Positions 1-64,000 of a stretch of 64,000 nt of DNA are shown here, piece after piece (positions within the stretch are counted from its first letter, which is position 1; every line of letters starts with the position of its first letter). The notes beneath the pieces were generated by a model. The model had not been told where the DNA came from. It did not search any database and saw only the letters and a program-made list of their open reading frames with translations. The DNA comes from an uncultured Spirochaetota bacterium. GTDB taxonomy: Bacteria; Spirochaetota; Spirochaetia; JAFGXN01. The position numbers and the translations under genes are program-made. Where the stretch lies: the NCBI GenBank assembly GCA_944388995.1, contig CALXKN010000008.1, positions 17,160 to 81,159 on the forward strand, given 5' to 3'.

Positions 1-1
1 G

Positions 2-826
2 CATTCGGTAGCGTTTCAGGGTGAGCACGGTGCGTTCAGCGAAATCGCACTGAAAAAATTTTTCGATCCTGAAAAATACTGCTCTCTGCCGTGTAAAACT
101 TTTCACGATGTTTTCGAATCGGTTCTGAAAGGCGAAGCCGAATTCGGTATTGTTCCGATTGAAAATTCGCTGGCTGGGTCGATTCATACAAACTACGATT
201 TACTGCTGCGCTATCCCGACCTGACGATTTGCGGCGAAACAAAAATTCGCGTTTCACACAACCTTATCGGTATCAAAACCACAGAATTGAAAAATATCAA
301 ACGGGTTTATTCGCATCCTCAGGCGCTTAGTCAGTGCGCGCGGTTTATCGAAGAGCACGGTTACCGGACATTCGCCGTTGTCGATACGTCGGGCTCCGTC
401 GCCATGGTGAAAGAGATGAACGACCCGCAGGCGGCCGCCATTGCCGGCGACGCGGCGGCCGAATACTGGGACATGAAAATCCTCAAACCGGGAATCGAGT
501 CCGATCCGAAAAATTTCACCCGTTTCTACATCGTCTGCCGCAAAGAAAACAAACCGAAAACCGAAAATCCGGACAAAGTGTCGATTGTCTTTTCAACAAA
601 GGACGAACCGGGCGCCTTGCTGAAAATTCTGAAAATCTTTGCCGACGGCGGCCTGAACCTTTCCAAACTCGAATCGCGGCCGATTTTCGGCAAACCGTGG
701 GAATACCTTTTCTACGCCGCTCTCGATACGGACGGAAAAACCGACACAAAGGGGATTTTCGAAAGCGTCAAAGACCACTCCGAATTTTTTAAAGTGCTCG
801 GCAGCTTTAAAAAAATGCAGGACTGA
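2..826 (+). CDS. pheA: Prephenate dehydratase, 5'-partial (PDT catalytic domain plus C-terminal ACT domain)
   Basis: Frame is open from the window start. The translation carries PDT-domain motifs (…TRFYIV…, ESRP) and an ACT-like C-terminus. Stop at 824-826. Confidence 0.75.
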   Translation, partial: HSVAFQGEHGAFSEIALKKFFDPEKYCSLPCKTFHDVFESVLKGEAEFGIVPIENSLAGSIHTNYDLLLRYPDLTICGETKIRVSHNLIGIKTTELKNIKRVYSHPQALSQCARFIEEHGYRTFAVVDTSGSVAMVKEMNDPQAAAIAGDAAAEYWDMKILKPGIESDPKNFTRFYIVCRKENKPKTENPDKVSIVFSTKDEPGALLKILKIFADGGLNLSKLESRPIFGKPWEYLFYAALDTDGKTDTKGIFESVKDHSEFFKVLGSFKKMQD

Positions 827-839
827 AATCCGGCGGCAG

Positions 840-2429
840 TCAGCAGACTGTCCGCCGTTTTTTTATTTTTCTTTTGAAATACAGATAACCAAATGTTATC
901 GGCAAAAAAGCTCCGATCAGTAATAAGCAGGCATAAAGCGCTAAATTTAAAAAATTCCACTGTATTGTTTTCAGAACGGGAAGAACCTGAAAAAAAACTC
1001 CCGCCGCAATTAACAGAACAAGAACAGAACATCCCCATTTGAAAATCAAAACAAACGGAGACCGTCCTAAAACAATTTTATTAACCGTAAACATCTGTAG
1101 CAAATCATACGTTAAAAACGATACGACAGGAGCTGTACTGACCGTTAAAAGCTGCTTATCCGGCGTTTCAAAAATAAGCAGTCCGACAATGGAAAATGTA
1201 AAAATGACGACAGCCTCAATAACAGCGATATACTTTGTCTTTTTATAATTTCCGGTAATATCGATTAAAATTGTAAAAGGAATCCTTATGCTTCTGAAAT
1301 AGTAGTGCGCGGAAAACAGAACCATCAGTGAAATAATCGAATAATCGGGCTTGTCGTGCAGATACCACTGCATAAACGGATAAAATCCGAACAGCAGTAA
1401 TATTGTAAAACAAGTAATCAGAATAAATGAAAAATTTTCATATTTCTTATATATAAGAGAAAACCGTTCTTTATTTTCGTTAAGTAAATTCCCCAAAGAA
1501 TTTTGAGGCGCCCGCAGCATTAACCCGGCAATAATGCTCACATAACCGATTAGCAAATAATAGACGCTGTATACAGAAACCGTTTTTAATGTAGAGAAAA
1601 ATGACAGCAGAATCGGAATTGTATTAAAAACCAATAAATCCGCTATTTTATGCGGAAGCAAGTCTTTTGTCATTCCGAAAATAGATGTGTCTTTTTCTTC
1701 CTTGTGCCTGTATAAAAACGGATAATGTCTGCGTACATAAGTGACGGTTATCAGCGATGAAAGAAAAGAAATCCCCGCTTTACAACATAAAATAACAATA
1801 TATAAAAAATTTTTATCCGTTTCAGGAAAAAACCGAACCGAATAAAAAATAATAATTGAAACCAACGGAATTCCCAGTGATGAAAAAATTCCTAAAATTC
1901 GTTGAATATAACCCTTTTGATTTGCCGTCAAAAACAACGATTCGGGAGCGGAAATAAAATATCCGTATATAGAAGAAAGACCCAACAGTAAAATTGTTAA
2001 AAAAGGCAAAATAAAAGGGAATTGTCCGCTACGGACATCTTTTATAAGAAAAGGATATAAAAAAGCCGCTGTTATCAACAAGGTTGCAAAAACATACCCT
2101 ATGCGTCTCATAATAATTTTTGCGCCGTTAAAAACAGCGCAAATTCTCAGCGTATCCCGCTCCGCCAACGGCTTGTAAAAATGAAAAATAAAAGCAGATC
2201 CGACGCCTAATTCGATAATATTCAAATAAGCCAAAACCTGCCCGGCTGTGCTTTGCAGTCCGTTGATTTCATCTCCCAGAACGGATAAAAAAAGCCGTAC
2301 TTCAAAAAACTTCAGAAATACGGTTCCGATCATAAACAAAGTCGGTATGAAAAAATTATAAAAGGTGTTTTTCTTTCTGGACTCGCCGGCCATGGAATAG
2401 AGTAAAACACAGAAAGCCGATATTGTCAA
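840..2429 (-). CDS. Polytopic membrane protein, probable MOP-superfamily polysaccharide/lipid flippase (Wzx/MurJ-like)
   Basis: 529 aa, hydrophobic throughout with more than 12 predicted TM segments. Resembles polysaccharide-biosynthesis flippases in general architecture. Confidence 0.45.
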   Translation of the reverse strand: MTISAFCVLLYSMAGESRKKNTFYNFFIPTLFMIGTVFLKFFEVRLFLSVLGDEINGLQSTAGQVLAYLNIIELGVGSAFIFHFYKPLAERDTLRICAVFNGAKIIMRRIGYVFATLLITAAFLYPFLIKDVRSGQFPFILPFLTILLLGLSSIYGYFISAPESLFLTANQKGYIQRILGIFSSLGIPLVSIIIFYSVRFFPETDKNFLYIVILCCKAGISFLSSLITVTYVRRHYPFLYRHKEEKDTSIFGMTKDLLPHKIADLLVFNTIPILLSFFSTLKTVSVYSVYYLLIGYVSIIAGLMLRAPQNSLGNLLNENKERFSLIYKKYENFSFILITCFTILLLFGFYPFMQWYLHDKPDYSIISLMVLFSAHYYFRSIRIPFTILIDITGNYKKTKYIAVIEAVVIFTFSIVGLLIFETPDKQLLTVSTAPVVSFLTYDLLQMFTVNKIVLGRSPFVLIFKWGCSVLVLLIAAGVFFQVLPVLKTIQWNFLNLALYACLLLIGAFLPITFGYLYFKRKIKKRRTVC

Positions 2430-2744
2430 TTATTGCAATAACAAGAAGTTCCGTTCAAGGCGCTCCGGTTACCGGCGTATATTCTCCGGTAAGGGAATAT
2501 TGTTTTACCCGGAAATGCCATGTTTATATGCCTCTCCGATAAACATGAAGAAACAAAAAAGAAAGAATTCTTTTTCCAATATCTTTAAACAAATAAGGAA
2601 TCATTTCTTCCTTTGTTTTCGGAAAAAAAGACCTTCGGAATACAGTTCTTTCTAATTTTGTTTGCGTCAAAATAAACAGACAGCAAAAGTTCGCCAAAGA
2701 AACCCACCAATAATCATACATTGCGGTTGCATTATATAATAAAA

Positions 2745-3389
2745 TTATTTCACCTGCAAGAGACTGATAATCGCCTGGTTGCGGTTTAAAACCGGATTGA
2801 CAAGAGCGTAGTCGTAAGCGGTGCGGCCGGAGTAGTCGGTGAGGGAAATGTCGGCGCCGCCGTTAATCAGAGCGATGATAATCTGCGGATTGTAACTTTC
2901 ATCGGCGGCAATCATCAGCGCGGTCTGACCGTCTTCGTCCTGTAAATCGGGATTGGCGCCCGCTTCCAACAGCGCGACAATGATATCCGGATTGCTATTT
3001 TCCTCAGCCGCACACATCAGCGCCGTTTCGCCGTCTTCTTCGACGGCATTCACGTCGGCTCCGAGACGGATCAGCGTTTTAATGATTTCGACATTACGGT
3101 TTTTTTCAGCCGCCATCATCAAAGCGGTCTTCTGATCTTCCTCGCGGGCGTTGACGTCGATTCCGAGTCCGACCAGCCATTCGATCACTTCGGGATGCTG
3201 ATTGCGTTCCGCGGCAATCATCAGTGCGGTTTCCATGTCATCAAAACGGAAAGTGAAGTCGGCTCCCGCGTCGCGGGCGGCCTGCAACTCCTTCACCGTT
3301 GCAACCCGCAGCAAATCTTCAAGATAATTTGCAAAAAGCAGAGACGGTAAAAATAAAAGAACTGCCAATAAGCCGACTTTTTTCATCAA
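2745..3389 (-). CDS. Secreted ankyrin-repeat protein
   Basis: N-terminal signal peptide (MMKKVGLLAVLLFLPSLLFA). About five ankyrin repeats of the form (TALMxAA…N…IIxxLxxxGADVNA). Confidence 0.8.
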   Translation of the reverse strand: MMKKVGLLAVLLFLPSLLFANYLEDLLRVATVKELQAARDAGADFTFRFDDMETALMIAAERNQHPEVIEWLVGLGIDVNAREEDQKTALMMAAEKNRNVEIIKTLIRLGADVNAVEEDGETALMCAAEENSNPDIIVALLEAGANPDLQDEDGQTALMIAADESYNPQIIIALINGGADISLTDYSGRTAYDYALVNPVLNRNQAIISLLQVK

Positions 3390-3448
3390 TTAAAGATACC
3401 ACGAGAAATTCTTTTTGTACAGAGCGGCGGTTTAAATATAATGAAAAT

Positions 3449-3781
3449 TTAATCTGTTTTTAAAGGAATCCACAGCTGGTAAGCGGTTTGTCCGTCCTCA
3501 AAAACCGTCCGGAAAACCGCCTGCTCAGGCCGGATTCCGATATTTTTATGAAGACAGAAGCTCTCCAAATCCGCCCGGTTTTGAGCGATAAAATCATCAG
3601 AAAGCGGTTCCCTCGACTGAAGAAAGACGTAAACGCCGCGGGGAATTGTCTTTCCGCCCTCCGGAGAACGGACGTAAAGCGCGGTTTCGCCGAAAAACCG
3701 GACGGTTTCCGCCGCGTTTTCATGACTTGCGGACGAGTAAAAAAAATCTTCGTACAAGCGCAGCCGTTTCCAGTTCAGCAT
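3449..3781 (-). CDS. Hypothetical protein (110 aa)
   Basis: ORF that overlaps pepD by 7 nt, suggesting translational coupling. No recognisable motif. Confidence 0.35.
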   Translation of the reverse strand: MLNWKRLRLYEDFFYSSASHENAAETVRFFGETALYVRSPEGGKTIPRGVYVFLQSREPLSDDFIAQNRADLESFCLHKNIGIRPEQAVFRTVFEDGQTAYQLWIPLKTD

Positions 3782-5196
3782 AGCGATAAAAGCATTTTCA
3801 GAACTTCGTAGGTACGGTCGGCAGAAGCGACGTCAAGAAATTCGCTGACCGAATGGACGTTTTCTGTCTGCGGTCCGAAGGAAATCATGTCAAGCCGCGG
3901 TTTCAGCGAAGCAAAGATTCCGCACTCCAATCCGGCGTGGATGACGGCAATCTGCGGCGGGCGGCCGGTTACTTTACGGAAGGCGGTCTGCGCCAGCTCT
4001 GACAGCGGCGATCGGGAAGCCGGTTCCCACATCGGATATTCGTCGGTTTTTTCGGCCTGAAAGCCGCAGGCGGCAAAAACGGCCGCGGTTTTTTCTTTGA
4101 CGGCGTTCAGTCCGCCGGCCGTCAGCGATCGGACGGAAACGGTCACCTGAACTTCTCCCCCTTCTTTGCAGCGGACAACCGCGACGTTGGCCGAAGTCTC
4201 CACCGTATCCGCAAAACGGCGGCTCATGGTTCCGACGCCGTTCGGCAGCGACGTTAAAAGCCGCAGAAGCGTTCCGCTTTCGTCAGCCGGAAAACATTCG
4301 GTTTCGGAAACCGGTGAAAGTCTGAATTCCGCTTCTTTCGGTAAAAATCCGGAAAGCCGCATCTGAAGTTCGGCCGCCGTCAGAGCGGTATTGACAACCG
4401 CCGACGAGCGCGACGGAATGACGTTGTGTTTGTCTCCGCCTTCAAAAGAAGCGATCCGAACGGGAGAGGTCCTGTTTACCTCCGCCAACGCTGCGGCGAG
4501 TGCGACAACCGCGTTCGGCCGGTTTTTACCGATGTCGCTTCCCGAATGACCGCCGGGAAGTCCGCTCAGTTCAATCCGGAAAAAACCCGCGGATTCTCCT
4601 TTTTCCCGTCTGATTTTCCGTCGGCCGCAAAACGTCGCGCCGCCGGCGCAGCCGACAATGATGACGCCGTCTTCTTCGGAATCCAGATTGATCAGCCGGT
4701 CGAAAGCAAGCGTTTCGGCGGACAGGGCGGCCGCACCGCAGAGACCTTCCTCTTCGCAGACGGTGAACAGCAGCCGCAGCGGCGGGTGAACGGCCTGCGG
4801 ATCATCGCATAACGCCAGCGCCATTGCCAGCGCTATGCCGTTATCGGCTCCCAACGACGTTCCGTCGGCCGAAAGCCGCTTTCCGTCGTCAATAACCGGA
4901 ATCGGATCGCGTTCAAAATCGACCGGCGAGGTTTCCGTTTTGACGCAGACCATGTCCATATGCCCCTGAATGAGGACGCCCGCATGCGTTTCAAAGCCGG
5001 CCGCCGCGGGAACGTCAATGCTCAGATTGCCGGCGCCGTCAACCGAATGCGCAAATTTTTTTTCTTCGGCAAACCGAATCAAATAACCGCGGATTTTTTC
5101 CTCCTTTCCGGACGGCCGCGGGATTTTCGCGATTTCCAAAAAGTAATCTTTCCAAGTCATCGTTCCGATTATACCGTTTTTTAAAAACGCGGACAA
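3775..5196 (-). CDS. pepD: Aminoacyl-histidine (Xaa-His) dipeptidase, M20 family
   Basis: 473 aa with M20 motifs (HMDMV, GADNGIALAMALAL). Length and motifs are typical of PepD. Confidence 0.8.
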   Translation of the reverse strand: MSAFLKNGIIGTMTWKDYFLEIAKIPRPSGKEEKIRGYLIRFAEEKKFAHSVDGAGNLSIDVPAAAGFETHAGVLIQGHMDMVCVKTETSPVDFERDPIPVIDDGKRLSADGTSLGADNGIALAMALALCDDPQAVHPPLRLLFTVCEEEGLCGAAALSAETLAFDRLINLDSEEDGVIIVGCAGGATFCGRRKIRREKGESAGFFRIELSGLPGGHSGSDIGKNRPNAVVALAAALAEVNRTSPVRIASFEGGDKHNVIPSRSSAVVNTALTAAELQMRLSGFLPKEAEFRLSPVSETECFPADESGTLLRLLTSLPNGVGTMSRRFADTVETSANVAVVRCKEGGEVQVTVSVRSLTAGGLNAVKEKTAAVFAACGFQAEKTDEYPMWEPASRSPLSELAQTAFRKVTGRPPQIAVIHAGLECGIFASLKPRLDMISFGPQTENVHSVSEFLDVASADRTYEVLKMLLSLC

Positions 5197-5300
5197 GCGG
5201 AGTTAAAAGAGAAAATCGGGAAAAAACGTCCGGAATTTCTGTTTTAAACCGGAAAATTTCCCCCGCTTGCAAGATTTACTTTAAAAAGGTATAGTCGGTT

Positions 5301-6020
5301 ATGGGCGAATTGTACATGGTGGCCACACCGATCGGAAATCTCGGTGACATTACGCTGCGCGCGCTTGAAACGCTGAAATCGGTCGATTTGATCGCGTGCG
5401 AAGACACCCGCCGCACGCTGCAGCTTTTAAACCGTTTTTCGATTGCCAAAAAACTGATCAGCTGCCGGGCTCAGAACGAAGCGGCCGCCGCGCAAACCGT
5501 CTGCCGCGCCCTGGAAGCGGGGCAGTCGGTGGCCTACTGCAGCGATGCGGGAACTCCCGGCGTCAGCGACCCCGGAGCGCGTCTGGCGCAGACCGTCCGC
5601 CGGAACGGTTTCCGCGTCGTACCGATTCCGGGAGCGTCGGCAGTTACTGCGTTAATCAGCGTCTCTGCAACGGAAAGTAAAGGCTTTCGATTTGAAGGCT
5701 TTCTCAGTCCGAAAGAAGGCCGCCGTAAACGACGTCTCGAAGAGCTGATGAACGGCGACGTTCCGTTTATTCTGTACGAATCTCCGTTCCGCATTATTAA
5801 ACTTTTGCACAACATAGCCGATACAGACAGTGAACGGCTTATTACCGTCGGCCGCGAACTGACGAAACAGCATGAAGAAATCGCCGAAGGAACGGCCGCT
5901 TCGATTCTGAATTTATTTGAATCGAGAAATATGATCAAAGGCGAGTGGGTTTTACTGATAAACGGAAAAAAAGAGTTAAAGTCGGAAATCAAAAAAACCG
6001 ATAATAAAAAAGAGAGGTAA
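5301..6020 (+). CDS. rsmI: 16S rRNA (cytidine1402-2'-O)-methyltransferase
   Basis: N-terminus MGELYMVATPIGNLGDITLRALETLKSVDLIACEDTRRT is the RsmI/tetrapyrrole-methylase-family signature. Confidence 0.85.
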   Translation: MGELYMVATPIGNLGDITLRALETLKSVDLIACEDTRRTLQLLNRFSIAKKLISCRAQNEAAAAQTVCRALEAGQSVAYCSDAGTPGVSDPGARLAQTVRRNGFRVVPIPGASAVTALISVSATESKGFRFEGFLSPKEGRRKRRLEELMNGDVPFILYESPFRIIKLLHNIADTDSERLITVGRELTKQHEEIAEGTAASILNLFESRNMIKGEWVLLINGKKELKSEIKKTDNKKER

Positions 6021-6022
6021 TC

Positions 6023-6304
6023 ATGTTGGGAAAAATCAACGGAATCAATCCAATTTCTAATACGACTCGAATCGAAGAAACGGTAAAAACGAAATCGGTT
6101 GCGGGATCCGATTCTATTTCGATTTCTTCCGATGCCGAAAAAATGAGCCGCCTTCACGCCCTGTGCGAAAAAGTAGCTCAAACTCCCGATATCCGCCAGG
6201 ACAAAATCGACGAGGTGATGAATCAAATGAAAAATCCGGACTTCATCAACGACAAGGTTTTATCCGTTGTTGCGGATAAGTTAATGGAGATTTTCAAAAT
6301 CTGA
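6023..6304 (+). CDS. flgM: Anti-sigma-28 factor FlgM
   Basis: 93 aa. C-terminal region (RQDKIDEVMNQMKNPDFINDKVLSVVADKLM) matches the FlgM sigma-28-binding helix pattern. Followed by a terminator. Confidence 0.6.
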   Translation: MLGKINGINPISNTTRIEETVKTKSVAGSDSISISSDAEKMSRLHALCEKVAQTPDIRQDKIDEVMNQMKNPDFINDKVLSVVADKLMEIFKI

Positions 6305-6331
6305 AAACCGGCTTTTGCCGGTTTTTTTTTA
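6302..6331 (+). terminator. Rho-independent terminator after flgM
   Basis: Hairpin aaaaccggc-tttt-gccggtttt followed by a T9 run. Confidence 0.75.
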
Positions 6332-6355
6332 TCTCCGGCGCGGTGAAAGAAAGGG

Positions 6356-6384
6356 TTGAAAAAACGAATTTTTCCGTCTATAAT
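6356..6384 (+). promoter_or_regulatory. Consensus sigma70-type promoter (TTGAAA-17 bp-TATAAT) abutting the nif3 start codon
   Basis: -35 TTGAAA at 6356-6361, 17-bp spacer, -10 TATAAT at 6379-6384. The ATG is at 6390, only 5 nt after the -10, implying a leaderless mRNA. Confidence 0.5.
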
Positions 6385-6389
6385 GCGTT

Positions 6390-7145
6390 ATGAAGTTGAA
6401 AGAGCTTTGCGCCTATTACGAATCGCTGCTGCGGATTTCCGAAACCGACGACATCAGCCTGAACGGACTTCAGGTCGGCGACGACGAGGCGGAAATCAAA
6501 ACCGTCGCGTTTGCCGTTGACGCGGCGAAGGAAACCATCGGAAAAGCGGCCGATGCGGGCGCCGATTTGCTCTTTGTTCATCACGGTCTGTTTTGGGGGA
6601 AGCCGTACCCGCTGACCGGCTCCGTTTACAGACGTTTTGATTTGCTTTTCCGGCGGCCGCTGGCGTTGTTTGCCGTTCATCTTCCGCTGGATCTGCACCC
6701 GACGCTCGGCAACAACGCCCGGCTGGCGCAGACGCTCGGCCTGCGGAATCTCCGCCCGTTCGGCGAATACCGCGGCGTTAAAATCGGTTTCAAAGGGGAG
6801 TGGAGCCAACCGCTTTCAGTTGACGACGTCCTCGGCCGTTTGGGGCTGACCCGCGGCGACTGCCTGAAAGTGTACGGCTTCGGCAAAAAAGAAGTTCGGA
6901 ACGCCGCCGTCATTTCGGGCGGAGCGGTCGACGAACTCTCCCAAGCGGTCGCCGAAAACCTCGATTTGTACATCACGGGCGACGCCGGACACGAGATTTA
7001 CCACTTCTGCAAAGAATCGCATATCAATATGCTGAGTATCGGTCACTACGCAAGCGAAACTTACGGCGTGAAAGCCGTCGCCGCCCAAACGGAAAAAGAC
7101 TGCGGTTTGAAAACGCTGTTTATCGATTGTCCGACCGGACTGTAG
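6390..7145 (+). CDS. Nif3-family dinuclear metal centre protein (GTP cyclohydrolase 1 type 2 homologue, YqfO/YbgI)
   Basis: 251 aa with Nif3-type motifs (…LLFVHHGLFWG…, HxxxE). Confidence 0.75.
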   Translation: MKLKELCAYYESLLRISETDDISLNGLQVGDDEAEIKTVAFAVDAAKETIGKAADAGADLLFVHHGLFWGKPYPLTGSVYRRFDLLFRRPLALFAVHLPLDLHPTLGNNARLAQTLGLRNLRPFGEYRGVKIGFKGEWSQPLSVDDVLGRLGLTRGDCLKVYGFGKKEVRNAAVISGGAVDELSQAVAENLDLYITGDAGHEIYHFCKESHINMLSIGHYASETYGVKAVAAQTEKDCGLKTLFIDCPTGL

Positions 7146-7153
7146 GAGATTTT

Positions 7154-7795
7154 ATGGGAATCATTGCTAAAAAGAAAAAAGACAAAAAAAGTTTTCAAAC
7201 CGTTTTGAAGGAATTTCCGTCCGAAGTGAAAAAAAATTGGAAAATGAAGACGGCGATTTTGATGATTGCACCGATTGCGCTGCTGATCGATCAGATTACA
7301 AAATCGTTGGTCGTCCGCTTCATTCCGCTTTACGGTTCGCTTTGGGGCGATCCTTACGAAGGGATTCTGCGCATTATTCACGTCCGCAATACGGCGATCG
7401 CTTTCGGTTTGGGACGCGGTTTTGCCGACGAGGTGAAAGCGGTTCTGTTTATTCTGCTGCCGCTGATCATCGTCGTCGCGCTGATTGTTTATTCACTTTA
7501 CAAAAACGAACAGCCGCTTTATCAGCGGATTGCGTTTGCGCTGATTATCGGCGGCGGTTTGGGAAATCTGACGGACCGGATTTTCCGGCCCGGAAACGTC
7601 GTTGATTTTGTTGACACGGTTTGGTTCGGTATCGACGCGCTGCGCGATATTCCGCTTCTCAAGCTGCTGTCGTATGAACGGTGGCCGACCTGGAATTTTG
7701 CCGACGCCTGCGTTGTCGCCGCCGTCGCCATTCTTTTGGTCGGAATGATTGCCGAAGAAATTCAAATGAAGAAAAAAAAGAAACGGCCGGCTTAA
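7154..7795 (+). CDS. lspA: Lipoprotein signal peptidase II
   Basis: Motifs GGGLGNLTDR and WPTWNFADACV (FNxAD). GGAG RBS 6 nt upstream of the ATG at 7154. Lys-rich C-terminal tail. The ORF-track start at 7127 overlaps nif3 and is less likely. Confidence 0.75.
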   Translation: MGIIAKKKKDKKSFQTVLKEFPSEVKKNWKMKTAILMIAPIALLIDQITKSLVVRFIPLYGSLWGDPYEGILRIIHVRNTAIAFGLGRGFADEVKAVLFILLPLIIVVALIVYSLYKNEQPLYQRIAFALIIGGGLGNLTDRIFRPGNVVDFVDTVWFGIDALRDIPLLKLLSYERWPTWNFADACVVAAVAILLVGMIAEEIQMKKKKKRPA

Positions 7796-8073
7796 ACGCC
7801 GACTGTTTCCGTTAACGCCGCAGTTTCCGCTTGAAATTCAGCAATCAGTTTTTCTTTTTGCTTTTTTGTCAGCTTTTTCAGGCGCGCCTCTTCCTTTAAT
7901 GCTTCCGGCCAGCCGGCTGTTTCGCGTAAAAAAACGACAGACAGCGGCTGACGGCCGCGGGTGTATTTGGCGCCTTTTCCGCTGCGGTGCTCTTCAAGCC
8001 GCGCCTTCCAGTCAGCCGCGGCTCCGGTGTAAAACGTTCCGTCACCGCAGGCCAGAATGTAAACGAATGCCAT
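7792..8073 (-). CDS. GIY-YIG nuclease-domain protein (UPF0213 family)
   Basis: MAFVYILACGDGTFYTGAAADWKARLEEHRSGKGAKYTRGR is the GIY-YIG signature. Confidence 0.8.
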   Translation of the reverse strand: MAFVYILACGDGTFYTGAAADWKARLEEHRSGKGAKYTRGRQPLSVVFLRETAGWPEALKEEARLKKLTKKQKEKLIAEFQAETAALTETVGV

Positions 8074-8076
8074 TTT

Positions 8077-9729
8077 TCAGTACCCGTCTGACTGGCTGCG
8101 GTTGATGTCCTTTTTGTACAGCTCGTTGTAGGCGAATCCGCGGTTTCTCAAATCGTCTTTGATTTCCTGCTTAAACGGCAGATACCGCCAAAAAATCTGA
8201 CGGACTTCCTTGTCAAGTTTCTGAATTCCGTGACTTTCCTTGGTAATCCAAATGACGTAATCGCGGATGAAATAATCTTTCAGATTACCTTTGAGTTTGT
8301 TATCATAAGCCCACTGATAGTAATTGCCGGTAATGCCTTCTTCCATCCAGTATTGAGCCGCCTTTTCCTTGGCAGTTTGCCAACGAAGATCGGCTACCGC
8401 AGTTAATACGGCAAATTCCAAATTTTTCGGATACATCGGAACGGCAACGCGGCCGCGGCTGGTAGCGCGGTTGTATTTTTCAAACGGCTCCCAACAGATT
8501 CCGAAATCCCCGTAACAAGGAACGGCAATGACATACGGTGGAATTCGATACTCTTCCCGTTTATACGGTCGCTTGAAAACCCCCGGTTCGATGTCTTCAA
8601 TTTTTGCCAAAATCCGCAAAATGTTTTCCCTGGTTCCCAAATTGTTTTTATCGGCAACAAAGTATGAAGAAAAGAAAATCGGAAAATGGTTTCCCTGACG
8701 ACCGACGCACATTTTCATCATCTGCCGAACGATTCCGAATTCCTCTTTCATGACATCTTCGTCAAAAACTGCGGAACTGCCGCCGGCTTCTGCAAGCGTT
8801 CCTTTCACCTGTTTGAGATTTTCCCGATACCGCTCCAAACTGTTCATGTCGGCGGTTAATTCGGCATCGATAGATTTGGCTTTTTGCATCAACATTCCGA
8901 ACTGATTAAATAGCTGCTTCTGCTGCGCATCATAAGGAAACAAAACACCGGGATATGACTGCGATTCTTTCTTTTGAAGGAAACAGGTCACCAACCGCTC
9001 CAACTCGGATTCCAGCTCCCTGCGCTGTGAAGATTTGGTTTTCGCATGATCGACGGTTGCCTGAATACTGGCTTCCACCCGCTGAATCTGTGATTCAAGA
9101 TGGCGGTTTTTGTTGTTGGCGTTAACGGTTTTCGTCTCGTCACCGGCAGAAGCTCCGATTTGGTTCTGTGCTACGCATTTCAGCCATTCGTCGACGTAAT
9201 ACACCGGGTTGTCGTTTTCTTTATCCAAAATCACGTGCGACAAAAGCAGTTTCGCATCACTGTTCATCAACGCCAAATTCAATACTCCGAAACGAATCAA
9301 ACCTTCCCGTTCCGGCGTCGGCTGCAGAATCATTTCGCGAATATGGTTTTCCAAAAAATTCCAAAAAGCGGAAATAACCTTTCCGCGGTACATGGTTTTT
9401 TCCTGCGAATCGGTCGCTTTTACGAATGCATTTAGATTTTTATGAAGAGCCGCCGCTTCCGTGCCGCCGTTTTCCAACAGCTTTCGGTAATAATCGGAAT
9501 CTTGGAAAAGACCGTTGGGGTCCGCCGAAAAAAATGAAGTAATTTCTTTGAATTGTGTTTGCGTTAAATCAACTGTCAGCCGCGTTTTTTTCTCTGCCTG
9601 CGGTTCATCCTGAGATCCGACCGTTTCTGAACCGCCGATGACATCGGAAGTTTCCGCATCGCGGTCGATTTGACCTTCAAACCGGTCAAGCATATCGCTC
9701 AAATCACCGAAATCATTCTGTTCGTCCAT
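8077..9729 (-). CDS. Conserved hypothetical protein (550 aa), acidic N-terminus with coiled-coil segments
   Basis: Long ORF with normal coding bias. No catalytic motif recognised. Confidence 0.5.
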   Translation of the reverse strand: MDEQNDFGDLSDMLDRFEGQIDRDAETSDVIGGSETVGSQDEPQAEKKTRLTVDLTQTQFKEITSFFSADPNGLFQDSDYYRKLLENGGTEAAALHKNLNAFVKATDSQEKTMYRGKVISAFWNFLENHIREMILQPTPEREGLIRFGVLNLALMNSDAKLLLSHVILDKENDNPVYYVDEWLKCVAQNQIGASAGDETKTVNANNKNRHLESQIQRVEASIQATVDHAKTKSSQRRELESELERLVTCFLQKKESQSYPGVLFPYDAQQKQLFNQFGMLMQKAKSIDAELTADMNSLERYRENLKQVKGTLAEAGGSSAVFDEDVMKEEFGIVRQMMKMCVGRQGNHFPIFFSSYFVADKNNLGTRENILRILAKIEDIEPGVFKRPYKREEYRIPPYVIAVPCYGDFGICWEPFEKYNRATSRGRVAVPMYPKNLEFAVLTAVADLRWQTAKEKAAQYWMEEGITGNYYQWAYDNKLKGNLKDYFIRDYVIWITKESHGIQKLDKEVRQIFWRYLPFKQEIKDDLRNRGFAYNELYKKDINRSQSDGY

Positions 9730-9761
9730 TTACTCCTCCTTTTTTCTGTCCTCTTCGGGAT

Positions 9762-10583
9762 TCAATTCACTTTTTCGGCTAAAACGGTTCGTTCGCGTTC
9801 ACTCAAATCGGGTTCTTCACCGGCCAGCAGCGCTTTGACCGCTTTTTTCTCTTTTTCCGACAATTTTACGCTTTTCAAAACGTGGTTACGGAACGCTTCG
9901 CATGCATATGGGCATACTTTTTCAGCAATCATCAGCAGAACTTCGGCATAACTTCGAATTTCTTTTTGCGCATGACCGTCGAGCCGCAATTTTAGAAAGT
10001 GAAACAGATTATGCAAATCGATTTGCCAATACCATTCCGTGTATAAACTGAGCGGCAGGTTGATTCGCGACAGTTCACGTGCAATGTTTTCGCCGATCAA
10101 CTTTTCGTAAGAATCGTAAGCGGCAGTTTGCTGATCAATTAAATTTTGCAGAACCGCTTCCCGAAGCACGGCAGGAACTTCTTCCTCCGAACGCCCTTGT
10201 TTATTATTCTGACTTTGAAACGCAATATCTTCGGCGGCCGGAACGTAAAACTCATTACGCATAACAGAATAACGGCCGGAAATTTCGTTCAGCCGCGCTG
10301 TTCGGTGACGAATCCATTGACGAGCAACAAAAATCGGCAGTTTGACGTGAAATGTGAAAACCACCTGTTCGAACGGAGAAGTGTGTTCGTTTCGCAGTAA
10401 ATAATTGATAAGCCCCTGATCTTCCCGAACTGTTTTCGTTCCGTCGCCGTAGGAAACGCGTGCCGACTGCACAATCCGCGAATCGCTTCCCATATAATCG
10501 ACCAAGCGAACAAATCCTTTATCCAAAACGGGAAACGCTTTGTCCAATACGGCTTCCGCTTCCGGAACGACACAATGCGCCAT
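9762..10583 (-). CDS. thyX: FAD-dependent thymidylate synthase
   Basis: ThyX motif RHRTARLNEISGRYS (RHRx7S). Length 273 aa. Confidence 0.85.
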   Translation of the reverse strand: MAHCVVPEAEAVLDKAFPVLDKGFVRLVDYMGSDSRIVQSARVSYGDGTKTVREDQGLINYLLRNEHTSPFEQVVFTFHVKLPIFVARQWIRHRTARLNEISGRYSVMRNEFYVPAAEDIAFQSQNNKQGRSEEEVPAVLREAVLQNLIDQQTAAYDSYEKLIGENIARELSRINLPLSLYTEWYWQIDLHNLFHFLKLRLDGHAQKEIRSYAEVLLMIAEKVCPYACEAFRNHVLKSVKLSEKEKKAVKALLAGEEPDLSERERTVLAEKVN

Positions 10584-10636
10584 AATCTTACCTCAATTTC
10601 GATTATAATATATTGAACGAAATTTGTCACGTCTTT

Positions 10637-11974
10637 TTAAAAAACAACCGAAACCGCCGGCGCTTCCGGCAAAGGCAGAGCGGCGGCTGGGTTTTCCGCC
10701 GCGCCGTTTTTTTGGACAATGACAACGGAACCGTCGGGCGCGTTTCCGTTGTCCGTATCGTAAGTCGAAAAATTGTACCGGTACAGATAATCCTGCATGG
10801 TGCGGCCGTCGGCGTAAGTATAAACGGCCTTTTCAGGATTTTTCAGTTCGCCGTCATAATAGGAAACGTCGTAGGCGTAGACAAATGTGCCGTCCGCACT
10901 GTAATACTCGCCGCGGACAATGGCAGATCCGTTGACGGCAAAAGTGTAGTAAAAAGTGATTTCTCCGGAGGAAGAGTAGTGGTTTTCCTTAATGGACCGC
11001 GGTGAGCCGCCGCTGTAATTGTAAATCCGTTCCTTTGAAAGAACAAAATACTGCGTCAGAAACTCATTGTCGGACAAACCGGCGCCGGTTTCGTTTTCCG
11101 TTCCCGGACGGCGGGTAAAGTATTCGATCCGTTCGATTTTACCGCTGCGGATGACGCGCCGCTCCGTTCCCTCCCACCGCGTGCGGTCGGGTTCGGTTTG
11201 GTTAAAATCTTTCGAATAATACTGATTGATGTTCAGATAGCGAACCTCCGAATCGGCATTCGCTGTTTCTTCTGTTACTGAGTAATAAAAATGGGCGCGG
11301 TAATGCGACGGCTGTGCTTTCGGATCGGTGTAAATTCCTTCATATCTCAAAAGTCCGTCGCTGTCGTAACCGTAAACGATTGTTTCGATATGCCGCTCTT
11401 CGGAGACGCCCGAAACGGAGGTGTAAAGATAATACGTATCTTCTTTTTTGTACAATCCGTCGTTGGTGTAACTGTAAACCGAATAATTTGAATCATCCGC
11501 CCAGCCTGCTTTGATTTGCTTCAGTTTTTGTGTGAACGTTGTCGGCCGCGACCATGTGACGAAGCGATTGCCGGTCGATTCATTGGAGACGGAAGCGCGC
11601 ACAAAATACGTTCCGGCACCTAAGCGATCCAAATACTGTGAATTGTAGGCAATAAACCAGCCGCCGTTTTGCGTAAAGGTTTCTGTCGTAATCAATCGAG
11701 AGGCGGAAAAAACGCCTTGATAGTTGTCGATATGATATGAAAAATCTTCGTTTTTAGAGAATTCCAGATAATAAACTGAATCGGAAATTGAAGTCCAAAC
11801 GAGGGCAGGATAGTAACACTCCCCGTAATCGGTTTTCGAAAAGACAACCGCATTGGTTCCGATCTCAACAGGAAAACCGACGTAATTTCCGCTTTTCGGA
11901 TCAACGGGATTTTCGAATGCAAAACAGGAAAAAAGAAAAAAAACCGACAATAAGACTAAAATTTTCTTTTTCAC
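10637..11974 (-). CDS. Tyr-rich lipoprotein, function unknown
   Basis: Signal peptide plus lipobox (LFSC). 445 aa. Overlaps the next gene by 4 nt. Confidence 0.5.
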   Translation of the reverse strand: MKKKILVLLSVFFLFSCFAFENPVDPKSGNYVGFPVEIGTNAVVFSKTDYGECYYPALVWTSISDSVYYLEFSKNEDFSYHIDNYQGVFSASRLITTETFTQNGGWFIAYNSQYLDRLGAGTYFVRASVSNESTGNRFVTWSRPTTFTQKLKQIKAGWADDSNYSVYSYTNDGLYKKEDTYYLYTSVSGVSEERHIETIVYGYDSDGLLRYEGIYTDPKAQPSHYRAHFYYSVTEETANADSEVRYLNINQYYSKDFNQTEPDRTRWEGTERRVIRSGKIERIEYFTRRPGTENETGAGLSDNEFLTQYFVLSKERIYNYSGGSPRSIKENHYSSSGEITFYYTFAVNGSAIVRGEYYSADGTFVYAYDVSYYDGELKNPEKAVYTYADGRTMQDYLYRYNFSTYDTDNGNAPDGSVVIVQKNGAAENPAAALPLPEAPAVSVVF

Positions 11975-12579
11975 AGACTGTTCCTGTTTAAATAAGTCTG
12001 GCGATATTTTTCTTCAGCTGCATTGATAAATGCCGTCTTTTGAGGTCGGTCTCCGGAAAACAGAACCGCCGCCGCAATCAAAAAACCGCCGGCCGCTGCA
12101 GTGCAAACTCCGGCAGGAACCAGACAAGCAACCGTTTCTTTGCGTGCCTGAACGGCAATCGATGTTTCGACAGCGGCTGTGTAGCGGCTGTACGGAACGA
12201 GCGCACCGCCGAACAAGGCGGCGCCCGCAGCCGCCAGCCCGGCGCCGCTGCCGAGAAACTGAAACGCCAACCGATCACGTTTGCGTCTTGTTTCCAGACG
12301 ACCGATTTTTCCATCGGTTTTTTCGCTCTCTTTTGAAACAATCCGCCTCGATACGTCGAAAAATCGGGCAACAGTCGCCGGTGATTCTTCGGCGATCATC
12401 CGGTCAAAGGCGGCCGTCAGCGTTTGAAATTCATGCAGCAGATCTTCGTCTAAAGGCAGCGGATTCGCCAAAGAGGCTTCGGCTTTTATCAAAAAAAGTT
12501 CCGTCCGGCTGCCGTCAATTCTCTGAGCCGCCGCCGAAAGAGCCGTAAAAAGAAAAACCGTTACAATAAAATTTTTCAT
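11971..12579 (-). CDS. Hypothetical secreted/membrane protein
   Basis: The likely start is the internal Met (MKNFIVTVFLFTALSAAAQ signal peptide). The longer ORF-track start at 12693 overlaps the upstream gene. Confidence 0.4.
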   Translation of the reverse strand: MKNFIVTVFLFTALSAAAQRIDGSRTELFLIKAEASLANPLPLDEDLLHEFQTLTAAFDRMIAEESPATVARFFDVSRRIVSKESEKTDGKIGRLETRRKRDRLAFQFLGSGAGLAAAGAALFGGALVPYSRYTAAVETSIAVQARKETVACLVPAGVCTAAAGGFLIAAAVLFSGDRPQKTAFINAAEEKYRQTYLNRNSL

Positions 12580-12643
12580 GCCGCAAAAAAAAGCATCAAC
12601 CGTTATTTTAAACCGATTGATGCTTTTGTCACTGATTTTTATC

Positions 12644-13891
12644 TTATTCGGCAACCGTTTCCGCAGCTGTCTCTTCTCCCGTTCCGGCATCATCGGTTTC
12701 GGTTTCCATCACCGAATCGTCGATTCCGTCATCAACAACGGGGGAATCTTCCGGAGGCAGAACAATCTCTTCCTCTTCCAAAATGATTTCTTCTTCGGCC
12801 GCAAGACGGTCGGCTTCATTGTAAACCACGTCGGCCGCGGCAATTTTCTCGTTGAACTGACGGACAGCTTCCTGATTCAGCTGAAAGCCGGTTTCGATTT
12901 CGGCAAACGCCCGGATTTGATCCAACTCAATCGTGTGTTCGGGAATCATCGAATAAACGTAAAAAACAATATAAGCGTTATAATCACTGTAATCGTACAC
13001 AGCGCTGACGCCGCCGTTCGGAACATCTTTCAATAAATCATCCACGTCTTTTGTGTTCTCGGTGATATAAACAAATCCACGGTTGGCTTTGTAGTCTTTT
13101 CTATCAAAATACGGATTGTCTTTCATGTATTTGGCTGCGGTCTTCATAAAGGCTTTTTCGGAATCGATTTTTGCAATATCCGCTTCCAGTTCTTTGAGAA
13201 GTTTTTCCGCAGCCGTCTCTTCGACAACCTCTTCGACGGTTTCCTCAACGCCTTCCACAATTCCGACCGTTTCTTCCGTTCCGTCGGCATTTTCTTCCGT
13301 AATTTCGCCTTCAATGACCTCTTCCGTTACTTCTTCCTCAACCGGTTTTGTAACAAACAGCTGACTGACATAATAACATTTCGGAACTGTGAAAAAATCT
13401 TCTTTTCTTTCGTCGTACCAACTCCGAACCTGATCTTCCGTCGGTTTTTGGTAAGTGTCGGCATAAATGGTTTCAATCAGTTTGTTCTGTAAAAGCGCAT
13501 CGGCCGTCATCTGACGGACTTCTTCCTTTGTTTTTCTTTCATAATAAGGAAACAACTCTTCGGCAATTTCCAGCGTCGGATAACGGCGGGCGCTTAAAAC
13601 AAAGTAATTGTAAATTTGATCGATTTCTTCATCTTCCAACTGAATCTGATACTCTTGCTGTAATTGCTCTACAACTGTTTCCCGAATAAACTGAGATTCA
13701 ACCATGCTTTTGGCCTGTTCTTCAATTCCCGGAAACCTCTCTTCTTCAGGCGGCAGAATATCTTCTACGGCTTTATTGAATTCGCTGACCGTAATGACTT
13801 TTCCGTTAACGGTCATATACGGACGGTTTCCGCAAGCGGCAACAGTCAAAATAAAAATTACGGACAAAGCCGCAAATAAAGATCTTTTCAT
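12644..13891 (-). CDS. Lipoprotein with SurA/PrsA-like N-terminal chaperone region and long acidic low-complexity linker
   Basis: Lipobox (LTVAAC), a 'TVNGKVITVSEF' SurA-N-like segment, and an E/T/V-rich acidic tract. Confidence 0.45.
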   Translation of the reverse strand: MKRSLFAALSVIFILTVAACGNRPYMTVNGKVITVSEFNKAVEDILPPEEERFPGIEEQAKSMVESQFIRETVVEQLQQEYQIQLEDEEIDQIYNYFVLSARRYPTLEIAEELFPYYERKTKEEVRQMTADALLQNKLIETIYADTYQKPTEDQVRSWYDERKEDFFTVPKCYYVSQLFVTKPVEEEVTEEVIEGEITEENADGTEETVGIVEGVEETVEEVVEETAAEKLLKELEADIAKIDSEKAFMKTAAKYMKDNPYFDRKDYKANRGFVYITENTKDVDDLLKDVPNGGVSAVYDYSDYNAYIVFYVYSMIPEHTIELDQIRAFAEIETGFQLNQEAVRQFNEKIAAADVVYNEADRLAAEEEIILEEEEIVLPPEDSPVVDDGIDDSVMETETDDAGTGEETAAETVAE

Positions 13892-13982
13892 GCGTTTTGC
13901 TCCTTGATATCATTTATTAAATTATAAACCGATTTTCCGCCGCCGTCAAGTCATTTTTACGCCGCGCGGAGATTACGGACCA

Positions 13983-14696
13983 CTACCAACAACCGCCGCG
14001 CTCCAAAATCAATGCCGCGGCGGCGGCCGCTGCCGTTTCGGTCCGCAAAATCCGCTCACCGAGAGCGTAAACGGAAAAACCGTAATCCGCAAACAGCCGC
14101 CGTTCATTGTCGGTCCAGCCGCGTTCACTGCCGACTGCCGCCGTTGCCGGAAGTAAAAACGCACTCTGATGCCGAAACGAAACGGCATTAGGCCGATTAT
14201 CGAAAACAAACCGCGGCTCTTCCGGCGGAAGTTTTTCCAAGGCGGCTTTCAGCGAATAAGGAACGGCAATTTCCGGAAGACGGGTTTCTCCTGCCTGAAC
14301 CGCGCCTTCAATCAGAAATTTTCGATAATTTTCCTCCTTCCACAAAGATCCGGCGCGGTAACTTTTATCGGTCAGTTCGGTCTGTGCAAACCAAATCCGG
14401 CCGACGCCCATGGCGGTTAAATCCTTTAAAAGCCGCCGCGCGGTAATCGGTCTTACCATGCCGACAATCAGGGTCAGTGCAAACAGCGGCGGCGATTCCG
14501 ACTGCGGCTCAAACCGGCAAACGCACTCTTTTCCGTCCATCGCCTCGATGTAAGCCGTTCCTTTCATGCCGTTGACAATACCGGCGGAAAAAGTGTCGCC
14601 TTTGCCTTTTTTCAGGATTTCTTTTAAATGACGGTAGCGTCCGTCATCCGAGGGCAGCACAAATGCCCCCGGTTCGAACAAAATCAGGTTCATCAA
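13983..14696 (-). CDS. rsmE: 16S rRNA (uracil1498-N3)-methyltransferase
   Basis: C-terminal SPOUT motifs (…YALGERILRTETAA…). Confidence 0.8.
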   Translation of the reverse strand: MMNLILFEPGAFVLPSDDGRYRHLKEILKKGKGDTFSAGIVNGMKGTAYIEAMDGKECVCRFEPQSESPPLFALTLIVGMVRPITARRLLKDLTAMGVGRIWFAQTELTDKSYRAGSLWKEENYRKFLIEGAVQAGETRLPEIAVPYSLKAALEKLPPEEPRFVFDNRPNAVSFRHQSAFLLPATAAVGSERGWTDNERRLFADYGFSVYALGERILRTETAAAAAAALILERGGCW

Positions 14697-15718
14697 GCCT
14701 CCGGAACCGCATCGTATTCCAAAGAGAAAACGATTTCGGCATCCTCAAAAAGCAAATCGGTGAGCCGGTAATAAAGATTTTCATTTTTTTGAAGCGTGAG
14801 CAGCAACGCCGCCCAATCCCTCCACTGCGCTTCGGGAAGCGTTTCCGCCGGCAAAATTTCCCCGACATAAAAAACGGAAAAGGAGAGCGGTTCGCCCTCA
14901 TACACGGCGGAACATTCTCCCGGCTCCAACGCCCAAACCGTATCAGTCACGGCCTTTCCGTAACCTCGAAACTCCGGCCAAAAAGCGCCTAAAAATGTTG
15001 CCGGATCATCGAATTCCAAATCAGAGTATTTTTTGACGGCTTTCTCGAATTCCATGCCGTTCTCGACAGCTTTTTTCGCTTTTTCAAGCGTTTTTCGCGC
15101 TTTTTGTTTCCCTTTTTCTGTTCCGTCATGACGTTTCAGAATTTGAAAAACGATTTTGCGCTGCGGTTTTTCGGCAAAAGTTTTTCGATTCTCTTCGACA
15201 AATTGATCGATTTCGGCATTCGTCGGCTTTTCAGCTTCGGGCAAACCGGCTAAAAATTTCATCTTTTTATATTCAATTAAATTATCTCGCAGCATTTCCG
15301 AAACGGGAATATTTTTGTATGCGGCGGCTTTTTCAATCCGGCTTCTGTCTTTGTAAACGAACTCCATAAGAATTTCGGTTTGAGCATCTTCTTCGGCCGT
15401 TGTCATCGTTCCGTTTTCAGCCGCTTTTTGATCAAGCAGCAGCGCTTCGGCTATAGACAGTGCAACGGTTTTTCGAGCGCCGCGAATGTCGTCTTCGCCC
15501 GCAAACGGGTTGTAAATAAGGTAGGCGCCGAGTTTGGCGTCCGTCATGTCTTCCGTGATTTCGGTTCCGTTGACGGTTAAAACGACCTGTTCCGGACTGC
15601 CTTCCGGTACTTCCGGAATATTGTCTGAATTTTCTTTTTTGCAGCCGCTCATCAAAAAGAGGGCGCACAAAACAAACACAATTCTGTTCTTAACAAATAA
15701 ATCCTGCAAAACCGACAT
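14693..15718 (-). CDS. Peptidyl-prolyl cis-trans isomerase lipoprotein (PpiC/parvulin type, PrsA/SurA-like)
   Basis: Lipobox (LMSGC), a SurA-N-like segment (LTVNGTEITEDM) and a C-terminal parvulin-like domain. Confidence 0.55.
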   Translation of the reverse strand: MSVLQDLFVKNRIVFVLCALFLMSGCKKENSDNIPEVPEGSPEQVVLTVNGTEITEDMTDAKLGAYLIYNPFAGEDDIRGARKTVALSIAEALLLDQKAAENGTMTTAEEDAQTEILMEFVYKDRSRIEKAAAYKNIPVSEMLRDNLIEYKKMKFLAGLPEAEKPTNAEIDQFVEENRKTFAEKPQRKIVFQILKRHDGTEKGKQKARKTLEKAKKAVENGMEFEKAVKKYSDLEFDDPATFLGAFWPEFRGYGKAVTDTVWALEPGECSAVYEGEPLSFSVFYVGEILPAETLPEAQWRDWAALLLTLQKNENLYYRLTDLLFEDAEIVFSLEYDAVPEA

Positions 15719-16703
15719 AATCTCCTTTATAAAATACGCAAAGTTGTCCCGGCGTCACGGCGCGAACCGACGTTTCCCATTCGATAACAATACGACCGTC
15801 GGCTTTCACCTCTTTTACGCGGCCGGGGCGGCCTTCGTCGCGGTAACGGATTTTAACGGTTCCTTCCGTTCCGACGGAACACTCTGTCAGAGCCGAAAAA
15901 TTGACATCACGAATAGTGACTGTTTTGCTAAGAAGCATCTCTTCTTTACCGACGTAAACGGTATCCGATTCGGCGTCAATTTTCAATACAAACAGCGGAT
16001 AGCCGATTCCGATATTTAATCCGCGCCGCTGTCCGACTGTGTAACGGTGAATTCCGCGATGGCGGCCGACTTCTTTTCCGTTCGGCAGCTCTATAAACGG
16101 ACCGTCGGTTTCATCGGAAAAAAACCGTTTGTAATCACCGACGCACAAATCCTGACTCTCTTTTTTTTCGGCTGTCGGAAGACCGGCTGCCGCCGCTATT
16201 TTGCGTACTTCCGCTTTTGTCATTTCTCCCAGAGGAAAAATCGTTTTCGCTAACTGCCGCTGTGAAAGCATCGCTAAAAAATACACCTGATCTTTTTCGG
16301 CATGAGCACCCTTTTTTAAGCGATAGCGCCTCATTTTTTCGTCGTAATCAATGACGGCATAGTGTCCGGTTGCAAAACGGTCGAATTCGATTCCAAGTTC
16401 TTCCGCTTTCTCCCAAAAAATTCCGAATTTAACTTCTCGATTGCAGCGGACGCACGGATTGGGCGTTCTCCCGTTTTCATAATCTTCTTTGACATAAGCG
16501 ATAATTTTTTCGCGATACTCTTTTGTCAAATCAATTTCATAAAACGGGATCTTTAAAAATTCCGCCGTTTTCTTGGCGTCACTGTGGTCATCTTCGGAGG
16601 TCAGTTTCATGGTAATTGCCGTCACATCATGTCCCTGTTGTTGCAGCAAATAAGCACAGACGGAAGAATCGACTCCGCCGCTGAGTCCGATAGCAATTTT
16701 CAT
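15690..16703 (-). CDS. mnmA: tRNA-specific 2-thiouridylase
   Basis: PP-loop SGGVDSS at the N-terminus and a conserved Cys motif (PCVRCN). Confidence 0.9.
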   Translation of the reverse strand: MKIAIGLSGGVDSSVCAYLLQQQGHDVTAITMKLTSEDDHSDAKKTAEFLKIPFYEIDLTKEYREKIIAYVKEDYENGRTPNPCVRCNREVKFGIFWEKAEELGIEFDRFATGHYAVIDYDEKMRRYRLKKGAHAEKDQVYFLAMLSQRQLAKTIFPLGEMTKAEVRKIAAAAGLPTAEKKESQDLCVGDYKRFFSDETDGPFIELPNGKEVGRHRGIHRYTVGQRRGLNIGIGYPLFVLKIDAESDTVYVGKEEMLLSKTVTIRDVNFSALTECSVGTEGTVKIRYRDEGRPGRVKEVKADGRIVIEWETSVRAVTPGQLCVFYKGDYVGFAGFIC

Positions 16704-16792
16704 GTTGTTATTATAACAGAATTCGTGTAAATTTTAAATATTTTTATTGAAAATTCGCCCGTCATCCTCCATAATAAAAATAGGAGTTTTTT

Positions 16793-17659
16793 ATGAAAGA
16801 GATTAAAGGTATTATTCCGGCAATGGTGACTCCGTTTGACCAAAACGGCGAAGTCAATACCGATTCCGTAAAAAAATTGGTCAACGTTTTGATTGATGAA
16901 AACGCTGACGGGTTTTATGTCTGCGGCAGCACGGGTGAATCGCTTTTGCTTTCCTTAAACGAACGGAAACTGATCCTGGATACGGTTTTGGAAGCCGTCA
17001 ATGGCCGCGTACCGGTTATTACGCAGGTTGGCTGTATTGCTACCCGCGAAGCGGTTGAATTGGCGGCGCACGCAAAAAAAGCCGGCGCCGATGCGGTCTC
17101 TTCTCTTCCCCCGTTTTATTACAAATTCTCCGGAAAAGAGTTGGAGACCTACTACAAAACCGTTATGGATGCTGCCGAACTGCCTATGATTGTTTATAAC
17201 ATTCCGGCTCTGACAGGCGTCAATATGTTTTCCCAGTGTCCGAATTTATTTAAAGATGAGCGCGTTTACGGCGTAAAACACACCACAACAGACTTATACC
17301 AAATGTCGATGTTCAGGGAATTAAACCCGAAACTGAAACTTTATTTCGGAAGTGACGAGCAAATGATTGCCGGACTTTCCATGGGAGCCGACGGCGCCAT
17401 CGGTTCAACATTTAACTTTCAGTGCAAAGAAACCGTCGCTTTATACCGAACGCTGCAGAACAATGATTTCATCGGAGGGCTGCCGCTTCAAAAGAAACTG
17501 AACGAAGCGATTACACTGATTTTGGAAACCGGTTTATATAACTCGATTAAATATATTATCGAGAAAAAATACGGCTTCCCGATGGGAGAATGCCGCAAAC
17601 CGTTCGCTTCTTTGCCCGATGCGGAAAAGACCAAACTGAACCGGTTTTTCGGATTTTAA
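16793..17659 (+). CDS. DapA/NanA-family class I aldolase; best guess N-acetylneuraminate lyase
   Basis: GSTGE motif, YNIPALTG, and Schiff-base Lys in a GVKHTTTDLYQM context (NanA-like TSGDLYQM). AGGAG RBS. Confidence 0.6.
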   Translation: MKEIKGIIPAMVTPFDQNGEVNTDSVKKLVNVLIDENADGFYVCGSTGESLLLSLNERKLILDTVLEAVNGRVPVITQVGCIATREAVELAAHAKKAGADAVSSLPPFYYKFSGKELETYYKTVMDAAELPMIVYNIPALTGVNMFSQCPNLFKDERVYGVKHTTTDLYQMSMFRELNPKLKLYFGSDEQMIAGLSMGADGAIGSTFNFQCKETVALYRTLQNNDFIGGLPLQKKLNEAITLILETGLYNSIKYIIEKKYGFPMGECRKPFASLPDAEKTKLNRFFGF

Positions 17660-18252
17660 TTGTTTTCGAGAAAGCGGACGCGGGCGGCTGTCAGTTCCGA
17701 AATTCCGCTTCGAAATTCGCCGGCTTTCGACAGCGGAACAACAACGGAACAGCCGACCGTTTCTCCGAAATTTTCTTTTTGCCATTCGCCGCCGTTTTTC
17801 TCTGCAAAACGGCGGATTTTTTCGTAATCGGCGTAAGAAACTTCAAACGTCACAGCCGCTTTTTCCGTCAATTCTTCGGTTTCCAAATGCGTCAGCAGCT
17901 CTTTGACCGCATCGGAGTATGCACGCACCAATCCGCCGGTTCCCAGCTTGGTTCCGCCAAACCATCGGACGACAGTCACCAAAATGTCGGTCAGTCCGCT
18001 GCCTTTCAAAACTTCCAGCATCGGCCGCCCAGCCGTTCCGGAAGGTTCATGATCATCGGAACAGCCGGCAAACTCTCTTCTTGGGCCGCAAAGGAATGCA
18101 TGACAGACGTGCGTCGCGTCGGGATAACGTTCTTTTTGCCGCCTGATAATTTCTTTGACTTGAGCCGGATTATCAATAAGAAAGTTTTCAGCAAGAAATT
18201 TCGATTTGCAGACAACTGTTTCGCTTTGTCCGCTGCCGACAGCTCTTTTCAT
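17656..18252 (-). CDS. yigZ: IMPACT/YigZ-family protein (UPF0029)
   Basis: HEPSGTAGRPML and RWFGGTKLGTGGLVRAY motifs. Confidence 0.8.
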   Translation of the reverse strand: MKRAVGSGQSETVVCKSKFLAENFLIDNPAQVKEIIRRQKERYPDATHVCHAFLCGPRREFAGCSDDHEPSGTAGRPMLEVLKGSGLTDILVTVVRWFGGTKLGTGGLVRAYSDAVKELLTHLETEELTEKAAVTFEVSYADYEKIRRFAEKNGGEWQKENFGETVGCSVVVPLSKAGEFRSGISELTAARVRFLENN

Positions 18253-19289
18253 ACGATCAGCTTTTCAAATAAACTGCCGATTTTGTTCTTCAATGATGGA
18301 TTTTCATTGAATTTTGAACGAATCAGGCGGGAAATCTCTTCGAAACGATATAAAACAATGCGCTCAAAGTTGAAATGTTTTGCCAACACATCGGCAACGG
18401 CAATTTCCGGTTTGATATAATAACGCAGATTTTTCGGCATAAGACGGCGGTATTCTTCCGATAATCCGGGATTCAGCAGTTTTCCGCGGGCTTTCAGGGC
18501 GCATTCGTCCTCTTCTATAAAATAATCGGTTCCGAAACAGCGGCCGAAAATTTTCAGCGTATCCAAATATCCCAAACGGCAGAAACGATCCAGAAATTCG
18601 CTTTCAAAATCAAAAACGCCGAAAAGCGTCGAAATTTTTCCGAAATCAATCGAATTTTTGATGTAAATCAGATTGACGCCTTCGTAATCGGGCGCTTTAT
18701 TCCGTCCCAATCCGGAAATATCGACGGTAATGATGTTTTTGTATCCGCTGTCGCGGACAATCCGGAAAGGGATATTGTCGGCAATACCGCCGTCCATGCA
18801 CCGTTTTCCGTGAAGCGGCTGCGTTTTGATGCCGGGAAAGGCTGTGGCCGCCAGAAGATACGGAATCAGTTCTCCTTCGGGAATCTCTTCGATAAACAGC
18901 TCTTCCTGCCGAAGCCGGGAGAGGTTAAACGTTGTCAGACCGTAACGGATTCCGCTTGTTCTGATTTTTTTCTCGTCAATATGCCGTTCAAGCAGCCGTT
19001 TCAGAGGCGCGGCGCTGACGCCGAAATTTTTAACAACTCCGATAAGGAAATCTTTTACTCCGGCGTCCGGCGGCAGTCCGAGAATTTTTTCGAGGGTAAC
19101 GGCGCGCCACAACTCAAAGGCCGAATCCCAATCGTTTTGCGCCATCAGAGCGCCGTTTACGGCGCCGATACTGGAACCGATAACAACGTCGTAACAAATG
19201 CCAAGCTCCCGCAACGCTTTCCATACGCCGATTTGGTAAATGCCTTTGGCGCCTCCGCCGGCCAAAACCAGCGCATACCGGTTTTCCAT
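18249..19289 (-). CDS. Patatin-like phospholipase
   Basis: Oxyanion-hole motif GGGAKG, nucleophile elbow GSSIG, and DGG. Confidence 0.85.
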   Translation of the reverse strand: MENRYALVLAGGGAKGIYQIGVWKALRELGICYDVVIGSSIGAVNGALMAQNDWDSAFELWRAVTLEKILGLPPDAGVKDFLIGVVKNFGVSAAPLKRLLERHIDEKKIRTSGIRYGLTTFNLSRLRQEELFIEEIPEGELIPYLLAATAFPGIKTQPLHGKRCMDGGIADNIPFRIVRDSGYKNIITVDISGLGRNKAPDYEGVNLIYIKNSIDFGKISTLFGVFDFESEFLDRFCRLGYLDTLKIFGRCFGTDYFIEEDECALKARGKLLNPGLSEEYRRLMPKNLRYYIKPEIAVADVLAKHFNFERIVLYRFEEISRLIRSKFNENPSLKNKIGSLFEKLIV

Positions 19290-19299
19290 ATACGCCTCC

Positions 19300-20655
19300 T
19301 TAAATCCCGGAATTTTCCTGCCCGATTTTCCGTCTCAGCCGGAAAATCAAGGCGGCCGAAATCAAAAGCGTTACGGCTTCGGCGGCGGGAACGGCCGTAT
19401 AAATTCCGTGAATTCCGAACGCTTTCGGGAAAAAGGTCAGAAACAAAACCGGCAGAACCAAGGCCCGCGCTCCGGAAATCAAAAGCGATTCGACGGGCCG
19501 GTGAACGGCCGTCATCCACGCCGAATTAATCATATTAAAACCGATAAAGAAAAACGCAAACCGGATGTACTTCGTAAATTCGCAGCCGATTTCATACGCC
19601 TTCGAAGATTTGTCGTCCAAAAAGAGATGAACCGCCGCGTCGCCGAAAAACGTTAAGAACAGAATACAGCCGGCGGAAAAGGCAAACGCGGTTATCCTCG
19701 AAATTTTTAAAATTCCGCGGATTCGGTCGCGGCGCCCGGCGCCGTAATTGACAGAAACCAACGGAGTAATGGCGTCGCTGACGGCGTACAAAGTCATTTG
19801 CCCGAACCATAAAATGTAATTGATTGCCGTAAAGGCAGCGACCCCGTCCGTACCAAAACCGGCAATCATAATCCGGTTGAAGAGAAAAACCACCACTCCC
19901 GCCGAAATTTCCGACAGAAATTCTGAGGAACCGTTAAACGCCGCCAGAAGCAGTTCATGCCAACGCCCGTCCGGCCGTTTCAGTTTCAGATTTTTCGAGA
20001 AAAAGAGAATGTAAACCAAAAACACGGCTGTCGGTCCGACCGAAGAGAGTCCGGTTGCCAACGCGGCGCCGGAAACGCCCCATTGAAAACCGACAATGAA
20101 CAGCGCGTCCAAAGCAATGTTAATGACAGCCGTCGATAACAAGCCGAACGTTGCCAGCTTCGGTCTGCCGTCAACCCGGATAAACAACGAAAACGTGTAA
20201 ACGAGTCCCCATGTCAGAAAAAACGGACTGACAGCGCGCAAATAAGCGACTGCCAGCGTGTGAAGCGAACCTTCTTTGGCTCCCAAAAAAGAGGTGACTT
20301 CTTCGGCAAAAACGAAAAAGAAAACCGAGAAAAAAATCATAACGGAAGAAACGGCTACAACCGTTTTTGTGAACATGGCGTGCGCTTTATCAAAGCGGTT
20401 TTCACCCAGATATTTTCCGACCCTCACCGATCCGCCGCTGCCGAAAACCAAATTCAGTCCGCTCATCAGCGACATAACGGGGGAAATCAGGTTGACGGCC
20501 GCCAATGACTCTTTTCCGCAAAAATTCCCGACAAACATGGCGTCGATCATGCTCGCCGACGATAACGCCAACAATGAAATGACGTTGGCAATTCCGAATT
20601 TAAAAAAAAGAGGCGTAATGCTTTTTGTCAGAATTTCGTTTTGGTTTTCATTCAT
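19300..20655 (-). CDS. MATE-family efflux transporter
   Basis: 12-TM MATE architecture. The start is probably the internal Met (MNENQ…). The ORF-track start at 20760 would leave only 14 bp to the divergent gene. Confidence 0.7.
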   Translation of the reverse strand: MNENQNEILTKSITPLFFKFGIANVISLLALSSASMIDAMFVGNFCGKESLAAVNLISPVMSLMSGLNLVFGSGGSVRVGKYLGENRFDKAHAMFTKTVVAVSSVMIFFSVFFFVFAEEVTSFLGAKEGSLHTLAVAYLRAVSPFFLTWGLVYTFSLFIRVDGRPKLATFGLLSTAVINIALDALFIVGFQWGVSGAALATGLSSVGPTAVFLVYILFFSKNLKLKRPDGRWHELLLAAFNGSSEFLSEISAGVVVFLFNRIMIAGFGTDGVAAFTAINYILWFGQMTLYAVSDAITPLVSVNYGAGRRDRIRGILKISRITAFAFSAGCILFLTFFGDAAVHLFLDDKSSKAYEIGCEFTKYIRFAFFFIGFNMINSAWMTAVHRPVESLLISGARALVLPVLFLTFFPKAFGIHGIYTAVPAAEAVTLLISAALIFRLRRKIGQENSGI

Positions 20656-20774
20656 AGCCGAAATGTTCGTCATTCTATTAAATTTACTCCGAAAAGTAAA
20701 GCAACGGAATATTTTTTTCTTGTTTTTCAAAAAAATCATGGTATAATTTTGTATAATCAAACAAGAGGTATTTT

Positions 20775-21587
20775 ATGCATCCGTTTTTTTCTCCGAACCC
20801 GGTTGTTTTGGCTCACCGCGGCGATTCAAAACGTTTTCCCGAAAATACGATGCCGGCTTTCCGTTCCGCACTGCAAATGAAAGTCGATGTTATCGAAACC
20901 GACGTTCACATTACAAAAGACGGAACGGTTGTTATCTGGCACGACGACGACTTGTCCCGGCTTTGCGGAGAAGCGGTTCCCGTTTACGAAAAAACCTATG
21001 AACAACTGCTGACGTATGACGCCGGCTGTTTTTACGTTGACGAAAACGGAAACAAACCGTTTGAAGGAAAAGGAATCACGATTGCCCGTTTTGACGAGCT
21101 TCTTGAGGCGGATGCGAATCAAAGAATCAACGTTGACATGAAAGACCCTAAACCGGAACTGGTGCGGGCCATGGCGGATCTGCTGCAGAAATACAACGCG
21201 GCCGGACGGGTTTGCGTAGCGTCGTTCCATCCGCAGAATATCCTGCTTCTGAGAAAAATCATGCCGGAAGCGTTAACGTCTTTTACTTCAAAAGAGGTGG
21301 CAAAATATGTTCTGACTGTCAATTTGGGACTCGGATTTTTATGGAAGCGTTTTCCCTCCTGTGTGTTTCAGATGCCGGAACGGATGCCGGAAACCAAACA
21401 CGGAATCCGGCTGCTGACAAAGCGTTTCATCAGATATTGCCATAAAAGAGACATCAAAATTCAAATTTGGACGATTAACGAAGCCGACGAAATGCGGCGG
21501 CTTTTGGCGATGGGAGTCGACGGATTGTTTACCGATGATCCGTCGCTGATGCTCGAAGTTCTGAAACGGCCGGTTCAAAATCCATGA
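20775..21587 (+). CDS. glpQ: Glycerophosphodiester phosphodiesterase
   Basis: GDPD motifs HRGxxxxxPENT and E.D.H.TKDG. Confidence 0.85.
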   Translation: MHPFFSPNPVVLAHRGDSKRFPENTMPAFRSALQMKVDVIETDVHITKDGTVVIWHDDDLSRLCGEAVPVYEKTYEQLLTYDAGCFYVDENGNKPFEGKGITIARFDELLEADANQRINVDMKDPKPELVRAMADLLQKYNAAGRVCVASFHPQNILLLRKIMPEALTSFTSKEVAKYVLTVNLGLGFLWKRFPSCVFQMPERMPETKHGIRLLTKRFIRYCHKRDIKIQIWTINEADEMRRLLAMGVDGLFTDDPSLMLEVLKRPVQNP

Positions 21588-22246
21588 CACTTTCAATCAC
21601 CGGTATTCTGATTCTCTTTGCCCTTTACGCTTTTTTGCTGGCGGATATTTTTGCCATTTCGTTTCACAAACCGTATTTACGGTGGGTTTTGGGGAAACCG
21701 GAACTGATGCCGATTCTGGCGCTGTTCTACTGGTACAATGCGCCGGAAATCAACCCGTTTATTATGGCGGCACTGTTCTTCGGATGGATCGGGGATCTTT
21801 TTCTTCTGAAAAAAGAAAAAACGGTATGTTTCCTTGCCGGAACGGGAGCTTTTCTCATCGGACATATTTTTTACATTCTGACCTTTGCCGAAATTTCCGG
21901 GTTTTACAAAACCGTTCCGCCGTTTGCATGGCTGATTTTAGCGGTCGGAATCGTTTTGTTGTTCGCCGCTTACTTTATTGTTCTTCAATACAAAAAAATT
22001 ATGATCCTTCCCGGACTGATTTATTATTCAGCCGTTATTTTTCTGAATTTCACTATTGCCTGTTGTTATTCTCATTTAAATCAAACGGCTTTCACTGTGA
22101 CGCTTTTAGGAAGTCTGCTTTTTTTGATTTCCGACTCACTCTTGGCTTTGCGCTCCATCGCCAAAAAACTGCCGCCGCATACGCCGTTGATTATTCTGAC
22201 TTATGTACCGGCTCAGTTTTTATTGATTATGGGAACGCTGCTGTAA
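21584..22246 (+). CDS. YhhN-family membrane protein (lysoplasmalogenase-like)
   Basis: Seven to eight TM helices with YhhN-like conserved acidic residues. Overlaps glpQ by 4 nt. Confidence 0.5.
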   Translation: MTLSITGILILFALYAFLLADIFAISFHKPYLRWVLGKPELMPILALFYWYNAPEINPFIMAALFFGWIGDLFLLKKEKTVCFLAGTGAFLIGHIFYILTFAEISGFYKTVPPFAWLILAVGIVLLFAAYFIVLQYKKIMILPGLIYYSAVIFLNFTIACCYSHLNQTAFTVTLLGSLLFLISDSLLALRSIAKKLPPHTPLIILTYVPAQFLLIMGTLL

Positions 22247-22248
22247 TT

Positions 22249-23049
22249 TTACCGCCACAAATAAATTTTGTACAATTTCCTCGCATAAAAATAATAGACC
22301 GCAAAATACAGAACCGTCAGAACCGCCAGAACGGGAAGCCGGTTCAAGCTGTAAATCGCCAGAAACAGGAACGAAAAAACCAGCTCGGAAAACATCAGCA
22401 GCAAATTGTCTTTCAGAGTGTTGACCTTCCGATCCGCCAGATAAATAACAGCCGTCAGCAATTCCAAAAGAATAAAAAGCAGACAAATGTACAAAAGAAC
22501 ATAAGAACGGTAATAAAGTTCCTTTCCAACGGTTGCCGAATCAATCGGAATCAGAACGGAAAGAAACGCGAATCCGACAAGCAGAACGTAAAAAATGACA
22601 TCAAACCGGTTGTTTTCGCTTCCCAGAGAAAAAAACGCGCCGCAAAACGAGTAGAGCGGAACCAGCAAAATCACCGCATAAAAAATTTTCATCCCGTAAA
22701 CGAAGAAAAAATCAAGTCCGGTTAAAATCGGATAATTCAGAAAAAATGTCTTTAAGTGAATGAACAACAGAACAAAAAGGGACAGAATATGGAAAAAAAT
22801 CTCATTGGACATAATCGTGCGGAACCGGTAATAAGTCAGTCCGATAAAACCGTAAATGAGAATCGTCAGAACAAAGAGAAAAACATAAAACGCTGCTATC
22901 GAAAAAAAATCGGGAAAATCGGCAAAACGGTAATCGTAATGGCTGCGGTTCGTCAAAAAAAAGACAAAGTTGAAAACCGATAGCAGCGGCAAAAAAAGTC
23001 CCGCCGCAAAAACGATTTTCAGCAATCGGTTGCGCATTCGGAGTGTCAT
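22249..23049 (-). CDS. Polytopic membrane protein, unknown function
   Basis: 266 aa, hydrophobic. Confidence 0.5.
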   Translation of the reverse strand: MTLRMRNRLLKIVFAAGLFLPLLSVFNFVFFLTNRSHYDYRFADFPDFFSIAAFYVFLFVLTILIYGFIGLTYYRFRTIMSNEIFFHILSLFVLLFIHLKTFFLNYPILTGLDFFFVYGMKIFYAVILLVPLYSFCGAFFSLGSENNRFDVIFYVLLVGFAFLSVLIPIDSATVGKELYYRSYVLLYICLLFILLELLTAVIYLADRKVNTLKDNLLLMFSELVFSFLFLAIYSLNRLPVLAVLTVLYFAVYYFYARKLYKIYLWR

Positions 23050-23126
23050 ACTTCATTATTATAAAAAAACGAAAATCATTCAAGGATTTTTTCGTTTTGT
23101 TCGATAATATAAAGACGGGAGGTTCC

Positions 23127-23804
23127 ATGAAGAAATTCGTTTTTATCGCTTTTTGTCTGCTGTCCGCGTTTTCGGCAACCGCAAACGATGTCGCTTCTTT
23201 TGCCAATTTAGGTTTTTCAAATGATTCCCGGTTCTTTTTGTTTGCCGAAACGGGGCAAAATCTCGAAAAAGGGCAAATTTACGCCAACGGATATTTGGTT
23301 GACGTTGTTAAAAATCAGTTTGTCAGAAACGGTATAAAAAAAGCCGTTTACGAAGGATCGGTCAATGCCGGTTATTCCGATGCGGGCGCTTTATTTAATT
23401 TACTTGCCGAATGGAACAATTTTTTGAAACCGTACGCCATCAACCATTTGAACACCGGCCGTTTGATTTATTCGTTGGAACCGGGAGCCGAAGCGAAGAA
23501 CGTTTTGACTTACCGTGATTTTTTTACAAAGAAAAATTACGAAATCGAGCTGAACCAAATGAAAATCGAAAATCCGTTAAAGTCGTCGTTTTTCATTTCA
23601 GTGAAGGTGACGGACGCCGACGGAAACCGGCTGGCGAAAGCGGTCGGAATGCCCGATTTTCAGCGGGAAAATGTTTCCGATTACTTTATCCGGCAAGTCA
23701 TCATATCTCCGGATAACAAACAGATCGTATTTGTAATAGCAAAAACCGTTATTATTGACGGAGAGACCTCCATTCGTTATATGGTGGAAACGCTTTCGTT
23801 ATAA
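23127..23804 (+). CDS. Secreted hypothetical protein
   Basis: Signal peptide MKKFVFIAFCLLSAFSATA. The start is set at this Met rather than the ORF-track start at 23043. Confidence 0.5.
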   Translation: MKKFVFIAFCLLSAFSATANDVASFANLGFSNDSRFFLFAETGQNLEKGQIYANGYLVDVVKNQFVRNGIKKAVYEGSVNAGYSDAGALFNLLAEWNNFLKPYAINHLNTGRLIYSLEPGAEAKNVLTYRDFFTKKNYEIELNQMKIENPLKSSFFISVKVTDADGNRLAKAVGMPDFQRENVSDYFIRQVIISPDNKQIVFVIAKTVIIDGETSIRYMVETLSL

Positions 23805-23855
23805 TATTGTCTTTGAAAGAAGAACGACGCTTTTGTGAAAACCTTTTCGGTATCG

Positions 23856-23884
23856 TTGACAAAACGCCGTTCTCTCTTTATAAT
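23856..23884 (+). promoter_or_regulatory. Consensus sigma70 promoter (TTGACA-17-TATAAT) driving tRNA-Ser/SRP RNA/dnaX
   Basis: Exact -35 and -10 hexamers with a 17-bp spacer. Ends 9 nt before the tRNA 5' end. Confidence 0.6.
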
Positions 23885-23893
23885 AATTCCATT

Positions 23894-23980
23894 GGAGAGA
23901 TGTCCGAGTGGTTTAAGGTGCACGCTTGGAAAGCGTGTGTACGGTAACACGTACCGGGGGTTCGAATCCCCCTCTTTCCG
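23894..23980 (+). tRNA. tRNA-Ser (anticodon GGA)
   Basis: Cloverleaf with acceptor GGAGAGA/TCTTTCC, anticodon stem cacgc/gcgtg with loop ttGGAaa, long variable arm (gtacggtaacacgtac), and T-arm ggggGTTCGAATCcccc. Confidence 0.9.
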
Positions 23981-23983
23981 TTT

Positions 23984-24090
23984 CCCTTGGGTAAGACGGC
24001 AGACAAATCGGAGCGGCTCAACCCTGCCAGGTTCGGAAGAAAGCAACAGTCGGCTGTTTCCGGTTGTGCCTGTTTTGTTTTATTCAAGGG
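23984..24090 (+). ncRNA. ffs: Signal recognition particle RNA (small/4.5S-type)
   Basis: Domain-IV motif ccAGGuuCGGAAgaAAGCAaCag (GGAA tetraloop flanked by AGG and AAGCA). Terminal helix CCCTTG…CAAGGG. Position immediately 5' of dnaX, as in Bacillus. Confidence 0.6.
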
Positions 24091-24108
24091 TTTTCTTTGG
24101 GAAAAGCC

Positions 24109-25830
24109 ATGTCCTACGAAGTCACAGCCATCCGAAAGCGTCCCCATACCTTTGAATCCCTCGTCGGGCAGGAATTTGTTGTCTCTGCCTTAACGAATTC
24201 CATTGCCAACGGAAATTTTGCCCGCGCCTACCTTTTTTCCGGTCCCCACGGGGTCGGAAAAACATCCGTTGCGCGTATTTTGGCGGCCGCTTTAAACTGT
24301 GAACACGGTCCGACGCCCCATCCGTGCTGCCGGTGCGCTTCCTGCAAAGAAATCATTGCCGGCAATTCCCTTGACGTTACCGAAATTGACGGTGCTTCCA
24401 ACACATCAGTCAGCGATATCCGCGTGATAAAAGACGAAATTCTTTTTCCTCCGAATTCATCGCGTTTTAAAATCTATATTATTGACGAAGTTCATATGCT
24501 TTCCAACAGCGCGTTCAACGCTTTATTGAAAACCATTGAAGAGCCGCCTGAACACGTTGTTTTTATTTTCGCCACAACCGAAGTTCACAAAGTTTTGCCG
24601 ACCATCCGCAGCCGCTGCCAGCAGTTTCATTTCCGGTTAATCGATACCGACGTCGTTAAAAATCTGCTGAAGGACCGCTGTCTGGAAAGAACCATCCGTT
24701 TCGAAGACGACGCCCTGCTCTGGATTGCGAAGGAAGCGGCCGGTTCCGTGCGCGATGCCTATATGCTTTTCGATCAGATTTTAACCTTTTCTAATGGAGA
24801 AATAACGCTTCAAAAAATCCGGGAAAACATGGGCGTCATCGGGTTCGACCGTATCAACGATTTGGTCGTGCTGATGGCGGAGGGAAAGGAAAAAGAAGTC
24901 TTGGAAACCGCTTCCGCAATTCTTTCAGCCGGCGTTTCCATCGAACAATTAATCAACGATTTGGCCGAATATTTCCGCGGAATTCTGCTGATAAAAACCG
25001 GTATTGAAAAGGAATCTTTAATCGGAGTGCGGAAAGACCGTTATCATGCGGAAGCCGTCGGGGCATTCTCCGTTTCCGGAGTCGAAAACGCTTTATCCCT
25101 TCTGTTTTCTCTTTACAGGGATATCCGCTTTTCCGTCAACCCCCGATTTGAATTGGAATTGATTTTAAGCCGTTTATCCCGTCTAAAAGATTTTCTGACA
25201 AAAACGGAAATTTTGGAAGAACTCGGCATTCTGAAGCAACAGCTTTTAAAACAGATTTCCCTGCACGGCTCGTCCGTTTCTGTACCGGAAAAAGAGAGGG
25301 AAATTCCTGCTAAAACAACGGAGCGTCCTCCTGCCGAAGACTTGCTGTCGTCTCCGGCCGAAACGGTTTTCCGCCAACCGCCTGCCGGGTTCGCGCAACG
25401 GTCGGAGCAACCGCTGCCGGCGGCCGCGGAAACACACTCTGCCGGCGGAACGGCGGAACGGCCGCTGACCTCAAAAGAAATTCTGCCGCTTTTAATCCGG
25501 ATTGCGGTCGAAAACAAAAAACCTCTTTTGAAAACCGTCCTGTCGGAAATCAAAAAAGCGCACGCCGACGGAACGCGGCTGACGCTTTACTGTAAAAATG
25601 ATTACGGCCGGGATGCGGTTTGCCAATCGGCTCCGCTGCTTGAAAGAGAGGTTTTTGAGAAAACCGGTATCGCTTACAAAATCGACGCGGAAACCGCCCC
25701 CGATTTATCGGCCAACCTTCAGACGCCGTCGGAAGCGGCCGAACTCGAACTTTTCAGGCAGGTCTTCAACGCCGAACCGGTCGGGAAGAATCCTGTTCCT
25801 TCCGCAGAAAGCGGGGACTTGAATTTTTAA
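24109..25830 (+). CDS. dnaX: DNA polymerase III subunits gamma/tau
   Basis: Walker A GPHGVGKT, Zn module CxxC…CxxC, SRC motif, and clamp-loader boxes. Confidence 0.9.
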   Translation: MSYEVTAIRKRPHTFESLVGQEFVVSALTNSIANGNFARAYLFSGPHGVGKTSVARILAAALNCEHGPTPHPCCRCASCKEIIAGNSLDVTEIDGASNTSVSDIRVIKDEILFPPNSSRFKIYIIDEVHMLSNSAFNALLKTIEEPPEHVVFIFATTEVHKVLPTIRSRCQQFHFRLIDTDVVKNLLKDRCLERTIRFEDDALLWIAKEAAGSVRDAYMLFDQILTFSNGEITLQKIRENMGVIGFDRINDLVVLMAEGKEKEVLETASAILSAGVSIEQLINDLAEYFRGILLIKTGIEKESLIGVRKDRYHAEAVGAFSVSGVENALSLLFSLYRDIRFSVNPRFELELILSRLSRLKDFLTKTEILEELGILKQQLLKQISLHGSSVSVPEKEREIPAKTTERPPAEDLLSSPAETVFRQPPAGFAQRSEQPLPAAAETHSAGGTAERPLTSKEILPLLIRIAVENKKPLLKTVLSEIKKAHADGTRLTLYCKNDYGRDAVCQSAPLLEREVFEKTGIAYKIDAETAPDLSANLQTPSEAAELELFRQVFNAEPVGKNPVPSAESGDLNF

Positions 25831-25853
25831 CCGAAATTCTCTTTAATACCGGT

Positions 25854-26174
25854 ATGAATCCTTTTGAAGCCTTTAAAAATTTAGGAAAAATCCAGTCCCA
25901 AATGAAAGAAATTCAGGATAAACTTGACCGCCTGTCTGAAACGGGATGTTCATTGGGGGAAACCGTCCGTGTCACACTGAACGGAAAATTTGAAATGACC
26001 GACATTCAGATCGATCCCACGTCTCTGAAGCCGGAAGATTGGGATTTGCTTCCGCCGCTCATCAAAGCCGCCCACGCCGACGCCGTTGAAAAAATTCGCA
26101 GCGCCGTGCAACGAGAAACGGCCGCTTTAACCGGCAGTTTAAATATTCCCGGTTTTCCCGGATTCGGAATGTGA
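25854..26174 (+). CDS. ybaB: Nucleoid-associated protein YbaB/EbfC
   Basis: 106 aa. Conserved position between dnaX and recR. Confidence 0.85.
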   Translation: MNPFEAFKNLGKIQSQMKEIQDKLDRLSETGCSLGETVRVTLNGKFEMTDIQIDPTSLKPEDWDLLPPLIKAAHADAVEKIRSAVQRETAALTGSLNIPGFPGFGM

Positions 26175-26175
26175 A

Positions 26176-26760
26176 ATGGACGCGCTTGACGCTTTGGCAC
26201 TCAGTTTTTCCAAACTGCCGGGAATCGGCCGCAAAAGCGCCCGGCGGATTGCTTTCTCGCTTTTAAAAACCGATGACCGTTTCAACGCGCTTTTGGCTTC
26301 TCAAATCATTGAACTGAAAGAAAAAATCCGGGAGTGTTCGGTTTGCGGCGCTTACTGCGAAGGAGAAATTTGTCCGATTTGCGATAACCCGCAGCGGGAC
26401 AGAACTCAAATCTGCGTTGTGGAACAGTCATCCGATTCGGCTTCGATTGAAAGCACGGGAGAATTCCACGGTCTGTACCACGTTCTGCACGGAACCATTT
26501 CCCCGCTGGACGGCGTCGGCCCTCAGGATCTGACCATTGACAAGCTGCTCAGGCGGTGCGACGGAACCGTCAGAGAGGTGATCATTGCAACAAACGCAAC
26601 GGTTGAAGGCGACACGACAGCGCTTTACCTTGTTTCATTGTTAAAAGAAAAAAACGTCAAAGTTTCCCGATTGGCATCGGGGCTTCCTGTCGGAGGCGAT
26701 TTGGAATACATCGACAAAATCACGCTTTCCCGCTCGCTGCGGGGACGAATTGAATTTTAA
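26176..26760 (+). CDS. recR: Recombination protein RecR
   Basis: HhH (LPGIGRKSARRIAF), C4 zinc finger (CSVCGAYCEGEICPIC) and Toprim domain. Confidence 0.9.
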   Translation: MDALDALALSFSKLPGIGRKSARRIAFSLLKTDDRFNALLASQIIELKEKIRECSVCGAYCEGEICPICDNPQRDRTQICVVEQSSDSASIESTGEFHGLYHVLHGTISPLDGVGPQDLTIDKLLRRCDGTVREVIIATNATVEGDTTALYLVSLLKEKNVKVSRLASGLPVGGDLEYIDKITLSRSLRGRIEF

Positions 26761-26773
26761 CGCTTTGAATCGC

Positions 26774-29700
26774 TTATTCAGTCAGTTGCTGAACAAGAAG
26801 ATCCATTCGGTATTCAGCCGCTTCAAACGCCGACAGATGACGGAAAAATTCTTTTGCCGCCTTTTCGGGCGCGGCACCGCTCAAAACGCGGTAAAAAGCA
26901 AAAACCGCAATCAAATCAAGCATTTTTTCGCCGCGGAACCAATACTTTTCCCGGTACAGATTGACTTCCGCAAACGACAAGATTTTTTTATCTTTTAAAG
27001 CGGAAGCAAGCGTTTTATCTTTGCGGCACAACAACCGCGCAAAAACCGACAGCAAAGCGAATGTCCGGCTGCGATCTGCCTTAACGGAAGAGCGGCCGTT
27101 CAATGCTTCGAAAACCGTTTCAAACAGAATCTGTCCGTTTAAAAACTCTTCGGTCTCGGGAATACCGGCTAAAAGAGACAAAGCGGCGGTAAACGTCCAC
27201 TCTTCATGATAACCGATAAGAGAAGCCAACCACTCTGTTTGTGACGGAGAGGCGTCCGAAAGCGTTTGAGCAATTTTACCGAGCTTTTCGCAATTTTTCC
27301 CGATTCGGCTGAAAATCCGTTCCTTCCGGGTAAAAAGCGTCTGAAAGCGTTCTTTTTCTTTCAGTTTTTCGGCTGCCTTTTCGGTCTCTTTCCGGATTTT
27401 TTCGTCAAATTTCCACTGCGGAAGCTTTCCGGTTTTTTTTCCGAGAACAACGGCCGTCAGTTTTTCAAAATTCGCTTTATTTTTGTCAAAAAACGGTCTG
27501 AAAAATGCCGAAACTGCTTCAAATTCGAGTTTTTCAGCTTCAAACGCGACATCTTCGCAGCCGCTGCCGTTTAACTTCGCTCTCAGATTTTCATAACGGC
27601 CATCGAAATCTTCAACGATATGAAAATCGGTGAACAACTGATATTCGTAACCTGCCAAAAGGCAAAACAAACCGTTGTCAACCAGATCGCGAGCAGAACG
27701 AATGTACGACAAGCTTTTAATGAAATCGGTAAAAATAACATACCGCCGCTCCGTCTCTTCTATTCCGATAAAATCAGCCAACACAGTGTGTTTCATTTGC
27801 CCATCAGCTTTGTCTTTATATAAAACAGTGTGTTTTATGGTTCCGGCTGTTGATTCGTATTTATTGTTGTAAACAACCAATGCGTTTTCGTTACCGCATT
27901 TATTGGAATAGGCAAAAACATTTTCGTTTAGTCGTCCTTCGGTATCATTGAAATTGTAAAGCCGAAAATTGACGACTTCCGAAAATAGATAGCGTTTGCG
28001 AAAAATGGGGAAAATTTCCCTTTCATGCCGGTCTATCAGCCACTGATCGGGTTTTTCGTCCCATTGCGGACGGGAAAATTCCATTCCGTACTTTTCGTAA
28101 AAACCTTCGATTTGACCGTGACCGATCATCGGTAAACCCGGCATGGTTGCCAGGAGCAGACAAACTCCGAAGTATTTATCTCCTTTTCCGAATTGTTCGG
28201 CAGCAGTCTTTTCATCGGGATTGTTCATGAAATTAACATACCGCTTGAGAATATCGGGATCAAACTCCAGTGTTTCCCGAATCAAATAACGGTATTTCGC
28301 ATTTTCTTCTTTTTTGAGCATATTCATAAAAGCGCTGTTGTAAACGCGGTGCATTCCGAGAGTCCGGACAAAATAACCTTCCATCATCCAGAACGCTTCC
28401 GCCAACAGCAGTGTGTCGGGAACTTCCGCCGCCACTCGATCAACCACTTCCCGCCAAAACTCCTGCGGCATAGCTTTATTGAAATCAACCGTCAGCATTC
28501 CGTGTTCGGCACGCGTCGGAATATCTCCGCCTTGCCCGGGAGCAGGGAACCACAGCCGCTGAATGTGACGCTTGGCAAGCGTCATTGCCGCGTCAAAACG
28601 GATAATTGGAAAATTGCGGGCCACATGAAGAATCACCTGAATGACTGCTTCTTTTGCTTCCGTATTCAAAAAATTAATTTGCGCCGTATCGTTCCACGGC
28701 AAACCGGTCCCGTCGTTTCCATGGTAAATGTAACGGTTTTCATTTTTGTTTTTATCGTAGCGGCGGAACACAACGGCGCAGTCTTCTTTGCTGTAATATT
28801 TATCTTCGATTTGAACCGTAATGTTCGGATCGCCGCTCAGATCGGGTCCGTTAAAGTTGTACTGCGGATACGGATTCTCCGGCAGCTGAAGAAACCAATC
28901 CGGATGGATACTGATCCACCGCGAATCGATGGCCGTATGATTGGGAACCATGTCAGCCGAAAGCCGAATTCCCCGTTTGGAACACCGCTCTTTTAAACGT
29001 GTCAACGCCGGCCAACCGCCGAGCGAAGCGGCAATTTCGTAATCGTAAAGGGAATAAGCTGAAGCTTCCGCATCCGGATTTCCGCAAATCTGTTTGATAC
29101 GCTTGGAAGCGGCACTTCGTTCCCACAAACCGATCAGCCATAATGCTGTAATTCCTCTATCCCGTAAAATATCCAATTCGGCGTCAGGAATTTGATCCAA
29201 ACGGCGGATTTCTTTTTCGTATTTTTGCGACAGCTGCGAAAGCCAAACCAGAGTGCTTTTAGCAATCATAATGACTTTTGGCATCCAGTCGCGGTCTTCA
29301 CTGTACGCTTCAAATTCATCCAGTCCCAACCCGTAATCCGGAATTTCCGATGAACCCTCTTCGCCGCCGCTCCAAGGAAGTTTGTAATCTTCCTTGAGCA
29401 TATTGAGCGCCAGCTGCAGATCGAACAAAAAATCGGGAATTAAATCTGCCCAATTTTCAGCAATAAACGCCAACTGATCAAAAATCGAATTTGGAAAGCG
29501 CTTAAACGGTTCCCTTAAAAAATCATCAAATGAAAGCCCTTTCAATTTTCCTGAAGTTTTAAAAACCGCAGCATCGCTTTTGATTTTTTTCCGGTACAGA
29601 CTGTTTTGAAGAAGTTTTGTATTATCAAAAACCGGTTTGTATCTTAAAAGAGCCGGATTTTCATTATTTAAATCAATAATCAGGGATTTAACAAAAAATC

Positions 29701-30076
29701 CTTCAAATAAATCGAATTTTTCTCTTTTTTCGGGAAATTCGGTAAAAAATTCTTTTTTTAAATCTTCCTGTTCGGTTGTTGTCAAAGCCGCGTTTAACGA
29801 TTTTTCCAATCTTTCAGCCAAATCCGGCTGAACGGTTTCTGTGTAAACGCGGACAATCGTCAGATAAACGGCATTAATCAATCCGATGGCGCTGATTTCC
29901 GCCGGACCGGCAAAAGATGTCTCGGAACGACTGTTTAAAGCAAATGCCAATCTCCGAGCAACCGTTGCCGACTTGATTTTAAGATACGTTTCAGGAGAAA
30001 ACTCAAATTCTGTCAACCGATAGCGGGTAACAGCGTTTTTATTTACGGGAATGAAAGAATCTGCTTTCTTTGCCAT
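26774..30076 (-). CDS. Large GH13 (alpha-amylase family) multi-domain glycoside hydrolase
   Basis: GH13 regions I-IV (DMVPNH, IRFDAAMTLAK, AEAFW, FMNNPDE) embedded in an 1100-aa protein with long N- and C-terminal extensions. Confidence 0.7.
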   Translation of the reverse strand: MAKKADSFIPVNKNAVTRYRLTEFEFSPETYLKIKSATVARRLAFALNSRSETSFAGPAEISAIGLINAVYLTIVRVYTETVQPDLAERLEKSLNAALTTTEQEDLKKEFFTEFPEKREKFDLFEGFFVKSLIIDLNNENPALLRYKPVFDNTKLLQNSLYRKKIKSDAAVFKTSGKLKGLSFDDFLREPFKRFPNSIFDQLAFIAENWADLIPDFLFDLQLALNMLKEDYKLPWSGGEEGSSEIPDYGLGLDEFEAYSEDRDWMPKVIMIAKSTLVWLSQLSQKYEKEIRRLDQIPDAELDILRDRGITALWLIGLWERSAASKRIKQICGNPDAEASAYSLYDYEIAASLGGWPALTRLKERCSKRGIRLSADMVPNHTAIDSRWISIHPDWFLQLPENPYPQYNFNGPDLSGDPNITVQIEDKYYSKEDCAVVFRRYDKNKNENRYIYHGNDGTGLPWNDTAQINFLNTEAKEAVIQVILHVARNFPIIRFDAAMTLAKRHIQRLWFPAPGQGGDIPTRAEHGMLTVDFNKAMPQEFWREVVDRVAAEVPDTLLLAEAFWMMEGYFVRTLGMHRVYNSAFMNMLKKEENAKYRYLIRETLEFDPDILKRYVNFMNNPDEKTAAEQFGKGDKYFGVCLLLATMPGLPMIGHGQIEGFYEKYGMEFSRPQWDEKPDQWLIDRHEREIFPIFRKRYLFSEVVNFRLYNFNDTEGRLNENVFAYSNKCGNENALVVYNNKYESTAGTIKHTVLYKDKADGQMKHTVLADFIGIEETERRYVIFTDFIKSLSYIRSARDLVDNGLFCLLAGYEYQLFTDFHIVEDFDGRYENLRAKLNGSGCEDVAFEAEKLEFEAVSAFFRPFFDKNKANFEKLTAVVLGKKTGKLPQWKFDEKIRKETEKAAEKLKEKERFQTLFTRKERIFSRIGKNCEKLGKIAQTLSDASPSQTEWLASLIGYHEEWTFTAALSLLAGIPETEEFLNGQILFETVFEALNGRSSVKADRSRTFALLSVFARLLCRKDKTLASALKDKKILSFAEVNLYREKYWFRGEKMLDLIAVFAFYRVLSGAAPEKAAKEFFRHLSAFEAAEYRMDLLVQQLTE

Positions 30077-30181
30077 GATGACTCCTTCCAGATTATAGCA
30101 CAGCTTTTAAATTTCGGCTACTTTTTTATTTTTTCTTTTCAAAAGCCATTTTTTATTGTATAGTGATAATGGAGAGAAATC

Positions 30182-31438
30182 ATGAAACAAATTCAAATAG
30201 CCGAAAATACGTGGAAAATCGGCAGTAATTTGGGAAACGAAGAACTTTTTGAAGGAATTTGGCCGACTCCCGACGGAGTTTCCGTCAATTCGTATTTTAT
30301 CCGTGAAGAGAAATCGGTTTTAATTGATATTGTCAAAAAAGACAGCGGATTCATTGACGAATACGAAGAAGAACTGAACGCCGTCGGCGCTTCCCTGAAA
30401 ACCATCGATTATTTGATTGTCAACCATATGGAACCGGATCACACCGGCGCGCTGCTGCAATTAACCCGCTTCAATCCGGAGGTCAGGATATTCTGCACAA
30501 AAAAATCCGTTCCGATGCTCAAAGCGTTTTACGGAATCGAAAAAAACGTGACCGCCGTTTCCGACGGCGAAACTTTGGATTTAGGCAACGGACGGGTTTT
30601 AACCTTTCTGGAAACGCCTAATATTCATTGGCCGGAAACAATGATGACCTACGATTCAAAAAACCAAATTCTGTTTTCCTGCGACGCTTTCGGTTCGTTT
30701 AAAGCGCTTCCGGAGGGAAAAACCTTCGACGATGAAATGACCGGGCAGGAGATGAATGAATTTCAGGCGGAAACGCTGCGTTATTATTCCAACATTGTTT
30801 CGACTTTTACGCCGTTTGTCATTAACGGACTGAAAAAACTCGAGGCTCTGAAGGTTAAAATCATCGCGCCTTCCCACGGAATGGTGTGGAGAAAAAATCC
30901 GCAAACCATTGTTTCCTGGTACCAAAAACTGTGCGACTTTGCTGTCCGCGGCGGCCGGCGTATCACGGTGATTTGGAGCAGCATGTATGGCAATACGGAA
31001 GCGATGTTAAAAACCGTTACCGATACTCTGAACGAAACCGGAATTCCGTATTCAGTCTACCGCATTCCCGACGAACCGAAACTTTCGTATATTTTGGCCG
31101 ACTGTTGGCGTTCGGAAGGCATCATTCTCGGAATGCCGACATACGAATACCGGATGTTTCCGCCGATGGCGCACGTCATCGATTTGCTTGACAGAAGCCA
31201 CATAAAAAACCGGCTGGCGTTCCGTTTCGGTTCGTTCGGTTGGTCCGGAGGCGCCCAAAAACAGCTTGATGAACTGACAGCCAAACTGAACTGGACGTTT
31301 TTGAATCCGGTTGAATTTCAAGGCGCGCCGAAAGAGGAAGACAAGGCTAAAGCTGCCGCTGAAATCCGCGAAATGGCAAACCGGATTAACGCCGGACGCG
31401 GTAATGATTCTCCGCTGAAAGACGGCGCCGTTTTCTGA
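30182..31438 (+). CDS. Flavodiiron protein (metallo-beta-lactamase + flavodoxin; O2/NO reductase)
   Basis: Di-iron site HMEPDH (HxExDH) and C-terminal flavodoxin-like region. Confidence 0.8.
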   Translation: MKQIQIAENTWKIGSNLGNEELFEGIWPTPDGVSVNSYFIREEKSVLIDIVKKDSGFIDEYEEELNAVGASLKTIDYLIVNHMEPDHTGALLQLTRFNPEVRIFCTKKSVPMLKAFYGIEKNVTAVSDGETLDLGNGRVLTFLETPNIHWPETMMTYDSKNQILFSCDAFGSFKALPEGKTFDDEMTGQEMNEFQAETLRYYSNIVSTFTPFVINGLKKLEALKVKIIAPSHGMVWRKNPQTIVSWYQKLCDFAVRGGRRITVIWSSMYGNTEAMLKTVTDTLNETGIPYSVYRIPDEPKLSYILADCWRSEGIILGMPTYEYRMFPPMAHVIDLLDRSHIKNRLAFRFGSFGWSGGAQKQLDELTAKLNWTFLNPVEFQGAPKEEDKAKAAAEIREMANRINAGRGNDSPLKDGAVF

Positions 31439-31439
31439 C

Positions 31440-31492
31440 GCCCGTCCGTAAAAAAAATCCCGCGCCGAAAAAAGCGCCGGGATTTTTTTTAC
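31440..31492. terminator. Bidirectional Rho-independent terminator between convergent genes
   Basis: aaaaaaaatcccgcgcc-gaaaaaa-gcgccgggatttttttt: GC stem flanked by A-run and T-run. Confidence 0.7.
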
Positions 31493-31509
31493 GTTAAAAT
31501 ACCGCGGAA

Positions 31510-32184
31510 TCAGGCGTTGAAATTCTTCTTGTAAATAACCCTTACTTTTTTGTAAAGCCCTTCGCCTTCGCTGATGGTTTCAATATCTTCCCATTCCGCC
31601 AACGTCAAATGAATAATTCTCCGTTCAAACGGATTCATCGGATCCAGTAAATGCGAAGTTTTCGTCCGCCGCACGTGTCTTGCCGTTTTTTCCGCCAAAT
31701 CCTGCAGCGAATGCTCGCGGCGGCCGCGGTAATTTTCGATGTCAACGACGATTTTCAAATCTTCTTTTTTCTTGGAAACAAAAACATTCGCCAATAATTG
31801 AAGCGCGTCCAATGTTGAACCTTTGCGGCCGATTAACAGGTTGGTTTTATCGCTTTCAATATTAATGTGAATTTTGTTTTCTTCCGTTTTGTTGATTTCC
31901 AAAGTCGCCGAAATACCCATTTTTTCAACGATATTTTTCAGAAAATCAACGGTTTCCAGTTCGATTTCCGTAATTTCATACGATTCGGCGGATGATTCCT
32001 CCTCCTCTTCTTCTTTTTCCTCAATCCCGTCGTCAATATAAACCTTGATTTTGACGGGGCCTTTTTTGAAAAAACCTTTTTTTTCTACGACTTCAACGTC
32101 AAAAGCGTCTCTTTCCAATCCGAGCTCGTTGACGGCATTCTGAACGGCTTCTTCTTCTGTTTTTCCTGTAAACTCATATGTCAT
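31510..32184 (-). CDS. jag: Jag/KhpB RNA-binding protein (KH + R3H)
   Basis: Position after yidC. Acidic linker and R3H motif in the C-terminus. Confidence 0.8.
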   Translation of the reverse strand: MTYEFTGKTEEEAVQNAVNELGLERDAFDVEVVEKKGFFKKGPVKIKVYIDDGIEEKEEEEEESSAESYEITEIELETVDFLKNIVEKMGISATLEINKTEENKIHINIESDKTNLLIGRKGSTLDALQLLANVFVSKKKEDLKIVVDIENYRGRREHSLQDLAEKTARHVRRTKTSHLLDPMNPFERRIIHLTLAEWEDIETISEGEGLYKKVRVIYKKNFNA

Positions 32185-32201
32185 ATTTTTCTCCTTAAAA
32201 A

Positions 32202-33974
32202 TTATTTTGCAAACGCTTTTTTCTTTCCGGCAATTTTCTTTCCGCCGGAAGAAGAATTTTTATTCCGGGCATTTTTCTTTACCGCGTTGTAAATCAACTG
32301 CTGAATGACCGACAGAATATTCATGACAATCCAGTAAACAAACAGACCGGACGGCATATTGTAAAGCGTAAAAAAGAAAATAACCGGCAGCAGATACATC
32401 ATGATTTTCATCTGTTTATTGGCCGCCTGTTCCGTTCCGATTTGCATGATTTTCATCGACAAAAGCTGAGTGACAATGAACAAAATCGGCAGAATCCGGA
32501 TACTGTTTTGCGAAAACGCGGTAATTAACGGAATATTCTTTTCCCAAGTATAAACCGAATCGGGCGATGAAAGGTCGGTAATCCACCAAATAAACGGTTC
32601 CTGAAAAAGATCATAATCGGAACGCAGTAAATTGAACAGCGGAATTAAAATCAGCATCTGCAAAATCATCGGCAGACAGCCTTTCATCGGATTGATTTTA
32701 TTATCGCGGTAAAAATTAGCCATTTCGGCCTGCATTTTCTGCGGATTGTTTTTGTATTTATCCTGAATTTCTTTGATTTTCGGTTGGAGTTTCTGCATCG
32801 CCGCCGAAGATTTCATTTGTGACATGGAAAAAGGAACCAAAATCAACTTGATAAAAATCGTCAGAAGAACGATGACCCAACCCCAGTTATGAATGTGAAG
32901 AATATTGTGAAAGAAATTCATCACTCCTTTCAGAGCAACCGAAATGATGCCGCGGCCGGCGCCGGCTTTATCCAGCGACATTCCGCTGTAACCGAATGCG
33001 TTGTCATTGCTGTTGTTGTAAACGGCCAAAAAATGTTTGACGCGCGGACCGATGTAAAACCGGTACGTATCCGTAATTTCGATTTCGTTAAAAGGCTTCC
33101 GTTCAAAGAAAATTTCGCTGAAGACATAACCGTTATCGGAATATTTATCCATAACGATTCTGTGAGTTGTCAGTTTCGGTTCGACGCCGATAGCGGCAAA
33201 ATAACGGCTTTCGATTCCGACCCAATCAACCCGCGTCGTAATCAGAACCCGTTCATAGTCGGAATATTTTCTCAGTTTTTCATCTTTATAGATGATAAAA
33301 TCCCTGTAATTGGCCGAACCGGATTTGTTTTTTTTGGAGGTTTCGACAAACGCCGGACCGATTTGCGGTAAAAATTCCAATGTGTAGGAAGGCTGTTCGT
33401 TGGACAAAAACGGAATTTTCGTTTCCTGACTGAGAATTTCAACGGTCAGTTCAATCATGAACTCACCGTTAAAAATCCTGTATTTCTTGTTCAAAGTGAA
33501 AGGAACGCTGTTTTTATCCGTAAAATCTCGGGTAAAAACAACCGATGTTTCATTTTCCTTCTGTTCAACCGTGTAATCAAAAACGGAATCAATGTCGTTG
33601 CCGCGGTAATTCCCGAATCTCAAATCGAAAGCCTTTTCCGTTCCGTTACCGTGAACCAAATCAATCACTTCCTGAGATTTTTCATTCGGTCTGACAAAAA
33701 TATGGGAAACGGTTCCGCCGACAGGGGAAAACACAATATCGTAGACATCGGTTTTAACCGAAAACTCTTCCTTATCTGCCGCATCCTCTCCGATCGGCAG
33801 AACGGGAACGTTGTTAAATTCAGCGTTTTCCGGCCGCGTATCGGCAACAGCGGATCGGTTTTCGCCGACAGTATTGTTCCGGTTTTCGAACGAACGGTTA
33901 AACCAGAAAATAATCAAAAACGAAACGGTTCCCAAAAAAAGGAAGAACATAAAATTCTTTATAAAATTAACCAC
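32202..33974 (-). CDS. yidC: Membrane protein insertase YidC
   Basis: Periplasmic domain plus conserved C-terminal 5-TM core, and a basic C-tail. Confidence 0.9.
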   Translation of the reverse strand: MVNFIKNFMFFLFLGTVSFLIIFWFNRSFENRNNTVGENRSAVADTRPENAEFNNVPVLPIGEDAADKEEFSVKTDVYDIVFSPVGGTVSHIFVRPNEKSQEVIDLVHGNGTEKAFDLRFGNYRGNDIDSVFDYTVEQKENETSVVFTRDFTDKNSVPFTLNKKYRIFNGEFMIELTVEILSQETKIPFLSNEQPSYTLEFLPQIGPAFVETSKKNKSGSANYRDFIIYKDEKLRKYSDYERVLITTRVDWVGIESRYFAAIGVEPKLTTHRIVMDKYSDNGYVFSEIFFERKPFNEIEITDTYRFYIGPRVKHFLAVYNNSNDNAFGYSGMSLDKAGAGRGIISVALKGVMNFFHNILHIHNWGWVIVLLTIFIKLILVPFSMSQMKSSAAMQKLQPKIKEIQDKYKNNPQKMQAEMANFYRDNKINPMKGCLPMILQMLILIPLFNLLRSDYDLFQEPFIWWITDLSSPDSVYTWEKNIPLITAFSQNSIRILPILFIVTQLLSMKIMQIGTEQAANKQMKIMMYLLPVIFFFTLYNMPSGLFVYWIVMNILSVIQQLIYNAVKKNARNKNSSSGGKKIAGKKKAFAK

Positions 33975-33990
33975 AACATCTCCTTATATC

Positions 33991-34311
33991 TCATTTTAAA
34001 GGATCGTAACCGCCCGGATGAAAAGGGTGACACTTTAAAATTCTTTTGACAGTCAGAAACAAACCTTTAACCGGTCCGTATTTTTTCAGCGCCTGAACCG
34101 CATAAGCGGAACAGGTCGGATAAAACCGGCAGGTCGGCGGAAAAAGAGGAGAGATGCAAATCTGATAGAAACGAATCGGTAAAATCAAAAGAGCCGAAAA
34201 AAACGAACCGGCTTTAACACACAAAAAATTTATTTTTGAGAATTTTATTAAATTGTTTTTCCCGTTCTTCGTATTCATACAGACCCGGATAAACGATAAA
34301 AACAAAATCAA
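33991..34311 (-). CDS. yidD: Membrane protein insertion efficiency factor YidD
   Basis: Motif FYQxxISPxxPxxCRFxPTCSxYA. The true start is probably downstream of the ORF-track start, which overlaps rnpA. Confidence 0.75.
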
Positions 34312-34555
34312 ATCCCGTTTTGATTTTTTTCTTGTTTTTTCTGAAAATTTCTTTTAACTGTCTTCTGATTTTGTTTCTTTTGACGGAACACCCGAATTTT
34401 CTGACAGGACAAATTAAAACACGGCTGTAGTTTAAACCGTTTTTCCGATAGCGTAAACTCATCCCTTCCGCAGAAATTTTTTCCGCCTCCGCAAAGAGCG
34501 TTTTTATGTCTTTACGGAGGCGGATAATTTCTTTCTTAGTAAGGCTTTCTCTCAT
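34214..34555 (-). CDS. rnpA: Ribonuclease P protein component
   Basis: 113 aa, basic, RNR-motif region ([11 protein letters not shown]). Confidence 0.85.
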
Positions 34556-34691
34556 CGGAAACGGTTAAATTCTTTCTGCCTTTTTTTCTTCTTCTGGCCA
34601 AAACCAAACGGCCGCCTTTGGTTGCCATTCTCGCTCTGAAACCGAATTTTCTGTTTCTTTTAACCCGACTGGGCTGATAAGTCATTTTCAT
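34536..34691 (-). CDS. rpmH: 50S ribosomal protein L34
   Basis: Not in the ORF track (under 60 aa). Translation is [44 protein letters not shown]…. The 3' end overlaps the rnpA start. Confidence 0.85.
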
Positions 34692-34759
34692 CTTCTTTTC
34701 TCCAATTCAGCAATTTATCTTTATATTAAATTAAGACGATTCAGATTGATTGTCCTGTC

Positions 34760-34788
34760 AGTATAAATTTTACATCCAAGATTGTCAA
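34760..34788 (-). promoter_or_regulatory. rpmH operon promoter (TTGACA-17-TATACT)
   Basis: Minus-strand -35 at 34783-34788 and -10 at 34760-34765, about 70 nt upstream of the rpmH ATG. Confidence 0.55.
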
Positions 34789-34793
34789 GGGCT

Positions 34794-35228
34794 TCAATTT
34801 TCCGATATTATTTTTTTGATTTCTTTTATAACGGAATTTAGTTTTTTCTGTTCTTCTTTACTTTTCGGAATCAAGTCGGAGCAGTAGCGGTCTTTAAATA
34901 AATCGGGACGGGAAACATAAAAAATTTCTTTGAGATTTTCACATCCTTTGTTTTTTCTCAAACCGTCAATGATTTTTCCCTCTATGAATTTCATCGTAAT
35001 TTGGAACGATGAATGGGAAACGGCTGCAATCAGTCTGGTTCCGTTTTTATCAAAATATAAAGGATAACTGTTTTCAGCCAAACCGGCGCCAACAATTTCC
35101 TTCCAGTTATGAAAAGGCGATTTTTTTACAATTTTTGATTCTTCCAGTAAAGAAGCGAGTGAAACCGTTTTTATAACTTTTCCGTATTCTTTTAATTTCA
35201 ATTCTTCAAAAAACGGACGACCGTTCAC
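34794..35228 (-). CDS. DUF721-family protein (recF-linked)
   Basis: 144 aa. Conserved position immediately downstream of recF. Confidence 0.6.
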   Translation of the reverse strand: MNGRPFFEELKLKEYGKVIKTVSLASLLEESKIVKKSPFHNWKEIVGAGLAENSYPLYFDKNGTRLIAAVSHSSFQITMKFIEGKIIDGLRKNKGCENLKEIFYVSRPDLFKDRYCSDLIPKSKEEQKKLNSVIKEIKKIISEN

Positions 35229-36291
35229 TGATTTCTCCTCCTTCGACGAATAAAACCGTTGTCTCTTTCTTCATATAATCGCTGTAATTTTCTTCCGGTA
35301 AAAAAGTAAAAAAAATTTGGTCGTAAAAATTCAGTCGTTTTAAAAATCTTTTTCTTTTTTCGCCGTCCACTTCGAGAATTACGTCGTCAAGAAGCAGAAT
35401 CGGTCTGATTCCGGCTTCTTTTAAAAATTCGGTCTGAATCAGCTTCAAAATAAGCGACAGAATGCGTTTTTGTCCTGTCGAAGCGGTTTTTGAAAAGTCT
35501 TTTTTTTCCGAAACAAAAACAAAGTTGTCGCGGTGAGGCCCTTTTGAAGTTGTTAAAAACCGGATATCGTCGTTTCTGGCCCCGCGGATTTCTTTCAGCT
35601 GTTCTTCTTCCGTTTTTCCTTTTAACGAAGAACGGTAAACCAGCTCAATATCTTTTCTTTGGCCTGTGATGTCTTTATAAATTTCCGAAAACATTCCGTT
35701 GATTTTTTTTACCTGTTCTTCCCTGAAACGGAAAACGGAGAATGCCGTTTGAGACAACTGACGGTCGTAAATATCAAGAAGATGGTAGTTTTTTTCTTTC
35801 AGTAAAGTATTCCTTTGGTTTAAAATCAGTTTGTATCTGCGTTTCAAATCGATATATTCGCAGTGATAAAAACAGATAATCTGATCAATGTATTTCCGTC
35901 TCAAATCCGGTTCTCCGGTAATAATGTGAAAATCCTCATGAGAAAACAAGACAACGGGATTAAGACGAATCATCTCCTTTCTGTCTTTTAAAGGATTTCC
36001 GTTCAGTAAAATCTGACGGTTTTTTTCTTCTTTGAAGCGGATTTCGTTGTCTTCGTCTTCTTCAATATTGAATTTTCCGGTTAAAGAACAGCTGTTGGTT
36101 CCGTATTTTTTGAAAATTTGTTCGCTTTTCCGTTTAAAAGAGGAACCGTAAGAGAGAATATACAATGATTCGAGAATGTTTGTTTTTCCCTGTCCGTTAT
36201 TCCCGACAAGAAAAATTTCTCTGGACGGAAAGCGGACGGTTCCGTTCCGGATGTTGCGGAAATTATAAAATGTAACCGATCGGAAACTCAT
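35206..36291 (-). CDS. recF: DNA replication and repair protein RecF
   Basis: Walker A GNNGQGKTN and an ABC-type signature in the C-terminus. Confidence 0.9.
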   Translation of the reverse strand: MSFRSVTFYNFRNIRNGTVRFPSREIFLVGNNGQGKTNILESLYILSYGSSFKRKSEQIFKKYGTNSCSLTGKFNIEEDEDNEIRFKEEKNRQILLNGNPLKDRKEMIRLNPVVLFSHEDFHIITGEPDLRRKYIDQIICFYHCEYIDLKRRYKLILNQRNTLLKEKNYHLLDIYDRQLSQTAFSVFRFREEQVKKINGMFSEIYKDITGQRKDIELVYRSSLKGKTEEEQLKEIRGARNDDIRFLTTSKGPHRDNFVFVSEKKDFSKTASTGQKRILSLILKLIQTEFLKEAGIRPILLLDDVILEVDGEKRKRFLKRLNFYDQIFFTFLPEENYSDYMKKETTVLFVEGGEISERSSVF

Positions 36292-37400
36292 TGAGATGCT
36301 GTCATCGGCATAACGATGTGCAGAAATTTCTCCTGAGGCACGCTGTAAACCGTCACGGCTTTTTCCGGATGAGAAAAACGGATTTCGATGTTTTCGGAAT
36401 CAATGATTTTTAAAGGATCAAGAAGAAACATATAATTCAGTGAAATCGTAACGTTACCGCCGCCGGTATAAACGCACGGAATTTTTCCGAACGCCTTTCC
36501 GAACGTGTTTTCTTTATCGGTTTCGACCGACATTTCATTGTCCGTAATCCGCAAGTTGATTCTGTTGGTCTTATTCTCAATCATAACGGAAATTCTGTTG
36601 ATAACGCTGATCAGCTCGTTTTTATTCACAACGATTGATTTGTCGTCGTCTTTGGGAATGATTCTTTCGTAGTCGGGATAGGAATTATTGATGATAAACG
36701 AATACAGATAAGTGCTGCCGAATTTAAAGACGATTTTTTTATCGCCGATCATAATTTCAAAATCACCATCGTTGCCGGTCAGTCTTTTGAAAAGGGTCAG
36801 CGCTTTTTTCGGAATGATGATGTCTTTAAAGTCGGGAACTTCCGTTTCGGAAGAATCAATAATCGACATCTGTTTCATATCGGTGGAAACCATTCTCAGC
36901 GAAGAGTTTTTTTTGCAGAAGAGAACGCCGGTCAGATAAATTCTGTTTTCGTCGTTGGAAACGGAAAACAGAGTGTGATTAATCATTTTCAGAAATTCTT
37001 TTTGTGAAAATGAAAAAGAAACGACATTCTCATCCATACCGATTTCGGGAAAGGTATCGGAAACAGTCATTTTCAGAGTATAAAAAAGACTGTCGTTGTT
37101 TTTTAAAGATACATTGAAATCCGTATGAACCGATTCAAAAAGAAGTTCTTCATCGGGACAGCTTCTCAGCACTGTTAAAAACTTATCGCAGTAAACGACG
37201 GCCGATCCTTCTTCCAGAACATCGACCTTCAGCGAAGTTTCATAACTGAAATTGGAGTCGGTTGCTTTGATAATCAGTATATTGTCGGCAGCCTGAAGAT
37301 AAACGCTCGACATGAAAGAGGCAAAATTCCTCGAAGAAGCAATTTCGTAAGCGATACCGATTTCTTTTAAAAGAGCTTCTTTTTGACAGGTGAATTTCAT
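36288..37400 (-). CDS. dnaN: DNA polymerase III beta sliding clamp
   Basis: 370 aa. Position between dnaA and recF. Confidence 0.9.
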   Translation of the reverse strand: MKFTCQKEALLKEIGIAYEIASSRNFASFMSSVYLQAADNILIIKATDSNFSYETSLKVDVLEEGSAVVYCDKFLTVLRSCPDEELLFESVHTDFNVSLKNNDSLFYTLKMTVSDTFPEIGMDENVVSFSFSQKEFLKMINHTLFSVSNDENRIYLTGVLFCKKNSSLRMVSTDMKQMSIIDSSETEVPDFKDIIIPKKALTLFKRLTGNDGDFEIMIGDKKIVFKFGSTYLYSFIINNSYPDYERIIPKDDDKSIVVNKNELISVINRISVMIENKTNRINLRITDNEMSVETDKENTFGKAFGKIPCVYTGGGNVTISLNYMFLLDPLKIIDSENIEIRFSHPEKAVTVYSVPQEKFLHIVMPMTASQ

Positions 37401-37646
37401 AAAATTTCTCCTTATAAACAGATAACGATTAATATATTAATATATATTAATTCATTATCTTTATTACACTGTTGATTTGTTGATAATCCTTTTAAATCCT
37501 TTTAACATATAAAATAAGCTGTATAACAGTCTGTCAGTTAAAAGTGTTTTCATGTATGTAAATTGTCAGTTTCTCCTTTTTCTTTTAAAAAGCATATTCA
37601 TATCATATCAAAAAAAACAGAGTTTGCACAGTTTTTATATAAGTTA
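37401..37646. other. Candidate oriC: AT-rich dnaA-dnaN intergenic region with degenerate DnaA boxes
   Basis: 246 bp at about 25% GC in a ~50% GC genome. DnaA-box-like TGTTGATAA (37478-37486) and TTATCAACA (37645-37653). The dnaA-gyrB gap is only 94 bp. Confidence 0.45.
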
Positions 37647-39029
37647 TCAACAGTTTTTCAGACTGTTTTGAATTTCATTGATGTCGGATTTTAAAATGGA
37701 GTCAAACTGAATGCGGTTCGAAATTTTATTTTTTGAATTAATGACTGTTGAGTGATCCTGTCCGAAATACTCTCCGATTTCGGTTGTGGTCAGTTCCGTC
37801 ATTTGAGTTGCGATGTAAACGGCGGCTTGTCTGTGTATGATAATATTTTTTTTTCTGCTTTTTGATTTTATATCGGCGGTCGGAATATTGTAAAAGTCGG
37901 CAACTTTTTTGACAATCAAATCCATGGAAATTTTTGTATTGTTCTGAACTTTGGACATATTTTTATTCTCTTTGATATACTCTTTTGCATCTTCCAAAGT
38001 TCCCGTATCCGAATTAAAATCGATAAAGAAGAGAAAGGATTTTAAAATTCCTTCCAAATCACGGACGTTTCCGAAAATATTTTCCGAAAGATAAAAGTAG
38101 ACCTCCTCTTCCAGTTTTAAATTTTTATGATTGAAGATATTCTCTTTTTTCAGCTGTTCGGTTTTCTGCTTTAAAATTTTGAATTTAACGTCTGCCGTCG
38201 GTTCGGAAATATCAACCGTAATTCCGCTTTTAATCCGCGAAGCCAGTCTGTCGGTAAAATTCGGAAGTTCCGAAATCGGTCTGTCGCAGGTAAAACAAAT
38301 CTGTTTTCCGTTATCTTTCAGTTTATTGAAAAGAATAAAAAGTTCATGCTGAAGACCGTCTTTGCCTTTAAAAAGATGAATGTCGTCAATTAAAAAAGCG
38401 TCGGCATTTTCGAATAAAGAAAAACTTGTGTTGTTTTTTTTATCCATTTTGGATTTTACATTGTCGTAAAGGGCGTCAATTAAATCCTGGGAACTGATAC
38501 AGATGACATTCATTTCCGGATTTTCTTTGAGAATACGGTGGGCAATGGCCTGCATTAAATGGGTTTTTCCCATTCCGACCTGACCTAAAATCAAAAGCGG
38601 GTTACAGGCTTCCGATCCGATGTGTGACGCTGCCAGCAAAGCGATTTTTTTTGCGTGGCTGTTGTTCTGTCCTTCGATAAAAGTTTCGAATGTGTACAGC
38701 GGATTCAATTTACAGAATCTGTTTTCCTTGTTTTGTTTTTCCGGTGTTTCCGACGGGGATTCTTTTTTTGACGGATTCGCTACCGCAACCGGTTCTTCGC
38801 TGATGACGTAGTTTAAGGAAATTTCGTCGTCAAAACTGATGTTCAGATAGTTTTCGATATCGGACTGATAATTTTTTTTGATTTTTGATTCGATGAAAGA
38901 AGGACAGGTGATTGTCAGTGTTTTTCCGTTCAGAGAAAACGAAACATAGTCGAAAAAAGGAGTAAAATTTTTCTTTTTAATCTTTTTCAGATAATCAACC
39001 AAGTCTTCTTTCAACTCATCGTTATTCAT
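37647..39029 (-). CDS. dnaA: Chromosomal replication initiator DnaA
   Basis: AAA+ Walker A GQVGMGKTHL and a C-terminal DnaA-box-binding HTH. Confidence 0.95.
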   Translation of the reverse strand: MNNDELKEDLVDYLKKIKKKNFTPFFDYVSFSLNGKTLTITCPSFIESKIKKNYQSDIENYLNISFDDEISLNYVISEEPVAVANPSKKESPSETPEKQNKENRFCKLNPLYTFETFIEGQNNSHAKKIALLAASHIGSEACNPLLILGQVGMGKTHLMQAIAHRILKENPEMNVICISSQDLIDALYDNVKSKMDKKNNTSFSLFENADAFLIDDIHLFKGKDGLQHELFILFNKLKDNGKQICFTCDRPISELPNFTDRLASRIKSGITVDISEPTADVKFKILKQKTEQLKKENIFNHKNLKLEEEVYFYLSENIFGNVRDLEGILKSFLFFIDFNSDTGTLEDAKEYIKENKNMSKVQNNTKISMDLIVKKVADFYNIPTADIKSKSRKKNIIIHRQAAVYIATQMTELTTTEIGEYFGQDHSTVINSKNKISNRIQFDSILKSDINEIQNSLKNC

Positions 39030-39123
39030 AAATATCCCCTCACCATCATAACACAGGATTTGAAAAAGTCCAAGGAAAAAAAGCGAATGTTTACTTTTTA
39101 TCGGAAAAAATGTATAATGACCT

Positions 39124-41058
39124 ATGCAGAAAGATTATTCGGCAAGTAATATTCAGATTTTAAAAGGTTTGGAAGCGGTCAGAAAAAGGCCTGGTATGTA
39201 CATCGGTACGACAGGCGAAGAGGGGCTTCATCATCTTGTTTATGAGATTGTCGATAACAGTATTGACGAGGCTTTAGCCGGTTACTGCGATCAAGTTGAT
39301 GTTTTCATCGAACAAGGAAATATTATAAGAGTTGAAGATAACGGACGCGGAATTCCGACAGATATTCATCCCGAAGAGGGAGTTAGCGCTCTGGAGGTGG
39401 TTTTAACTAAACTTCATGCCGGAGGAAAATTTGATAAGAATTCGTATAAAGTTTCCGGAGGTTTGCACGGCGTCGGTGTTTCTGTTGTCAACGCTCTTTC
39501 GGAATGGCTGGAAGTAACCGTTTACAGAAACGGAAAGATTTTTTATCAGCGTTATAAAAGAGGAATTCCGGAAAAGGCGGTTGCCGTCCTGGGAGAAACG
39601 GAAAGAACGGGAACGGTTGTCAGATTCAAACCGGACGGGGAAATTTTTAAGGATACGCAGATTTTCAAATTCGACATTCTTTCATCGCGTCTGCGTGAAC
39701 TTTCGTTTTTGAATAAAGGAATCAAAATCAACATTACCGATTTCAGAACTCCCGTTCCGAAAGAAAACAAATTTCTGTTTGAAGGCGGGGTAAAATCGTT
39801 TGTGTCGTTTTTAAACGAGAACAAAAAACCGCTTCAGTCGGAACCGATTTATTTTGAATCCGAAAAAGAGACCGAAAAAGGCGTTGTAAAAATTGAAGTG
39901 GCGATGGAGTACAGCGAGAGCTACAACGAGCTGATTTTGTCTTTTGTCAACAATATCAATACGCGCGAAGGCGGAACCCATCTCAGCGGGTTTAAAACGG
40001 CTTTGACAAGAGTTTTTAACGAAAAGTTAAAAACATCCAAAGTCGGTAAGCGTTCGAAGCTGACCGAACCTTTGAGCGGTGAAGATACCCGCTTCGGTTT
40101 GACGGCCGTCGTCTCGGCAAAAGTTCCCGACCCTCAGTTTGAAGGGCAGACAAAAGCCAAACTGGGAAATACCGAAATCAGAAAAATTACGGAAACAATC
40201 GTTTACGATAATCTGCTGCTGTATTTTGAGCAGAATCCCGATACGGTCGAAGTGATACTTTCAAAAGCGGTGGAATCTTCCATGGCGCGGATGGCCGCTC
40301 AGCGCGCGCGCGCGAATGTGCTTCGGAAAAACAGTCTGGAAAGCGGATCCCTTCCCGGAAAATTGGCCGACTGTTCGGAAAAAGATCCGTCGCTTTGTGA
40401 GATTTACATCGTTGAGGGAGATTCAGCAGGAGGAAGCGCCAAAGGAGGGCGTGATAGCAAACATCAGGCCATTCTTCCTCTTTGGGGAAAAATGCTGAAT
40501 GTCGAAAAAGCCAGAATCGAGCAGGTGGTAGACAACGATAAACTGAAGCCGGTGATTCAGGCTTTGGGAACAAACGTCGGAAAGCACTTTAATTTGGAAA
40601 AGTTACGGTATGACAAAGTCATCATTATGGCCGATGCCGACGTTGACGGTTCCCATATCCGTACACTGCTGCTGGCGTTTTTTTTCCGCTATATGACGCA
40701 GTTAATCGAGACCGGGCATGTTTATCTGGCAATGCCGCCGCTTTATAAAATCGAATATAAAAAAAAGCACCATTACGCATACGACGATAATGAAAAAGAC
40801 CGGATTCTGAACGAGATCGGCGTTTCGGAAGAAGAGAATTCTGTAAAAATTCAACGGTACAAAGGTCTCGGAGAGATGAATCCGGAACAACTTTGGGATA
40901 CAACGATGAATCCGGAAACAAGGCAAATGATGAAAGTGACAATGGAAGATGCCGTTGAAGCCGACAGAATTTTTACCGTTTTAATGGGAAGCGAAGTCGA
41001 GCCCAGGAAAAAATTCATTGAAGAAAACGCGTTGTCGGTCACTAATCTGGATATTTAG
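39124..41058 (+). CDS. gyrB: DNA gyrase subunit B
   Basis: GHKL ATPase motifs, Toprim EGDSAGG, and C-terminal signature. Extended -10 TGTATAAT at 39107-39114. Confidence 0.95.
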   Translation: MQKDYSASNIQILKGLEAVRKRPGMYIGTTGEEGLHHLVYEIVDNSIDEALAGYCDQVDVFIEQGNIIRVEDNGRGIPTDIHPEEGVSALEVVLTKLHAGGKFDKNSYKVSGGLHGVGVSVVNALSEWLEVTVYRNGKIFYQRYKRGIPEKAVAVLGETERTGTVVRFKPDGEIFKDTQIFKFDILSSRLRELSFLNKGIKINITDFRTPVPKENKFLFEGGVKSFVSFLNENKKPLQSEPIYFESEKETEKGVVKIEVAMEYSESYNELILSFVNNINTREGGTHLSGFKTALTRVFNEKLKTSKVGKRSKLTEPLSGEDTRFGLTAVVSAKVPDPQFEGQTKAKLGNTEIRKITETIVYDNLLLYFEQNPDTVEVILSKAVESSMARMAAQRARANVLRKNSLESGSLPGKLADCSEKDPSLCEIYIVEGDSAGGSAKGGRDSKHQAILPLWGKMLNVEKARIEQVVDNDKLKPVIQALGTNVGKHFNLEKLRYDKVIIMADADVDGSHIRTLLLAFFFRYMTQLIETGHVYLAMPPLYKIEYKKKHHYAYDDNEKDRILNEIGVSEEENSVKIQRYKGLGEMNPEQLWDTTMNPETRQMMKVTMEDAVEADRIFTVLMGSEVEPRKKFIEENALSVTNLDI

Positions 41059-41067
41059 GAGTCGGCC

Positions 41068-43518
41068 ATGGAAGAAACGCAGCCGGGAAATATCATTCCC
41101 GTATCCATAGAAGATGAAGTCAAACAGTCTTATCTGAATTATGCCATGTCGGTTATCGTCAGCCGCGCGTTGCCGGACGTCCGCGACGGACTGAAACCGG
41201 TTCACCGCAGAATCTTATACGCGATGAATGAACTGGGACTGGCGTCAAATAAAGAAACCAAAAAATGCGCCCGCATTGTCGGTGAAGTTTTGGGTAAGTA
41301 CCATCCGCACGGCGATCAGTCGGTTTACGACGCGTTGGTCCGTATGGCGCAATGGTTTTCGCTGAAGTATCCTCTGATTTACGGCCAGGGCAATTTCGGA
41401 AACTTGGACGGCGATTCGGCCGCCGCCATGCGGTATACCGAAGCCAAAATGGAAAAGTACGCTGAATTGATGATGACAGACATCAATAAAGATACGGTTG
41501 ACTGGATGCCGAATTATGATGAATCGACGCAGGAACCGACCGTTCTTCCTTCAGCTTTTCCGAATTTGCTTGTCAACGGATCAAACGGAATTGCTGTCGG
41601 TATGGCGACGAATATGGCTCCGCATAATATCAACGAAGTCTGCGCTGCTGTTTCCGCCTATATCCGGAATCCCGATATTACCGTTGAAGAATTGATGCAG
41701 TATATAAAAGGCCCCGATTTTCCGACCGGCGGTCTTATTTACGGTACAGAAGGAATTAAAAAAGCGTACAGAACGGGTCGCGGAAAAGTTTTGATTCGGT
41801 CAAAGTGTTCGATTGAGACAATGAAATCCGGAAGGATGTGCATTGTTGTTACCGAAATTCCTTACATGGTCAACAAAAAGTCGTTGCTGGAACGGATTGC
41901 CGATTTGGTGAAAGACAAAAAAATCGAAGATATTTCCGCTCTGCGCGATGAATCTTCCGACAGGGTTGGCGTCCGGATCGTTATTGAGTTGAAAAAAGAC
42001 GCCAATGTCAAATTGGCGCTCAATAAACTTTATCTGCTTTCCGATCTCCAGAAAAGTTTCAGTATTATCAATTTGGCTTTGGTGAAAGGCCGTCCGGAAA
42101 CATTAAATTTAAAACAGCTGATTTTTCATTATGTTGAACACCGGAAAGAAGTGGTTACCCGCAGAACGGTTTTCGATTTGAATAAAGCCAAAGCCCGCTG
42201 TCATATTCTGGAAGGGTTAAAAATTGCGCTTGCCAATATCGATGAAATCATCGCCCTTATTAAAGCGTCAAAAACGGTTGATGAGGCAAGAAAGCGCTTG
42301 ATTGAACGTTTTGCCTTTTCCGAAATTCAAGCCAACGCCATCCTCGAAATGAGACTTCAGAAACTGACCAACCTGGAAACGGAAAAAATCCTGAACGAGT
42401 TGGCGGAAATCCTGAAAATGATTGCGTATTACGAAGACTTGCTGACACATGAAGATAAACTGATGGGGGTTGTACGGTCGGAAATCGAGCAAGTTTCCGA
42501 AGCAAATCAGTCAGACCGGCAAACCGAAATTCTGCTGCAGGAAGCGGAAGAAATCGACGCCGAAGACATGATTGCCGAAGAAAACGTGGTTGTTCTGATT
42601 TCAAACAAAGGTTTTATCAAACGGCAGCCCGTTTCATCATACCGGATTCAAAACCGCGGCGGCGCCGGTTCTTCTTCGACAAAATTTCATGTTGACGATT
42701 TTCTTGAACATCTTTTTATTGCCTCAACTCATGAGTACATCGTCTTTCTGACAAACGAAGGACGGGCTTATTATCTGAAAGTTCACGAAATTCCCGAAAG
42801 CAGCAAAGCGGCTAAAGGAACGCATATCAAACAGCTGCTTTCCATTACCGCAAACGAAGAGATTTCCGCTGTAGTAGCTTTAAAGGAATTTAATGAAACT
42901 TCGTTTTTATTTATGGCAACCGGATGCGGAAATGTTAAGCGTCTGGCTACATCAGAGCTGGAAAACGCCAAAACGCGCGGAAAAATCGTAATCCGTCTGC
43001 AGCAGGGCGACCGCCTTGTCAGCGTTATTCCGACAGACGGAAAACGGGAAATGTTTCTCGTTACAAGAAGGGGGCTTGCCCTCCATTTTAAAGAGGAAGA
43101 CGTCCGCGTTATGGGAAGAACCGCCTCCGGCGTGCGCGGAATCAGATTAACCAAAGGTGATGAAGTCGTTGCCGTTCTGTCTTTTAAGGAAAACGAACAG
43201 CTTTTTCTGATTTCCGAATTTGGATTTGCAAAGAGAACTAATCTTGAAAACAGCACTTCGCACTCGCGCGGATCGAAGGGAATCATTTACTATAAAGCCG
43301 GAGAAAAGACAGGCGAACTGGTCGGCGCTCTATGCGTTTCAGAAAAAGACGAATTGGTCTGCATTACCTCTCAAGGAATGACATTAAAATTGAAAGTTGA
43401 TCAAATCCCCGTATTGGGAAGATCTGCTTCAGGCGTGCGTGCGGTTCGCGTAAAAGAACCTGATTGTCTCGTCGGAGTGGCGCGCGTTGTTAACGAAGAT
43501 GCTCCGGATGAAAAATAA
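41068..43518 (+). CDS. gyrA: DNA gyrase subunit A
   Basis: Active-site Tyr region (AAMRYTEA) and C-terminal beta-pinwheel repeats. Confidence 0.95.
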
Positions 43519-43542
43519 TCCGCAGAACGACATCAGCACCCC

Positions 43543-43582
43543 GAAGCCGAATGGCTTCGGGGTGCTTGTTTTATTATAAAGA
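43543..43582 (+). terminator. Rho-independent terminator after gyrA
   Basis: Hairpin gcaccccgaagcc-gaat-ggcttcggggtgc followed by ttgtttt. Confidence 0.8.
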
Positions 43583-43590
43583 CAGTACCG

Positions 43591-43614
43591 TCAATGTTCC
43601 ACGTGGAACATTGA
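43591..43614. promoter_or_regulatory. parS-like centromere site 1 (perfect 24-bp palindrome)
   Basis: tcaaTGTTCCACGTGGAACAttga. The core TGTTCCACGTGGAACA differs from consensus parS TGTTTCACGTGAAACA at one symmetric position. Confidence 0.6.
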
Positions 43615-43641
43615 GAGCTTCTTCACGGCTTTATCGATTTT

Positions 43642-43665
43642 TGAATGTTCCACGTGGAACATTGA
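43642..43665. promoter_or_regulatory. parS-like centromere site 2
   Basis: Second copy of aaTGTTCCACGTGGAACAtt, 51 bp from site 1, about 1.7 kb upstream of parAB. Confidence 0.6.
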
Positions 43666-43696
43666 CATGGATTTTTATCCGTGTTAATTATACGGT

Positions 43697-44992
43697 ATGA
43701 AACGGTGTGTTTTTCTATTTTTAACGGTTTTTACGGCGTTCGGTTCGTTTGCTGAACAAAATGGAATTCGGATTGAAATTGACGGATCCGGGGAAAAGAC
43801 CGTTGCTGTTAAAGAATCTGAAGTTGCGGGAACCTCTGCTTTTGTTTTTTCTTTTAAAAAACAAGTCGGGTTATTTGCCGATAAAGTTACCGTTGAAGAT
43901 GCAGTGAAGGGGTTTAAATTTTATTCCGAGATTCGGGAAAAGGCAAATTTATACCGCAAAGAAGAAGAAAAAATTCGCAGCGATATTCTTGAAAAAGAAA
44001 AACATTTCAAAAAGGAAGCTGATCGCTTATATGATATTTACAACAGAAAACTCGAACCTCTTGTCCGAGCATTGACCGTTTTAGAAAAAAGCCGCTCTTC
44101 CGGCGGAGAAGTCGATGTAAATTCGGTTAAACAAAAGATTATTGAGCTGGAAACGGCACGCGATGAGGAAATTGCCGGCGAGAGAAAAAAATATTTTCCC
44201 GACGGATTGCAAACGAATATTGAAGTGACGATTGAAGAAACGGTTGAGGAAAAAATTATCGAAGAGTTCCGGCTGAACCGTTCTTCGTTTTCGGGGACAC
44301 AGATGTCACTTTCCGATGTAAAGAATTCCGTTTCTCTTCAAAATGCTGTACTTTCTTTTGTTCCGGTGAAAAATCTTAAATTGATTTATGAAGACGAAAA
44401 GACGGAAACATCATCAACAGTTTTAAAAAACGCAGCGCCGGACTTTCAAGCCGTAGGATTGCGTTTAAATTTTCCGAATACAGAAAAAACGTTTCGTTTT
44501 GACTGTGAAGAATTTCTTCGTTTGCTTTCGTCTTTTTTTGATTCACAAAACACGGCGCCGGTCGAAGTTCCGAAAACGGCGGCGGCTCAACAGGTCGGTT
44601 ATGTACTGAAAGCAAGGCGCTGCCTTCCCGAGGAATTTGGTTTAAGAAAAACACGACGCATCAGCAAAGAGTTGTTTGTTCCTGTTTCATTTGAAACCAA
44701 AACAGCGAACATTTCCGTTTCAGCGGCTGAGGTCGGCGGAAAGCGTTTTGTGTTTGTTCTTCCCGAAAAACAGGAAGGGAGTTTGGCTGAACATGTTTGC
44801 CTGATTTTTGAAGAAGCCGAAGTTGTCCGTTTGATACGGCTGATTGAAGAAAAACAAAAGTCTGTCGGTACGGTTTCCGTTGATTGGGATTTTCTTTCGT
44901 TCGATTCTGATTTGAAGACGGAAGTCGAAATAACGGATAACGGAGCGATTTTTCCCGAAGAAAAAATGAAGCAGCTGTTTCGGATAAAGTAA
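43697..44992 (+). CDS. Secreted hypothetical protein (431 aa), charged and coiled-coil rich
   Basis: Signal peptide MKRCVFLFLTVFTAFGSFA. No enzymatic motif. Confidence 0.5.
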   Translation: MKRCVFLFLTVFTAFGSFAEQNGIRIEIDGSGEKTVAVKESEVAGTSAFVFSFKKQVGLFADKVTVEDAVKGFKFYSEIREKANLYRKEEEKIRSDILEKEKHFKKEADRLYDIYNRKLEPLVRALTVLEKSRSSGGEVDVNSVKQKIIELETARDEEIAGERKKYFPDGLQTNIEVTIEETVEEKIIEEFRLNRSSFSGTQMSLSDVKNSVSLQNAVLSFVPVKNLKLIYEDEKTETSSTVLKNAAPDFQAVGLRLNFPNTEKTFRFDCEEFLRLLSSFFDSQNTAPVEVPKTAAAQQVGYVLKARRCLPEEFGLRKTRRISKELFVPVSFETKTANISVSAAEVGGKRFVFVLPEKQEGSLAEHVCLIFEEAEVVRLIRLIEEKQKSVGTVSVDWDFLSFDSDLKTEVEITDNGAIFPEEKMKQLFRIK

Positions 44993-45038
44993 ATTTACAA
45001 AAAAAGCGGGCCTTCGCCCGCCTGTCGTTAAATCCGAA

Positions 45039-45257
45039 TTAAACCGATTCGACGCCTTCCAGTTCAGGAATATTGTCTTTTAAGTATTTTTCGATACCGT
45101 TTTTCAGAGTCATTTGAGCCATCGGACAGCCGTGACAGCTGCCTTTCAGTTTTACATAAGCGATGTTTCCTTCCATTTTAACAAATTCTACATCGCCGCC
45201 GTCGGCTTGAAGGGAAGGGCGGACATGCTCGATATATTGTTTGACTTGTTCTTCCAT
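45039..45257 (-). CDS. NifU-like (Nfu) Fe-S cluster scaffold domain protein
   Basis: 72 aa with the CxxC motif GSCHGCP. Confidence 0.75.
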   Translation of the reverse strand: MEEQVKQYIEHVRPSLQADGGDVEFVKMEGNIAYVKLKGSCHGCPMAQMTLKNGIEKYLKDNIPELEGVESV

Positions 45258-45369
45258 AAAAATCTCCTTATTTGCAGTTTAACACTTTTTTTGTGCGGAG
45301 ACAAGAAATTTCGATTTTTTTTTGTTTTTATTGAAGAAAAAATCCTTTTTGACTATTATTATTTATAGT

Positions 45370-46131
45370 ATGAAAACAAAAATTACGGCATTTGTCAATC
45401 AAAAGGGCGGCGTCGGAAAAACGACGACAACAGTAAATCTCGGTGCGTATTTAGCCGACGCGGGGAAAAAAGTTCTTTTAATCGATTTTGATCCACAAGG
45501 AAATCTTTCTTCAAATGTCGGTATTGCCGACGTTGAGAAGGGTATTTACGAATTGCTGGCAGGGCAGGCCGATGCAAATGAATGTGTTTATGAAACGCCT
45601 GTTGACAATCTTTTTGTTTGTCCGACCGATATCAATTTGGCGGGAGGAGCTGTCGAATTGATTTCGGTTGATGATCGGGAATTTGTTTTAAAAGAAGCGA
45701 TGGATGAATGGCGCGGCGTTTACGATTATATTTTTATTGACTGTCCGCCCGCATTGGGAGTACTGACTATTAACGCGTTGACGGCAGCCGATGAGGTGAT
45801 TGTTCCGCTTCAATGTGAATATTTTGCGTTGGAAGGTTTGTCACAGTTATTGGATACGATTGAAATGGTGCGGAATACCACTAACCCGAAATTAACATTT
45901 CCTCGTATACTGTTTACAATGTACGATTCAAGAACCCTTCTTTCCCGCGACGTTGTGGATAATTTGAATCAAAACTATCCGGATCGGCTTTTTAAAACCA
46001 TCATTCCTCGGAATGTCAAGTTGGCAGAAGCGCCGTCTCATGGCGTTCCGATTAATTTATACGACAGTTTATGTCTTGGAGCAAAGAGTTACGAAAATTT
46101 GGCAAAGGAGTATATGAACGATGGCAAATGA
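45370..46131 (+). CDS. parA: Chromosome partitioning ATPase ParA/Soj
   Basis: Deviant Walker A KGGVGKTT. Start set at MKTKITAFVNQKGGVGKTT. Confidence 0.9.
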   Translation: MKTKITAFVNQKGGVGKTTTTVNLGAYLADAGKKVLLIDFDPQGNLSSNVGIADVEKGIYELLAGQADANECVYETPVDNLFVCPTDINLAGGAVELISVDDREFVLKEAMDEWRGVYDYIFIDCPPALGVLTINALTAADEVIVPLQCEYFALEGLSQLLDTIEMVRNTTNPKLTFPRILFTMYDSRTLLSRDVVDNLNQNYPDRLFKTIIPRNVKLAEAPSHGVPINLYDSLCLGAKSYENLAKEYMNDGK

Positions 46132-47029
46132 AAATCGTCCTGCAAGAATGAAACGATCGGGATTAGGAAAAGGGATCGAAAATCTGAAACCGAAGGCAGC
46201 GGCTCCTTCCGTAAAAAAGTGGGAAGAAGAGGCGGCCCAAAACGGCGGTATTCGCGAAATTGCGCTCGATGATATTTTTGCCTATACCGATCAGCCGAGA
46301 AAATATTTTGATGAAGAGTCTTTAAACGAACTGGCCGATTCGATTCGGCAAGTCGGCGTTCTGCAGCCGATTTTGGTTATCAGTCGCGAGTCGCGGTATA
46401 TGATTGTTTCCGGAGAACGGCGTTACCGCGCCGCGGTCAAAGCCGGCTTGAAAACCATTCCGGCAGTGGAAATGTCGTTGACTGACGAAAAAGCGGATGA
46501 AATTGCGGTTATTGAAAATATTCAGCGTGAAGATTTAACTCCACTGGAAGAAGCGCGCGCTTATCAGGCGTTAATGCGCCGTTACGGTTATACGCAGGAG
46601 CAGGTTGCCGAAAAAGTCGGAAAAAAGCGTTCGACAATCACCAATGCCGTCCGTTTACTGAAATTACCTGAAGACATTTTAACCGGATTGGAAGAAAATA
46701 AAATTACAGCGGGACATGCACGGAGTTTGGCCGGGTTAAAAAAAGAATCGGAAATGCGGAAGTTTTATCAGATGATTATCTCAAAAGGTTTAAGCGTCCG
46801 CGATATTGAAAAACTTCTGGCAAAAGACGAAAAAAAGGCGGAACCGACAGCGGCCGCCGGAAAACCGTCCAAATCGGAGGATATTCTCGCCGTTGAATCG
46901 CAGTTGATGGAACGGCTGGGAACTCACGTTCTTATCAACGGAACGGAAAAACGGGGAAAAATTGTCATTGATTATTATTCGCTCGATGATTTAAATCGAT
47001 TGATCGAACTGTTGGGAGGCGGTTTTTAA
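46121..47029 (+). CDS. parB: Chromosome partitioning protein ParB/Spo0J
   Basis: ParB box (GERRYRAA) and HTH (QEQVAEKVGKKRSTITNAVRLLKLP). Overlaps parA. Confidence 0.9.
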   Translation: MANENRPARMKRSGLGKGIENLKPKAAAPSVKKWEEEAAQNGGIREIALDDIFAYTDQPRKYFDEESLNELADSIRQVGVLQPILVISRESRYMIVSGERRYRAAVKAGLKTIPAVEMSLTDEKADEIAVIENIQREDLTPLEEARAYQALMRRYGYTQEQVAEKVGKKRSTITNAVRLLKLPEDILTGLEENKITAGHARSLAGLKKESEMRKFYQMIISKGLSVRDIEKLLAKDEKKAEPTAAAGKPSKSEDILAVESQLMERLGTHVLINGTEKRGKIVIDYYSLDDLNRLIELLGGGF

Positions 47030-47046
47030 CCGCCGCGCAGAGAGTT

Positions 47047-48054
47047 TTAAAATTCCAATTCAATCAAAAGCGGGAAGTGATCCGAAACTCCGGTAAATGT
47101 TTTGGTTGAAAACGAACGCGGTTTTCCGTTCCGGTTGACCATAAAATCGTATTCCGGAATTTCGCAGCGAATTAAATTCGGTTTTTGGGTCGGATCGATA
47201 ATCGGTTCATTGACAAAAATGTGATCGATTTTTTCCCATTCGGAGCTGTAAAAATAGCTGCCTTTTTCCGGCGGCAGTTCGCTCCAAATCGAATACAAAA
47301 CATCGCCTTTTACTTCTTCTTTGTTTTCGGAAAAAACCAAACAGCGATTCCGTTCTTCTTTCGGAATACGGTGCAGGTTCTTTTTCGAAACCAGTGCTGT
47401 CGGGTAACGAAACTCCTGTTTTTTGAATTCATACAGATCTTCGTTTAAGTCGCCCGCCACAATCACCGGCAGCGGGTTATTTTGAATCAGCCGTCTCACC
47501 GTTTGAGCTGACAGTTTGCGTTTTTCTTCGGTCTCTTCATCGCCGCCGAGTTTACTCTTCCAATGGTTGAGGATGATTTCGAATTCGATTCCGCGGTATT
47601 CGAAAAAGACTTCATTAATATTGCGTAAAATACTGCGGCCGAGTTCAAGTCGGTGGGTTTTGACTTCGTTTACCGGAATGCGTGAAATCACGGCGGAGTT
47701 AATATTGGAATTTTCCTGATCCAGACAGTAATTAAAACGATACCCGCGCGTCGGTAAATAGAATCGAACAAGAGAGTCAATACAGTTTTGATTTTCGACT
47801 TCAAATAAAAGAACGATGTCGGCATCGGTTTCTCGAATCACCTCTGCCAAATTGTTCAGTTTGTTTTGAAACATTTCCGAACCCCATTGACCGGATTCGG
47901 GATTGTAATTGTGATATTCTCCGCCGTCGGCAACGTCGTCAAAAAGATTTTGAACGTTGTACGACAAAATGGAAAGCGATTCGGCCGGCACAAAACAGCT
48001 GCACGAAAGCAGAAGAACCAAAATCAAAACCGGGAAAATATTTCTTGTTTTCAT
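47047..48054 (-). CDS. Endonuclease/exonuclease/phosphatase (EEP) family lipoprotein
   Basis: EEP motifs (LSYNVQNLFD…, SDHFPL). Lipobox LLLSCSC. The internal start avoids overlap with corA. Confidence 0.7.
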   Translation of the reverse strand: MKTRNIFPVLILVLLLSCSCFVPAESLSILSYNVQNLFDDVADGGEYHNYNPESGQWGSEMFQNKLNNLAEVIRETDADIVLLFEVENQNCIDSLVRFYLPTRGYRFNYCLDQENSNINSAVISRIPVNEVKTHRLELGRSILRNINEVFFEYRGIEFEIILNHWKSKLGGDEETEEKRKLSAQTVRRLIQNNPLPVIVAGDLNEDLYEFKKQEFRYPTALVSKKNLHRIPKEERNRCLVFSENKEEVKGDVLYSIWSELPPEKGSYFYSSEWEKIDHIFVNEPIIDPTQKPNLIRCEIPEYDFMVNRNGKPRSFSTKTFTGVSDHFPLLIELEF

Positions 48055-48092
48055 ATAAATAATAATGCGGTTTTTAAGCGAATTCTGCATTT

Positions 48093-49121
48093 TTACCACC
48101 ATTTTTTCTTTTTAAAATAAATAATCATTCCGAGTGTCACGGCAGTCATCAGCAAAAGGGCAAACGGATAGCCGAATTTCCAACGCAGCTCCGGCATATC
48201 GGTGAAATTCATCCCATAAACACCGGCAATAAATGACAACGGCATAAAAACAGTTGAAACGATAGTCAGAACCTTCATAATGCGATTGACCGATTGCGCG
48301 TTTTTCGAATCCAAAGAGTCAATTAGAAAAGAAAACGAATCGCGCAGTTTTTCGGTGAGGTTGACTGCCTGTGTGACGTTGTTTGTCAAATTAGCAAACA
48401 GTTTTTTGGTTTTTGAAGAAGCGAATGAAAATTCCGGTTGACAGATTTTGTTCAGAATAACAAGGAGAGGCATCAATGAACGGGAGAGTCGTGTCACTTG
48501 TTTCCGAAATGCGTGAAGCTTCGAAATGTCGTCAAAATCGGAGAAAAAAAGCTGTTCTTCCAAATCATCGTAGTAGTCAAGCATGCTCTTTGCCGTTTTG
48601 TACGCATTGTCAATCAAAAAATTGAGAATCGAAAAAAGTAAATAATCAGATCCGAGGGTACGTACGTTGGAAGAGGGGTCGGTTAATCTTGTTAACAAAA
48701 AGTTTAAATCGCTATTGGCTGCTTCGGAGAGCGAAATCAGCAGTCGTTTTTTCCATAAAAAAGACATTTGATTTTCTTCGATACAGTGTTCCTGCTCGTT
48801 CCAATCGACGGCGTTGAGCGTTAAAAAACAGCTGTCGTCATATTCGTCCAGTTTCGGCGGCTGAGGCACGACGGCGGCGTCTTCGAGAATCAGTTTGTTG
48901 AAGCCGAATCGTTTTCCCAATCGGTCGGTGAGTTCCCGAGAAATGCCGCTGCCGCATTCGATCCACACATTATCGGGTTCCGGCAGTTCACTGAGTTCCG
49001 GTAAGTCTATTCGGCAGGCGTATTTTTCTTTCGAGTACTGGTGATAGAGAATTTTTGCCTCGCCCCTCTCTTTGCGTTTGGAAACAGCGGCCGGCGGCTT
49101 CTGTTTTTGTAAAGAATTCAT
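48093..49121 (-). CDS. corA: Magnesium transporter CorA
   Basis: YGMNF motif followed by two C-terminal TM helices. Confidence 0.85.
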   Translation of the reverse strand: MNSLQKQKPPAAVSKRKERGEAKILYHQYSKEKYACRIDLPELSELPEPDNVWIECGSGISRELTDRLGKRFGFNKLILEDAAVVPQPPKLDEYDDSCFLTLNAVDWNEQEHCIEENQMSFLWKKRLLISLSEAANSDLNFLLTRLTDPSSNVRTLGSDYLLFSILNFLIDNAYKTAKSMLDYYDDLEEQLFFSDFDDISKLHAFRKQVTRLSRSLMPLLVILNKICQPEFSFASSKTKKLFANLTNNVTQAVNLTEKLRDSFSFLIDSLDSKNAQSVNRIMKVLTIVSTVFMPLSFIAGVYGMNFTDMPELRWKFGYPFALLLMTAVTLGMIIYFKKKKWW

Positions 49122-49195
49122 AAAAAACTCCGAAATACGAAAAACCGATGGAAAAAATTTTTCCTTTTATATATTATATCGGCAAGAGGGAAAGA

Positions 49196-50356
49196 ATGAA
49201 ACAGAAAATTGTTTATATTGCCGGCTTTCGTCAGCATGCCGGAAAAACAACCACCTCGCTCGGCATGATCCATTCGTTGAGCCGAATTTTCGATCCCGAC
49301 GACATCGGCTACATTAAACCGGTCGGTCAAGAAACCGTCGAAATCGAGGATGGAAAAAAAATCGATAAAGACGCGGCTGTCATCAAAAAATTCTGTCTGC
49401 CCAATCTCGACCTACGCTATGTTTCTCCTGTTCAAATTGCTTCCGGCGTCACGAAACAGTATTTGACTTCAAAGCATAAATCGCATTTGACAAAAGAGTA
49501 TGCGCAGAAAATTGCCGACTCCGTCGAAAAAATGAAAGATAAAAAAATCATTATCGCTGAAGGAACCGGACACCCCGGCGTCGGCAGCCTCATCGGATTA
49601 TCGAATGCCGACGTCAGCAAAATGCTGAAAGCGCCGGTTTTGTATTTAGCAGGCGGCGGCTTGGGTAAAAGCCTCGATATGCTTTCGCCCGATTTGAGTT
49701 ACTTCACCGTCAACGGCGCCGATTTCCGCGGTGTGATTTTCAATAAACTTTTTCCGCAAAAATTGGATGAGATGAAAGGATACCTCTCCGAAAAAAATAT
49801 CAACGACATTTACCGCCGCCGTCGCTCACTGTCGGTGCTCGGCTATTTTCCCGAAGACGATATTTTGAATCAGCCGTCAATGGCGCTGTTGGTCCGCAAA
49901 TTTCCCAATGCGTATTTAACGGAAATTGTCAGTGAAAAACAGTGGGAGAAGCCGTCGCGTTCGGTAAAAATCATCACTCTTCCTCATCAAATTTTCGAAC
50001 CGGAAGAGTATCTTCATGCCGGAGATATTGTTCTTCTGAATGCGGCTTCGACAAGAAGGTTAAAGAAGATTTTGGAATTCAACAGTGTTCTTGAAGATAA
50101 ACTCGGCGGCATCATCCTCTCTTGCAGTGACAAACAGCCTCGGGAGGTTTTAGAGGAAAAAGCAAAGCTGCTTGAAAAACAGAATCTGCCGTTCTTTTTC
50201 GTTCCGCTGACAACAAGTGAAATTGAGACAACAGTCAGAAAAGCCGCTGAAAATACAAAATTGCAAATCTACGACGATGATAAAATCGCCAAAGTCAAAG
50301 CCATGTTCGATCACTATTTTGACTTGGAAAAATTTCGGAGAATTTATAAAATATGA
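49196..50356 (+). CDS. P-loop protein with BioD/CobQ-like (AAA_26) N-domain and DRTGG-like C-domain (phosphotransacetylase N-terminal-like module)
   Basis: P-loop AGFRQHAGKTT and AEGTGHPGVG (BioD-like EGAGG). Confidence 0.4.
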   Translation: MKQKIVYIAGFRQHAGKTTTSLGMIHSLSRIFDPDDIGYIKPVGQETVEIEDGKKIDKDAAVIKKFCLPNLDLRYVSPVQIASGVTKQYLTSKHKSHLTKEYAQKIADSVEKMKDKKIIIAEGTGHPGVGSLIGLSNADVSKMLKAPVLYLAGGGLGKSLDMLSPDLSYFTVNGADFRGVIFNKLFPQKLDEMKGYLSEKNINDIYRRRRSLSVLGYFPEDDILNQPSMALLVRKFPNAYLTEIVSEKQWEKPSRSVKIITLPHQIFEPEEYLHAGDIVLLNAASTRRLKKILEFNSVLEDKLGGIILSCSDKQPREVLEEKAKLLEKQNLPFFFVPLTTSEIETTVRKAAENTKLQIYDDDKIAKVKAMFDHYFDLEKFRRIYKI

Positions 50357-51177
50357 AAAATCCCAATGAAGACTTTAAACGCATTACGGTTGACCAAAAT
50401 CTCTTCGACACCATTCGCCGAAAAAACGCCTTTATCTGCGATATGGATGGTGTTCTGTATCACGGCAATCGCCTGATTCCCGGCGCCAAAGATTTTATCG
50501 AGTGGCTGAAACGGGAAAAGAAAAAATTCCTGTTTCTCACCAACAGCTCCGAACGATCACCGCAGGAGTTGGCTGACAAACTGCACCGGTTGGGAATTGA
50601 TGTTGATAAGGAGCATTTTTATACCAGTGCTCTGGCGACAGCCGAATTTCTGGCGTCCCAAAAACCGGGCGGCAGTGCCTATATTATCGGGGAAGCAGGA
50701 CTGATTAATGCTCTTTACAATGTCGGATATACAATCAATGATGTCAATCCCGATTATGTGGTAGTCGGAGAGGCCCGAACCTACAATTTGGAGGTACTGA
50801 CTCATTCCGTCAATCTGGTTCGACGCGGCGCACGGCTGGTCGGCACCAACCCCGATATTACGGGACCGGTTGAGAAAGGAATTATGCCGGCGACGGGAGC
50901 GCTGGTCAAACCGATCGAGCTGGCAACGGGGAAAAAATGCTACTTTGTCGGAAAACCGAATCCGCTGATGATGCGCACCGCTTTGAAAAAATTGGGGTGT
51001 GTGCGGGAAGAAACGGCGATTATCGGCGACCGGATGGATACCGATATCCTCGCCGGCGTCGAAACCGAAATGGATACCGTTCTCGTCTTATCCGGCGTCA
51101 CATCGCCCGAAGAAATCGACACCTATGCTTACAGGCCGAAAATTGTTATCAATGATGTCGGGGATTTTGCCCGGTAA
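50353..51177 (+). CDS. HAD-IIA family phosphatase (NagD-like)
   Basis: HAD motifs: I (ICDMDGVLY), II (TNSS) and III/IV (K…GDRMDTD). Confidence 0.8.
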   Translation: MKNPNEDFKRITVDQNLFDTIRRKNAFICDMDGVLYHGNRLIPGAKDFIEWLKREKKKFLFLTNSSERSPQELADKLHRLGIDVDKEHFYTSALATAEFLASQKPGGSAYIIGEAGLINALYNVGYTINDVNPDYVVVGEARTYNLEVLTHSVNLVRRGARLVGTNPDITGPVEKGIMPATGALVKPIELATGKKCYFVGKPNPLMMRTALKKLGCVREETAIIGDRMDTDILAGVETEMDTVLVLSGVTSPEEIDTYAYRPKIVINDVGDFAR

Positions 51178-51324
51178 CAGATAACCGGGTTATATCCGAA
51201 AAAAGAGAAAAAAACGGACGAAATATGAACGTCCGCTTTTTTTATATTGACAGAAAAATGAACATAAATTATATTTGTAGTGAGTGTATCACTCATTTTA
51301 AAACATTTTTTATGAGAGGAAGAG

Positions 51325-53007
51325 GTGGAGTTTATGGGAAGTTTTTCTGTTCGGAAACGGAAACAGTTCGTTTGTTTTTCTGTATTAAAAGCGTTGACAG
51401 CAGCAGCCGTCTTAACGGTCATGTCGTGCGGCGGAGCCGTAGCTGTCGAAAATGTCAAAGTCACGCCGACGGCACTGTCGCTGGGCATCGGCGAAACGGC
51501 GGTTTTAAAAGCGGAAGTGGAACCGGCAGACGCCTCCGTGAACGCGGTGCTTTGGAGCGTTACGCAAGGAACGGCCGTCACGGTGGACGGATACGGCAAG
51601 GTCACGGCAATGACAGCCGGTACGGCAACCGTCACAGCGGAAACGGTCGACGGCGGTAAAACGGCTTCGTGTACGGTGACGGTCGGCAGTATCAGCGACG
51701 GAACAGGCGGAACAGACGGAACAGGAGAAACAGGCGGAACGGTGGCCGTTGAATCCGTTACGCTTGACCGTTCGTCGGTGACGCTGGGAGTCGGCAACTC
51801 GGTCACGCTGCAGGCAACGGTCGAACCGGCGGAAGCAGCCGCCACGGTGGTCTGGAGTCTGGCTTCCGGTGACGGCATTGTGACGGTCGACCAGAAAGGA
51901 CGTATTACGGCAAAAGCGATCGGTGCGGCAACTGTGGCTGTCGAAGCCGGCGGTGAAACGGCCACCTGTCTGGTTACGGTCATTCGGGAAGGTGTCATTG
52001 CCGATTTGGCTTTTATTGACGCGGTTGAAAGAGATATGCAATCAACTTGGGGCCTTAACGACGGTTGGGTTAAAGAAATTGACGGAACCGTACGGATGAA
52101 TTGGCGAAATATGAAAATCGTTAAAGAGGTTACAGAATTGTACTTGAGTAATGAAAATCTTTCTTCTTTGGACGGAATCGAATATTTTACCGGTTTGGAA
52201 TTGTTATCCTGCAGCAATAACCGGCTGACAGCATTGGATGTCGGAAATTTGCACAATTTAAAAACATTGTATTGCGGTAACAATCAGATAGAAACAGGGA
52301 AGCTGATTTTACCGCCGCAGCTTACCTATTTGAGCTGCTCTGATAACCGGTTGGAACAACTGGATGAAACGGTATTACCGGCCGGTCTGACGGAATTGTA
52401 TTGCCAAAATAATCCGCTGACAAAATTGGAAGTGGGAACGCTTACGAAACTGACAAAATTGGACTGTGCCGGAGGACAATTAACACGATTATCGGTAAAC
52501 GGATTAACCGAATTGACCTATCTGGCCTGCGGTTTTAACAATCTTTCTCATCTGGATATAGCAATGGGTAGAGAAGAAATCAATTCAAATCTGGAAACAT
52601 TGTACTGTCAGTATAATAATTTGGCTTATATAAACGTATATGAAATAAAGACATTGAAAGTTCTTGTCTGTGACAATAATAAAATCAGCAGTTTGAACCT
52701 ACCGTACTCGACTTCCACAGAGCAAAGTCCGTTGTACTATCTGACATGTTCCGGAAATAATATAAGCCGGCTGGATGTGGCAAAGTACATAAAGCTCAAC
52801 GCTCTGGATTGCGAAAAAAATGAAATAACCGAATTAAATATTACTAAGCTGACCGGTTTAACATCAACATCTTTTTTCCGCTGCGGAGGGCAGAGAAATG
52901 AAAGCAATCAAATGGTTTTACATCTGACAAGTGATCAGAATACTTTATGGACAAAGAATTGGAAAAAATATAACAACGGTGTCGAAACCCGAATCGCAGA
53001 GCCGTAA
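51325..53007 (+). CDS. Surface lipoprotein with three bacterial Ig-like (BIG2) domains and C-terminal leucine-rich repeats
   Basis: Lipobox VMSCGG. Three ~85-aa BIG2 repeats (VxVTPxxxSLxxGET…). About 12 LRRs (LxxLxCxxNxLTxLDV). Alternative start at 51334. Confidence 0.75.
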   Translation: MEFMGSFSVRKRKQFVCFSVLKALTAAAVLTVMSCGGAVAVENVKVTPTALSLGIGETAVLKAEVEPADASVNAVLWSVTQGTAVTVDGYGKVTAMTAGTATVTAETVDGGKTASCTVTVGSISDGTGGTDGTGETGGTVAVESVTLDRSSVTLGVGNSVTLQATVEPAEAAATVVWSLASGDGIVTVDQKGRITAKAIGAATVAVEAGGETATCLVTVIREGVIADLAFIDAVERDMQSTWGLNDGWVKEIDGTVRMNWRNMKIVKEVTELYLSNENLSSLDGIEYFTGLELLSCSNNRLTALDVGNLHNLKTLYCGNNQIETGKLILPPQLTYLSCSDNRLEQLDETVLPAGLTELYCQNNPLTKLEVGTLTKLTKLDCAGGQLTRLSVNGLTELTYLACGFNNLSHLDIAMGREEINSNLETLYCQYNNLAYINVYEIKTLKVLVCDNNKISSLNLPYSTSTEQSPLYYLTCSGNNISRLDVAKYIKLNALDCEKNEITELNITKLTGLTSTSFFRCGGQRNESNQMVLHLTSDQNTLWTKNWKKYNNGVETRIAEP

Positions 53008-53039
53008 TCCGCACCGGACTTATTGATTCAACAGATAAA

Positions 53040-53072
53040 ACGAAAACGGCCCGGATTCGGGCCGTTTTCGAT
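53040..53072. terminator. Bidirectional terminator hairpin
   Basis: aaaacggcccg-gattc-gggccgtttt. Confidence 0.7.
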
Positions 53073-53403
53073 AAGGAATATTGTGCGGAAAGCGGATCAT
53101 AAAGAGAGAAAACACTCATTATAAATGAGATAAAAATTCAATTTAAACAAGGACAAAAAAGAAATCCGTTCGGGCATTCCGAATACTTTAATGAGTACAT
53201 TAATCATTTAAAATGAGTAAACCGGCCGTCTTCCGGGTTGCGCCGGAAAAATGTCTGTTTGTCCTTGGCAGAAATCACTGCCGTCGGAAAGAATCGCCGA
53301 CAGGTTAAACTGTCGACGGTCTGATTCGGTCGGCATGGTTTTACAGCGGCTTTTCAAACCGATCGAGGCGGCGCCATTCTGCCTGAGCACTCATAAATGA
53401 TTC

Positions 53404-55218
53404 CTATTCTTTTTTTTCGAAAACGTATCTGATGTCAAAACTGTCGAGAGCATCAAATGTCACATTTTCCCATTTATTGCGAACGGCCAAAAACGCATAC
53501 GGCCGCACCAGATAAACCAGCGGCACCTCTTCCCAAATGATTGACTGGTAACGGTCCCACAACGCTTTCGCCTTTTCGGCATCCGCGGTGTAGGAGGCTT
53601 CCGTATACAGACGGTCGATTTCGGCTTCCCATTCGGTTGCCGGCGTTTTCTGATTTGGATACCACATATGGAGGTTGCCGCCGCTCGGCCACACGTTGAC
53701 GCCCTGGCTCGGAAACAGGTTGCTGCCGGAAAGCGCAATCGACAACGACTGCCAATCGAACGAGTAGAGGAGGGAGTCTACCATTTTCGCAAAATCGACC
53801 GTGCGGATTTCCATCGCAATTCCCTGTTTTTTCAAATCATCGGCATAAATGTTGGCAATGTCCGACAGCTGCGGATTGTCAGCGGAAATCCAAAAGTCAA
53901 ACGCGACGGCGTTGCCCTCTTTATCGCGTAAAACGCCGGCAGAGTCCTTCTCCATTCCGATAGACGTCAACAGCGCGGCCGCTTTTTCCGGATTGTAAAA
54001 ATAGTTGAAAACAAGACTCTCCTCAAACACCGGCGAGGCTTCATGAAAAAAGTGGGTGACCGGTTTCGCTAAACCACGGTAAACATTGCGGATGATTTTT
54101 TCCCGATCCAGAAGGCAGCTCATTGCCTGCCGGAACTCTTTCTGTGAAAACCAATTATAATACTTGCGAGGCAGCGCACTGCGGTTAGGGTTTTGATTCC
54201 ACGTGATAAAAGCCGCTGTCGGAGCCGGACCGCCGTTAATCACCTCGTAACCGCCTTTTTCCTGTTCGGACAGCACGGAATCCAAATCGGCAGGCATCAC
54301 CGACAGCGTTTCCAGTTCGCCGTTTTTGAAAAGCAGCAGCTGCGTTGAAGGATTGGAAACGAACGAAAAACGCACCGTATCAAGGTAGGGCAGCCGCTGA
54401 CCGACGCTGTCTTCCAAAAAATAGTGCGGGTTGCGCCGCAGCTCCAAAACCAGTCCGGGCGTGTAACGGCTGATGTAAAACGGTCCGGCAGTCGGAACGG
54501 TGCTCGGATCGGTATTAATGGTAATAAAATCAATGACACGTTGAGAGCCGCCTTCCTTCTTTGCCGCCTCATAAAGAAACCGCGGCCCGATTTGCAGATT
54601 CGCCGCCAACAAAGGATCGGCGACAATTCGCGGAAAAGTCAGCCGAAACGACGAATCGGTCAGCTTCTCCGCGGTAATTTCGCCGCGGCTCCCGTCCGGC
54701 ATCGGCACAAACATCCCCGAATATTCAGCCATATTCAAAGCCGGATCTTTGATGATTTCCTCAATCCAAAAAACAGCGTCGTCGGCATTGAATGCGATTG
54801 TTTCGCCTGTCTTCGGCACAAACCAACACAAACCCGACTTAAATGTGAAATCAACCTCGGTGACCTGACGCTGCTCATCAACACGGACTTCAAAATCGGC
54901 AATGTGCCCCGACCATTTTTTTTCATAAACATCATATTCCAACAAATACGGACAAAGGTAACTCATCACAGCGCTCGTTGGTAAATCATTGATACGCGTC
55001 AAATTGAATGTCGACGGGTCCGACTCCATCGCCTCGTTCCAAACCCCACCGTAACGTCCGATTTTCCGCTCTCCGCCGCCCGGCCGAACCGTCATCTGCG
55101 ACAGAAAGCCGTTTTGGGCTTCCGCCCGCAAAGCCGCCGCCTCCTGCGTCGACACTTCCTTTTTCGGACCGCATGAAACTGCAGCCGCCGCCAAAACCGC
55201 CAAAAAAAAGCCCTTCAT
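53404..55218 (-). CDS. ABC transporter substrate-binding lipoprotein, family 5 (peptide/nickel, OppA-like)
   Basis: Lipobox AAVSCG. 604 aa with SBP_bac_5-like length and pattern. Confidence 0.75.
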   Translation of the reverse strand: MKGFFLAVLAAAAVSCGPKKEVSTQEAAALRAEAQNGFLSQMTVRPGGGERKIGRYGGVWNEAMESDPSTFNLTRINDLPTSAVMSYLCPYLLEYDVYEKKWSGHIADFEVRVDEQRQVTEVDFTFKSGLCWFVPKTGETIAFNADDAVFWIEEIIKDPALNMAEYSGMFVPMPDGSRGEITAEKLTDSSFRLTFPRIVADPLLAANLQIGPRFLYEAAKKEGGSQRVIDFITINTDPSTVPTAGPFYISRYTPGLVLELRRNPHYFLEDSVGQRLPYLDTVRFSFVSNPSTQLLLFKNGELETLSVMPADLDSVLSEQEKGGYEVINGGPAPTAAFITWNQNPNRSALPRKYYNWFSQKEFRQAMSCLLDREKIIRNVYRGLAKPVTHFFHEASPVFEESLVFNYFYNPEKAAALLTSIGMEKDSAGVLRDKEGNAVAFDFWISADNPQLSDIANIYADDLKKQGIAMEIRTVDFAKMVDSLLYSFDWQSLSIALSGSNLFPSQGVNVWPSGGNLHMWYPNQKTPATEWEAEIDRLYTEASYTADAEKAKALWDRYQSIIWEEVPLVYLVRPYAFLAVRNKWENVTFDALDSFDIRYVFEKKE

Positions 55219-55254
55219 GCCGCCATAGTAAAAGAAAGCCGCCGTCCTGTCAAC

Positions 55255-55421
55255 CTTTTCGTTTTTTGGGCGCGCGCCCCTGCGGGGCGCCGGGCTTTCC
55301 GCTGCAATTCGCAGCCTCCCTGCGCCTTCACCGCGGCAAAGCTGCCGCTTTGCCCTGCGCCTTCTCTCCGTCGGCAGCTCATTTCCGCTTCAATCCCTCG
55401 CGCCTTCGGCAAGGTGCTGCG
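55255..55421. repeat. GC-rich 166-bp direct repeat, copy 1
   Basis: Near-identical (1 indel) to 56426-56591. About 70% GC with internal hairpins (ggcaaagc-tgcc-gctttgcc; gggcgcgcgcccc…ggggcgcc). Confidence 0.9.
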
Positions 55422-55515
55422 GAAATCGGCATTTTATTGTTTTAGTGTAAAAATGGGAACTTCCGAAAACAGTCAACCGTTTTTCGGAAAAATAACTGCC
55501 CTAAACGTATTTTTG

Positions 55516-55524
55516 TGTTATAAT
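55516..55524 (+). promoter_or_regulatory. Extended -10 (TGtTATAAT) upstream of the MNT/HEPN pair
   Basis: tgtTATAAT at 55516-55524, about 90 nt before the MNT start. Confidence 0.4.
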
Positions 55525-55616
55525 AACTCCAATAAAAATTTCGTATGGCAAACACAGCAAAAGCAAAACCCGAAAAAAACGCCGATTAAAACCGGAGCGG
55601 AAGATTCGGGAGAAAC

Positions 55617-55922
55617 TTGGAGCGATCGGGTATGAGCTGTAATCTTCCTGAAAGCGTGGTTTTCGATATTGAACGATTCGCAAAGAAAAACAAGATTAAA
55701 AAGGTCGTTCTGTTTGGCTCCCGCGCGAGGGGCAATCATTCGGAACGAAGCGACATTGATTTGGCGGTCAGCGGTGGAAACGCGGCGGATTTTTATTACG
55801 ACGTCAATGAAGAAGCGCGGACTCTTTTAATTTTTGATGTGGTCAATCTGGACGGACCGGTCAGCGGCGAACTGCGCGCCGAAATAGAAAAGGACGGAGT
55901 TTTACTCTATGAAGAAATTTGA
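55617..55922 (+). CDS. Minimal nucleotidyltransferase (MNT) antitoxin-type protein
   Basis: GSRARG…SDIDL motif (Pol-beta NTase fold). Confidence 0.8.
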   Translation: MERSGMSCNLPESVVFDIERFAKKNKIKKVVLFGSRARGNHSERSDIDLAVSGGNAADFYYDVNEEARTLLIFDVVNLDGPVSGELRAEIEKDGVLLYEEI

Positions 55923-56304
55923 CAATTTTTGCAAAGCGCTTTCGAATTTGCGGGAAGGATTGCAGCTTGAAGAACCGTATTCTGTCGTCGAACGGACGGG
56001 CATCATCGGGCTGTTTGAAATTTGCTTTGAGCAGGCATGGAAGCTGATGAAAGCGGTTTTGGAAGAGCACGGCAGGACAATCGACCGCGTCGGTTCCCCG
56101 AAAGTTGTCATTCAGCTTGCATATCAGAGCGGGATGATTGACGACAGCGAAAAATGGCTTTCCCTGCTCAGAGATCGAAATATCCTTGCTCACACCTACA
56201 GCGACGAAGATTCGCTTGCCGTGATTCGAACGTTAAAGACGGACTACGAGCCCTTGTTCGCCACCCTCAAAGAAGAGATTGAAACGCGCCGGCTTTCGGC
56301 GTAA
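55909..56304 (+). CDS. HEPN-domain toxin-type protein (HI0074/nucleotidyltransferase-substrate-binding family)
   Basis: Rx4-6H motif (RDRNILAHTY). Overlaps the MNT gene by 14 nt. Confidence 0.75.
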   Translation: MKKFDNFCKALSNLREGLQLEEPYSVVERTGIIGLFEICFEQAWKLMKAVLEEHGRTIDRVGSPKVVIQLAYQSGMIDDSEKWLSLLRDRNILAHTYSDEDSLAVIRTLKTDYEPLFATLKEEIETRRLSA

Positions 56305-56425
56305 AGCGGAGGCGCGAAACAACTGAGTCCGGTATGAAAGTAGAAGAAATGGGAGCGAAAACTCTTTCAATCGCCACTGATTCTGCCAGCATCTTTACAT
56401 TTGGCTCCGCCCCCCCTCGCTGAAT

Positions 56426-56591
56426 CTTTTCGTTTTTTGGGCGCGCGCCCCTGCGGGGCGCCGGGCTTTCCGCTGCAATTCGCAGCCTCCCGCGCCTTCA
56501 CCGCGGCAAAGCTGCCGCTTTGCCCTGCGCCTTCTCTCCGTCGGCAGCTCATTTCCGCTTCAATCCCTCGCGCCTTCGGCAAGGTGCTGCG
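56426..56591. repeat. GC-rich 166-bp direct repeat, copy 2
   Basis: See copy 1. Preceded by a C7 tract (56410-56416). Confidence 0.9.
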
Positions 56592-56655
56592 AAAGAGGCG
56601 TCTGAAAACTATAAATATGAGAACAATCTCATTTAAACCTCATCCATTTTTATCT

Positions 56656-59541
56656 TCAGCAGAAATGCGCCATATCGCGCGGATAATACTTGCAGTCGTG
56701 CAGTTCCGTGTCGTCAAGCCCCAGCGCCTTTACCAGGGCAGCAGACGCTATGCACCAGTACCCGCGGTACTGGTTCTTTTTCAAGTCAAATTTTGTTATA
56801 AGCCCATCAGTCTTCGTGTGAATCCACTGTCTTTTAAGATACCGTTTTAACCGCTCAACAGCCGCCGCTTTATTCTCTTTTGAAAGCAGTACCACCTCAT
56901 ATACCGCATTGGAATATTTCGGACAGCAGAGCTTTTCCGTGCGTATCTGCCAGGATGAGTCCAGCGTCTGCATAAGGAAATCCAGATAAAAATCCCGCTG
57001 TTCCGATTTTTGTAACAATTTTCGATAGTCATCCAGAAATTCAGTCCTGTTAAAAAGCATAATCAAGTACAGAACAGTTTCCATATCTTCATAATTATCA
57101 TTGCCGTCCTGTGCGTCTATCAAATGACGCAAAATCAGGTCTACTTCGGGAAGCAGCTCATGCATATCTAGCCCTAAGGAATATCCTGTATAAAATTTGT
57201 AAAATGCATAAGTATATATTTGATATTTAAACGCTCTTATGTCCGATTCTGCCTGATGTTCATCAGTCTCAATATTATGATGATGATACGTTTGCAGTAT
57301 TTCTTTCAGCTTTTGGGAATCTTTCTTGAATCTTTCGTCAAAATATTCCTGGGGTTTGACTTTATCCCTCATCATTCTTACCCGGGGCGGAAGTTTTTCC
57401 CGCTCCTCCTCCGTAAGAAATTGCGACAGTTCAACTAAAAAGGGCTCTATAAACTCCGACATGAGTTTCGCTTTATTCCCGGCTGAGTGATCATAAGGTA
57501 TTTCAATTGCCGATGTCCGCCGTTTCTCATCCTTCCACAAGCGTCCTATTTTAATAAATGAACCGCCTTTCTCAAATATGTACAACGATATAATCAGTGT
57601 GCAGTCTTCATACTCACATTCTATATAATCTTGCTCCCCCAAGCAGTAATCTCTGTAGGTAAGATTCCTCAAAGTGGTTATTATCCAGGGTATCCACTCT
57701 TTTTTGATGACAACACTATCCCATGACTGCCATGACCCGGTACCGAAACGGCTGCCGGTTCTGGTGTTGATTCGTAGTTCGCCTTTGGGACTCCAGGGCG
57801 TGGGAAGTTTTTTCCGTTCTTCTTCAGGAAGAAATTGTGACAAGGCCACTAAGAAGGGTTCTATAAATTCCGACATGATTTTCAAGTCGTTGTCCGATTC
57901 TTCAAAATTAAATTCGAAACGGGTATAACGCCACTTTGATGTCAGGGTATAACTCTGCTCATTTTTTGCATGCCAAGGAAAATAAGGTATTTCAAGTGCC
58001 GGCGATATCTTCTTTTCATCCTTCCACATGGGAAATATTTTTATATAGGAATACCCATCCCCTATAGGACAGATACTTAATGTTAATTGGCACGTTCCCC
58101 ATTTATTTATGATGCTTTCAACTCCTGTTTGATAATTATCAACACTAAGATTTCTCAATGTGCTTATTATCCAGGGTATCCGGTTTTTTTGTATAACAAT
58201 ACTTTTCTGCTGCCCGCCGCCGAATGTACCGGTTCTTTTTCCGTTAATCCGTAATTCATCGTTATCTAATTCCTCGAAGCTGTATTCAAAATCGGCATTC
58301 AGAGTTTTTTTGCTTTGATATTTTGTTATCTTCTCTATTTTGGCTACTATCGATTCGTCGTCCGACTTATCGGTTTCGCCTGCATACCAATCTTTGCCTT
58401 CGAGCCATACCCCGAACCAGAAAGGAAGATCCCCCCAAGGTCTTTGACAGAGTTCTTTCTTTTCGTTGACACTCCAGGGGGGCGACAGTTTACCCCTTTC
58501 TTCTTCCGTGAGAAACTGCGACAATGCAACCAGAAACGGCTCTATAAATTCCGACATTAATTTTGTTTCTTTCCGGGATACATAGGGTATTTCAATATTC
58601 CATGAACTCTTATTTTCATTTTTCCAGACAGGATAAATTTTGATATAGGAATAATCAAAGGGTACTACATTTATAATAAAACTTAAATTACAGTAACCGT
58701 ATTCATATACGAGAGTTTGCGGGGTGTTATAATCGTCGATAGTGGCATTTCTTAGTGTGGTAATGATCAAAGGTATCCACGCTTTTTTTATGATAATACT
58801 TTCCCATTGTCCCCTGCCGAATGAATCTGTTCGCTTTGCATTGATTTCCAACTCGTCATCATTTAATTCTTCATTGTCAGCTTTTTCCTCAAAATAAAAT
58901 TCGAAATGAACATTCCCGCCCTTACTGATCAGGTATTCTTTTTCTGCCAGTCCGTATTGTGTTATACCGGTCATTGCTTTGAAAAAATTGAGGGAACCGC
59001 TTTCCTTATCGGCAAAAATGATGTTCTGTTTTTTGTTTTCCCTCCAGGGAGGCGGAAGTTGTGTTCTTTCTTCTTCGGTAAGGAATTGTGCCAATTCAAC
59101 CAAAACAGGTTCGATAAATTCCGCCATTAACCTGCTTTTATCCCAGGGTAGATATGGTATTTCAATAAACGGTGTCGTTTTTTCCTTCGGTTCCTTCCAT
59201 ATGGGCATTATTTGAAGGGTCGCATAATCTTTGGCAGATGGTAAAAACTCCAGATTGACTTGACATTCTTCATATTCGTGAACGATATGTCTGTTCCAAA
59301 TCCCTTCCGGAAAGTTGATGTCGTAATCCTCAAAAGGAAGGGTTCTCAGTGTGGTGATAATCCGGGAAATCCACGCTTTTTTTATGACGATACAGTAATA
59401 CAAAGGCATACGTTCCGCTTCATCCAACAATGGAAAGGTTATTTTTTCGAAAATCCGTATTTCGTCGTTGTCCGATTCCTCAAAATGAAATTCAAAGGTA
59501 TCGGATATTTCGGCATCTCCCCTTCTGCCTGTAATGAACAT
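56656..59541 (-). CDS. Novel 961-aa protein: four tandem ~180-aa repeats plus C-terminal ~210-aa domain (paralogue of the next gene)
   Basis: Repeat hallmarks FEFxFEESDNDELRI…KRTxxFGxGxWxSxxIKKxWIPxIITTLRN…YIKIxPxWKxE…IEIPY…SEFIEPFLVxLSQFLTEEERxKLPPPW occur four times. The C-terminus is about 65% identical to the 59781-60401 product. Confidence 0.7.
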   Translation of the reverse strand: MFITGRRGDAEISDTFEFHFEESDNDEIRIFEKITFPLLDEAERMPLYYCIVIKKAWISRIITTLRTLPFEDYDINFPEGIWNRHIVHEYEECQVNLEFLPSAKDYATLQIMPIWKEPKEKTTPFIEIPYLPWDKSRLMAEFIEPVLVELAQFLTEEERTQLPPPWRENKKQNIIFADKESGSLNFFKAMTGITQYGLAEKEYLISKGGNVHFEFYFEEKADNEELNDDELEINAKRTDSFGRGQWESIIIKKAWIPLIITTLRNATIDDYNTPQTLVYEYGYCNLSFIINVVPFDYSYIKIYPVWKNENKSSWNIEIPYVSRKETKLMSEFIEPFLVALSQFLTEEERGKLSPPWSVNEKKELCQRPWGDLPFWFGVWLEGKDWYAGETDKSDDESIVAKIEKITKYQSKKTLNADFEYSFEELDNDELRINGKRTGTFGGGQQKSIVIQKNRIPWIISTLRNLSVDNYQTGVESIINKWGTCQLTLSICPIGDGYSYIKIFPMWKDEKKISPALEIPYFPWHAKNEQSYTLTSKWRYTRFEFNFEESDNDLKIMSEFIEPFLVALSQFLPEEERKKLPTPWSPKGELRINTRTGSRFGTGSWQSWDSVVIKKEWIPWIITTLRNLTYRDYCLGEQDYIECEYEDCTLIISLYIFEKGGSFIKIGRLWKDEKRRTSAIEIPYDHSAGNKAKLMSEFIEPFLVELSQFLTEEEREKLPPRVRMMRDKVKPQEYFDERFKKDSQKLKEILQTYHHHNIETDEHQAESDIRAFKYQIYTYAFYKFYTGYSLGLDMHELLPEVDLILRHLIDAQDGNDNYEDMETVLYLIMLFNRTEFLDDYRKLLQKSEQRDFYLDFLMQTLDSSWQIRTEKLCCPKYSNAVYEVVLLSKENKAAAVERLKRYLKRQWIHTKTDGLITKFDLKKNQYRGYWCIASAALVKALGLDDTELHDCKYYPRDMAHFC

Positions 59542-59780
59542 TGCATCTACCAGTTTAAGAAAAGCTTTTGTATCAGCGGATTGGGCAGATTCTTCATGTT
59601 GATCGTCTTCTTTATTATATTTTATTCCGACTCCTAAGGAACGCAGCCGTCATATCGAAGGGGTGCAACGGTATGACGGCCAACACTCCGCTTTCACGCG
59701 GTGGTCTTATGCTGTTCATGTCGATACCGGACCGCTTCCGACACAACCGAATGAAGTTTTCCGATTTTCCGAATCAATTT

Positions 59781-60401
59781 CTAACAGAAATGGGTCATAT
59801 CGTAGGGATAGTATTTACAGTCTTTCAGTTCCGTATCGTCAAGTTTGAGGGCTTTTACCAAAGCGGCGGCGGCGATGCACCAATACCCCCGGTACCACCC
59901 TATTTTCAGATCCCGGTTGGTTATAACACCTTCGGTTAATGACATAAACCACTGCCTTTTAAGATACCTCTTTAACCGCTGGACGGCTTCCGCCTTGTTT
60001 TCTTTTGACAGCATTACCACCTCGTATACCGAATTGGTCTCTTTGGGGCAACGAAGTTTTTCCGTACTTATCTGCCATGTGGAGTCTACTATCTGTACAA
60101 GATAATCCAGGTAAAAATCCCGCATTTTCGATTTTTGTAATAACTCCTTATATTCATCCAGAAATTCTGTCCGGTTAAAAAGAATGATTAAGTATATAAT
60201 CATTTCCATATCATCATAACCTCTGTCCCTTTCTCTCGTTGTATCAATCAAATTTCTTATGATAAGGTCTACTTCGGGAAGCAGCTCATTCATACCAAGC
60301 CCCAGGGAATAGCCTGCATAAAATTTACAAGCTGCTTCCATATATATGTGATATTTAAACGACCATACATTATATTTTTCCGGATGGCTTATTCTCTTCA
60401 T
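59781..60401 (-). CDS. Stand-alone 206-aa paralogue of the C-terminal domain of the 961-aa protein
   Basis: YxGYSLGLxMxELLPEVDLIxRxLID…CKYYPxDMxHFC is shared with the 961-aa protein. Confidence 0.7.
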   Translation of the reverse strand: MKRISHPEKYNVWSFKYHIYMEAACKFYAGYSLGLGMNELLPEVDLIIRNLIDTTRERDRGYDDMEMIIYLIILFNRTEFLDEYKELLQKSKMRDFYLDYLVQIVDSTWQISTEKLRCPKETNSVYEVVMLSKENKAEAVQRLKRYLKRQWFMSLTEGVITNRDLKIGWYRGYWCIAAAALVKALKLDDTELKDCKYYPYDMTHFC

Positions 60402-60643
60402 ATTTACTCATCCGTTCAGCAAGATCAGACGCATCCTTATTATATCTTTCCCTAAAATATTCTTCTGTTTTTATGGTGTCTCTCATCTGTTATTCCTTGT
60501 GTATTTTGTAAATTTTTGGTTTATTCTCGTTATACATAACATTGCCATTTTCATCAAGTTGGTAATATGTTACTTTTCCTCCCTTCGGAACGCCTGCGGC
60601 GTGGCTACAATCCTTTGTGCGAGAAGATTTTTATCAATGGTGT

Positions 60644-60700
60644 CCGTACACACCCATTGATGTTGTCAAAGAACTCCTTCTGTACGGAGATAGGGGGAGG
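60644..60700. repeat. 57-bp exact repeat with 7-bp inverted repeat (CCGTACA…TGTACGG), copy 1
   Basis: Identical to 63943-64000. Starts 2 nt after the stop of the 75-aa gene. Confidence 0.9.
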
Positions 60701-60701
60701 G

Positions 60702-60929
60702 TTATTCAAAAGTTATTACCATATGCGAACCTGCCGTTTTTTCGGTTACTTTCTGTATAATCTCTTTTTTGTCATCTTCAGTTAATGGCTCGTTTTCTGG
60801 AACAAGCCAATTTTTCATTGAACTTTTATAACAGACAAAACCGCCTACTATCATTTCGCCTGCGATTCTCGCAGTTCTGCCATCGAGTTCTACATCTATG
60901 TATGTGTTTGTTCCGGTTATTTTTGTCAT
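60702..60929 (-). CDS. 75-aa hypothetical protein (partner of DUF600-like gene in duplicated module)
   Basis: MTKITGTNTYIDVELDGRTARIAGEMIVGGFVCYK…. A truncated second copy lies at 62300-62353. Confidence 0.5.
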   Translation of the reverse strand: MTKITGTNTYIDVELDGRTARIAGEMIVGGFVCYKSSMKNWLVPENEPLTEDDKKEIIQKVTEKTAGSHMVITFE

Positions 60930-60938
60930 ATATTAATC

Positions 60939-61271
60939 CTATGCATTATCCCATTCGTCTTGAAGAGCCTGATCCCATTCAAAGGTCATATCAAAGTGAC
61001 CGTTCTTTTCAAGGGTGTAAATAGCTTTGTTCCATTGTGCAAAATGTAACTCTTTTGCACTATTATGAAATTTTATTAAATCAATTTTTGTTTCTCGATT
61101 AAGTGCTAAGTTTAAAGCATTTTTCCATTCTCCATTAATCTGATATTTTGCATTCGTACCAATATATTTATCACTACATTCAATATTCAGTTCAATTTTA
61201 TCCCAAGAGGAATCAATACTATCATTCAATTGCGAACCAATATTTTTATATATATCTTCAATATTTTTCAT
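60939..61271 (-). CDS. DUF600 (YezG/EsaG)-like putative immunity protein, copy D
   Basis: N-terminus IEDIYKNI…SSWDKIEL and C-terminus WNKAIYTLEKNGHFDMTFEWD fit the DUF600 pattern (…EWEKVYLY…, W.NL.L..ER.G.F.IDYDY). AGGAG RBS overlaps the upstream nuclease-fragment stop. Confidence 0.5.
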   Translation of the reverse strand: MKNIEDIYKNIGSQLNDSIDSSWDKIELNIECSDKYIGTNAKYQINGEWKNALNLALNRETKIDLIKFHNSAKELHFAQWNKAIYTLEKNGHFDMTFEWDQALQDEWDNA

Positions 61272-61282
61272 AAATACTCCTA

Positions 61283-61657
61283 TTAATTTAAGAAGAACAA
61301 ATTTTCTGTTTTTTCTATTTTTCCATCCGATGTTTTTATAATGTATGTTACATCAAAATCTGTCGGTCTTAGATTATCAGCATAGTTTATTTTTATATCA
61401 ACTTCAACCTTTTTTCCCTCTGAAAGTGCATCGTTCCATTTTTTTTCCATGGTTTTCCATTCACCATTATTTAGTGTGGCGGTTTGTGGAACATAATTTA
61501 TTTGTTCTCCAGGACCATTGAAAATTCTTGCAATAATATGTCCGCCCTGGTCATCACCTTTAATACCATCTTTTATATCAACTGATTTTCCTTGTTGATA
61601 AACATTTCTGTCTTTTGTTTCAAGTTTTAATTCTCCGCTTACTTTGTTTTACAACTA
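61283..61657 (-). pseudogene. Orphan/pseudogenised nuclease toxin C-terminal domain (Serratia NucA-like bba-Me / Endonuclease_NS_2, EsaD/YeeF-type)
   Basis: Minus-strand frame encodes …GDDQGGHIIARIFNGPGEQINYVPQTATLNNGEWKTMEKKW… (compare Serratia DRGHQ…NITPQKSDLNQGAW). It has no start codon and in-frame TAG (61655-61657) and TAA (61649-61651). An upstream fragment (…DADYEDIVAALNRFGTIASKRK) in the same frame extends to 61731. Confidence 0.6.
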
Positions 61658-61731
61658 TTTTCTTTTACTTGCAATTGTTCCAAAACGATTAAGTGCAGCA
61701 ACAATATCTTCATAATCAGCATCTATTTCAT

Positions 61732-62262
61732 CTAACTGTCCCAGATTTCCTTAAATTTTAAACCTTTGATACTGTTTTTCTTAACAATATCTATAAACTC
61801 ATCTGTTACAAAATAATCTCGAATAATTAATTGATTTTGTAGTTTAACTTGAAAAAGAGGTGGATAATTGTTTTCCTTAAAATAATATTGCTCAACACCT
61901 AAAATATCATTCTCAAAATACTTATATTTAGTTTTTTTTCGATCTAAGCAGTCCAAAACAGTTAAATTATTTAATAGTACAAAATCGTCATTAAGCGGAA
62001 CAAATCTTATATTTATTTGAGAAATGTCAGAAAGTACTGCCATAAATTTTTTATTTATGAAGAATCCTCTACAATCATAACATTCACAAATATCCCCTGC
62101 AGGATTATTAGAATCTCTATCGTATTCTAATTGAAAATCAGAAGGAATGCTTATTTCTATACCTTTATTAAACTGACGTAAAATTTTTCTATCAGTTTCT
62201 TCGTTTTTTATATAGCATCCTTTGTAATTATCAATATCTGTTTCTAAAATGTATATTTTCAT
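61732..62262 (-). CDS. 176-aa hypothetical protein (AT-rich, possible immunity-type protein)
   Basis: ORF with a G8 tract serving as its RBS. No known motif. Confidence 0.45.
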   Translation of the reverse strand: MKIYILETDIDNYKGCYIKNEETDRKILRQFNKGIEISIPSDFQLEYDRDSNNPAGDICECYDCRGFFINKKFMAVLSDISQINIRFVPLNDDFVLLNNLTVLDCLDRKKTKYKYFENDILGVEQYYFKENNYPPLFQVKLQNQLIIRDYFVTDEFIDIVKKNSIKGLKFKEIWDS

Positions 62263-62299
62263 ATATCCCCCCCCTAATTGTGAATTTTTAAGAAACCAC

Positions 62300-62353
62300 T
62301 CAATAATTCCTTTCGGATTGTTTGTATGTGTTTGTTCCGGTTATTTTTGTCAT
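62300..62353 (-). pseudogene. Truncated remnant of 75-aa-family gene (MTKITGTNTY then divergent, stop after 17 codons)
   Basis: The first 10 codons and 5' flank are near-identical to the 60702-60929 gene, then homology breaks. Confidence 0.6.
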
Positions 62354-62362
62354 ATATTAATC

Positions 62363-62686
62363 CTATGCATTATCCCATTCGTCTTGGAGAGTTTGATCCC
62401 ATTCAAATGTCATATCAAAATGACCATTCCTTTCAAGAGAGTAAACAGCTTTGTTCCATTTATGCTCAGGCGACATAGATTCTTGAAGTTCAAAAACGCT
62501 ATCCATTAAAGTATTTACAGTTAATAAAGGAAACTTTAATTCTTTTTTTTCAAACGATGATAAAGTATATTCTGCCTGAAATGAACACATTTTATTTAGA
62601 CTTGATTCTATTTTTACAGTCACTTTTTCCCATTTACCGGAAATATTATCTTGAACCGCCTTGCCTAATTCTTTATATAAATCCAT
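62363..62686 (-). CDS. DUF600 (YezG/EsaG)-like putative immunity protein, copy B
   Basis: C-terminus WNKAVYSLERNGHFDMTFEWDQTLQDEWDNA is near-identical to copy D. Confidence 0.5.
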   Translation of the reverse strand: MDLYKELGKAVQDNISGKWEKVTVKIESSLNKMCSFQAEYTLSSFEKKELKFPLLTVNTLMDSVFELQESMSPEHKWNKAVYSLERNGHFDMTFEWDQTLQDEWDNA

Positions 62687-62732
62687 AGCATCTCCATTAA
62701 TTGTTGAATATTTTTTTGAATAGTTGGCTCAT

Positions 62733-63842
62733 TTATTTCTCTTTATTTAAAATAAACAGATACTCAGAGACGTGTATATTACGGTTATTCAAATTTCTGC
62801 TTCCCCGGAATGTATTATAAGTCATTTCAACGGTTTTCAGTTTTCCGTAGTGTTCCAGCATTGTTTTCATTTGCTCAAAAGTAATAAATCCTTCAGAATT
62901 ATAAGAGATAATGACAAACTTTGAATCAATTTTATCTATGATTTTTTCCATGGATTTTAAGGCTGAATAAGGTTTGTTGAATTCCGAGCGGTTCCAATCC
63001 TGAGTTATCCCTGAAACTTTACTGATTTCAGCATCCAGCCTGTTCTTTATGATAAGATTCAGCATAAAATAATTTGAACCATAGGGATGCTGGTTATACG
63101 GGGGATCCAGATAAGTAATATCTATTTTTTTTAATTCCCCGGCAAGTTCCACAGCATCTTTTTTATAGATTTTAACCTTTGAATTGAAATTGCTTAAAAC
63201 CGGCTCTTTCAGTTCTATTTTTCCAAAAATGCGGGTTAAAGCGTTTTTCCCGGCAGCGCCGAAACATCCGATTCCGGTATTTTTGTCCTTGTAAAACCCT
63301 TTGAAAACCCCGCTTGTATTGACATGAACCGAAGCCTCCGTTACGAGCGGCGCTAAAAAAAATTTTTTCATGTCTTCTTCCTGCACCACTTTATCAATCA
63401 GACTGCGGTAAGTGTCGATTAACAGAGCGTTCTCATGGGTATAAAAAACCCTTTCTCCTCTTTGAATATTTCCGTCATCCTGAGGGGCATAATTTTTTGT
63501 GATAATTCTCGGTTCTTTTTTGCTGCGGCACATTTCTTCTATTATTGATTTATATTCCCGCCATTTTTCATGCGGAAAATCTTTTTTGTCAGTCAGATAG
63601 CATTCATTGATGAGGCGGGAATATTCTTCCAGATCATTGGCAATTAAAACACTGCTGTATTTTTTCAGCATCCGGGCAACAATTCCCGAACCGGAGAAAA
63701 TATCCGCACAAACAAGTTTTTCTTTTCCCAATAAACCGGCAATTTTTTTGACTTCTTCTTCTATATTCCTGATAAGCTGCCGTTTGTTCCTGATATAAGT
63801 AATGATCTGTGCAGTAAGATATTCTTTATTTTCTTCTTTCAT
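62733..63842 (-). CDS. DNA N6-adenine methyltransferase, D12 class (Dam-like, alpha type)
   Basis: Motif I DIFSGSG and motif IV DPPY in alpha-class order. 369 aa. Confidence 0.7.
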   Translation of the reverse strand: MKEENKEYLTAQIITYIRNKRQLIRNIEEEVKKIAGLLGKEKLVCADIFSGSGIVARMLKKYSSVLIANDLEEYSRLINECYLTDKKDFPHEKWREYKSIIEEMCRSKKEPRIITKNYAPQDDGNIQRGERVFYTHENALLIDTYRSLIDKVVQEEDMKKFFLAPLVTEASVHVNTSGVFKGFYKDKNTGIGCFGAAGKNALTRIFGKIELKEPVLSNFNSKVKIYKKDAVELAGELKKIDITYLDPPYNQHPYGSNYFMLNLIIKNRLDAEISKVSGITQDWNRSEFNKPYSALKSMEKIIDKIDSKFVIISYNSEGFITFEQMKTMLEHYGKLKTVEMTYNTFRGSRNLNNRNIHVSEYLFILNKEK

Positions 63843-63942
63843 GGCTGTAAAGATTTATATTGTTCCAAATTTCCGGTTTATTCTATGCTTTTTGACAGAC
63901 CTTTATACTCAGTATCCCTCTCCGCAAAAATCAACCCGGATT

Positions 63943-64000
63943 TCCGTACACACCCATTGATGTTGTCAAAGAACTCCTTCTGTACGGAGATAGGGGGAGG
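63943..64000. repeat. 57-bp exact repeat, copy 2 (runs into window end)
   Basis: Identical to 60644-60700. Confidence 0.9.

Follow-up and report, generated by a model that had tools for sequence, protein, structure and literature searches.

The window, the 64-kb stretch of DNA analysed here, carries on its minus strand a 961-aa gene (56656..59541, with the frame counted from the first ATG) and a neighbouring 206-aa ORF (59781-60401), both as described in an earlier note on this DNA. At 961 aa, the protein is hardly the giant of that description. It has four copies of a repeat unit, with an EFIEP motif at aa 141, 331, 558 and 696, and the four matches to a profile made from these units lie at aa 10-167, 207-357, 412-584 and 536-722 (171-241 bits each). 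The units are about 150 aa long, acidic to neutral (pI 4.6-6.8) and 44-57% identical to one another at the protein level, and they differ most in their central segment. At the DNA level, local stretches of the units are 62-83% identical, and the units start 414-681 nt apart. Tandem Repeats Finder reported no array inside the gene because the copies are too diverged, so the units were compared by profile and by BLAST. Exact matches between units reach 19 nt at most, indicating repeats that are old and have only a weak tendency to recombine. Across homologues, the units group by position in a tree, and four versus three units is the sole copy-number difference seen. The earlier suggestion that the copy number is recombinogenic is thus weak.

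Unit 1 (59041..59514, aa 10-167; 241 bits, also supported by alignment) is predicted to be an sPC4L/PUR-like domain of the immunity type. It is followed by a linker (58924..59040, aa 168-206) which, when compared by eye, resembles the C-terminal tail of stand-alone homologues (IxxxFVxEIDPxDYF). Unit 2 (58471..58923, aa 207-357), identified by its profile match, was used for structure prediction. A Trp-rich linker defined by alignment (58309..58470, aa 358-411) separates it from unit 3, whose profile positions 1-117, comprising all strands and the first helix, occupy 57952..58308 (aa 412-530). The displaced first strand of unit 4, YTRFEFNFEESDND (57886..57936, aa 536-552), precedes the last helix of unit 3, LKIMSEFIEPFLVALSQFLPEEERKKLPTPW (57790..57885, aa 553-584), and the remainder of unit 4 (profile positions 18-149) comes next (57376..57789, aa 585-722). 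Four diverged units are therefore present as the earlier note had it, but units 3 and 4 are interleaved according to the profile, not simply tandem, and this is the case in all 23 homologues.

The C-terminal domain (56656..57369, aa 725-961) consists of PoNi_N and PoNi_C in Pfam. The PoNi_C match (PF08929; cut-off 25) scores 64.9 bits in the fused domain and 72.5 bits in the free copy next to the gene. The PoNi_N match (PF08928) of the fused domain is marginal, at 22.7 bits versus a cut-off of 22.4, and the match region spans aa 725-957. The fused domain also shows weak sequence matches to solved structures named "DUF1911 domain-containing protein". The fusion junction, PPRVRM followed by MRDKVKPQEYF, falls at the Met with which a PoNi gene originally began. 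The description of Imm-PA2201 by Zhang et al. gives GxWxxE and YPxD as its conserved motifs (PMC3482391). Both PoNi copies have the YPxD motif (YYPRD and YYPYD), and the counterpart of GxWxxE is GYWCIA, in which G and W are kept and Ala replaces Glu. As the earlier note had proposed, this domain is related to the neighbouring ORF (68% identity over 201 aa, E 7e-93). That ORF, taken for a free paralogue, is what lies downstream of a frameshift in a 235-aa PoNi gene (59781..60486): a 2-bp deletion near 60393 splits the gene into a 38-aa ORF (60370-60486) and the 206-aa ORF. PoNi_N is undetected in the 206-aa ORF because the N-terminus was split off by the frameshift. Intact 235-aa orthologues, 94-95% identical, exist in the related loci L013 and L018. 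The C-terminal half of the fused PoNi is mosaic among homologues, and the free paralogue corresponds to one of its variants. PoNi (DUF1910/DUF1911) is an experimentally characterised immunity protein that binds and neutralises PoNe DNases; about 90% of PoNe genes have a DUF1911 gene next downstream, and orphan PoNi genes are known (PMC6688995). No PoNe toxin gene lies upstream of the PoNi genes here, and their neighbours are immunity genes.

Upstream of the broken PoNi gene, on the same strand, we found an Imm74 gene (60702..60929, 75 aa; PF15603, 57.6 bits versus a cut-off of 27.1) and a YezG-like gene (60939..61271, 110 aa), which is just under the Pfam cut-off but 44% identical to a second, 107-aa YezG-like gene (62363..62686; PF04634, 23.4 bits versus a cut-off of 21.7). 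Between the two lie a 55-aa C-terminal remnant of an Endonuclea_NS_2 nuclease toxin (61283..61450; PF13930, 27.7 bits versus a cut-off of 27), covering profile positions 90-130 of 132, and an Imm11-like gene (61732..62262, 176 aa). The latter is under the Pfam cut-off and 40% identical to a 180-aa gene following an AHH toxin cassette in L018. The 961-aa gene is the last member of this island, whose GC content is 28-34% versus 44-53% in the flank. The 64-kb window contains no intact toxin gene. No recombinase, integrase or mobile-element gene was seen by the island within the window, one end of which the island reaches, and no tRNA lies near it within the window. Several contigs end close to the island. 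From its sequence, the locus can be described as a low-GC polyimmunity island, toxin-less and apparently horizontally assembled, of Candidatus Treponema excrementipullorum. The array of Imm74, two YezG-like, Imm11-like and PoNi genes with a nuclease-toxin remnant agrees with the earlier poly-immunity reading.

We then considered the repeat unit. Its sequence has no match to the PUR repeat or Whirly families, nor to anything else in Pfam, NCBIfam or the PDB. In Pfam, this holds at E <= 0.1 for the 961-aa protein and at E <= 1 for 14 family members; in NCBIfam, neither the 961-aa protein nor the 206-aa neighbour has a match. Thus, of the two domains that had been called uncharacterised, the repeat unit remains so, and the C-terminal one is PoNi. 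The Pfam results also speak against a well-known housekeeping family, a reading that we rejected, and a catalytic motif is indeed absent from the 961-aa protein. The AlphaFold check proposed earlier gave a confident model of unit 2 (pLDDT 83.9, pTM 0.83). It consists of three strands (6-12, 24-32, 41-46) and a helix (47-59), then four strands (69-75, 78-85, 92-100, 110-114) and a helix (119-137). The best Foldseek matches are Whirly and human PURA (probability 0.98-0.99), with weak E-values of about 1e-2 and TM of about 0.4, and Borrelia Pur-alpha is also among the structural matches. Sequence identity to Pur-alpha, Whirly and PC4 proteins is 8-12%. The unit is therefore predicted to have a PUR/Whirly-like (sPC4L) fold. 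An sPC4L fold with a three-stranded first sheet is found in the immunity families sPC4L-Imm1/2 and in two CdiI proteins (PMC9424270).

Stand-alone homologues of the unit form 158 clusters at 90% identity (43 representatives among 1.84 billion). We inspected about ten of their neighbourhoods, following the earlier proposal, and found that stand-alone units are linked to toxin genes elsewhere. In L006, L007 and L012, the start codon of the unit overlaps the stop codon of a gene for a membrane-associated protein of about 787 aa. These proteins have a polymorphic C-terminal domain of about 260 aa, and their genes adjoin PF13699 (eCIS_core/DUF4157) genes. In L012, an orphan copy of this C-terminus (92% identical) and another unit come next. 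In L014/L015, a 92-aa remnant with 70-76% identity to the C-terminal 90 aa of the ~787-aa protein precedes the unit, and P0180 looks like a unit with an orphan C-terminus of the putative toxin attached. In L010, the unit comes after AHH toxin-Imm11-Imm74, and in L013 directly after a PoNi gene; other stand-alone units share arrays with genes of the Imm74, Imm11, YezG-like and PoNi types. With 50-65% identity to the window units, the stand-alone type that is linked to toxins (P0024/P0066) nests among them in the tree. For the ~260-aa domain, sequence searches of Pfam, NCBIfam and the PDB gave no match, close homologues number only 25, and the AlphaFold model has a pLDDT of 48; the designation of this domain as a putative toxin comes, for these reasons, from its architecture. 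A copy of the ~787-aa toxin was not found in the window by tblastn. Two other candidates were discarded: BLAST ruled out the 263-266-aa ORFs of L018 as orphan toxin cassettes, and in L008/L009 the proteins encoded upstream of units end in an NADase_transloc domain and have no recognisable toxin domain, so we did not count them as the cognate toxin.

We consider it likely, at a probability of roughly 0.75, that the 961-aa gene encodes a cytoplasmic polyimmunity protein, in which four diverged immunity domains of one uncatalogued PUR/Whirly-like (sPC4L) family are followed by PoNi. At least two immunity domains are thus joined in one polypeptide, counting one PoNi domain and four units whose role is read from their context: the position of stand-alone homologues after a polymorphic C-terminal domain suggests an immunity function. 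Each domain would bind and block a toxic C-terminal domain delivered by competing bacteria. The PoNi domain may block PoNe-type PD-(D/E)xK DNases, and the four units may block variants of the unclassified ~260-aa domain of the ~787-aa proteins. Having four copies would extend protection to more toxin variants, because the central segment differs most among the units. Such a protein, which is probably expressed, most likely shields the cell from several toxins delivered by rivals.

The integrity of the gene bears on this reading. The 961-codon frame is intact, and the identical protein is encoded on 11 independent metagenome contigs from different samples and projects. A reference MAG in GTDB has a four-unit gene (98% identity). 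The 23 homologues (66-99% identity; three or four units each, with PoNi at the end of all) retain the reading frame, the unit order, the conserved core residues and the interleaving. A search for related loci with the whole protein gave matches in one species only. An assembly artefact, with the repeat array mis-joined or inflated, was a caution of the earlier note but is vanishingly improbable. Contigs ending close to the island do show that the upstream region is hard to assemble, but units with 62-83% nucleotide identity and such short exact matches are too diverged to confuse assemblers, and the exact protein on 11 independent contigs, besides the gene in the reference MAG, argues directly against an artefact. 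A decaying relic, a once-functional fusion that is unexpressed in this strain and merely undeleted in a degenerating island, is a more serious alternative, though an unlikely one. At the ancestral start position (59623-59625), the window and L002-L005 have ATA in place of ATG, and together with the frameshifted adjoining PoNi this raises the possibility that the locus is in decay or has poor expression. The nearby toxin remnant points the same way, as do promoter-like sites, which are no commoner than in shuffled sequence; terminator scans likewise did not exceed the shuffled level. However, AGGAG is kept 6 nt upstream of the ATA, the next in-frame ATG is 28 codons downstream, and the unit 1 match begins after this ATG. 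A frame that is unbroken on contigs from different samples, with homologues that keep their order and core residues, also speaks against a relic.

The units could instead be genuine PUR/Whirly domains that bind ssDNA or RNA for regulation or DNA protection, not toxins. Pur-alpha, Whirly and PC4, their top structural matches, are all ssDNA/RNA binders, the Borrelia match indicates that spirochaetes do have PUR proteins, and fusion to an anti-DNase domain could suit a role in DNA protection. Nevertheless, we regard this as very unlikely. In sequence, the units match neither PurA nor another Pfam family with E relaxed to 1, their low pI is unlike that of basic nucleic-acid binders (an indirect hint), and the fold is already documented in immunity proteins. 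Furthermore, stand-alone units belong to immunity arrays, and their genes begin at the stop codon of a polymorphic C-terminal domain or of what is left of one. Within the polyimmunity reading, a bolder proposal is possible but doubtful: that the unit and the ~260-aa domain constitute an undescribed toxin-immunity pair and that units 3 and 4 form an obligate segment-swapped double domain. If so, the toxin would have a new fold or activity, and a composite binding surface would arise from the way in which unit 4 threads its first strand ahead of the final helix of unit 3. This would be a new way to build a polyvalent immunity protein from PUR-like modules.

As a polyimmunity protein, the 961-aa product would add an immunity domain family, for which neither Pfam nor NCBIfam has a model, to the repertoire of interbacterial conflict, and it indicates a likely partner in an equally uncatalogued putative toxin domain. 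It also supports the idea that the PUR/Whirly-like scaffold has been used repeatedly for toxin neutralisation. It further shows that gut Treponema have polyimmunity islands, variable and horizontally assembled, that are similar to those of Bacteroidales. A model of the unit family would improve the annotation of such islands, and the four-fold protein would be a convenient reagent for learning how wide a toxin resistance a single polypeptide can give.

Several known systems resemble this locus. In gut Bacteroidales, AID clusters are likewise orphan immunity arrays that are atypical in composition and vary between strains (bioRxiv 10.1101/471110). In contrast, our island belongs to Spirochaetota, is not tied to T6SS effectors and has no recombinase or mobile-element gene within the window. 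The units share a predicted fold with Pur-alpha, Whirly and PC4, but they are acidic, have 8-12% identity and no Pfam match, and occur among toxin and immunity genes, not regulatory genes. Their predicted topology matches the description of sPC4L-Imm1/2 and CdiI 4NTQ_B and 5FFP_A (clan CL0609; PMC9424270), in which a strands-plus-helix module occurs twice (four strands and a helix in the general fold) and the first sheet is three-stranded. An immunity role in polymorphic toxin loci would be a further similarity, if the role suggested for the units is correct. BetaH toxins of Gram-positive bacteria accompany sPC4L-Imm1/2. They are absent beside the units inspected, whose neighbours are instead ~787-aa proteins with the unclassified C-terminal domain, PF13699 genes and AHH/Imm arrays. 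The C-terminal 237 aa and the neighbouring copy are above the Pfam threshold for PoNi/Imm-PA2201 (Jana et al. 2019, PMC6688995). Here, however, PoNi is fused behind four other domains without an upstream PoNe, and the free copy is frameshifted. The closest parallel in overall design is given by the polyimmunity loci and proteins described by Zhang et al. (2012, PMC3482391), some of which repeat one domain in tandem and add unrelated domains, as in the 961-aa polypeptide. Their account names Treponema among immunity-rich taxa with an excess of immunity genes and gives Imm74 and Imm11 as typical members of polyimmunity loci; the island described here is similarly a small, toxin-less, heterogeneous immunity array. 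The repeat is not SUKH, SuFu, Imm13, Imm33 or another family named in that account, Imm-PA2201/PoNi combinations are not among the fusions it names, and two of the copies here are interleaved, not simply tandem. The strategy is thus already known, and the repeated domain family is new.

We found that the large open reading frame of the window (961 codons, 56656-59541, minus strand) encodes four diverged repeat units and a C-terminal domain akin to the product of a neighboring 206-codon ORF (59781-60401, minus strand), which lies 239 nt upstream. The EFIEP motif occurs four times in the 961-aa protein (aa 141, 331, 558 and 696), a profile made from the four units recovers each of them with 171-241 bits, and the last ~200 residues are 68% identical to the 206-aa ORF (E 7e-93). 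Thus, motif, profile and alignment confirm the architecture described in the earlier note. The aligned units have 44-57% shared residues. At the DNA level, the copies show 62-83% identity across local stretches with a start-to-start spacing of 414-681 nt, and the longest exact match between any pair of units is 19 nt. Tandem Repeats Finder detected no array within the large gene because the copies are too diverged. An assembly artefact is ruled out by the identical 961-aa product on 11 contigs from different projects. The reference MAG of Candidatus Treponema excrementipullorum also has a four-unit gene, with 98% identity.

The C-terminal domain is not uncharacterised, as had been assumed, but belongs to an experimentally characterised family. 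Residues 725-957 match the Pfam families PoNi_N (22.7 bits; cut-off 22.4) and PoNi_C (64.9 bits; cut-off 25), and the neighboring ORF matches PoNi_C with 72.5 bits. Recently solved structures named "DUF1911 domain-containing protein" are weak sequence matches to the PoNi domain. PoNi proteins (DUF1911, often with DUF1910) bind and neutralise PoNe toxins, which are PD-(D/E)xK DNases; a DUF1911 gene comes after ~90% of PoNe genes, and orphan PoNi genes have been noted (PMC6688995). Zhang et al. 2012 (PMC3482391) list the PoNi family as Imm-PA2201. The fusion junction corresponds to the point where a PoNi gene originally began, reading …PPRVRM-MRDKVKPQEYFDERF in the fused protein versus MRDTVKTEEYFRERY in the intact free gene.

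The repeat unit has no match in Pfam or NCBIfam, nor in the PDB by sequence. When 1.84 billion representatives were searched exhaustively with the profile, only 43 proteins with the unit were recovered, including stand-alone proteins of 130-196 aa. A word-indexed search with the family alignment yielded 158 clusters, none of which has a name or a Pfam domain. For unit 2, AlphaFold gave a confident model from an alignment of 17 sequences (pLDDT 83.9, pTM 0.83), in which three strands and a helix are followed by four more strands and a second helix. Independently, a Foldseek search with the unit model placed Whirly and human PURA I-II on top (probability 0.98-0.99), but the E-values of these hits were weak and the TM-score was only about 0.4. 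The fold of the unit, as modelled, is sPC4L (Pfam clan CL0609).

We examined the genetic loci of the stand-alone units. In three independent contigs (L006, L007 and L012), the stop codon of a gene for a ~787-aa protein coincides with the start of the unit; in L012, this gene is at 4638-7001 and the unit downstream has 195 aa. The ~787-aa protein has hydrophobic helices in its centre and is preceded by a gene matching PF13699 (eCIS_core). In its last ~260 aa, this protein behaves like the tip of a polymorphic toxin. In L012, a second, orphan copy of the toxin tip (92% identical) is followed by another unit, and one homologous protein (P0180) apparently fuses a unit with an orphan tip. Two other contigs (L014 and L015) contain a 92-aa remnant that matches the last 90 aa of the ~787-aa protein with 70-76% identity, and the stop codon of the remnant overlaps the start of a unit. 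Units are also associated with other immunity families: in L010 and L011, the series AHH toxin-Imm11-Imm74 ends with a unit; in L013, an intact 235-aa PoNi gene (95% identical to the free copy of the window) has a 172-aa unit as its immediate downstream neighbor; and in two proteins (P0055 and P0060), unit fragments are joined to the Imm11-like protein of the window. The toxin-linked stand-alone type (P0024 and P0066) is 50-65% identical to the units of the window, and a distance tree places it among them. We therefore conclude from sequence and gene order that the unit is a predicted immunity domain, and its primary partner would be the C-terminal domain of the ~787-aa proteins. The toxin tip has no match in Pfam, NCBIfam or PDB sequences and only 25 close homologues, the closest named one being a Clostridia MAG protein (P0179); its AlphaFold model is unusable (pLDDT 48).

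The three contigs L006, L007 and L012 share a conserved four-gene set (for example, L012 511-7588) encoding a ~1125-aa protein, the PF13699 protein (235-256 aa), the ~787-aa protein, which bears transmembrane helices and whose C-terminus is polymorphic, and the unit. This set is possibly an undescribed toxin delivery module. In L014, very diverged members of the unit family (6280-6723 and 7542-8075; 147 and 177 aa) flank the remnant and the unit; thus, arrays of separate unit genes exist too.

All 23 homologues of the large protein end in PoNi. Those of 962-988 aa have four units, those of 713-754 aa have three (unit 1 absent), and anything shorter is a fragment off a short contig. In a tree, the units group by position across the homologues, indicating that the duplications are older than the divergence of these proteins. 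At least three versions of the PoNi C-terminal half exist among the homologues; that of P0005 is 85-92% identical to the free paralogue of the window and 62-72% identical to the fused domain. Alternative cassettes are also seen at the centre of unit 4, and the mosaicism of PoNi and unit 4 is consistent with recombination between immunity genes. Along the protein, segments of units 3 and 4 alternate (profile positions 1-117 of unit 3, 1-17 of unit 4, 117-149 of unit 3 and 18-149 of unit 4), and this order is kept in every homologue. In a fold with mutually embracing halves, the interleaving may produce a segment-swapped double domain. Alternatively, it could have arisen as a scar when a five-unit ancestor underwent in-frame deletions.

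The state of both genes leaves room for the possibility that the large gene is decaying in this strain. Its ancestral ATG is now ATA: the codon at 59623-59625 (minus strand) is ATA in the window and in four related contigs (L002-L005), whereas the reference MAG (L016) and P0003 have an ATG start. The free PoNi gene (59781-60486, minus strand) is likewise broken by a 2-bp deletion near 60393, which cuts off the first 31 codons and leaves a 38-aa N-terminal ORF (60370-60486, minus strand). The gene calls of L002-L005 are split in the same way, and intact 235-aa orthologues (94-95% identical) are found in L013 and L018. However, the 961-codon frame is intact and identical across samples, which argues for function. 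The ATA allele retains AGGAG 6 nt upstream, and its next ATG is 28 codons downstream, ahead of unit 1.

Upstream of the large gene, we found further immunity genes on the same minus strand, namely an Imm74 gene (57.6 bits, above the cut-off), a YezG-like gene (20.8 bits, just below the cut-off), an Imm11-like gene (19.8 bits, below the cut-off) and a second YezG-like gene (23.4 bits, above the cut-off). A 55-aa ORF (61283-61450, minus strand) matches the last 40 positions of Endonuclea_NS_2 (27.7 bits versus 27); this toxin remnant, a C-terminal end only, adjoins the YezG-like immunity gene, directly upstream. A D12-class N6-adenine DNA methyltransferase gene (62733-63842, minus strand; PF02086, 65 bits) is found at the island's upstream edge. 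The GC content is 28-34% at 60.5-63 kb versus 44-53% in the flanking housekeeping genes, suggesting a foreign origin of the Imm74, YezG-like and Imm11-like genes; that of the large gene is 38-43%. ORF, Pfam and ~787-aa-toxin searches found no intact toxin gene in the window. The island families occur in other orders, together with unit fragments, in L013, L017 and L018 (PoNi 88-95%, Imm74 95-97%, YezG-like 89% and Imm11-like 40% identical to the window); thus, the island is mosaic and variable.

Its flanks vary between strains as well, since the downstream genes of L016 and the window differ: L016 has two ORFs downstream of the large gene (3564-5483; 234 and 396 aa), which by eye resemble deoxyribose-phosphate aldolase and phosphopentomutase, and lacks the TA pair and the peptide-binding protein there. 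This MNT-HepT type nucleotidyltransferase/HEPN toxin-antitoxin pair (55617-56304, plus strand) is bracketed by direct repeats of 173 nt (55252-55424 and 56423-56594; 98% identical). L005 has one repeat copy and no pair, and the pair is therefore an insertion/deletion polymorphism. Apart from the polyimmunity finding, a gene at 51325-53007 (plus strand) encodes a Big_2 and leucine-rich-repeat surface protein; its 5' half is high in GC (51-53%) and overlaps long antisense ORFs.

The 961-aa protein is most likely a polyimmunity protein that combines a new immunity family of known fold with PoNi, and its gene belongs to an orphan polyimmunity island in a gut Treponema. The analysis shows which domains make up the protein, how the unit is predicted to fold and which genes it is linked to; expression, toxin binding and specificity are inferred. 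The protein would be a cytoplasmic polyvalent toxin trap, in which the PoNi domain would bind PoNe-type DNases and each PUR-like unit would bind a variant of the unclassified toxin tip. By eye, the N-terminal sequence gives no sign of a signal peptide, in agreement with the earlier note. Divergence among the units is concentrated in the segment that separates the first helix from the sixth strand. Their pI of 4.6-6.8 (acidic to neutral) fits binders of basic, nucleic-acid-directed toxins better than nucleic-acid binding.

A 2022 survey described two immunity families of the sPC4L fold with a three-stranded first sheet and put two CdiI immunity structures in the same superfamily (PMC9424270). 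The scaffold is therefore precedented for toxin neutralisation; the unit model shares the three-stranded first sheet, a likeness by predicted fold. The island as a whole corresponds to what Zhang et al. 2012 call a "heterogeneous polyimmunity locus"; the taxa that they name as rich in immunity genes include Treponema (PMC3482391).

Follow-up and report, generated by a model that had tools for sequence, protein, structure and literature searches.

The exact repeat at the end of this stretch of spirochaete DNA (64,000 nt, here called the window) probably forms the gene-proximal part of the non-coding DNA that flanks an Imm74 immunity gene on its 3´ side, copied along with the gene. It would then be a by-product of duplication that carries no dedicated recombination or RNA signal. 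The preliminary description took its exact conservation as a hint at function, be it in recombination, in RNA processing or stability, or as the boundary of a cassette. We do not share this view, because no recombinase lies near, the stem shows neither stability nor conservation and the downstream limit shifts from one genome to another. Other parts of that interpretation stand. The repeat lies where gene modules meet, a paralogue of the preceding gene exists beyond the window, and the element is no simple terminator, as neither stem is followed by a U-tract and the scan gives no terminator site on the minus strand at the tail.

Repeat search of the window yields a direct repeat of 58 nt, exact and present twice as described earlier, with a start at 60643 and not at 60644. 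It forms family D12 of the window repeat listing (spacing 3300 nt; 2 matches found, 0 expected from 100 shuffles). We call it the tail. In intact loci it is followed by a GC-rich structured repeat, GIR. The features around it are:

60643-60700, minus strand: tail copy A, 58-nt exact repeat, non-coding, beginning 1 nt past the Imm74 stop codon
63943-64000, minus strand: tail copy B, the identical 58 nt, with its own Imm74 gene just past the window end (L001 7300-7527)
60702-60929, minus strand: Imm74 immunity gene copy A, 75 aa (Pfam PF15603, E=1.3e-15), together with the tail a duplicated unit of about 290 nt
60576-60642, minus strand: continuation of the conserved 3´ flank in copy A only ("long tail", 126 nt in total); in it lie the right arm of the 29-nt palindrome at 60633-60661 and, at 60578-60621, a truncated GIR with its first ~45 nt

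The inverted arms, previously given as 7 bp around a 31-nt loop, are in fact 8 bp long in copy A (TCCGTACA at 60643-60650 and TGTACGGA at 60681-60688) and enclose 30 nt. Since the window holds 167 perfect 8-bp inverted repeats with loops of 3-40 nt, such a stem is unremarkable. The right-hand limit of copy B is simply the window edge, as comparison with L001 reveals; this near-identical metagenome contig (2 mismatches in 2000 nt against the window end) runs past 64000. Both tail copies, 3300 nt apart, are found together in four independent assemblies (L002, L003, L004 and L007), so the repeat is no assembly artefact. A coding role for the tail, whose frame 2 reads PPPISVQKEFFDNINGCVRT..., was rejected: an open reading frame exists in L015 only, where a deletion has joined this frame to a fragment of an SH3-like gene.

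The similarity between the copies extends, in L001, through a second 75-aa gene, and such an Imm74 gene immediately precedes copy B in all of L001-L010. The two genes differ at 15 of 228 nt, with 13 differences in nt 119-197 and 2 in nt 0-118, and there is none in the last 89 nt (gene end, stop codon and tail). Outside one divergent patch of 79 nt the duplicated unit is about 99% identical; with 0 differences in the last 89 nt and 2 in nt 0-118, the tail is conserved no better than the unit outside this patch. A fact that counts against our explanation is that an identical run of 89 nt has P ~0.002 if substitutions are evenly spread. We attribute the run to mosaicism, and selection on the tail may be an alternative. 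The preliminary description had named, as the outcome that would speak against a functional site, an element confined to two places whose second copy belongs to a larger duplication. This is essentially what we find, the larger duplication being the segment of Imm74 and tail.

An unbiased scan of 185,579 species genomes returned 6 matches. Two of them have other loop lengths and are due to chance; four come from spirochaete MAGs, one copy each and 4/4 directly after Imm74. The suggestion to count copies and the genes they follow thus leads to two copies in the window (for the source genome, a count over one contig's worth of sequence) and, in the species genomes and retrieved loci, to a tail attached solely to Imm74. 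Two copies per 64 kb, one per genome in four species representatives and always after Imm74, do not resemble dispersal of the REP or MITE type. The tail gave 0 matches in viral contigs and, with two different patterns, 0 in JGI metagenomes, the source assemblies being ENA samples outside JGI.

The length of the retained flank differs widely among loci: 0 nt in L018, 18 nt in L017, 59 nt in copy B, 62 nt in L015, 85 nt in L012, and 126 nt in copy A, L011, L016, L026 and L038-L040. In L042 it continues into a full GIR, which makes the complete flank about 200 nt long. The Imm74 genes of L018, L019, L023 and L031 have no tail, nor do distant Imm74 genes (69-77% amino acid identity: L019, L020 and L023). 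A homologous tail in L028 is 35/48 identical (73%; score reached in 0/2000 shuffles), which indicates that the flank has persisted for some time. This persistence and two further observations are evidence against our explanation. Firstly, the tail is nearly invariant: all the copies retrieved, which represent at least four GTDB species, show one substitution (T/C) between them. Secondly, the 8-bp inverted repeat and copy B stop at the very same base, which we regard as a coincidence, explained by microhomology.

Judged by its gene content, the locus is a polyimmunity/orphan-toxin island, composed of polymorphic-toxin remnants and immunity genes. It has low GC, lies on the minus strand and reaches from ~55.2 kb to ~2.3 kb past the window end. 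From copy B downwards, it contains:

62733-63842, minus strand: D12-class N6-adenine DNA methyltransferase (PF02086, E=9e-18), first gene of the block abutting tail copy B
62363-62686, minus strand: YezG-like immunity gene, 107 aa (PF04634, E=7.5e-5)
62323-62353, minus strand: third Imm74, truncated, of which the first 31 nt are left, joined to the final codons of an AHH toxin gene (from repeat D4, block limits and reading of the sequence)
61732-62262, minus strand: Imm11-like immunity gene, 176 aa, weak family match (PF07791, E=5e-4, below the curated cut-off)
61283-61450, minus strand: C-terminal fragment of an Endonuclease_NS_2 toxin, 55 aa, an orphan toxin remnant (PF13930, E=3.5e-6, profile positions 90-130 of 132)
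60939-61271, minus strand: YezG-like immunity gene, 110 aa, directly upstream of Imm74 copy A (PF04634, E=4.5e-4)
59781-60486, minus strand: PoNi immunity gene downstream of tail A (PF08929, E=6e-20; gene calls)
56656-59541, minus strand: 961-aa protein with a C-terminal PoNi domain after four internal repeats of ~590 nt (Pfam and repeat search)
56423-56594, minus strand: full GIR copy E2, 98% identical to E1; E1 and E2 bracket the next pair
55617-56304, plus strand: nucleotidyltransferase/HEPN (MNT/HEPN; NTase_sub_bind, HepT-like) gene pair between the two GIR copies (Pfam)
55252-55424, minus strand: full GIR copy E1

One co-oriented array thus holds Imm74, PoNi_C (E=6e-20 and 1e-17), YezG-like genes near the curated threshold and Imm11 below it. 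Orphan toxins are represented by the Endonuclease_NS_2 fragment and by the AHH 3´ end fused to the Imm74 5´ remnant at 62323; AHH and Endonuclease_NS_2 reading frames also lie just past the window end in L001. The 3´ end of the 110-aa YezG-like gene is repeated at 62363-62460 (repeat D4). In place of one continuous PoNi gene, two reading frames lie downstream of tail A, an N-terminal one of 38 aa (60370-60486; similarity read by eye) and one of 206 aa; the gene is probably frameshifted.

Blocks of the island are found contiguous, at 96.5-99.9% identity, in other spirochaete genomes. The methyltransferase block is contiguous in L018 (98.3% over 1623 nt). The homology overlaps the last 3 nt of copy B, a common GGA, and at its other end takes in the first 4 nt of the next block, one that matches L016. 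This Imm11-like block (591 nt from window position 62326) is 99.5% identical in L016, where a homologous Imm11-like reading frame of 179 aa comes after a full AHH toxin gene. The junction between AHH and the Imm74 remnant overlaps by 4 nt (62323-62326).

The probable course of events is as follows. The most complete relatives carry, after Imm74, ~200 nt of non-coding DNA made up of tail, 29-nt palindrome and GIR. Two blocks, each ending in Imm74 and tail, would have brought two copies to a distance of 3.3 kb. In the window the flank breaks off early, at 126 nt for copy A and 59 nt for copy B, and the 58-nt identity would be what both truncated copies still hold. The repeat would then be exact because duplication or transfer was recent, and not because a protein reads the site or an RNA folds from it. 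The sole activity that seems likely would be a passive one: the direct repeats of ~290 nt could serve RecA-type homologous recombination, with deletion or duplication of the 3.3-kb block as a result. Among the contexts of the methyltransferase, PoNi and Imm74 proteins, no strain with this interval deleted or duplicated was seen.

The repeat itself is of little consequence. It shows that what looks like a short exact "motif" next to a small gene, where a window ends, can be the visible end of a duplicated gene. The island around it clearly illustrates how polyimmunity/orphan-toxin islands of gut spirochaetes are assembled, from near-identical interspecies blocks joined at microhomologies of 3-4 nt. 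Imm74 is known from heterogeneous polyimmunity loci, and Imm11 is paired with Tox-AHH (Zhang et al. 2012, PMC3482391). Polyimmunity and orphan toxin loci (PMC3482391; for CDI/Rhs orphans PMC3150448 and PMC3967940) resemble the island in their co-oriented, low-GC, unrelated immunity families (here Imm74, YezG-like, Imm11-like and PoNi), interspersed with C-terminal toxin fragments (Endonuclease_NS_2, AHH) and chimeric reading frames. The island differs in that its host appears to be a gut spirochaete, that a DNA methyltransferase is embedded among the immunity genes, and that the sequence examined revealed no full-length, delivery-competent toxin or secretion system. Tandem paralogues of immunity genes evolve by homologous recombination in the T7SS esaG/tsaI arrays (PMC9484751), and T6SS arrays of Vibrio cholerae undergo sequential displacement (PMC5361080). 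Like the island, both contain repeated immunity paralogues that are almost identical in places and diverge as mosaics, along with 3´ ends of effectors left behind, and in both the repeats are by-products of duplication or replacement, with no dedicated sites. In contrast to them, the island paralogues are 3.3 kb apart across unrelated modules and not strictly tandem, the junctions are microhomologies of 3-4 nt and not long homology, and recombination between the copies was not observed.

An alternative that we consider unlikely starts from the whole flank: tail, 29-nt palindrome and a GIR of ~130 nt might form a larger functional non-coding unit, an RNA or a single-stranded DNA structure, that marks the junctions of toxin/immunity modules. 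The window copies would then be truncated, probably inactive remnants. In L042, Imm74, tail, palindrome and full GIR do follow one another in series, and after them comes, just before the next gene, what looks by eye like the 3´ end of a truncated reading frame, possibly a toxin remnant. Copy A keeps the first ~45 nt of GIR (partial match in L002, E=0.005). Modules of one or two genes also have GIR copies between them in L019, L031 and the window. Pairing within GIR is well preserved: in 8 copies of 4 types, 91.5% of cells are paired, compared with 29-43% when the partners are slid, and 9 pairs are changed on both sides, a number reached in 2/500 shuffles. The closing helices, which join the 5´ end with the 3´ end, are intact in all copies. 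This covariation is to be weighed against the fact that it comes from just four independent types in an alignment fitted to the model. Against one unit speaks, further, that its two parts are separable, since GIR occurs without tail (L031a, L019, E1/E2) and tail without GIR. In L028, GIR is inverted relative to Imm74, the tail itself has no conserved structure, and neither Rfam nor the attC model described below gives a match. A GIR covariance model found no further copies in other loci, and a viral scan with a two-block GIR pattern hit one locus (L048; 12 bits), which lies inside a reading frame and was treated as chance.

A more specific form of this idea seems to us quite improbable, namely that tail, palindrome and GIR are an undescribed structured junction element of spirochaete toxin/immunity arrays, acting as a non-canonical recombination substrate or as a module-delimiting structured RNA, with the 58-nt repeat as its truncated 5´ end.

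That the tail alone acts in cis as RNA in the 3´ UTR of Imm74, whether as a hairpin that stabilises the transcript, as a processing site or as a terminator of unconventional type, is very unlikely. Its position on the coding strand 1 nt past the stop codon would suit such a role, and so would the 8-bp inverted repeat, the 11-bp palindrome of copy A and the near-invariance of the retrieved copies. The folds are, however, no better than those of shuffled sequences (z-scores 0.00 and 0.04), and the minimum-energy fold of copy A uses the competing 11-bp palindrome in place of the 8-bp stem. Because copy B is without the right arm of this palindrome, the two copies are unable to share one structure. 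The homologous L028 tail has no inverted repeat of 6 bp or more, hence no 8-bp stem, and the four tailless loci named above (L018, L019, L023 and L031) do without the element altogether. Nor does the tail look like an intrinsic terminator, with 30 nt looped out by an 8-bp stem and with AAAAAUCUUCU following the palindrome of copy A on the coding strand. A scan for sigma-70 promoters and terminators gave no enrichment, nor did it detect a consensus of either kind on the coding strand at the tail; the sole terminator-scan site there is on the plus strand (60639-60654), and a TTGACA in the tail is without a -10 partner at 16-18 nt. Rfam 15 returned only noise at E<=1 over 54000-64000 (Flavo-1 on the GIR copies, away from the tail, with 21.6 bits where the gathering score is 42) and nothing relevant in four related loci, where the mir-8186 matches in L034 correspond to a palindrome.

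Hardly credible is, finally, that the tail is an attC-like or similar site at which an integron-type or XerD-type recombinase moves cassettes. In favour of the idea, some Treponema species have chromosomal integrons with attC sites of 63-132 bp (PMC3607928), true attC sites lie next to GIR copies and an Imm74 fragment in the related array L031, and L034 has attC sites too. The island genes are short, co-oriented and of low GC, the tail is likewise a short inverted-repeat element after the stop codon of a short gene, and copy B stops where its inverted repeat does. Real attC sites of L034 have the form YYTAAC...GTTAKR, whereas no complementary AAC/GTT boxes (R´´ RYYYAAC, R´ GTTRRRY) flank the stem on either strand of the 58-nt repeat or the 126-nt long tail, as read from sequence. 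A covariance model (R1), built from 7 gut-spirochaete and 4 T. denticola attC sites, finds every attC of the real gut-spirochaete integron in L034 (10 sites, 64-79 bits, E 1e-12 to 1e-16) and also scores in L033 (59 bits) and L031 (48 bits). Run on the window with default filters, it gives no match, and with filters off over 54000-64000 the best E is 2.7. The preliminary description had proposed to look for recombinase genes nearby; Pfam scans and gene tables list no recombinase or Phage_integrase in the window from ~38 to 64 kb or in 5 kb beyond, so that an integrase is absent within ~15 kb on one side and 5 kb on the other. Genes at 39-55 kb include gyrB, gyrA, parA, parB and CorA, and those in the 5 kb past the island LysE, an ABC transporter and a Na/Ala symporter. 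Moreover, integron cassettes each carry a site, but the repeat occupies 2 of ~10 intergenic regions of the island, forms no cluster and follows Imm74 alone. Its end-points fall at six or more scattered positions, and the junction of copy B is a 3-nt microhomology with an independently existing block. The tail has 10 nt (TACGGACACC) in common with the start of one L034 cassette, a match put down to chance, with ~0.7 expected by rough estimate.

The rAID-1 clusters of Bacteroidales, which have repetitive intergenic sequences (bioRxiv 10.1101/471110), are likewise orphan immunity arrays of skewed GC in a gut bacterium, with co-directional low-GC genes as in the island. Unlike them, the island has no XerD-like recombinase at either end of the available sequence, its repeat is tied to one gene family and does not recur beyond the intergenic regions counted above, and its host belongs to another phylum.

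The feature most worth pursuing is GIR, a covariation-supported, GC-rich repeat between toxin/immunity modules that in one genome stands beside integron attC cassettes. Its 5´ motif CAAAGGATTGTAGCC resembles the attC motif CAAAGGTTCGTAGCC at 13/15 positions, a weak lead, since the attC model gives GIR no score. Some toxin/immunity arrays adjoin true integron cassettes.

Two identical 58-nt copies of a non-coding sequence (the tail) lie at 60643-60700 (copy A) and 63943-64000 (copy B), where zero would be expected by chance. We propose that this repeat is, with good probability, 3' flanking sequence carried along as a passenger when an Imm74 module was recently duplicated or transferred in a mosaic polyimmunity island. 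The preliminary description was right about the exact repeat and its inverted arms; its start coordinate was off by one base, and the arms measure 8 bp (TCCGTACA/TGTACGGA) around a 30-nt loop. The 3300-nt spacing of the copies is reproduced in four independent metagenome assemblies (L002, L003, L004 and L007; L-numbers denote contigs or loci retrieved for comparison), and the repeat is therefore not an assembly artefact.

Read on the minus strand, which is the coding strand for every gene from about 56.6 kb to the window end, the tail starts 1 nt past the stop codon of a 75-aa gene. The gene and its neighbours are as follows.

60702-60929, minus strand: Imm74 polymorphic-toxin immunity protein, 75 aa (PF15603, E=1.3e-15)
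Neighbours: two YezG-like immunity genes, near the curated threshold
Neighbour: Imm11-like gene, a weak match below threshold
Neighbour: C-terminal fragment of an Endonuclease_NS_2 toxin, 55 aa
Neighbour: D12-class DNA adenine methyltransferase
Neighbours: two PoNi immunity genes

Across this stretch GC content drops from about 45% to 33%. It qualifies as a heterogeneous polyimmunity/orphan-toxin island as understood by Zhang et al. 2012 (PMC3482391), who name Imm74 among the members of such loci and give AHH nucleases as the partners of Imm11.

Searching for exact matches to the methyltransferase yielded 18 contigs. One of them, L001, differs from the last 2 kb of the window by 2 mismatches and runs 7.5 kb past it. 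A second Imm74 gene is found there immediately upstream of copy B, as had been predicted for a 75-aa paralogue past position 64000, so that the repeat does not start at the window end. Further upstream follow another Imm11-like gene, an AHH nuclease ORF and a full Endonuclease_NS_2 ORF, and after the toxin/immunity genes come transporter genes. The duplicated unit is thus gene plus tail, about 290 nt, which is essentially the larger duplication that had been named in advance as speaking against a functional site.

The two Imm74 copies differ at 15 of 228 positions, 13 of them in a patch at nt 119-197 and 2 in the first 119 nt, while the final 89 nt of the unit (gene end, stop codon and tail) are free of differences. 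Because the unit is about 99% identical outside the divergent patch, the tail is preserved no better than most of the adjoining coding sequence. Both patch variants are found again in other genomes; the exactness of the tail hence points to mosaic origin and does not indicate special constraint. Several independent metagenome assemblies are broken in or beside Imm74 plus tail: L024 ends inside Imm74, L012 ends 27 nt before the tail and L009 starts at it. Such breaks are expected where a repeat disrupts assembly, and are a practical sign of a duplication that confuses short-read assemblers.

Duplication, mosaic blocks and variable end-points are all seen directly. When the reconstructed island was compared with related loci by BLAST, it resolved into successive blocks, every one of which is found uninterrupted in another genome.

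AHH 3' part-Imm11-Imm74-tail: L015, 99.9% over 1120 nt
Methyltransferase-YezG-Imm74 start: L018, 98.3% over 1623 nt
AHH 3' end-Imm11: L016, 99.5% over 591 nt
YezG-Imm74-long tail (the 126-nt conserved flank of copy A): L026, 96.5%

Copy B ends where two blocks meet: the L018-type block starts 3 nt inside it, at a common GGA. At its other end this block overlaps the L016-type block by 4 nt (62323-62326), and here lies a chimera (62323-62360) in which 31 nt from the start of a third Imm74 are joined to the final ~16 codons of an AHH toxin. A 142-aa ORF at L001 6316-6744 has a YezG-like start (MADLYKELG...) followed by an AHH nuclease domain. Both fused ORFs are chimeric genes from illegitimate recombination. 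A deletion in L015 has joined the flank to the 3' portion of an SH3-like gene, whose intact form is present in L012. The junctions are scars of illegitimate recombination at varied positions and not crossovers at one site.

The end-points of the conserved flank, measured by following Imm74 homologues into their contigs, vary likewise.

0 nt retained: L018
18 nt: L017
59 nt: copy B
62 nt: L015
85 nt: L012
126 nt: copy A, L011, L016, L026, L038-L040
Full flank, ~200 nt: L042

Scanning one genome per species (185,579 species) with a pattern confined to the tail interior gave six loci. In two of them the loop length differs and the flanks are unrelated, consistent with the about four chance matches estimated in advance. 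The remaining four are spirochaete MAGs with one tail each, always directly 3' of Imm74. One of them is binned as Mucispirillum, yet it is nearly identical to another of the four and so probably misbinned. The tail had no match in JGI metagenomes and viral contigs, and none followed Imm74 genes of 69-77% protein identity.

The preliminary description took exact conservation to suggest a dedicated functional site, namely a recombination site, an RNA element or a cassette boundary. Of these, an integron-type recombination site fares worst. Chromosomal integrons occur in some Treponema species, with attC sites of 63-132 bp (PMC3607928). Starting from a published IntI alignment, we retrieved a gut-spirochaete integron, L034 1-10867 (by record name a Hadza gut metagenome contig), in which an intI fragment precedes a run of at least 10 co-oriented cassettes; every cassette closes with a 66-nt attC that reads YYTAAC...GTTAKR. 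A covariance model built from four T. denticola attC sites together with seven from L034 matched every attC in L034 and a single one each in L033 and L031, and had no match in the window even with filters off. Integrase domains were absent from 39-55 kb of the window (gyrB, gyrA, parA, parB and other housekeeping genes), as were recombinases and integrases from the 5 kb past the island in L001. The tail thus failed as an attC site on every point tested. Nor do tail and island fit rAID-1, whose definition calls for an XerD-like recombinase at the 5' end and a motif present in each intergenic region (10.1101/471110).

Downstream of most attC sites read in L034, just before GGAG, stands a hairpin with a stem that by eye seems to covary (GGACAsCC...GGsTGC); a second repeat of ~150 nt (AGAAAGCAAGTCAAGCTTGCTTTCT...) recurs after several cassettes.

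An RNA element finds little more support. The tail, alone or with flanks, shows no folding advantage over shuffled sequence (z = 0.00 and 0.04). The preferred fold of copy A is a 29-nt palindrome (60633-60661), which competes for bases of the 3' arm of the 8-bp repeat and whose right half is absent from copy B; the window holds 167 perfect 8-bp inverted repeats with 3-40-nt loops. A diverged homologue of the tail, 3' of an 87%-identical Imm74 (L028-L030), matches at 35 of 48 positions, a score equalled by 0 of 2000 shuffles, and contains no inverted repeat of 6 bp or more. The tail has no match in Rfam, and its coding strand shows neither a promoter nor a terminator consensus. With variable end-points and junction scars at varied positions, a dedicated site is not supported.

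In L042, tail and palindrome lead straight into a ~130-nt GC-rich structured repeat (GIR), of which copy A retains the first ~45 nt. GIRs are about 110-175 nt long, their 5' and 3' ends pair (GCGCA/TGCGC), and they sit between toxin/immunity or toxin-antitoxin modules.

Window 55252-55424 and 56423-56594: full copies, 98% identical, bracketing a nucleotidyltransferase/HEPN (MNT/HEPN) pair
L019 4326-4448 and 5050-5172: two copies
L031 4172-4314 and 5593-5734: two copies
L042 4304-4430: GIR
L028-L030: GIR inverted relative to Imm74, in L028 at 4277-4386 on the minus strand
L020: one of the loci with further copies

Across eight copies of four sequence types, standard pairing holds in 91.5% of cells vs 29-43% with slid partners, nine pairs changed on both sides (reached by 2 of 500 shuffles), and every copy keeps the helices joining both ends intact. 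The GIR had no hit in Rfam or with the attC model. Resting on four independent types and a model-fitted alignment, the putative covarying structure is a lead and not a result. Since GIR is found without tail and tail without GIR, the GIR gives no new ground for assigning the 58-nt repeat a function.

The GIR copies of L031 share an array with true attC cassettes. Along this array (3960-8048, NCBI MAG GCA_029098225.1) lie a disrupted Imm74, the two GIRs, an AHH fragment and the immunity genes that belong to it, toxin-antitoxin pairs of PemK and BrnA type, and attC sites, true or degenerate, at 6328-6375, 6915-6967 and 7850-7914. Interleaving of toxin/immunity modules with integron cassettes is therefore possible.

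Immunity-gene arrays, tandem or orphan, that recombination has shaped (PMC9484751, PMC5361080, PMC3150448, PMC3967940) are the nearest known parallels to this probable passenger flank and its island. The two ~290-nt repeats could in turn recombine by homology, with loss or duplication of the 3.3 kb between them.

Further observations concern the surroundings. A 961-aa ORF (56656-59541, minus strand) carries four ~590-nt internal repeats (families D1, D3, D8 and D10) followed by a PoNi_N/PoNi_C immunity domain, and may be a poly-immunity protein; its C-terminal part shares 76-78% DNA identity with the 206-aa PoNi gene next to it. Gene calling splits the PoNi gene after tail A into two minus-strand ORFs that overlap (60370-60486 and 59781-60401). 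The similarity of the 38-aa ORF (MRDTIKTEEYF...) to the start of the PoNi_N region in the 961-aa protein suggests a frameshifted gene or pseudogene. Related GTDB records and sample names suggest a gut spirochaete as host. The cumulative GC skew has its minimum near 36 kb, adjoining gyrB (39124-41058) and gyrA (41068-43518), with parA (45322-46131) and parB (46121-47029) also nearby; this part of the window (~36000-47000) is probably the chromosomal replication-origin region, some 20 kb from the island.

Follow-up and report, generated by a model that had tools for sequence, protein, structure and literature searches.

The island of predicted immunity genes at 60-64 kb of the window, by which we mean the whole 64,000-nucleotide stretch analysed here from an uncultured Spirochaetota bacterium, carries a short DNA module twice and a gene of which one copy is cut short, and this raises the question of which recombination events joined these pieces and from which parents they came. 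The island has a G+C content of 28-38%, against 40-52% typical of the window, and all of its genes lie on the minus strand. It combines the immunity families Imm74, YezG-like (two genes), Imm11-like and PoNi (two genes) with a fragment of an Endonuclea_NS_2 toxin; neither a full-length toxin nor secretion genes were found in it. At the 5' end it borders on a Na/Ala symporter gene of the opposite strand, as seen in the related loci L042 and L032 (L numbers denote the loci fetched for comparison), and the island was found in many human gut metagenome samples. No known RNA family was detected in positions 55000-64000 (sub-threshold matches only, E ~0.7), promoter and terminator counts in 59500-64000 equalled the shuffled expectation, and the sole tRNA of the window lies at 23893. 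The pieces that matter for the argument are the following.

60576..60700, minus strand: 3' flank of Imm74, which travels with that gene; a perfect copy of its first 58 nt lies at 63943-64000
60702..60929, minus strand: intact Imm74 gene (75 aa; Tci1 family, immunity to ADP-ribosyl cyclase toxins; Pfam PF15603, 57.6 bits, cut-off 27.1, full length)
60899..61036, minus strand: copy A of the repeat (3' end of DUF600(110), 9-nt spacer, first 31 nt of the intact Imm74)
60939..61271, minus strand: DUF600(110), predicted immunity gene 3' of the EndoNS2 toxin domain (PF04634, 20.8 bits, just below the 21.7 cut-off)
61283..61648, minus strand: EndoNS2, a 5'-truncated Endonuclea_NS_2 (NucA/EsaD-type) toxin domain (Pfam PF13930, 87 bits)
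61655..61735, minus strand: ORF fragment, last 26 codons and stop (ending in LDEIDADYEDIVAALNRFGTIASKRK), between junctions J2 and J2b
61732..62262, minus strand: Imm11-like predicted immunity gene, 176 aa (Pfam PF07791, 19.8 bits, below the 22.1 cut-off)
62267..62274, minus strand: G8 tract, formed by a stop-codon G and the Shine-Dalgarno region of the 176-aa gene
62274..62327, minus strand: tail of an AHH nuclease toxin gene, last 17 codons and stop (tblastn to residues 270-286 of the L014 toxin, 94%)
62300..62353, minus strand: Imm74 stump, 10 homologous codons, 7 unrelated codons and a stop at 62300-62302
62323..62326, minus strand: junction J1, 4-nt microhomology TACA common to Imm74 codon 10 and the AHH toxin gene
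62323..62460, minus strand: copy B of the repeat (3' end of DUF600(107), 9-nt spacer, Imm74 codons 1-10 and 1 nt)
62363..62686, minus strand: DUF600(107), YezG/EsaG-like predicted immunity gene, 107 aa (PF04634, 23.4 bits, cut-off 21.7)
62687..62732, minus strand: spacer in which about 12 frameshifted codons remain of the ORF found in L033 ahead of DUF600(107), the tail of an EndoNS2 variant
62733..63842, minus strand: D12-class N6-adenine DNA methyltransferase gene (Pfam PF02086), inside the immunity array
63943..64000, minus strand: repeat of the 58 nt that open the Imm74 3' flank; the corresponding Imm74 lies past the window end

The repeat is real and far beyond chance. Copies A and B are identical at 128 of 138 positions (92.8%) and include a perfect run of 64 nt (60899-60962 and 62323-62386), a 64-mer that occurs exactly twice in the window and in none of 100 shuffles. 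They are direct repeats offset by 1424 nt with the same order, DUF600 then Imm74, and each comprises the final 97 nt of a DUF600-like gene including its stop codon, the 9-nt spacer and the initial 31 nt of Imm74. The edges are sharp, identity falling from 20/20 to 7/20 on one side and from 17/20 to 6/20 on the other. The original prediction described this content correctly as the 5' end of the 75-aa gene, a 9-nt spacer and the 3' end of a DUF600-like gene, and the duplicated module it reported is present, although the homologous core measures 138 nt rather than about 150 bp. It gave about 88% identity between 60899-61047 and 62313-62461; the identity stands, but the second interval was placed 10 nt too low, since that offset of 1414 leaves 41/149 identical positions, a random level, and an offset of 1424 (60899-61047 against 62323-62471) gives 130/149 (87%). 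The upstream copy of the 75-aa gene does survive as 10 codons (MTKITGTNTY), followed by 7 unrelated codons and a stop. The homology does not stop at 62300, as had been proposed and where the stump ORF ends, but at 62323. The distance from the break to the G8 tract is therefore 48 nt rather than 25 nt, and the ATG of the 176-aa ORF (62262) is 61 nt away.

Both parents of this break could be recovered by a three-way comparison of the window from 60899 onward with positions 1290-1310 of L014. With the join marked by a slash, the intact Imm74 reads GGAACAAACACATACA/TAGATG, the intact AHH toxin gene of L014 and L015 reads AATGAATTACA/AACAATCCGAAAGG, and the window reads AACACATACA/AACAATCCGAAAGG. 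The upstream Imm74 thus breaks off after codon 10, where TACA links it to the 17 terminal codons of an AHH nuclease toxin gene, a tail with 99.5% DNA identity to L014 and L015 in which the AHH catalytic motif is absent. The 40-mer spanning J1 is present in 12 locus records. The idea that a cassette was inserted or deleted by recombination at this point is supported by the two parental sequences. The join is illegitimate, through microhomology, and not site-specific.

The segment 61283-62262 proved to be a composite of three pieces. Junction J2 altered the C-terminus of the 176-aa protein, which ends in WDS in the window and in WDREKD elsewhere. The 26-codon fragment between J2 and J2b was seen only in contigs of the window's own locus, and its parent was not found in any fetched locus outside it. 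The EndoNS2 fragment covers the catalytic region (aligned to residues 94-199 of the protein P0013) without a start codon and with stop codons upstream. A search for its full-length parent toxin among 5.8 billion proteins returned 64 homologues, all of at most 207 aa and many of them chimeric.

The neighbours of these genes in the related loci point to their toxin partners. The 176-aa gene sits after AHH toxins in L014, L031 and L002, the AHH genes being fuller in L014 and L031 (L014 toxin: Pfam PF14412, 65.5 bits), and a more distant Imm11-type protein of 202 aa (Imm11, 23.2 bits) occupies the same position after an AHH-like toxin in L018; the 176-aa gene is accordingly predicted to be the cognate immunity gene of the AHH toxin. 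The length of the G tract ahead of it differs among loci (G8, G7 or G4). DUF600(110) starts at 61271, next to the end of the EndoNS2 fragment at 61283, and the same pairing recurs in L033, L035 and L042; the exact DUF600(110) protein is found in 173 blocks of the collection. The match of DUF600(107) covers positions 4-120 of the 146 of the PF04634 profile, and a 108-aa DUF600 paralogue in L004 scores 24.3 bits. Imm74 lies directly after ARC toxins in L022, L024, L026 and L027 and follows one with a single immunity gene between in L014 and L018. The partner toxin domain matches PDB entry 9ro8_A (E=1e-62), which identifies it as an ADP-ribosyl cyclase toxin. No ARC toxin sequence was detected in the window by tblastn, and Imm74 is an orphan there. 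Searches of PDB sequences with DUF600(110), DUF600(107) and Imm74 gave no match. From family membership and gene neighbourhood we infer an immunity function for the island genes, and their pairings agree with those published, namely Imm11 with Tox-AHH, DUF600/Imm36 with Tox-NucA and Imm74 with Tox-ARC (PMC3482391; PMC12356396).

The same pieces occur in at least eight other arrangements among the fetched loci, each with its own breakpoint, and the base-resolved junctions show 1-10 nt of microhomology: 10 nt (GATATTCAAA) between the parents in L015, about 3 nt in L006 and L002, 1 nt in L007 and TAGGAG in L030. Imm74 is also truncated and fused to other DNA in L033 and L031, with stumps of 10, 12, 20, 25 and 26 codons across loci, and the EndoNS2-DUF600(110)-Imm74 module has four 5' truncation points (61735/61648, 61649, 61545 and 61411). 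Longer stretches are also common to other loci, as in L002 (1835-2144 against window 60953-60643, 97% match) and L033 (10683-11091 against window 62733-62323, 91.7%). The AHH-tail/176 cassette was found in three other contexts at 99.5-99.8% identity. The presence or absence of the segment in related strains had been proposed as a check, and polymorphism was found. The arrangement varies at another locus, one that lies downstream of a flagellar operon, with DUF600(110)-Imm74 lacking the 176/179-aa cassette in L005, L008 and L010 and the cassette present in L006, L009 and L013, 99.5-99.8% identical to that of the window. At the window's own locus, on the other hand, the arrangement is identical in all 10 independent contigs spanning J1, so that the event was not caught in the act there, and no strain without the segment was found among the exact-protein look-ups. 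The nearest case is L016, from a related MAG, which carries Imm180-Imm74-flank(1-61) followed by a 5'-truncated PoNi, lacks the 3.3-kb unit from methyltransferase to Imm74 and is otherwise not syntenic.

Within the block itself, the comparison with L033 revealed a conversion tract. The DUF600(110) body is identical at 235 of 235 positions in the window and L033, and yet the L033 block differs from that of the window at 8 of 138 sites, all carrying the copy-B allele, and matches the DUF600(107) block of L033 itself at 137 of 138 (Fisher p = 3e-4). Mosaic block haplotypes such as AAAABBBAAA and BABABBBBBB were likewise found on DUF600(110) bodies, and block identity reaches 92.8-99.3%, against about 51-64% for the DUF600 gene bodies. 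Gene conversion has therefore taken place within the 138-nt block. Moreover, the view that the likeness arose at the DNA level and not by protein convergence is borne out by the conserved non-coding spacer and synonymous sites and by the mosaic haplotypes.

Altogether, we consider it likely, with a probability of about 80%, that the island is a degenerate polymorphic-toxin cassette array of a Treponema-like gut spirochaete, built by block recombination and illegitimate joins. From the block, the breakpoints with their parents, the alternative arrangements and the conversion tract observed, a probable order and route of events can be proposed. The island is a toxin-less chromosomal set of orphan immunity genes and toxin stumps. 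Its two YezG/EsaG-type (DUF600) immunity genes have diverged over the rest of their length, and the 138-nt copies are the conserved block of homology at their 3' ends, probably kept alike by homologous recombination or gene conversion between paralogues. The upstream Imm74 was probably destroyed by the illegitimate join leading from its codon 10 through TACA into the last 17 codons of the AHH toxin, a fusion that placed the 176-aa immunity gene of that toxin directly downstream. J1 may have arisen either by microhomology-mediated deletion inside a longer array or by homology-facilitated illegitimate recombination in which incoming DNA was anchored on Imm74 and its 3' flank. At every junction of the island the net effect is the same, immunity ORFs being left intact and toxin ORFs deprived of their 5' ends, and selection has presumably favoured the retention of the immunity genes.

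Other histories of the locus were weighed against these data. An in-situ tandem duplication of a DUF600-Imm74 unit, followed by divergence of DUF600 and entry of a cassette into one Imm74, would produce direct repeats 1424 nt apart in the same gene order, as found here, but it sits badly with gene bodies of about 55% DNA identity flanking a sharp-edged block of 93%, with the mosaic block haplotypes, and with the separate occurrence of DUF600(107) and DUF600(110), also in the opposite order, in L030 and L033. Besides, each of the two DUF600 genes is preceded by the tail of a separate EndoNS2 variant, and the DUF600(110) bodies of the window and L033, being 100% identical, indicate that the pair within one genome are not closest relatives, all of which makes this history improbable. 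A similarity owed to selection on the protein C-terminus, without DNA exchange, can draw on the common 32 C-terminal residues (NKAxYxLExNGHFDMTFEWDQxLQDEWDNA), which resemble a conserved structural element; the perfect 64-nt run, however, extends over synonymous sites and the stop codon and on through the non-coding spacer into a second gene, the alignments as read show 10 differences of which about half are synonymous, the synonymous sites of the block are not saturated, and the conversion tract (p = 3e-4) speaks against it, so that this explanation is barely credible. A chimera, in which the repeat led the metagenome assembler to join non-adjacent contigs, is suggested by L011 and L012, which end inside copy B (window 62409 and 62377) and indicate that assembly graphs fork at the repeat, but J1, J2 and J2b recur at 99.7-100% identity in 12-13 locus records, which stem from no fewer than 10 independent samples and assemblies, and we give an artefact hardly any weight.

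A site-specific capture of toxin-immunity cassettes by a recombinase, as in integrons or rAID-1 clusters, with its target either close to the Imm74 start or in the 58-nt repeat, would account for the perfect 58-nt direct repeat that brackets a 3.3-kb unit and for the recurrence of Imm74 stumps, and one contig (P0007) fuses a resolvase N-terminus to EndoNS2. Against it, the breakpoints all lie at different positions with different microhomology, the Imm74 3' flank is broken at about 17, 23, 58, 61, 110, 114 or 125 depending on the locus, and in some loci it extends for another 200-335 nt and is therefore not a discrete site. No recombinase was found in the 20 kb adjoining one side of the island or at its 5' border, nor any tRNA at the island borders, and beyond a modest hairpin (z = -2.1) the flank has no attC-like symmetry. 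Such a capture is thus quite unlikely, even more so than the tandem duplication. The 58/125-nt sequence after Imm74 had itself been considered as the end of a mobile element or an att site, and was rejected, as homology continues 200-335 nt past 60576 in L005, L006, L009, L014 and L015, its cut points vary by locus, and it folds only modestly better than shuffles.

The closest precedents for a degenerate array of this kind are the recombination of esaG paralogues in Staphylococcus and effector displacement in Vibrio immunity arrays. At the T7SS locus of Staphylococcus aureus, tandem esaG (DUF600) paralogues that are divergent overall recombine at short blocks of high DNA identity, one of them over the gene end and the downstream intergenic region, which alters copy number and yields chimeras (Garrett et al., 2022; PMC9484751). 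The island has the same immunity family beside the same toxin type (Endonuclea_NS_2, EsaD/YeeF type), and its DUF600 pair likewise has a high-identity block over gene end and spacer with exchange inside it. It differs in its host, a spirochaete and not a firmicute, in the absence of a T7SS or full-length toxin, in the single common block at the 3' end (no 5' or central blocks were seen between DUF600(107) and DUF600(110)), in the reach of that block into a different gene, Imm74, and in an array that is heterogeneous rather than a run of esaG copies. In the T6SS clusters of Vibrio cholerae, sequential displacement of effectors leaves arrays of orphan immunity genes, and the mechanism proposed is homology-facilitated illegitimate recombination, anchored by homology at one end and joined illegitimately at the other (Kirchberger et al., 2017; PMC5361080). 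Orphan immunity genes, remnants of 3' effector ends and mosaic pieces common to strains are features of both, whereas for the island the joins and their microhomologies are known at base level, a further immunity gene (Imm74) forms the conserved anchor on the right, and no secretion-system cluster or active effector stands at the head.

Heterogeneous polyimmunity loci and toxin cassette arrays have also been described, with immunity genes outnumbering toxin genes in Treponema denticola, and the definition given there for polyimmunity loci excludes any interruption by toxin cassettes (Zhang, Aravind et al., 2012; PMC3482391). Like these loci, the island consists of co-directional, closely spaced and unrelated immunity families (Imm74, DUF600/Imm36, Imm11-like, PoNi), but the EndoNS2 fragment (61283-61648) and the AHH tail (62274-62327) lie between them, and with these stumps the island takes an intermediate place between cassette arrays and pure polyimmunity loci. 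It also resembles the acquired interbacterial defence clusters (rAID-1) of Bacteroidales (Ross et al., 2019; bioRxiv 10.1101/471110) as a row of orphan immunity genes with one orientation and low G+C content, carried by a gut bacterium, and differs from them in host phylum, in having no XerD-like tyrosine recombinase at its 5' end or in 20 kb on the other side, and in having no repeated intergenic motif between all genes, only the Imm74 3' flank being repeated (twice, and not as a discrete element). Unlike an integron, it has no intI integrase that we could find, and its cassette borders lie at different, unrelated sequences.

A more ambitious reading, which we put forward only tentatively and think rather doubtful, is that gut Treponema-like spirochaetes use the ARC toxin and Imm74 as a fixed frame for selected cassette exchange. 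A second toxin and immunity gene (AHH/Imm11-like or EndoNS2/DUF600) may be nested inside this frame, after the ARC domain ends and before Imm74, which may form the right border. On the left, a conserved linker (VIFERKAGTVYVKPNETLIKNGxWD) of about 88 nt at about 96% DNA identity is followed by abrupt divergence, and composite two-domain toxins with mirrored immunity-gene order were seen in L014, L018, L030 and L042. The ARC-toxin paper makes no mention of such an exchange system. If this reading were true, the 138-nt block would be the right-hand exchange anchor of a dedicated cassette-swapping architecture and not a mere scar.

Taken as a degenerate cassette array, the island is a clear but ordinary case of a known process and reveals no new mechanism. 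What it offers is a record, at single-base resolution, of the building and pruning of an immunity-gene island in uncultured gut spirochaetes, with two processes side by side, as short homology blocks would let divergent immunity paralogues swap ends and microhomology joins would remove toxin genes and spare the antidotes. The esaG and Vibrio models would thereby be extended to another phylum, and the island suggests that these bacteria encounter AHH, NucA-type and ADP-ribosyl-cyclase toxins of their neighbours.

The repeat that marks the proposed recombination site is real and non-random. A repeat search returned a single direct repeat in the area, 60899-61036 (copy A) and 62323-62460 (copy B), 138 nt long with a spacing of 1424 and 93% identical (128/138 at that offset). 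It holds a perfect 64-nt run (60899-60962 = 62323-62386), found exactly twice in the window and in 0 of 100 shuffles, and its edges are sharp, identity dropping from 20/20 to 7/20 on one side and from 17/20 to 6/20 on the other. The original prediction had written the second interval (62313-62461, offset 1414) 10 nt off, where identity is random (41/149); its figure of about 88% is recovered at offset 1424 (130/149, 87%). All genes of the area are on the minus strand, and each copy spans, as predicted, the 3' end of a DUF600-like gene (last 97 nt including the stop), GATTAATAT as spacer and 31 nt from the start of Imm74, the 75-aa gene. Conservation of the spacer and of synonymous sites makes protein-level constraint or convergence alone an unlikely explanation. 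In copy B, the upstream copy, Imm74 indeed survives as 10 homologous codons (MTKITGTNTY), followed by 7 unrelated codons and a stop at 62300-62302; homology ends at 62323, and the end previously placed at 62300 is that of this stump ORF.

Features of the island, 5' to 3' (DUF600 paralogues, which are YezG/EsaG-like, are named by length in aa; L numbers are related loci)
64000-63943, minus, first 58 nt of the Imm74 3' flank, Imm74 itself lying past the window end (L002 has AHH-Imm180-Imm74 there)
63842-62733, minus, D12 adenine methyltransferase (MTase) gene, family match
62732-62687, minus, frameshifted ~12-codon remnant of the ORF preceding DUF600(107) in L033
62686-62363, minus, DUF600(107), 23.4 bits against a cut-off of 21.7
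62353-62323, minus, Imm74 codons 1-10
62327-62274, minus, 3' end of an AHH toxin gene, 17 codons and the stop (matching L014 toxin residues 270-286)
62274-62267, minus, G8 tract
62262-61732, minus, Imm11-like gene, 176 aa, 19.8 bits (below cut-off), end altered (WDS-stop against WDREKD-stop in other loci)
61735-61655, minus, final 26 codons of a further ORF
61648-61283, minus, Endonuclea_NS_2 (EndoNS2) toxin fragment, 87 bits, with stops upstream and no start codon preceding the catalytic region
61271-60939, minus, DUF600(110), 20.8 bits against a cut-off of 21.7
60929-60702, minus, intact Imm74, 75 aa, 57.6 bits
60700-60576, minus, Imm74 3' flank
59781-60401 and 56656-59541, minus, PoNi immunity proteins, family match

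The segment 61283-62262 had been treated as one unit, and the base-level mosaic resolves it into three pieces. The AHH tail (62327-62274) shares 94% amino-acid and 99.5% DNA identity with the L014 toxin. At the junction between the Imm74 stump and this tail (J1), intact Imm74 reads ...GGAACAAACACATACA followed by TAGATG, the intact AHH gene of L014 and L015 reads ...AATGAATTACA followed by AACAATCCGAAAGGAATT, and the window reads ...AACACATACA followed by AACAATCCGAAAGGAATT. With both parents of the joint seen, the point is confirmed as a recombination junction; TACA (62323-62326) is the only sequence that the parents have in common, and J1 is an illegitimate join at microhomology. The G tract between the AHH stop and the Imm11-like ATG (62267-62274) overlaps the ribosome-binding site; its length is G8 in the window and L006, G7 in L009, L013, L014 and L015, and G4 in L031, sequencing error being possible.

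The G+C content of the island is 28-38% against 40-52% typical of the window, and the gene pairings match published toxin/immunity pairs, namely Imm11 with Tox-AHH, DUF600/Imm36 with Tox-NucA and Imm74 with Tox-ARC (PMC3482391; experiments on Tac1/Tci1 in PMC12356396). In firmicute and proteobacterial loci, the toxin domain 5' of Imm74 matches PDB 9ro8_A ('ADP-ribosylcyclase toxin', E=1e-62). The methyltransferase gene sits within the immunity array without an adjoining restriction enzyme gene, and since its stop codon abuts the toxin-tail remnant, it was also joined in by an illegitimate event. Additionally, a perfect 58-nt direct repeat (60643-60700 and 63943-64000) runs past the window end and forms the start of the non-coding 3' flank (60576-60700) that accompanies Imm74; with Imm74 included, the true repeat, seen via L002, is 311 bp at 97%. 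As it brackets the 3.3-kb MTase-to-Imm74 unit, recombination between its copies would delete this unit. The 961-aa ORF at 56656-59541 encodes a polyimmunity-type fusion protein of four ~190-aa repeats followed by PoNi_N and PoNi_C, single units of which are fused to an EndoNS2-variant tail in related loci (p103 of L002). Beyond it, G+C-rich direct repeats of ~173 nt (55252-55424 and 56423-56594, 98-99% identical) flank an MNT/HepT (nucleotidyltransferase/HEPN) toxin-antitoxin pair (55617-56304); they are predicted to fold into a row of small GC hairpins (z = -2.4), and an Rfam search gave no family, the best hit being a sub-threshold Flavo-1 (E = 0.76). The partition genes ParA/ParB (45322-47029) are ~9 kb away, so the island sits in a normal part of the chromosome, perhaps close to the origin.

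In all, 48 related loci were collected by looking up the exact proteins and scanning genomes. The close relatives are human-gut metagenome assemblies and MAGs carrying the label Spirochaetes, Spirochaetia or Treponema; three contigs are in MAGs labelled Mucispirillum and may be mis-binned. The comparison for polymorphism proposed earlier revealed the same pieces in at least 8 other arrangements, with and without the cassette, including those below.

Alternative arrangements (a slash marks a junction)
L005, L008, L010: flagellar operon-Methyltransf_3 / EndoNS2 fragment-DUF600(110)-Imm74
L006, L009, L013: the same locus, plus DUF600(108) 5' half / AHH tail-179 aa between DUF600(110) and Imm74 (inserted cassette 99.5-99.8% identical to the window's)
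L004: DUF600(110)-DUF600(108)-Imm74
L007: DUF600(110)-Imm74 codons 1-12 / flank position 74
L030: DUF600(110)-Imm74 codons 1-25 / DUF600(107)
L033: DUF600(110)-Imm74 codons 1-26 / SUKH-...-DUF600(107)-Imm74
L031: AHH-179 aa-Imm74 codons 1-20 / other toxin genes
L014, L015: AHH-179 aa-Imm74
L016: Imm180-Imm74-flank(1-61)-truncated PoNi, the 3.3-kb MTase-to-Imm74 unit absent

Short microhomology is common to the two parents of these junctions wherever a comparison was possible (GATATTCAAA in L015, ~3 nt in L006 and L002, 1 nt in L007, TAGGAG in L030), and the EndoNS2 fragment has 4 different 5' truncation points in 4 contexts. P0007 (L041 1455-1964), in which the first ~80 residues of a serine resolvase are fused to EndoNS2 from GGHIIARIF onward, is another illegitimate join; no other recombinase sequence was seen close to the modules. 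The window's own locus showed no polymorphism: 12 locus records, representing 10 independent contigs, contain the J1 40-mer in one identical arrangement, and the exact 176-aa protein, whose C-terminus is made by the junction at the 3' end of its gene (J2), is on 14 contigs with the same gene order in 14/14.

The 138-nt block also behaves as a recombination substrate. Bodies of different paralogues are only 51-64% identical, their blocks 93-99%. At the 10 sites where copies A and B differ, blocks beside DUF600(110) elsewhere read BABABBBBBB (L033, L035-L037) or AAAABBBAAA (L030). Between the window and L033, the DUF600(110) body is identical at 235/235 nt and the block next to it shows 8 differences in 138 sites, 8/8 carrying the B allele (Fisher p = 3e-4); this L033 block matches the DUF600(107) block of the same locus at 137/138 positions and is a gene-conversion tract.

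A combination of two processes is best supported. Homologous exchange in the DUF600 3' block would keep the 138 nt alike and could add or remove units, and illegitimate microhomology joins would strip toxin 5' parts, leaving immunity ORFs and their ribosome-binding sites intact. J1 could have arisen by deletion inside a longer array or by one-step homology-facilitated illegitimate recombination anchored in Imm74 and its flank. From this second route one expects precisely the order of Imm74 5' stump, inserted DNA and intact Imm74 seen in the window and L033, and the data fit both routes. In-situ duplication of the unit is improbable: too much divergence separates the gene bodies, and at other loci the paralogues lie apart and in opposite order. 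Site-specific cassette capture is likewise disfavored, given that all breakpoints differ, the island has no recombinase and the flank of Imm74 does not form a discrete site. Two contigs stop inside copy B, where the repeat forks assembly graphs, as an assembly chimera might suggest, but at least 10 independent assemblies agree and exclude it.

The newest aspect is a nested frame of ADP-ribosyl cyclase (ARC) domain and Imm74, of putative function, seen in related loci and mostly beyond the window. Composite toxins in Treponema-like MAGs carry an ARC domain, the linker ...VIFERKAGTVYVKPNETLIKNGxWD and then AHH (L014 494-1354; L018 5760-7349, 529 aa, AHH-like) or EndoNS2 (P0013, L030, L042); no Pfam family matched the first 100 residues of the L018 protein. 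On their 3' side, the second domain's immunity gene comes first and Imm74 next; the Imm11-type gene and then Imm74 after the ARC-AHH toxins of L014 and L018 put the immunity genes in mirrored order. The ARC tail and linker are ~96% identical in DNA over ~88 nt between AHH- and EndoNS2-bearing genes and diverge abruptly afterward; second-domain cassettes are therefore nested, with an unchanging border on the left and Imm74 on the right. The ARC part is wholly lost from the window, and the complete island rebuilt with L042, bounded by a Na/Ala symporter gene and an SBP_bac_5 gene, has no full-length toxin or recombinase. In the lineage of the window, a region upstream of the island (L042 1393-2031) holds a 212-aa ORF that starts with an ATG of its own behind AT-rich DNA and codes for the ARC tail, the linker and what looks like a complete domain of an EndoNS2 variant. 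DUF600(108) should come next, but this gene is cut short and fused to a piece of AHH sequence without the AHH motif. The nuclease may be intact and yet have no cognate immunity gene of its own.

The closest precedent is the esaG (DUF600) paralogues of S. aureus, which have three homology blocks in common and change copy number by recombination between paralogues (PMC9484751); one block covers the gene end and intergenic region, as the 138-nt block covers the DUF600 end and spacer. Orphan immunity arrays with effector remnants, for which homology-facilitated illegitimate recombination was proposed, occur in Vibrio cholerae (PMC5361080). A heterogeneous polyimmunity locus is similar in kind, but its definition excludes toxin stumps such as those that break up this island. 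The island also lacks the 5' XerD-like recombinase of rAID-1. Overall, the significance of the scar is modest: it is a real, well-resolved recombination scar of an already known kind in a new host group.
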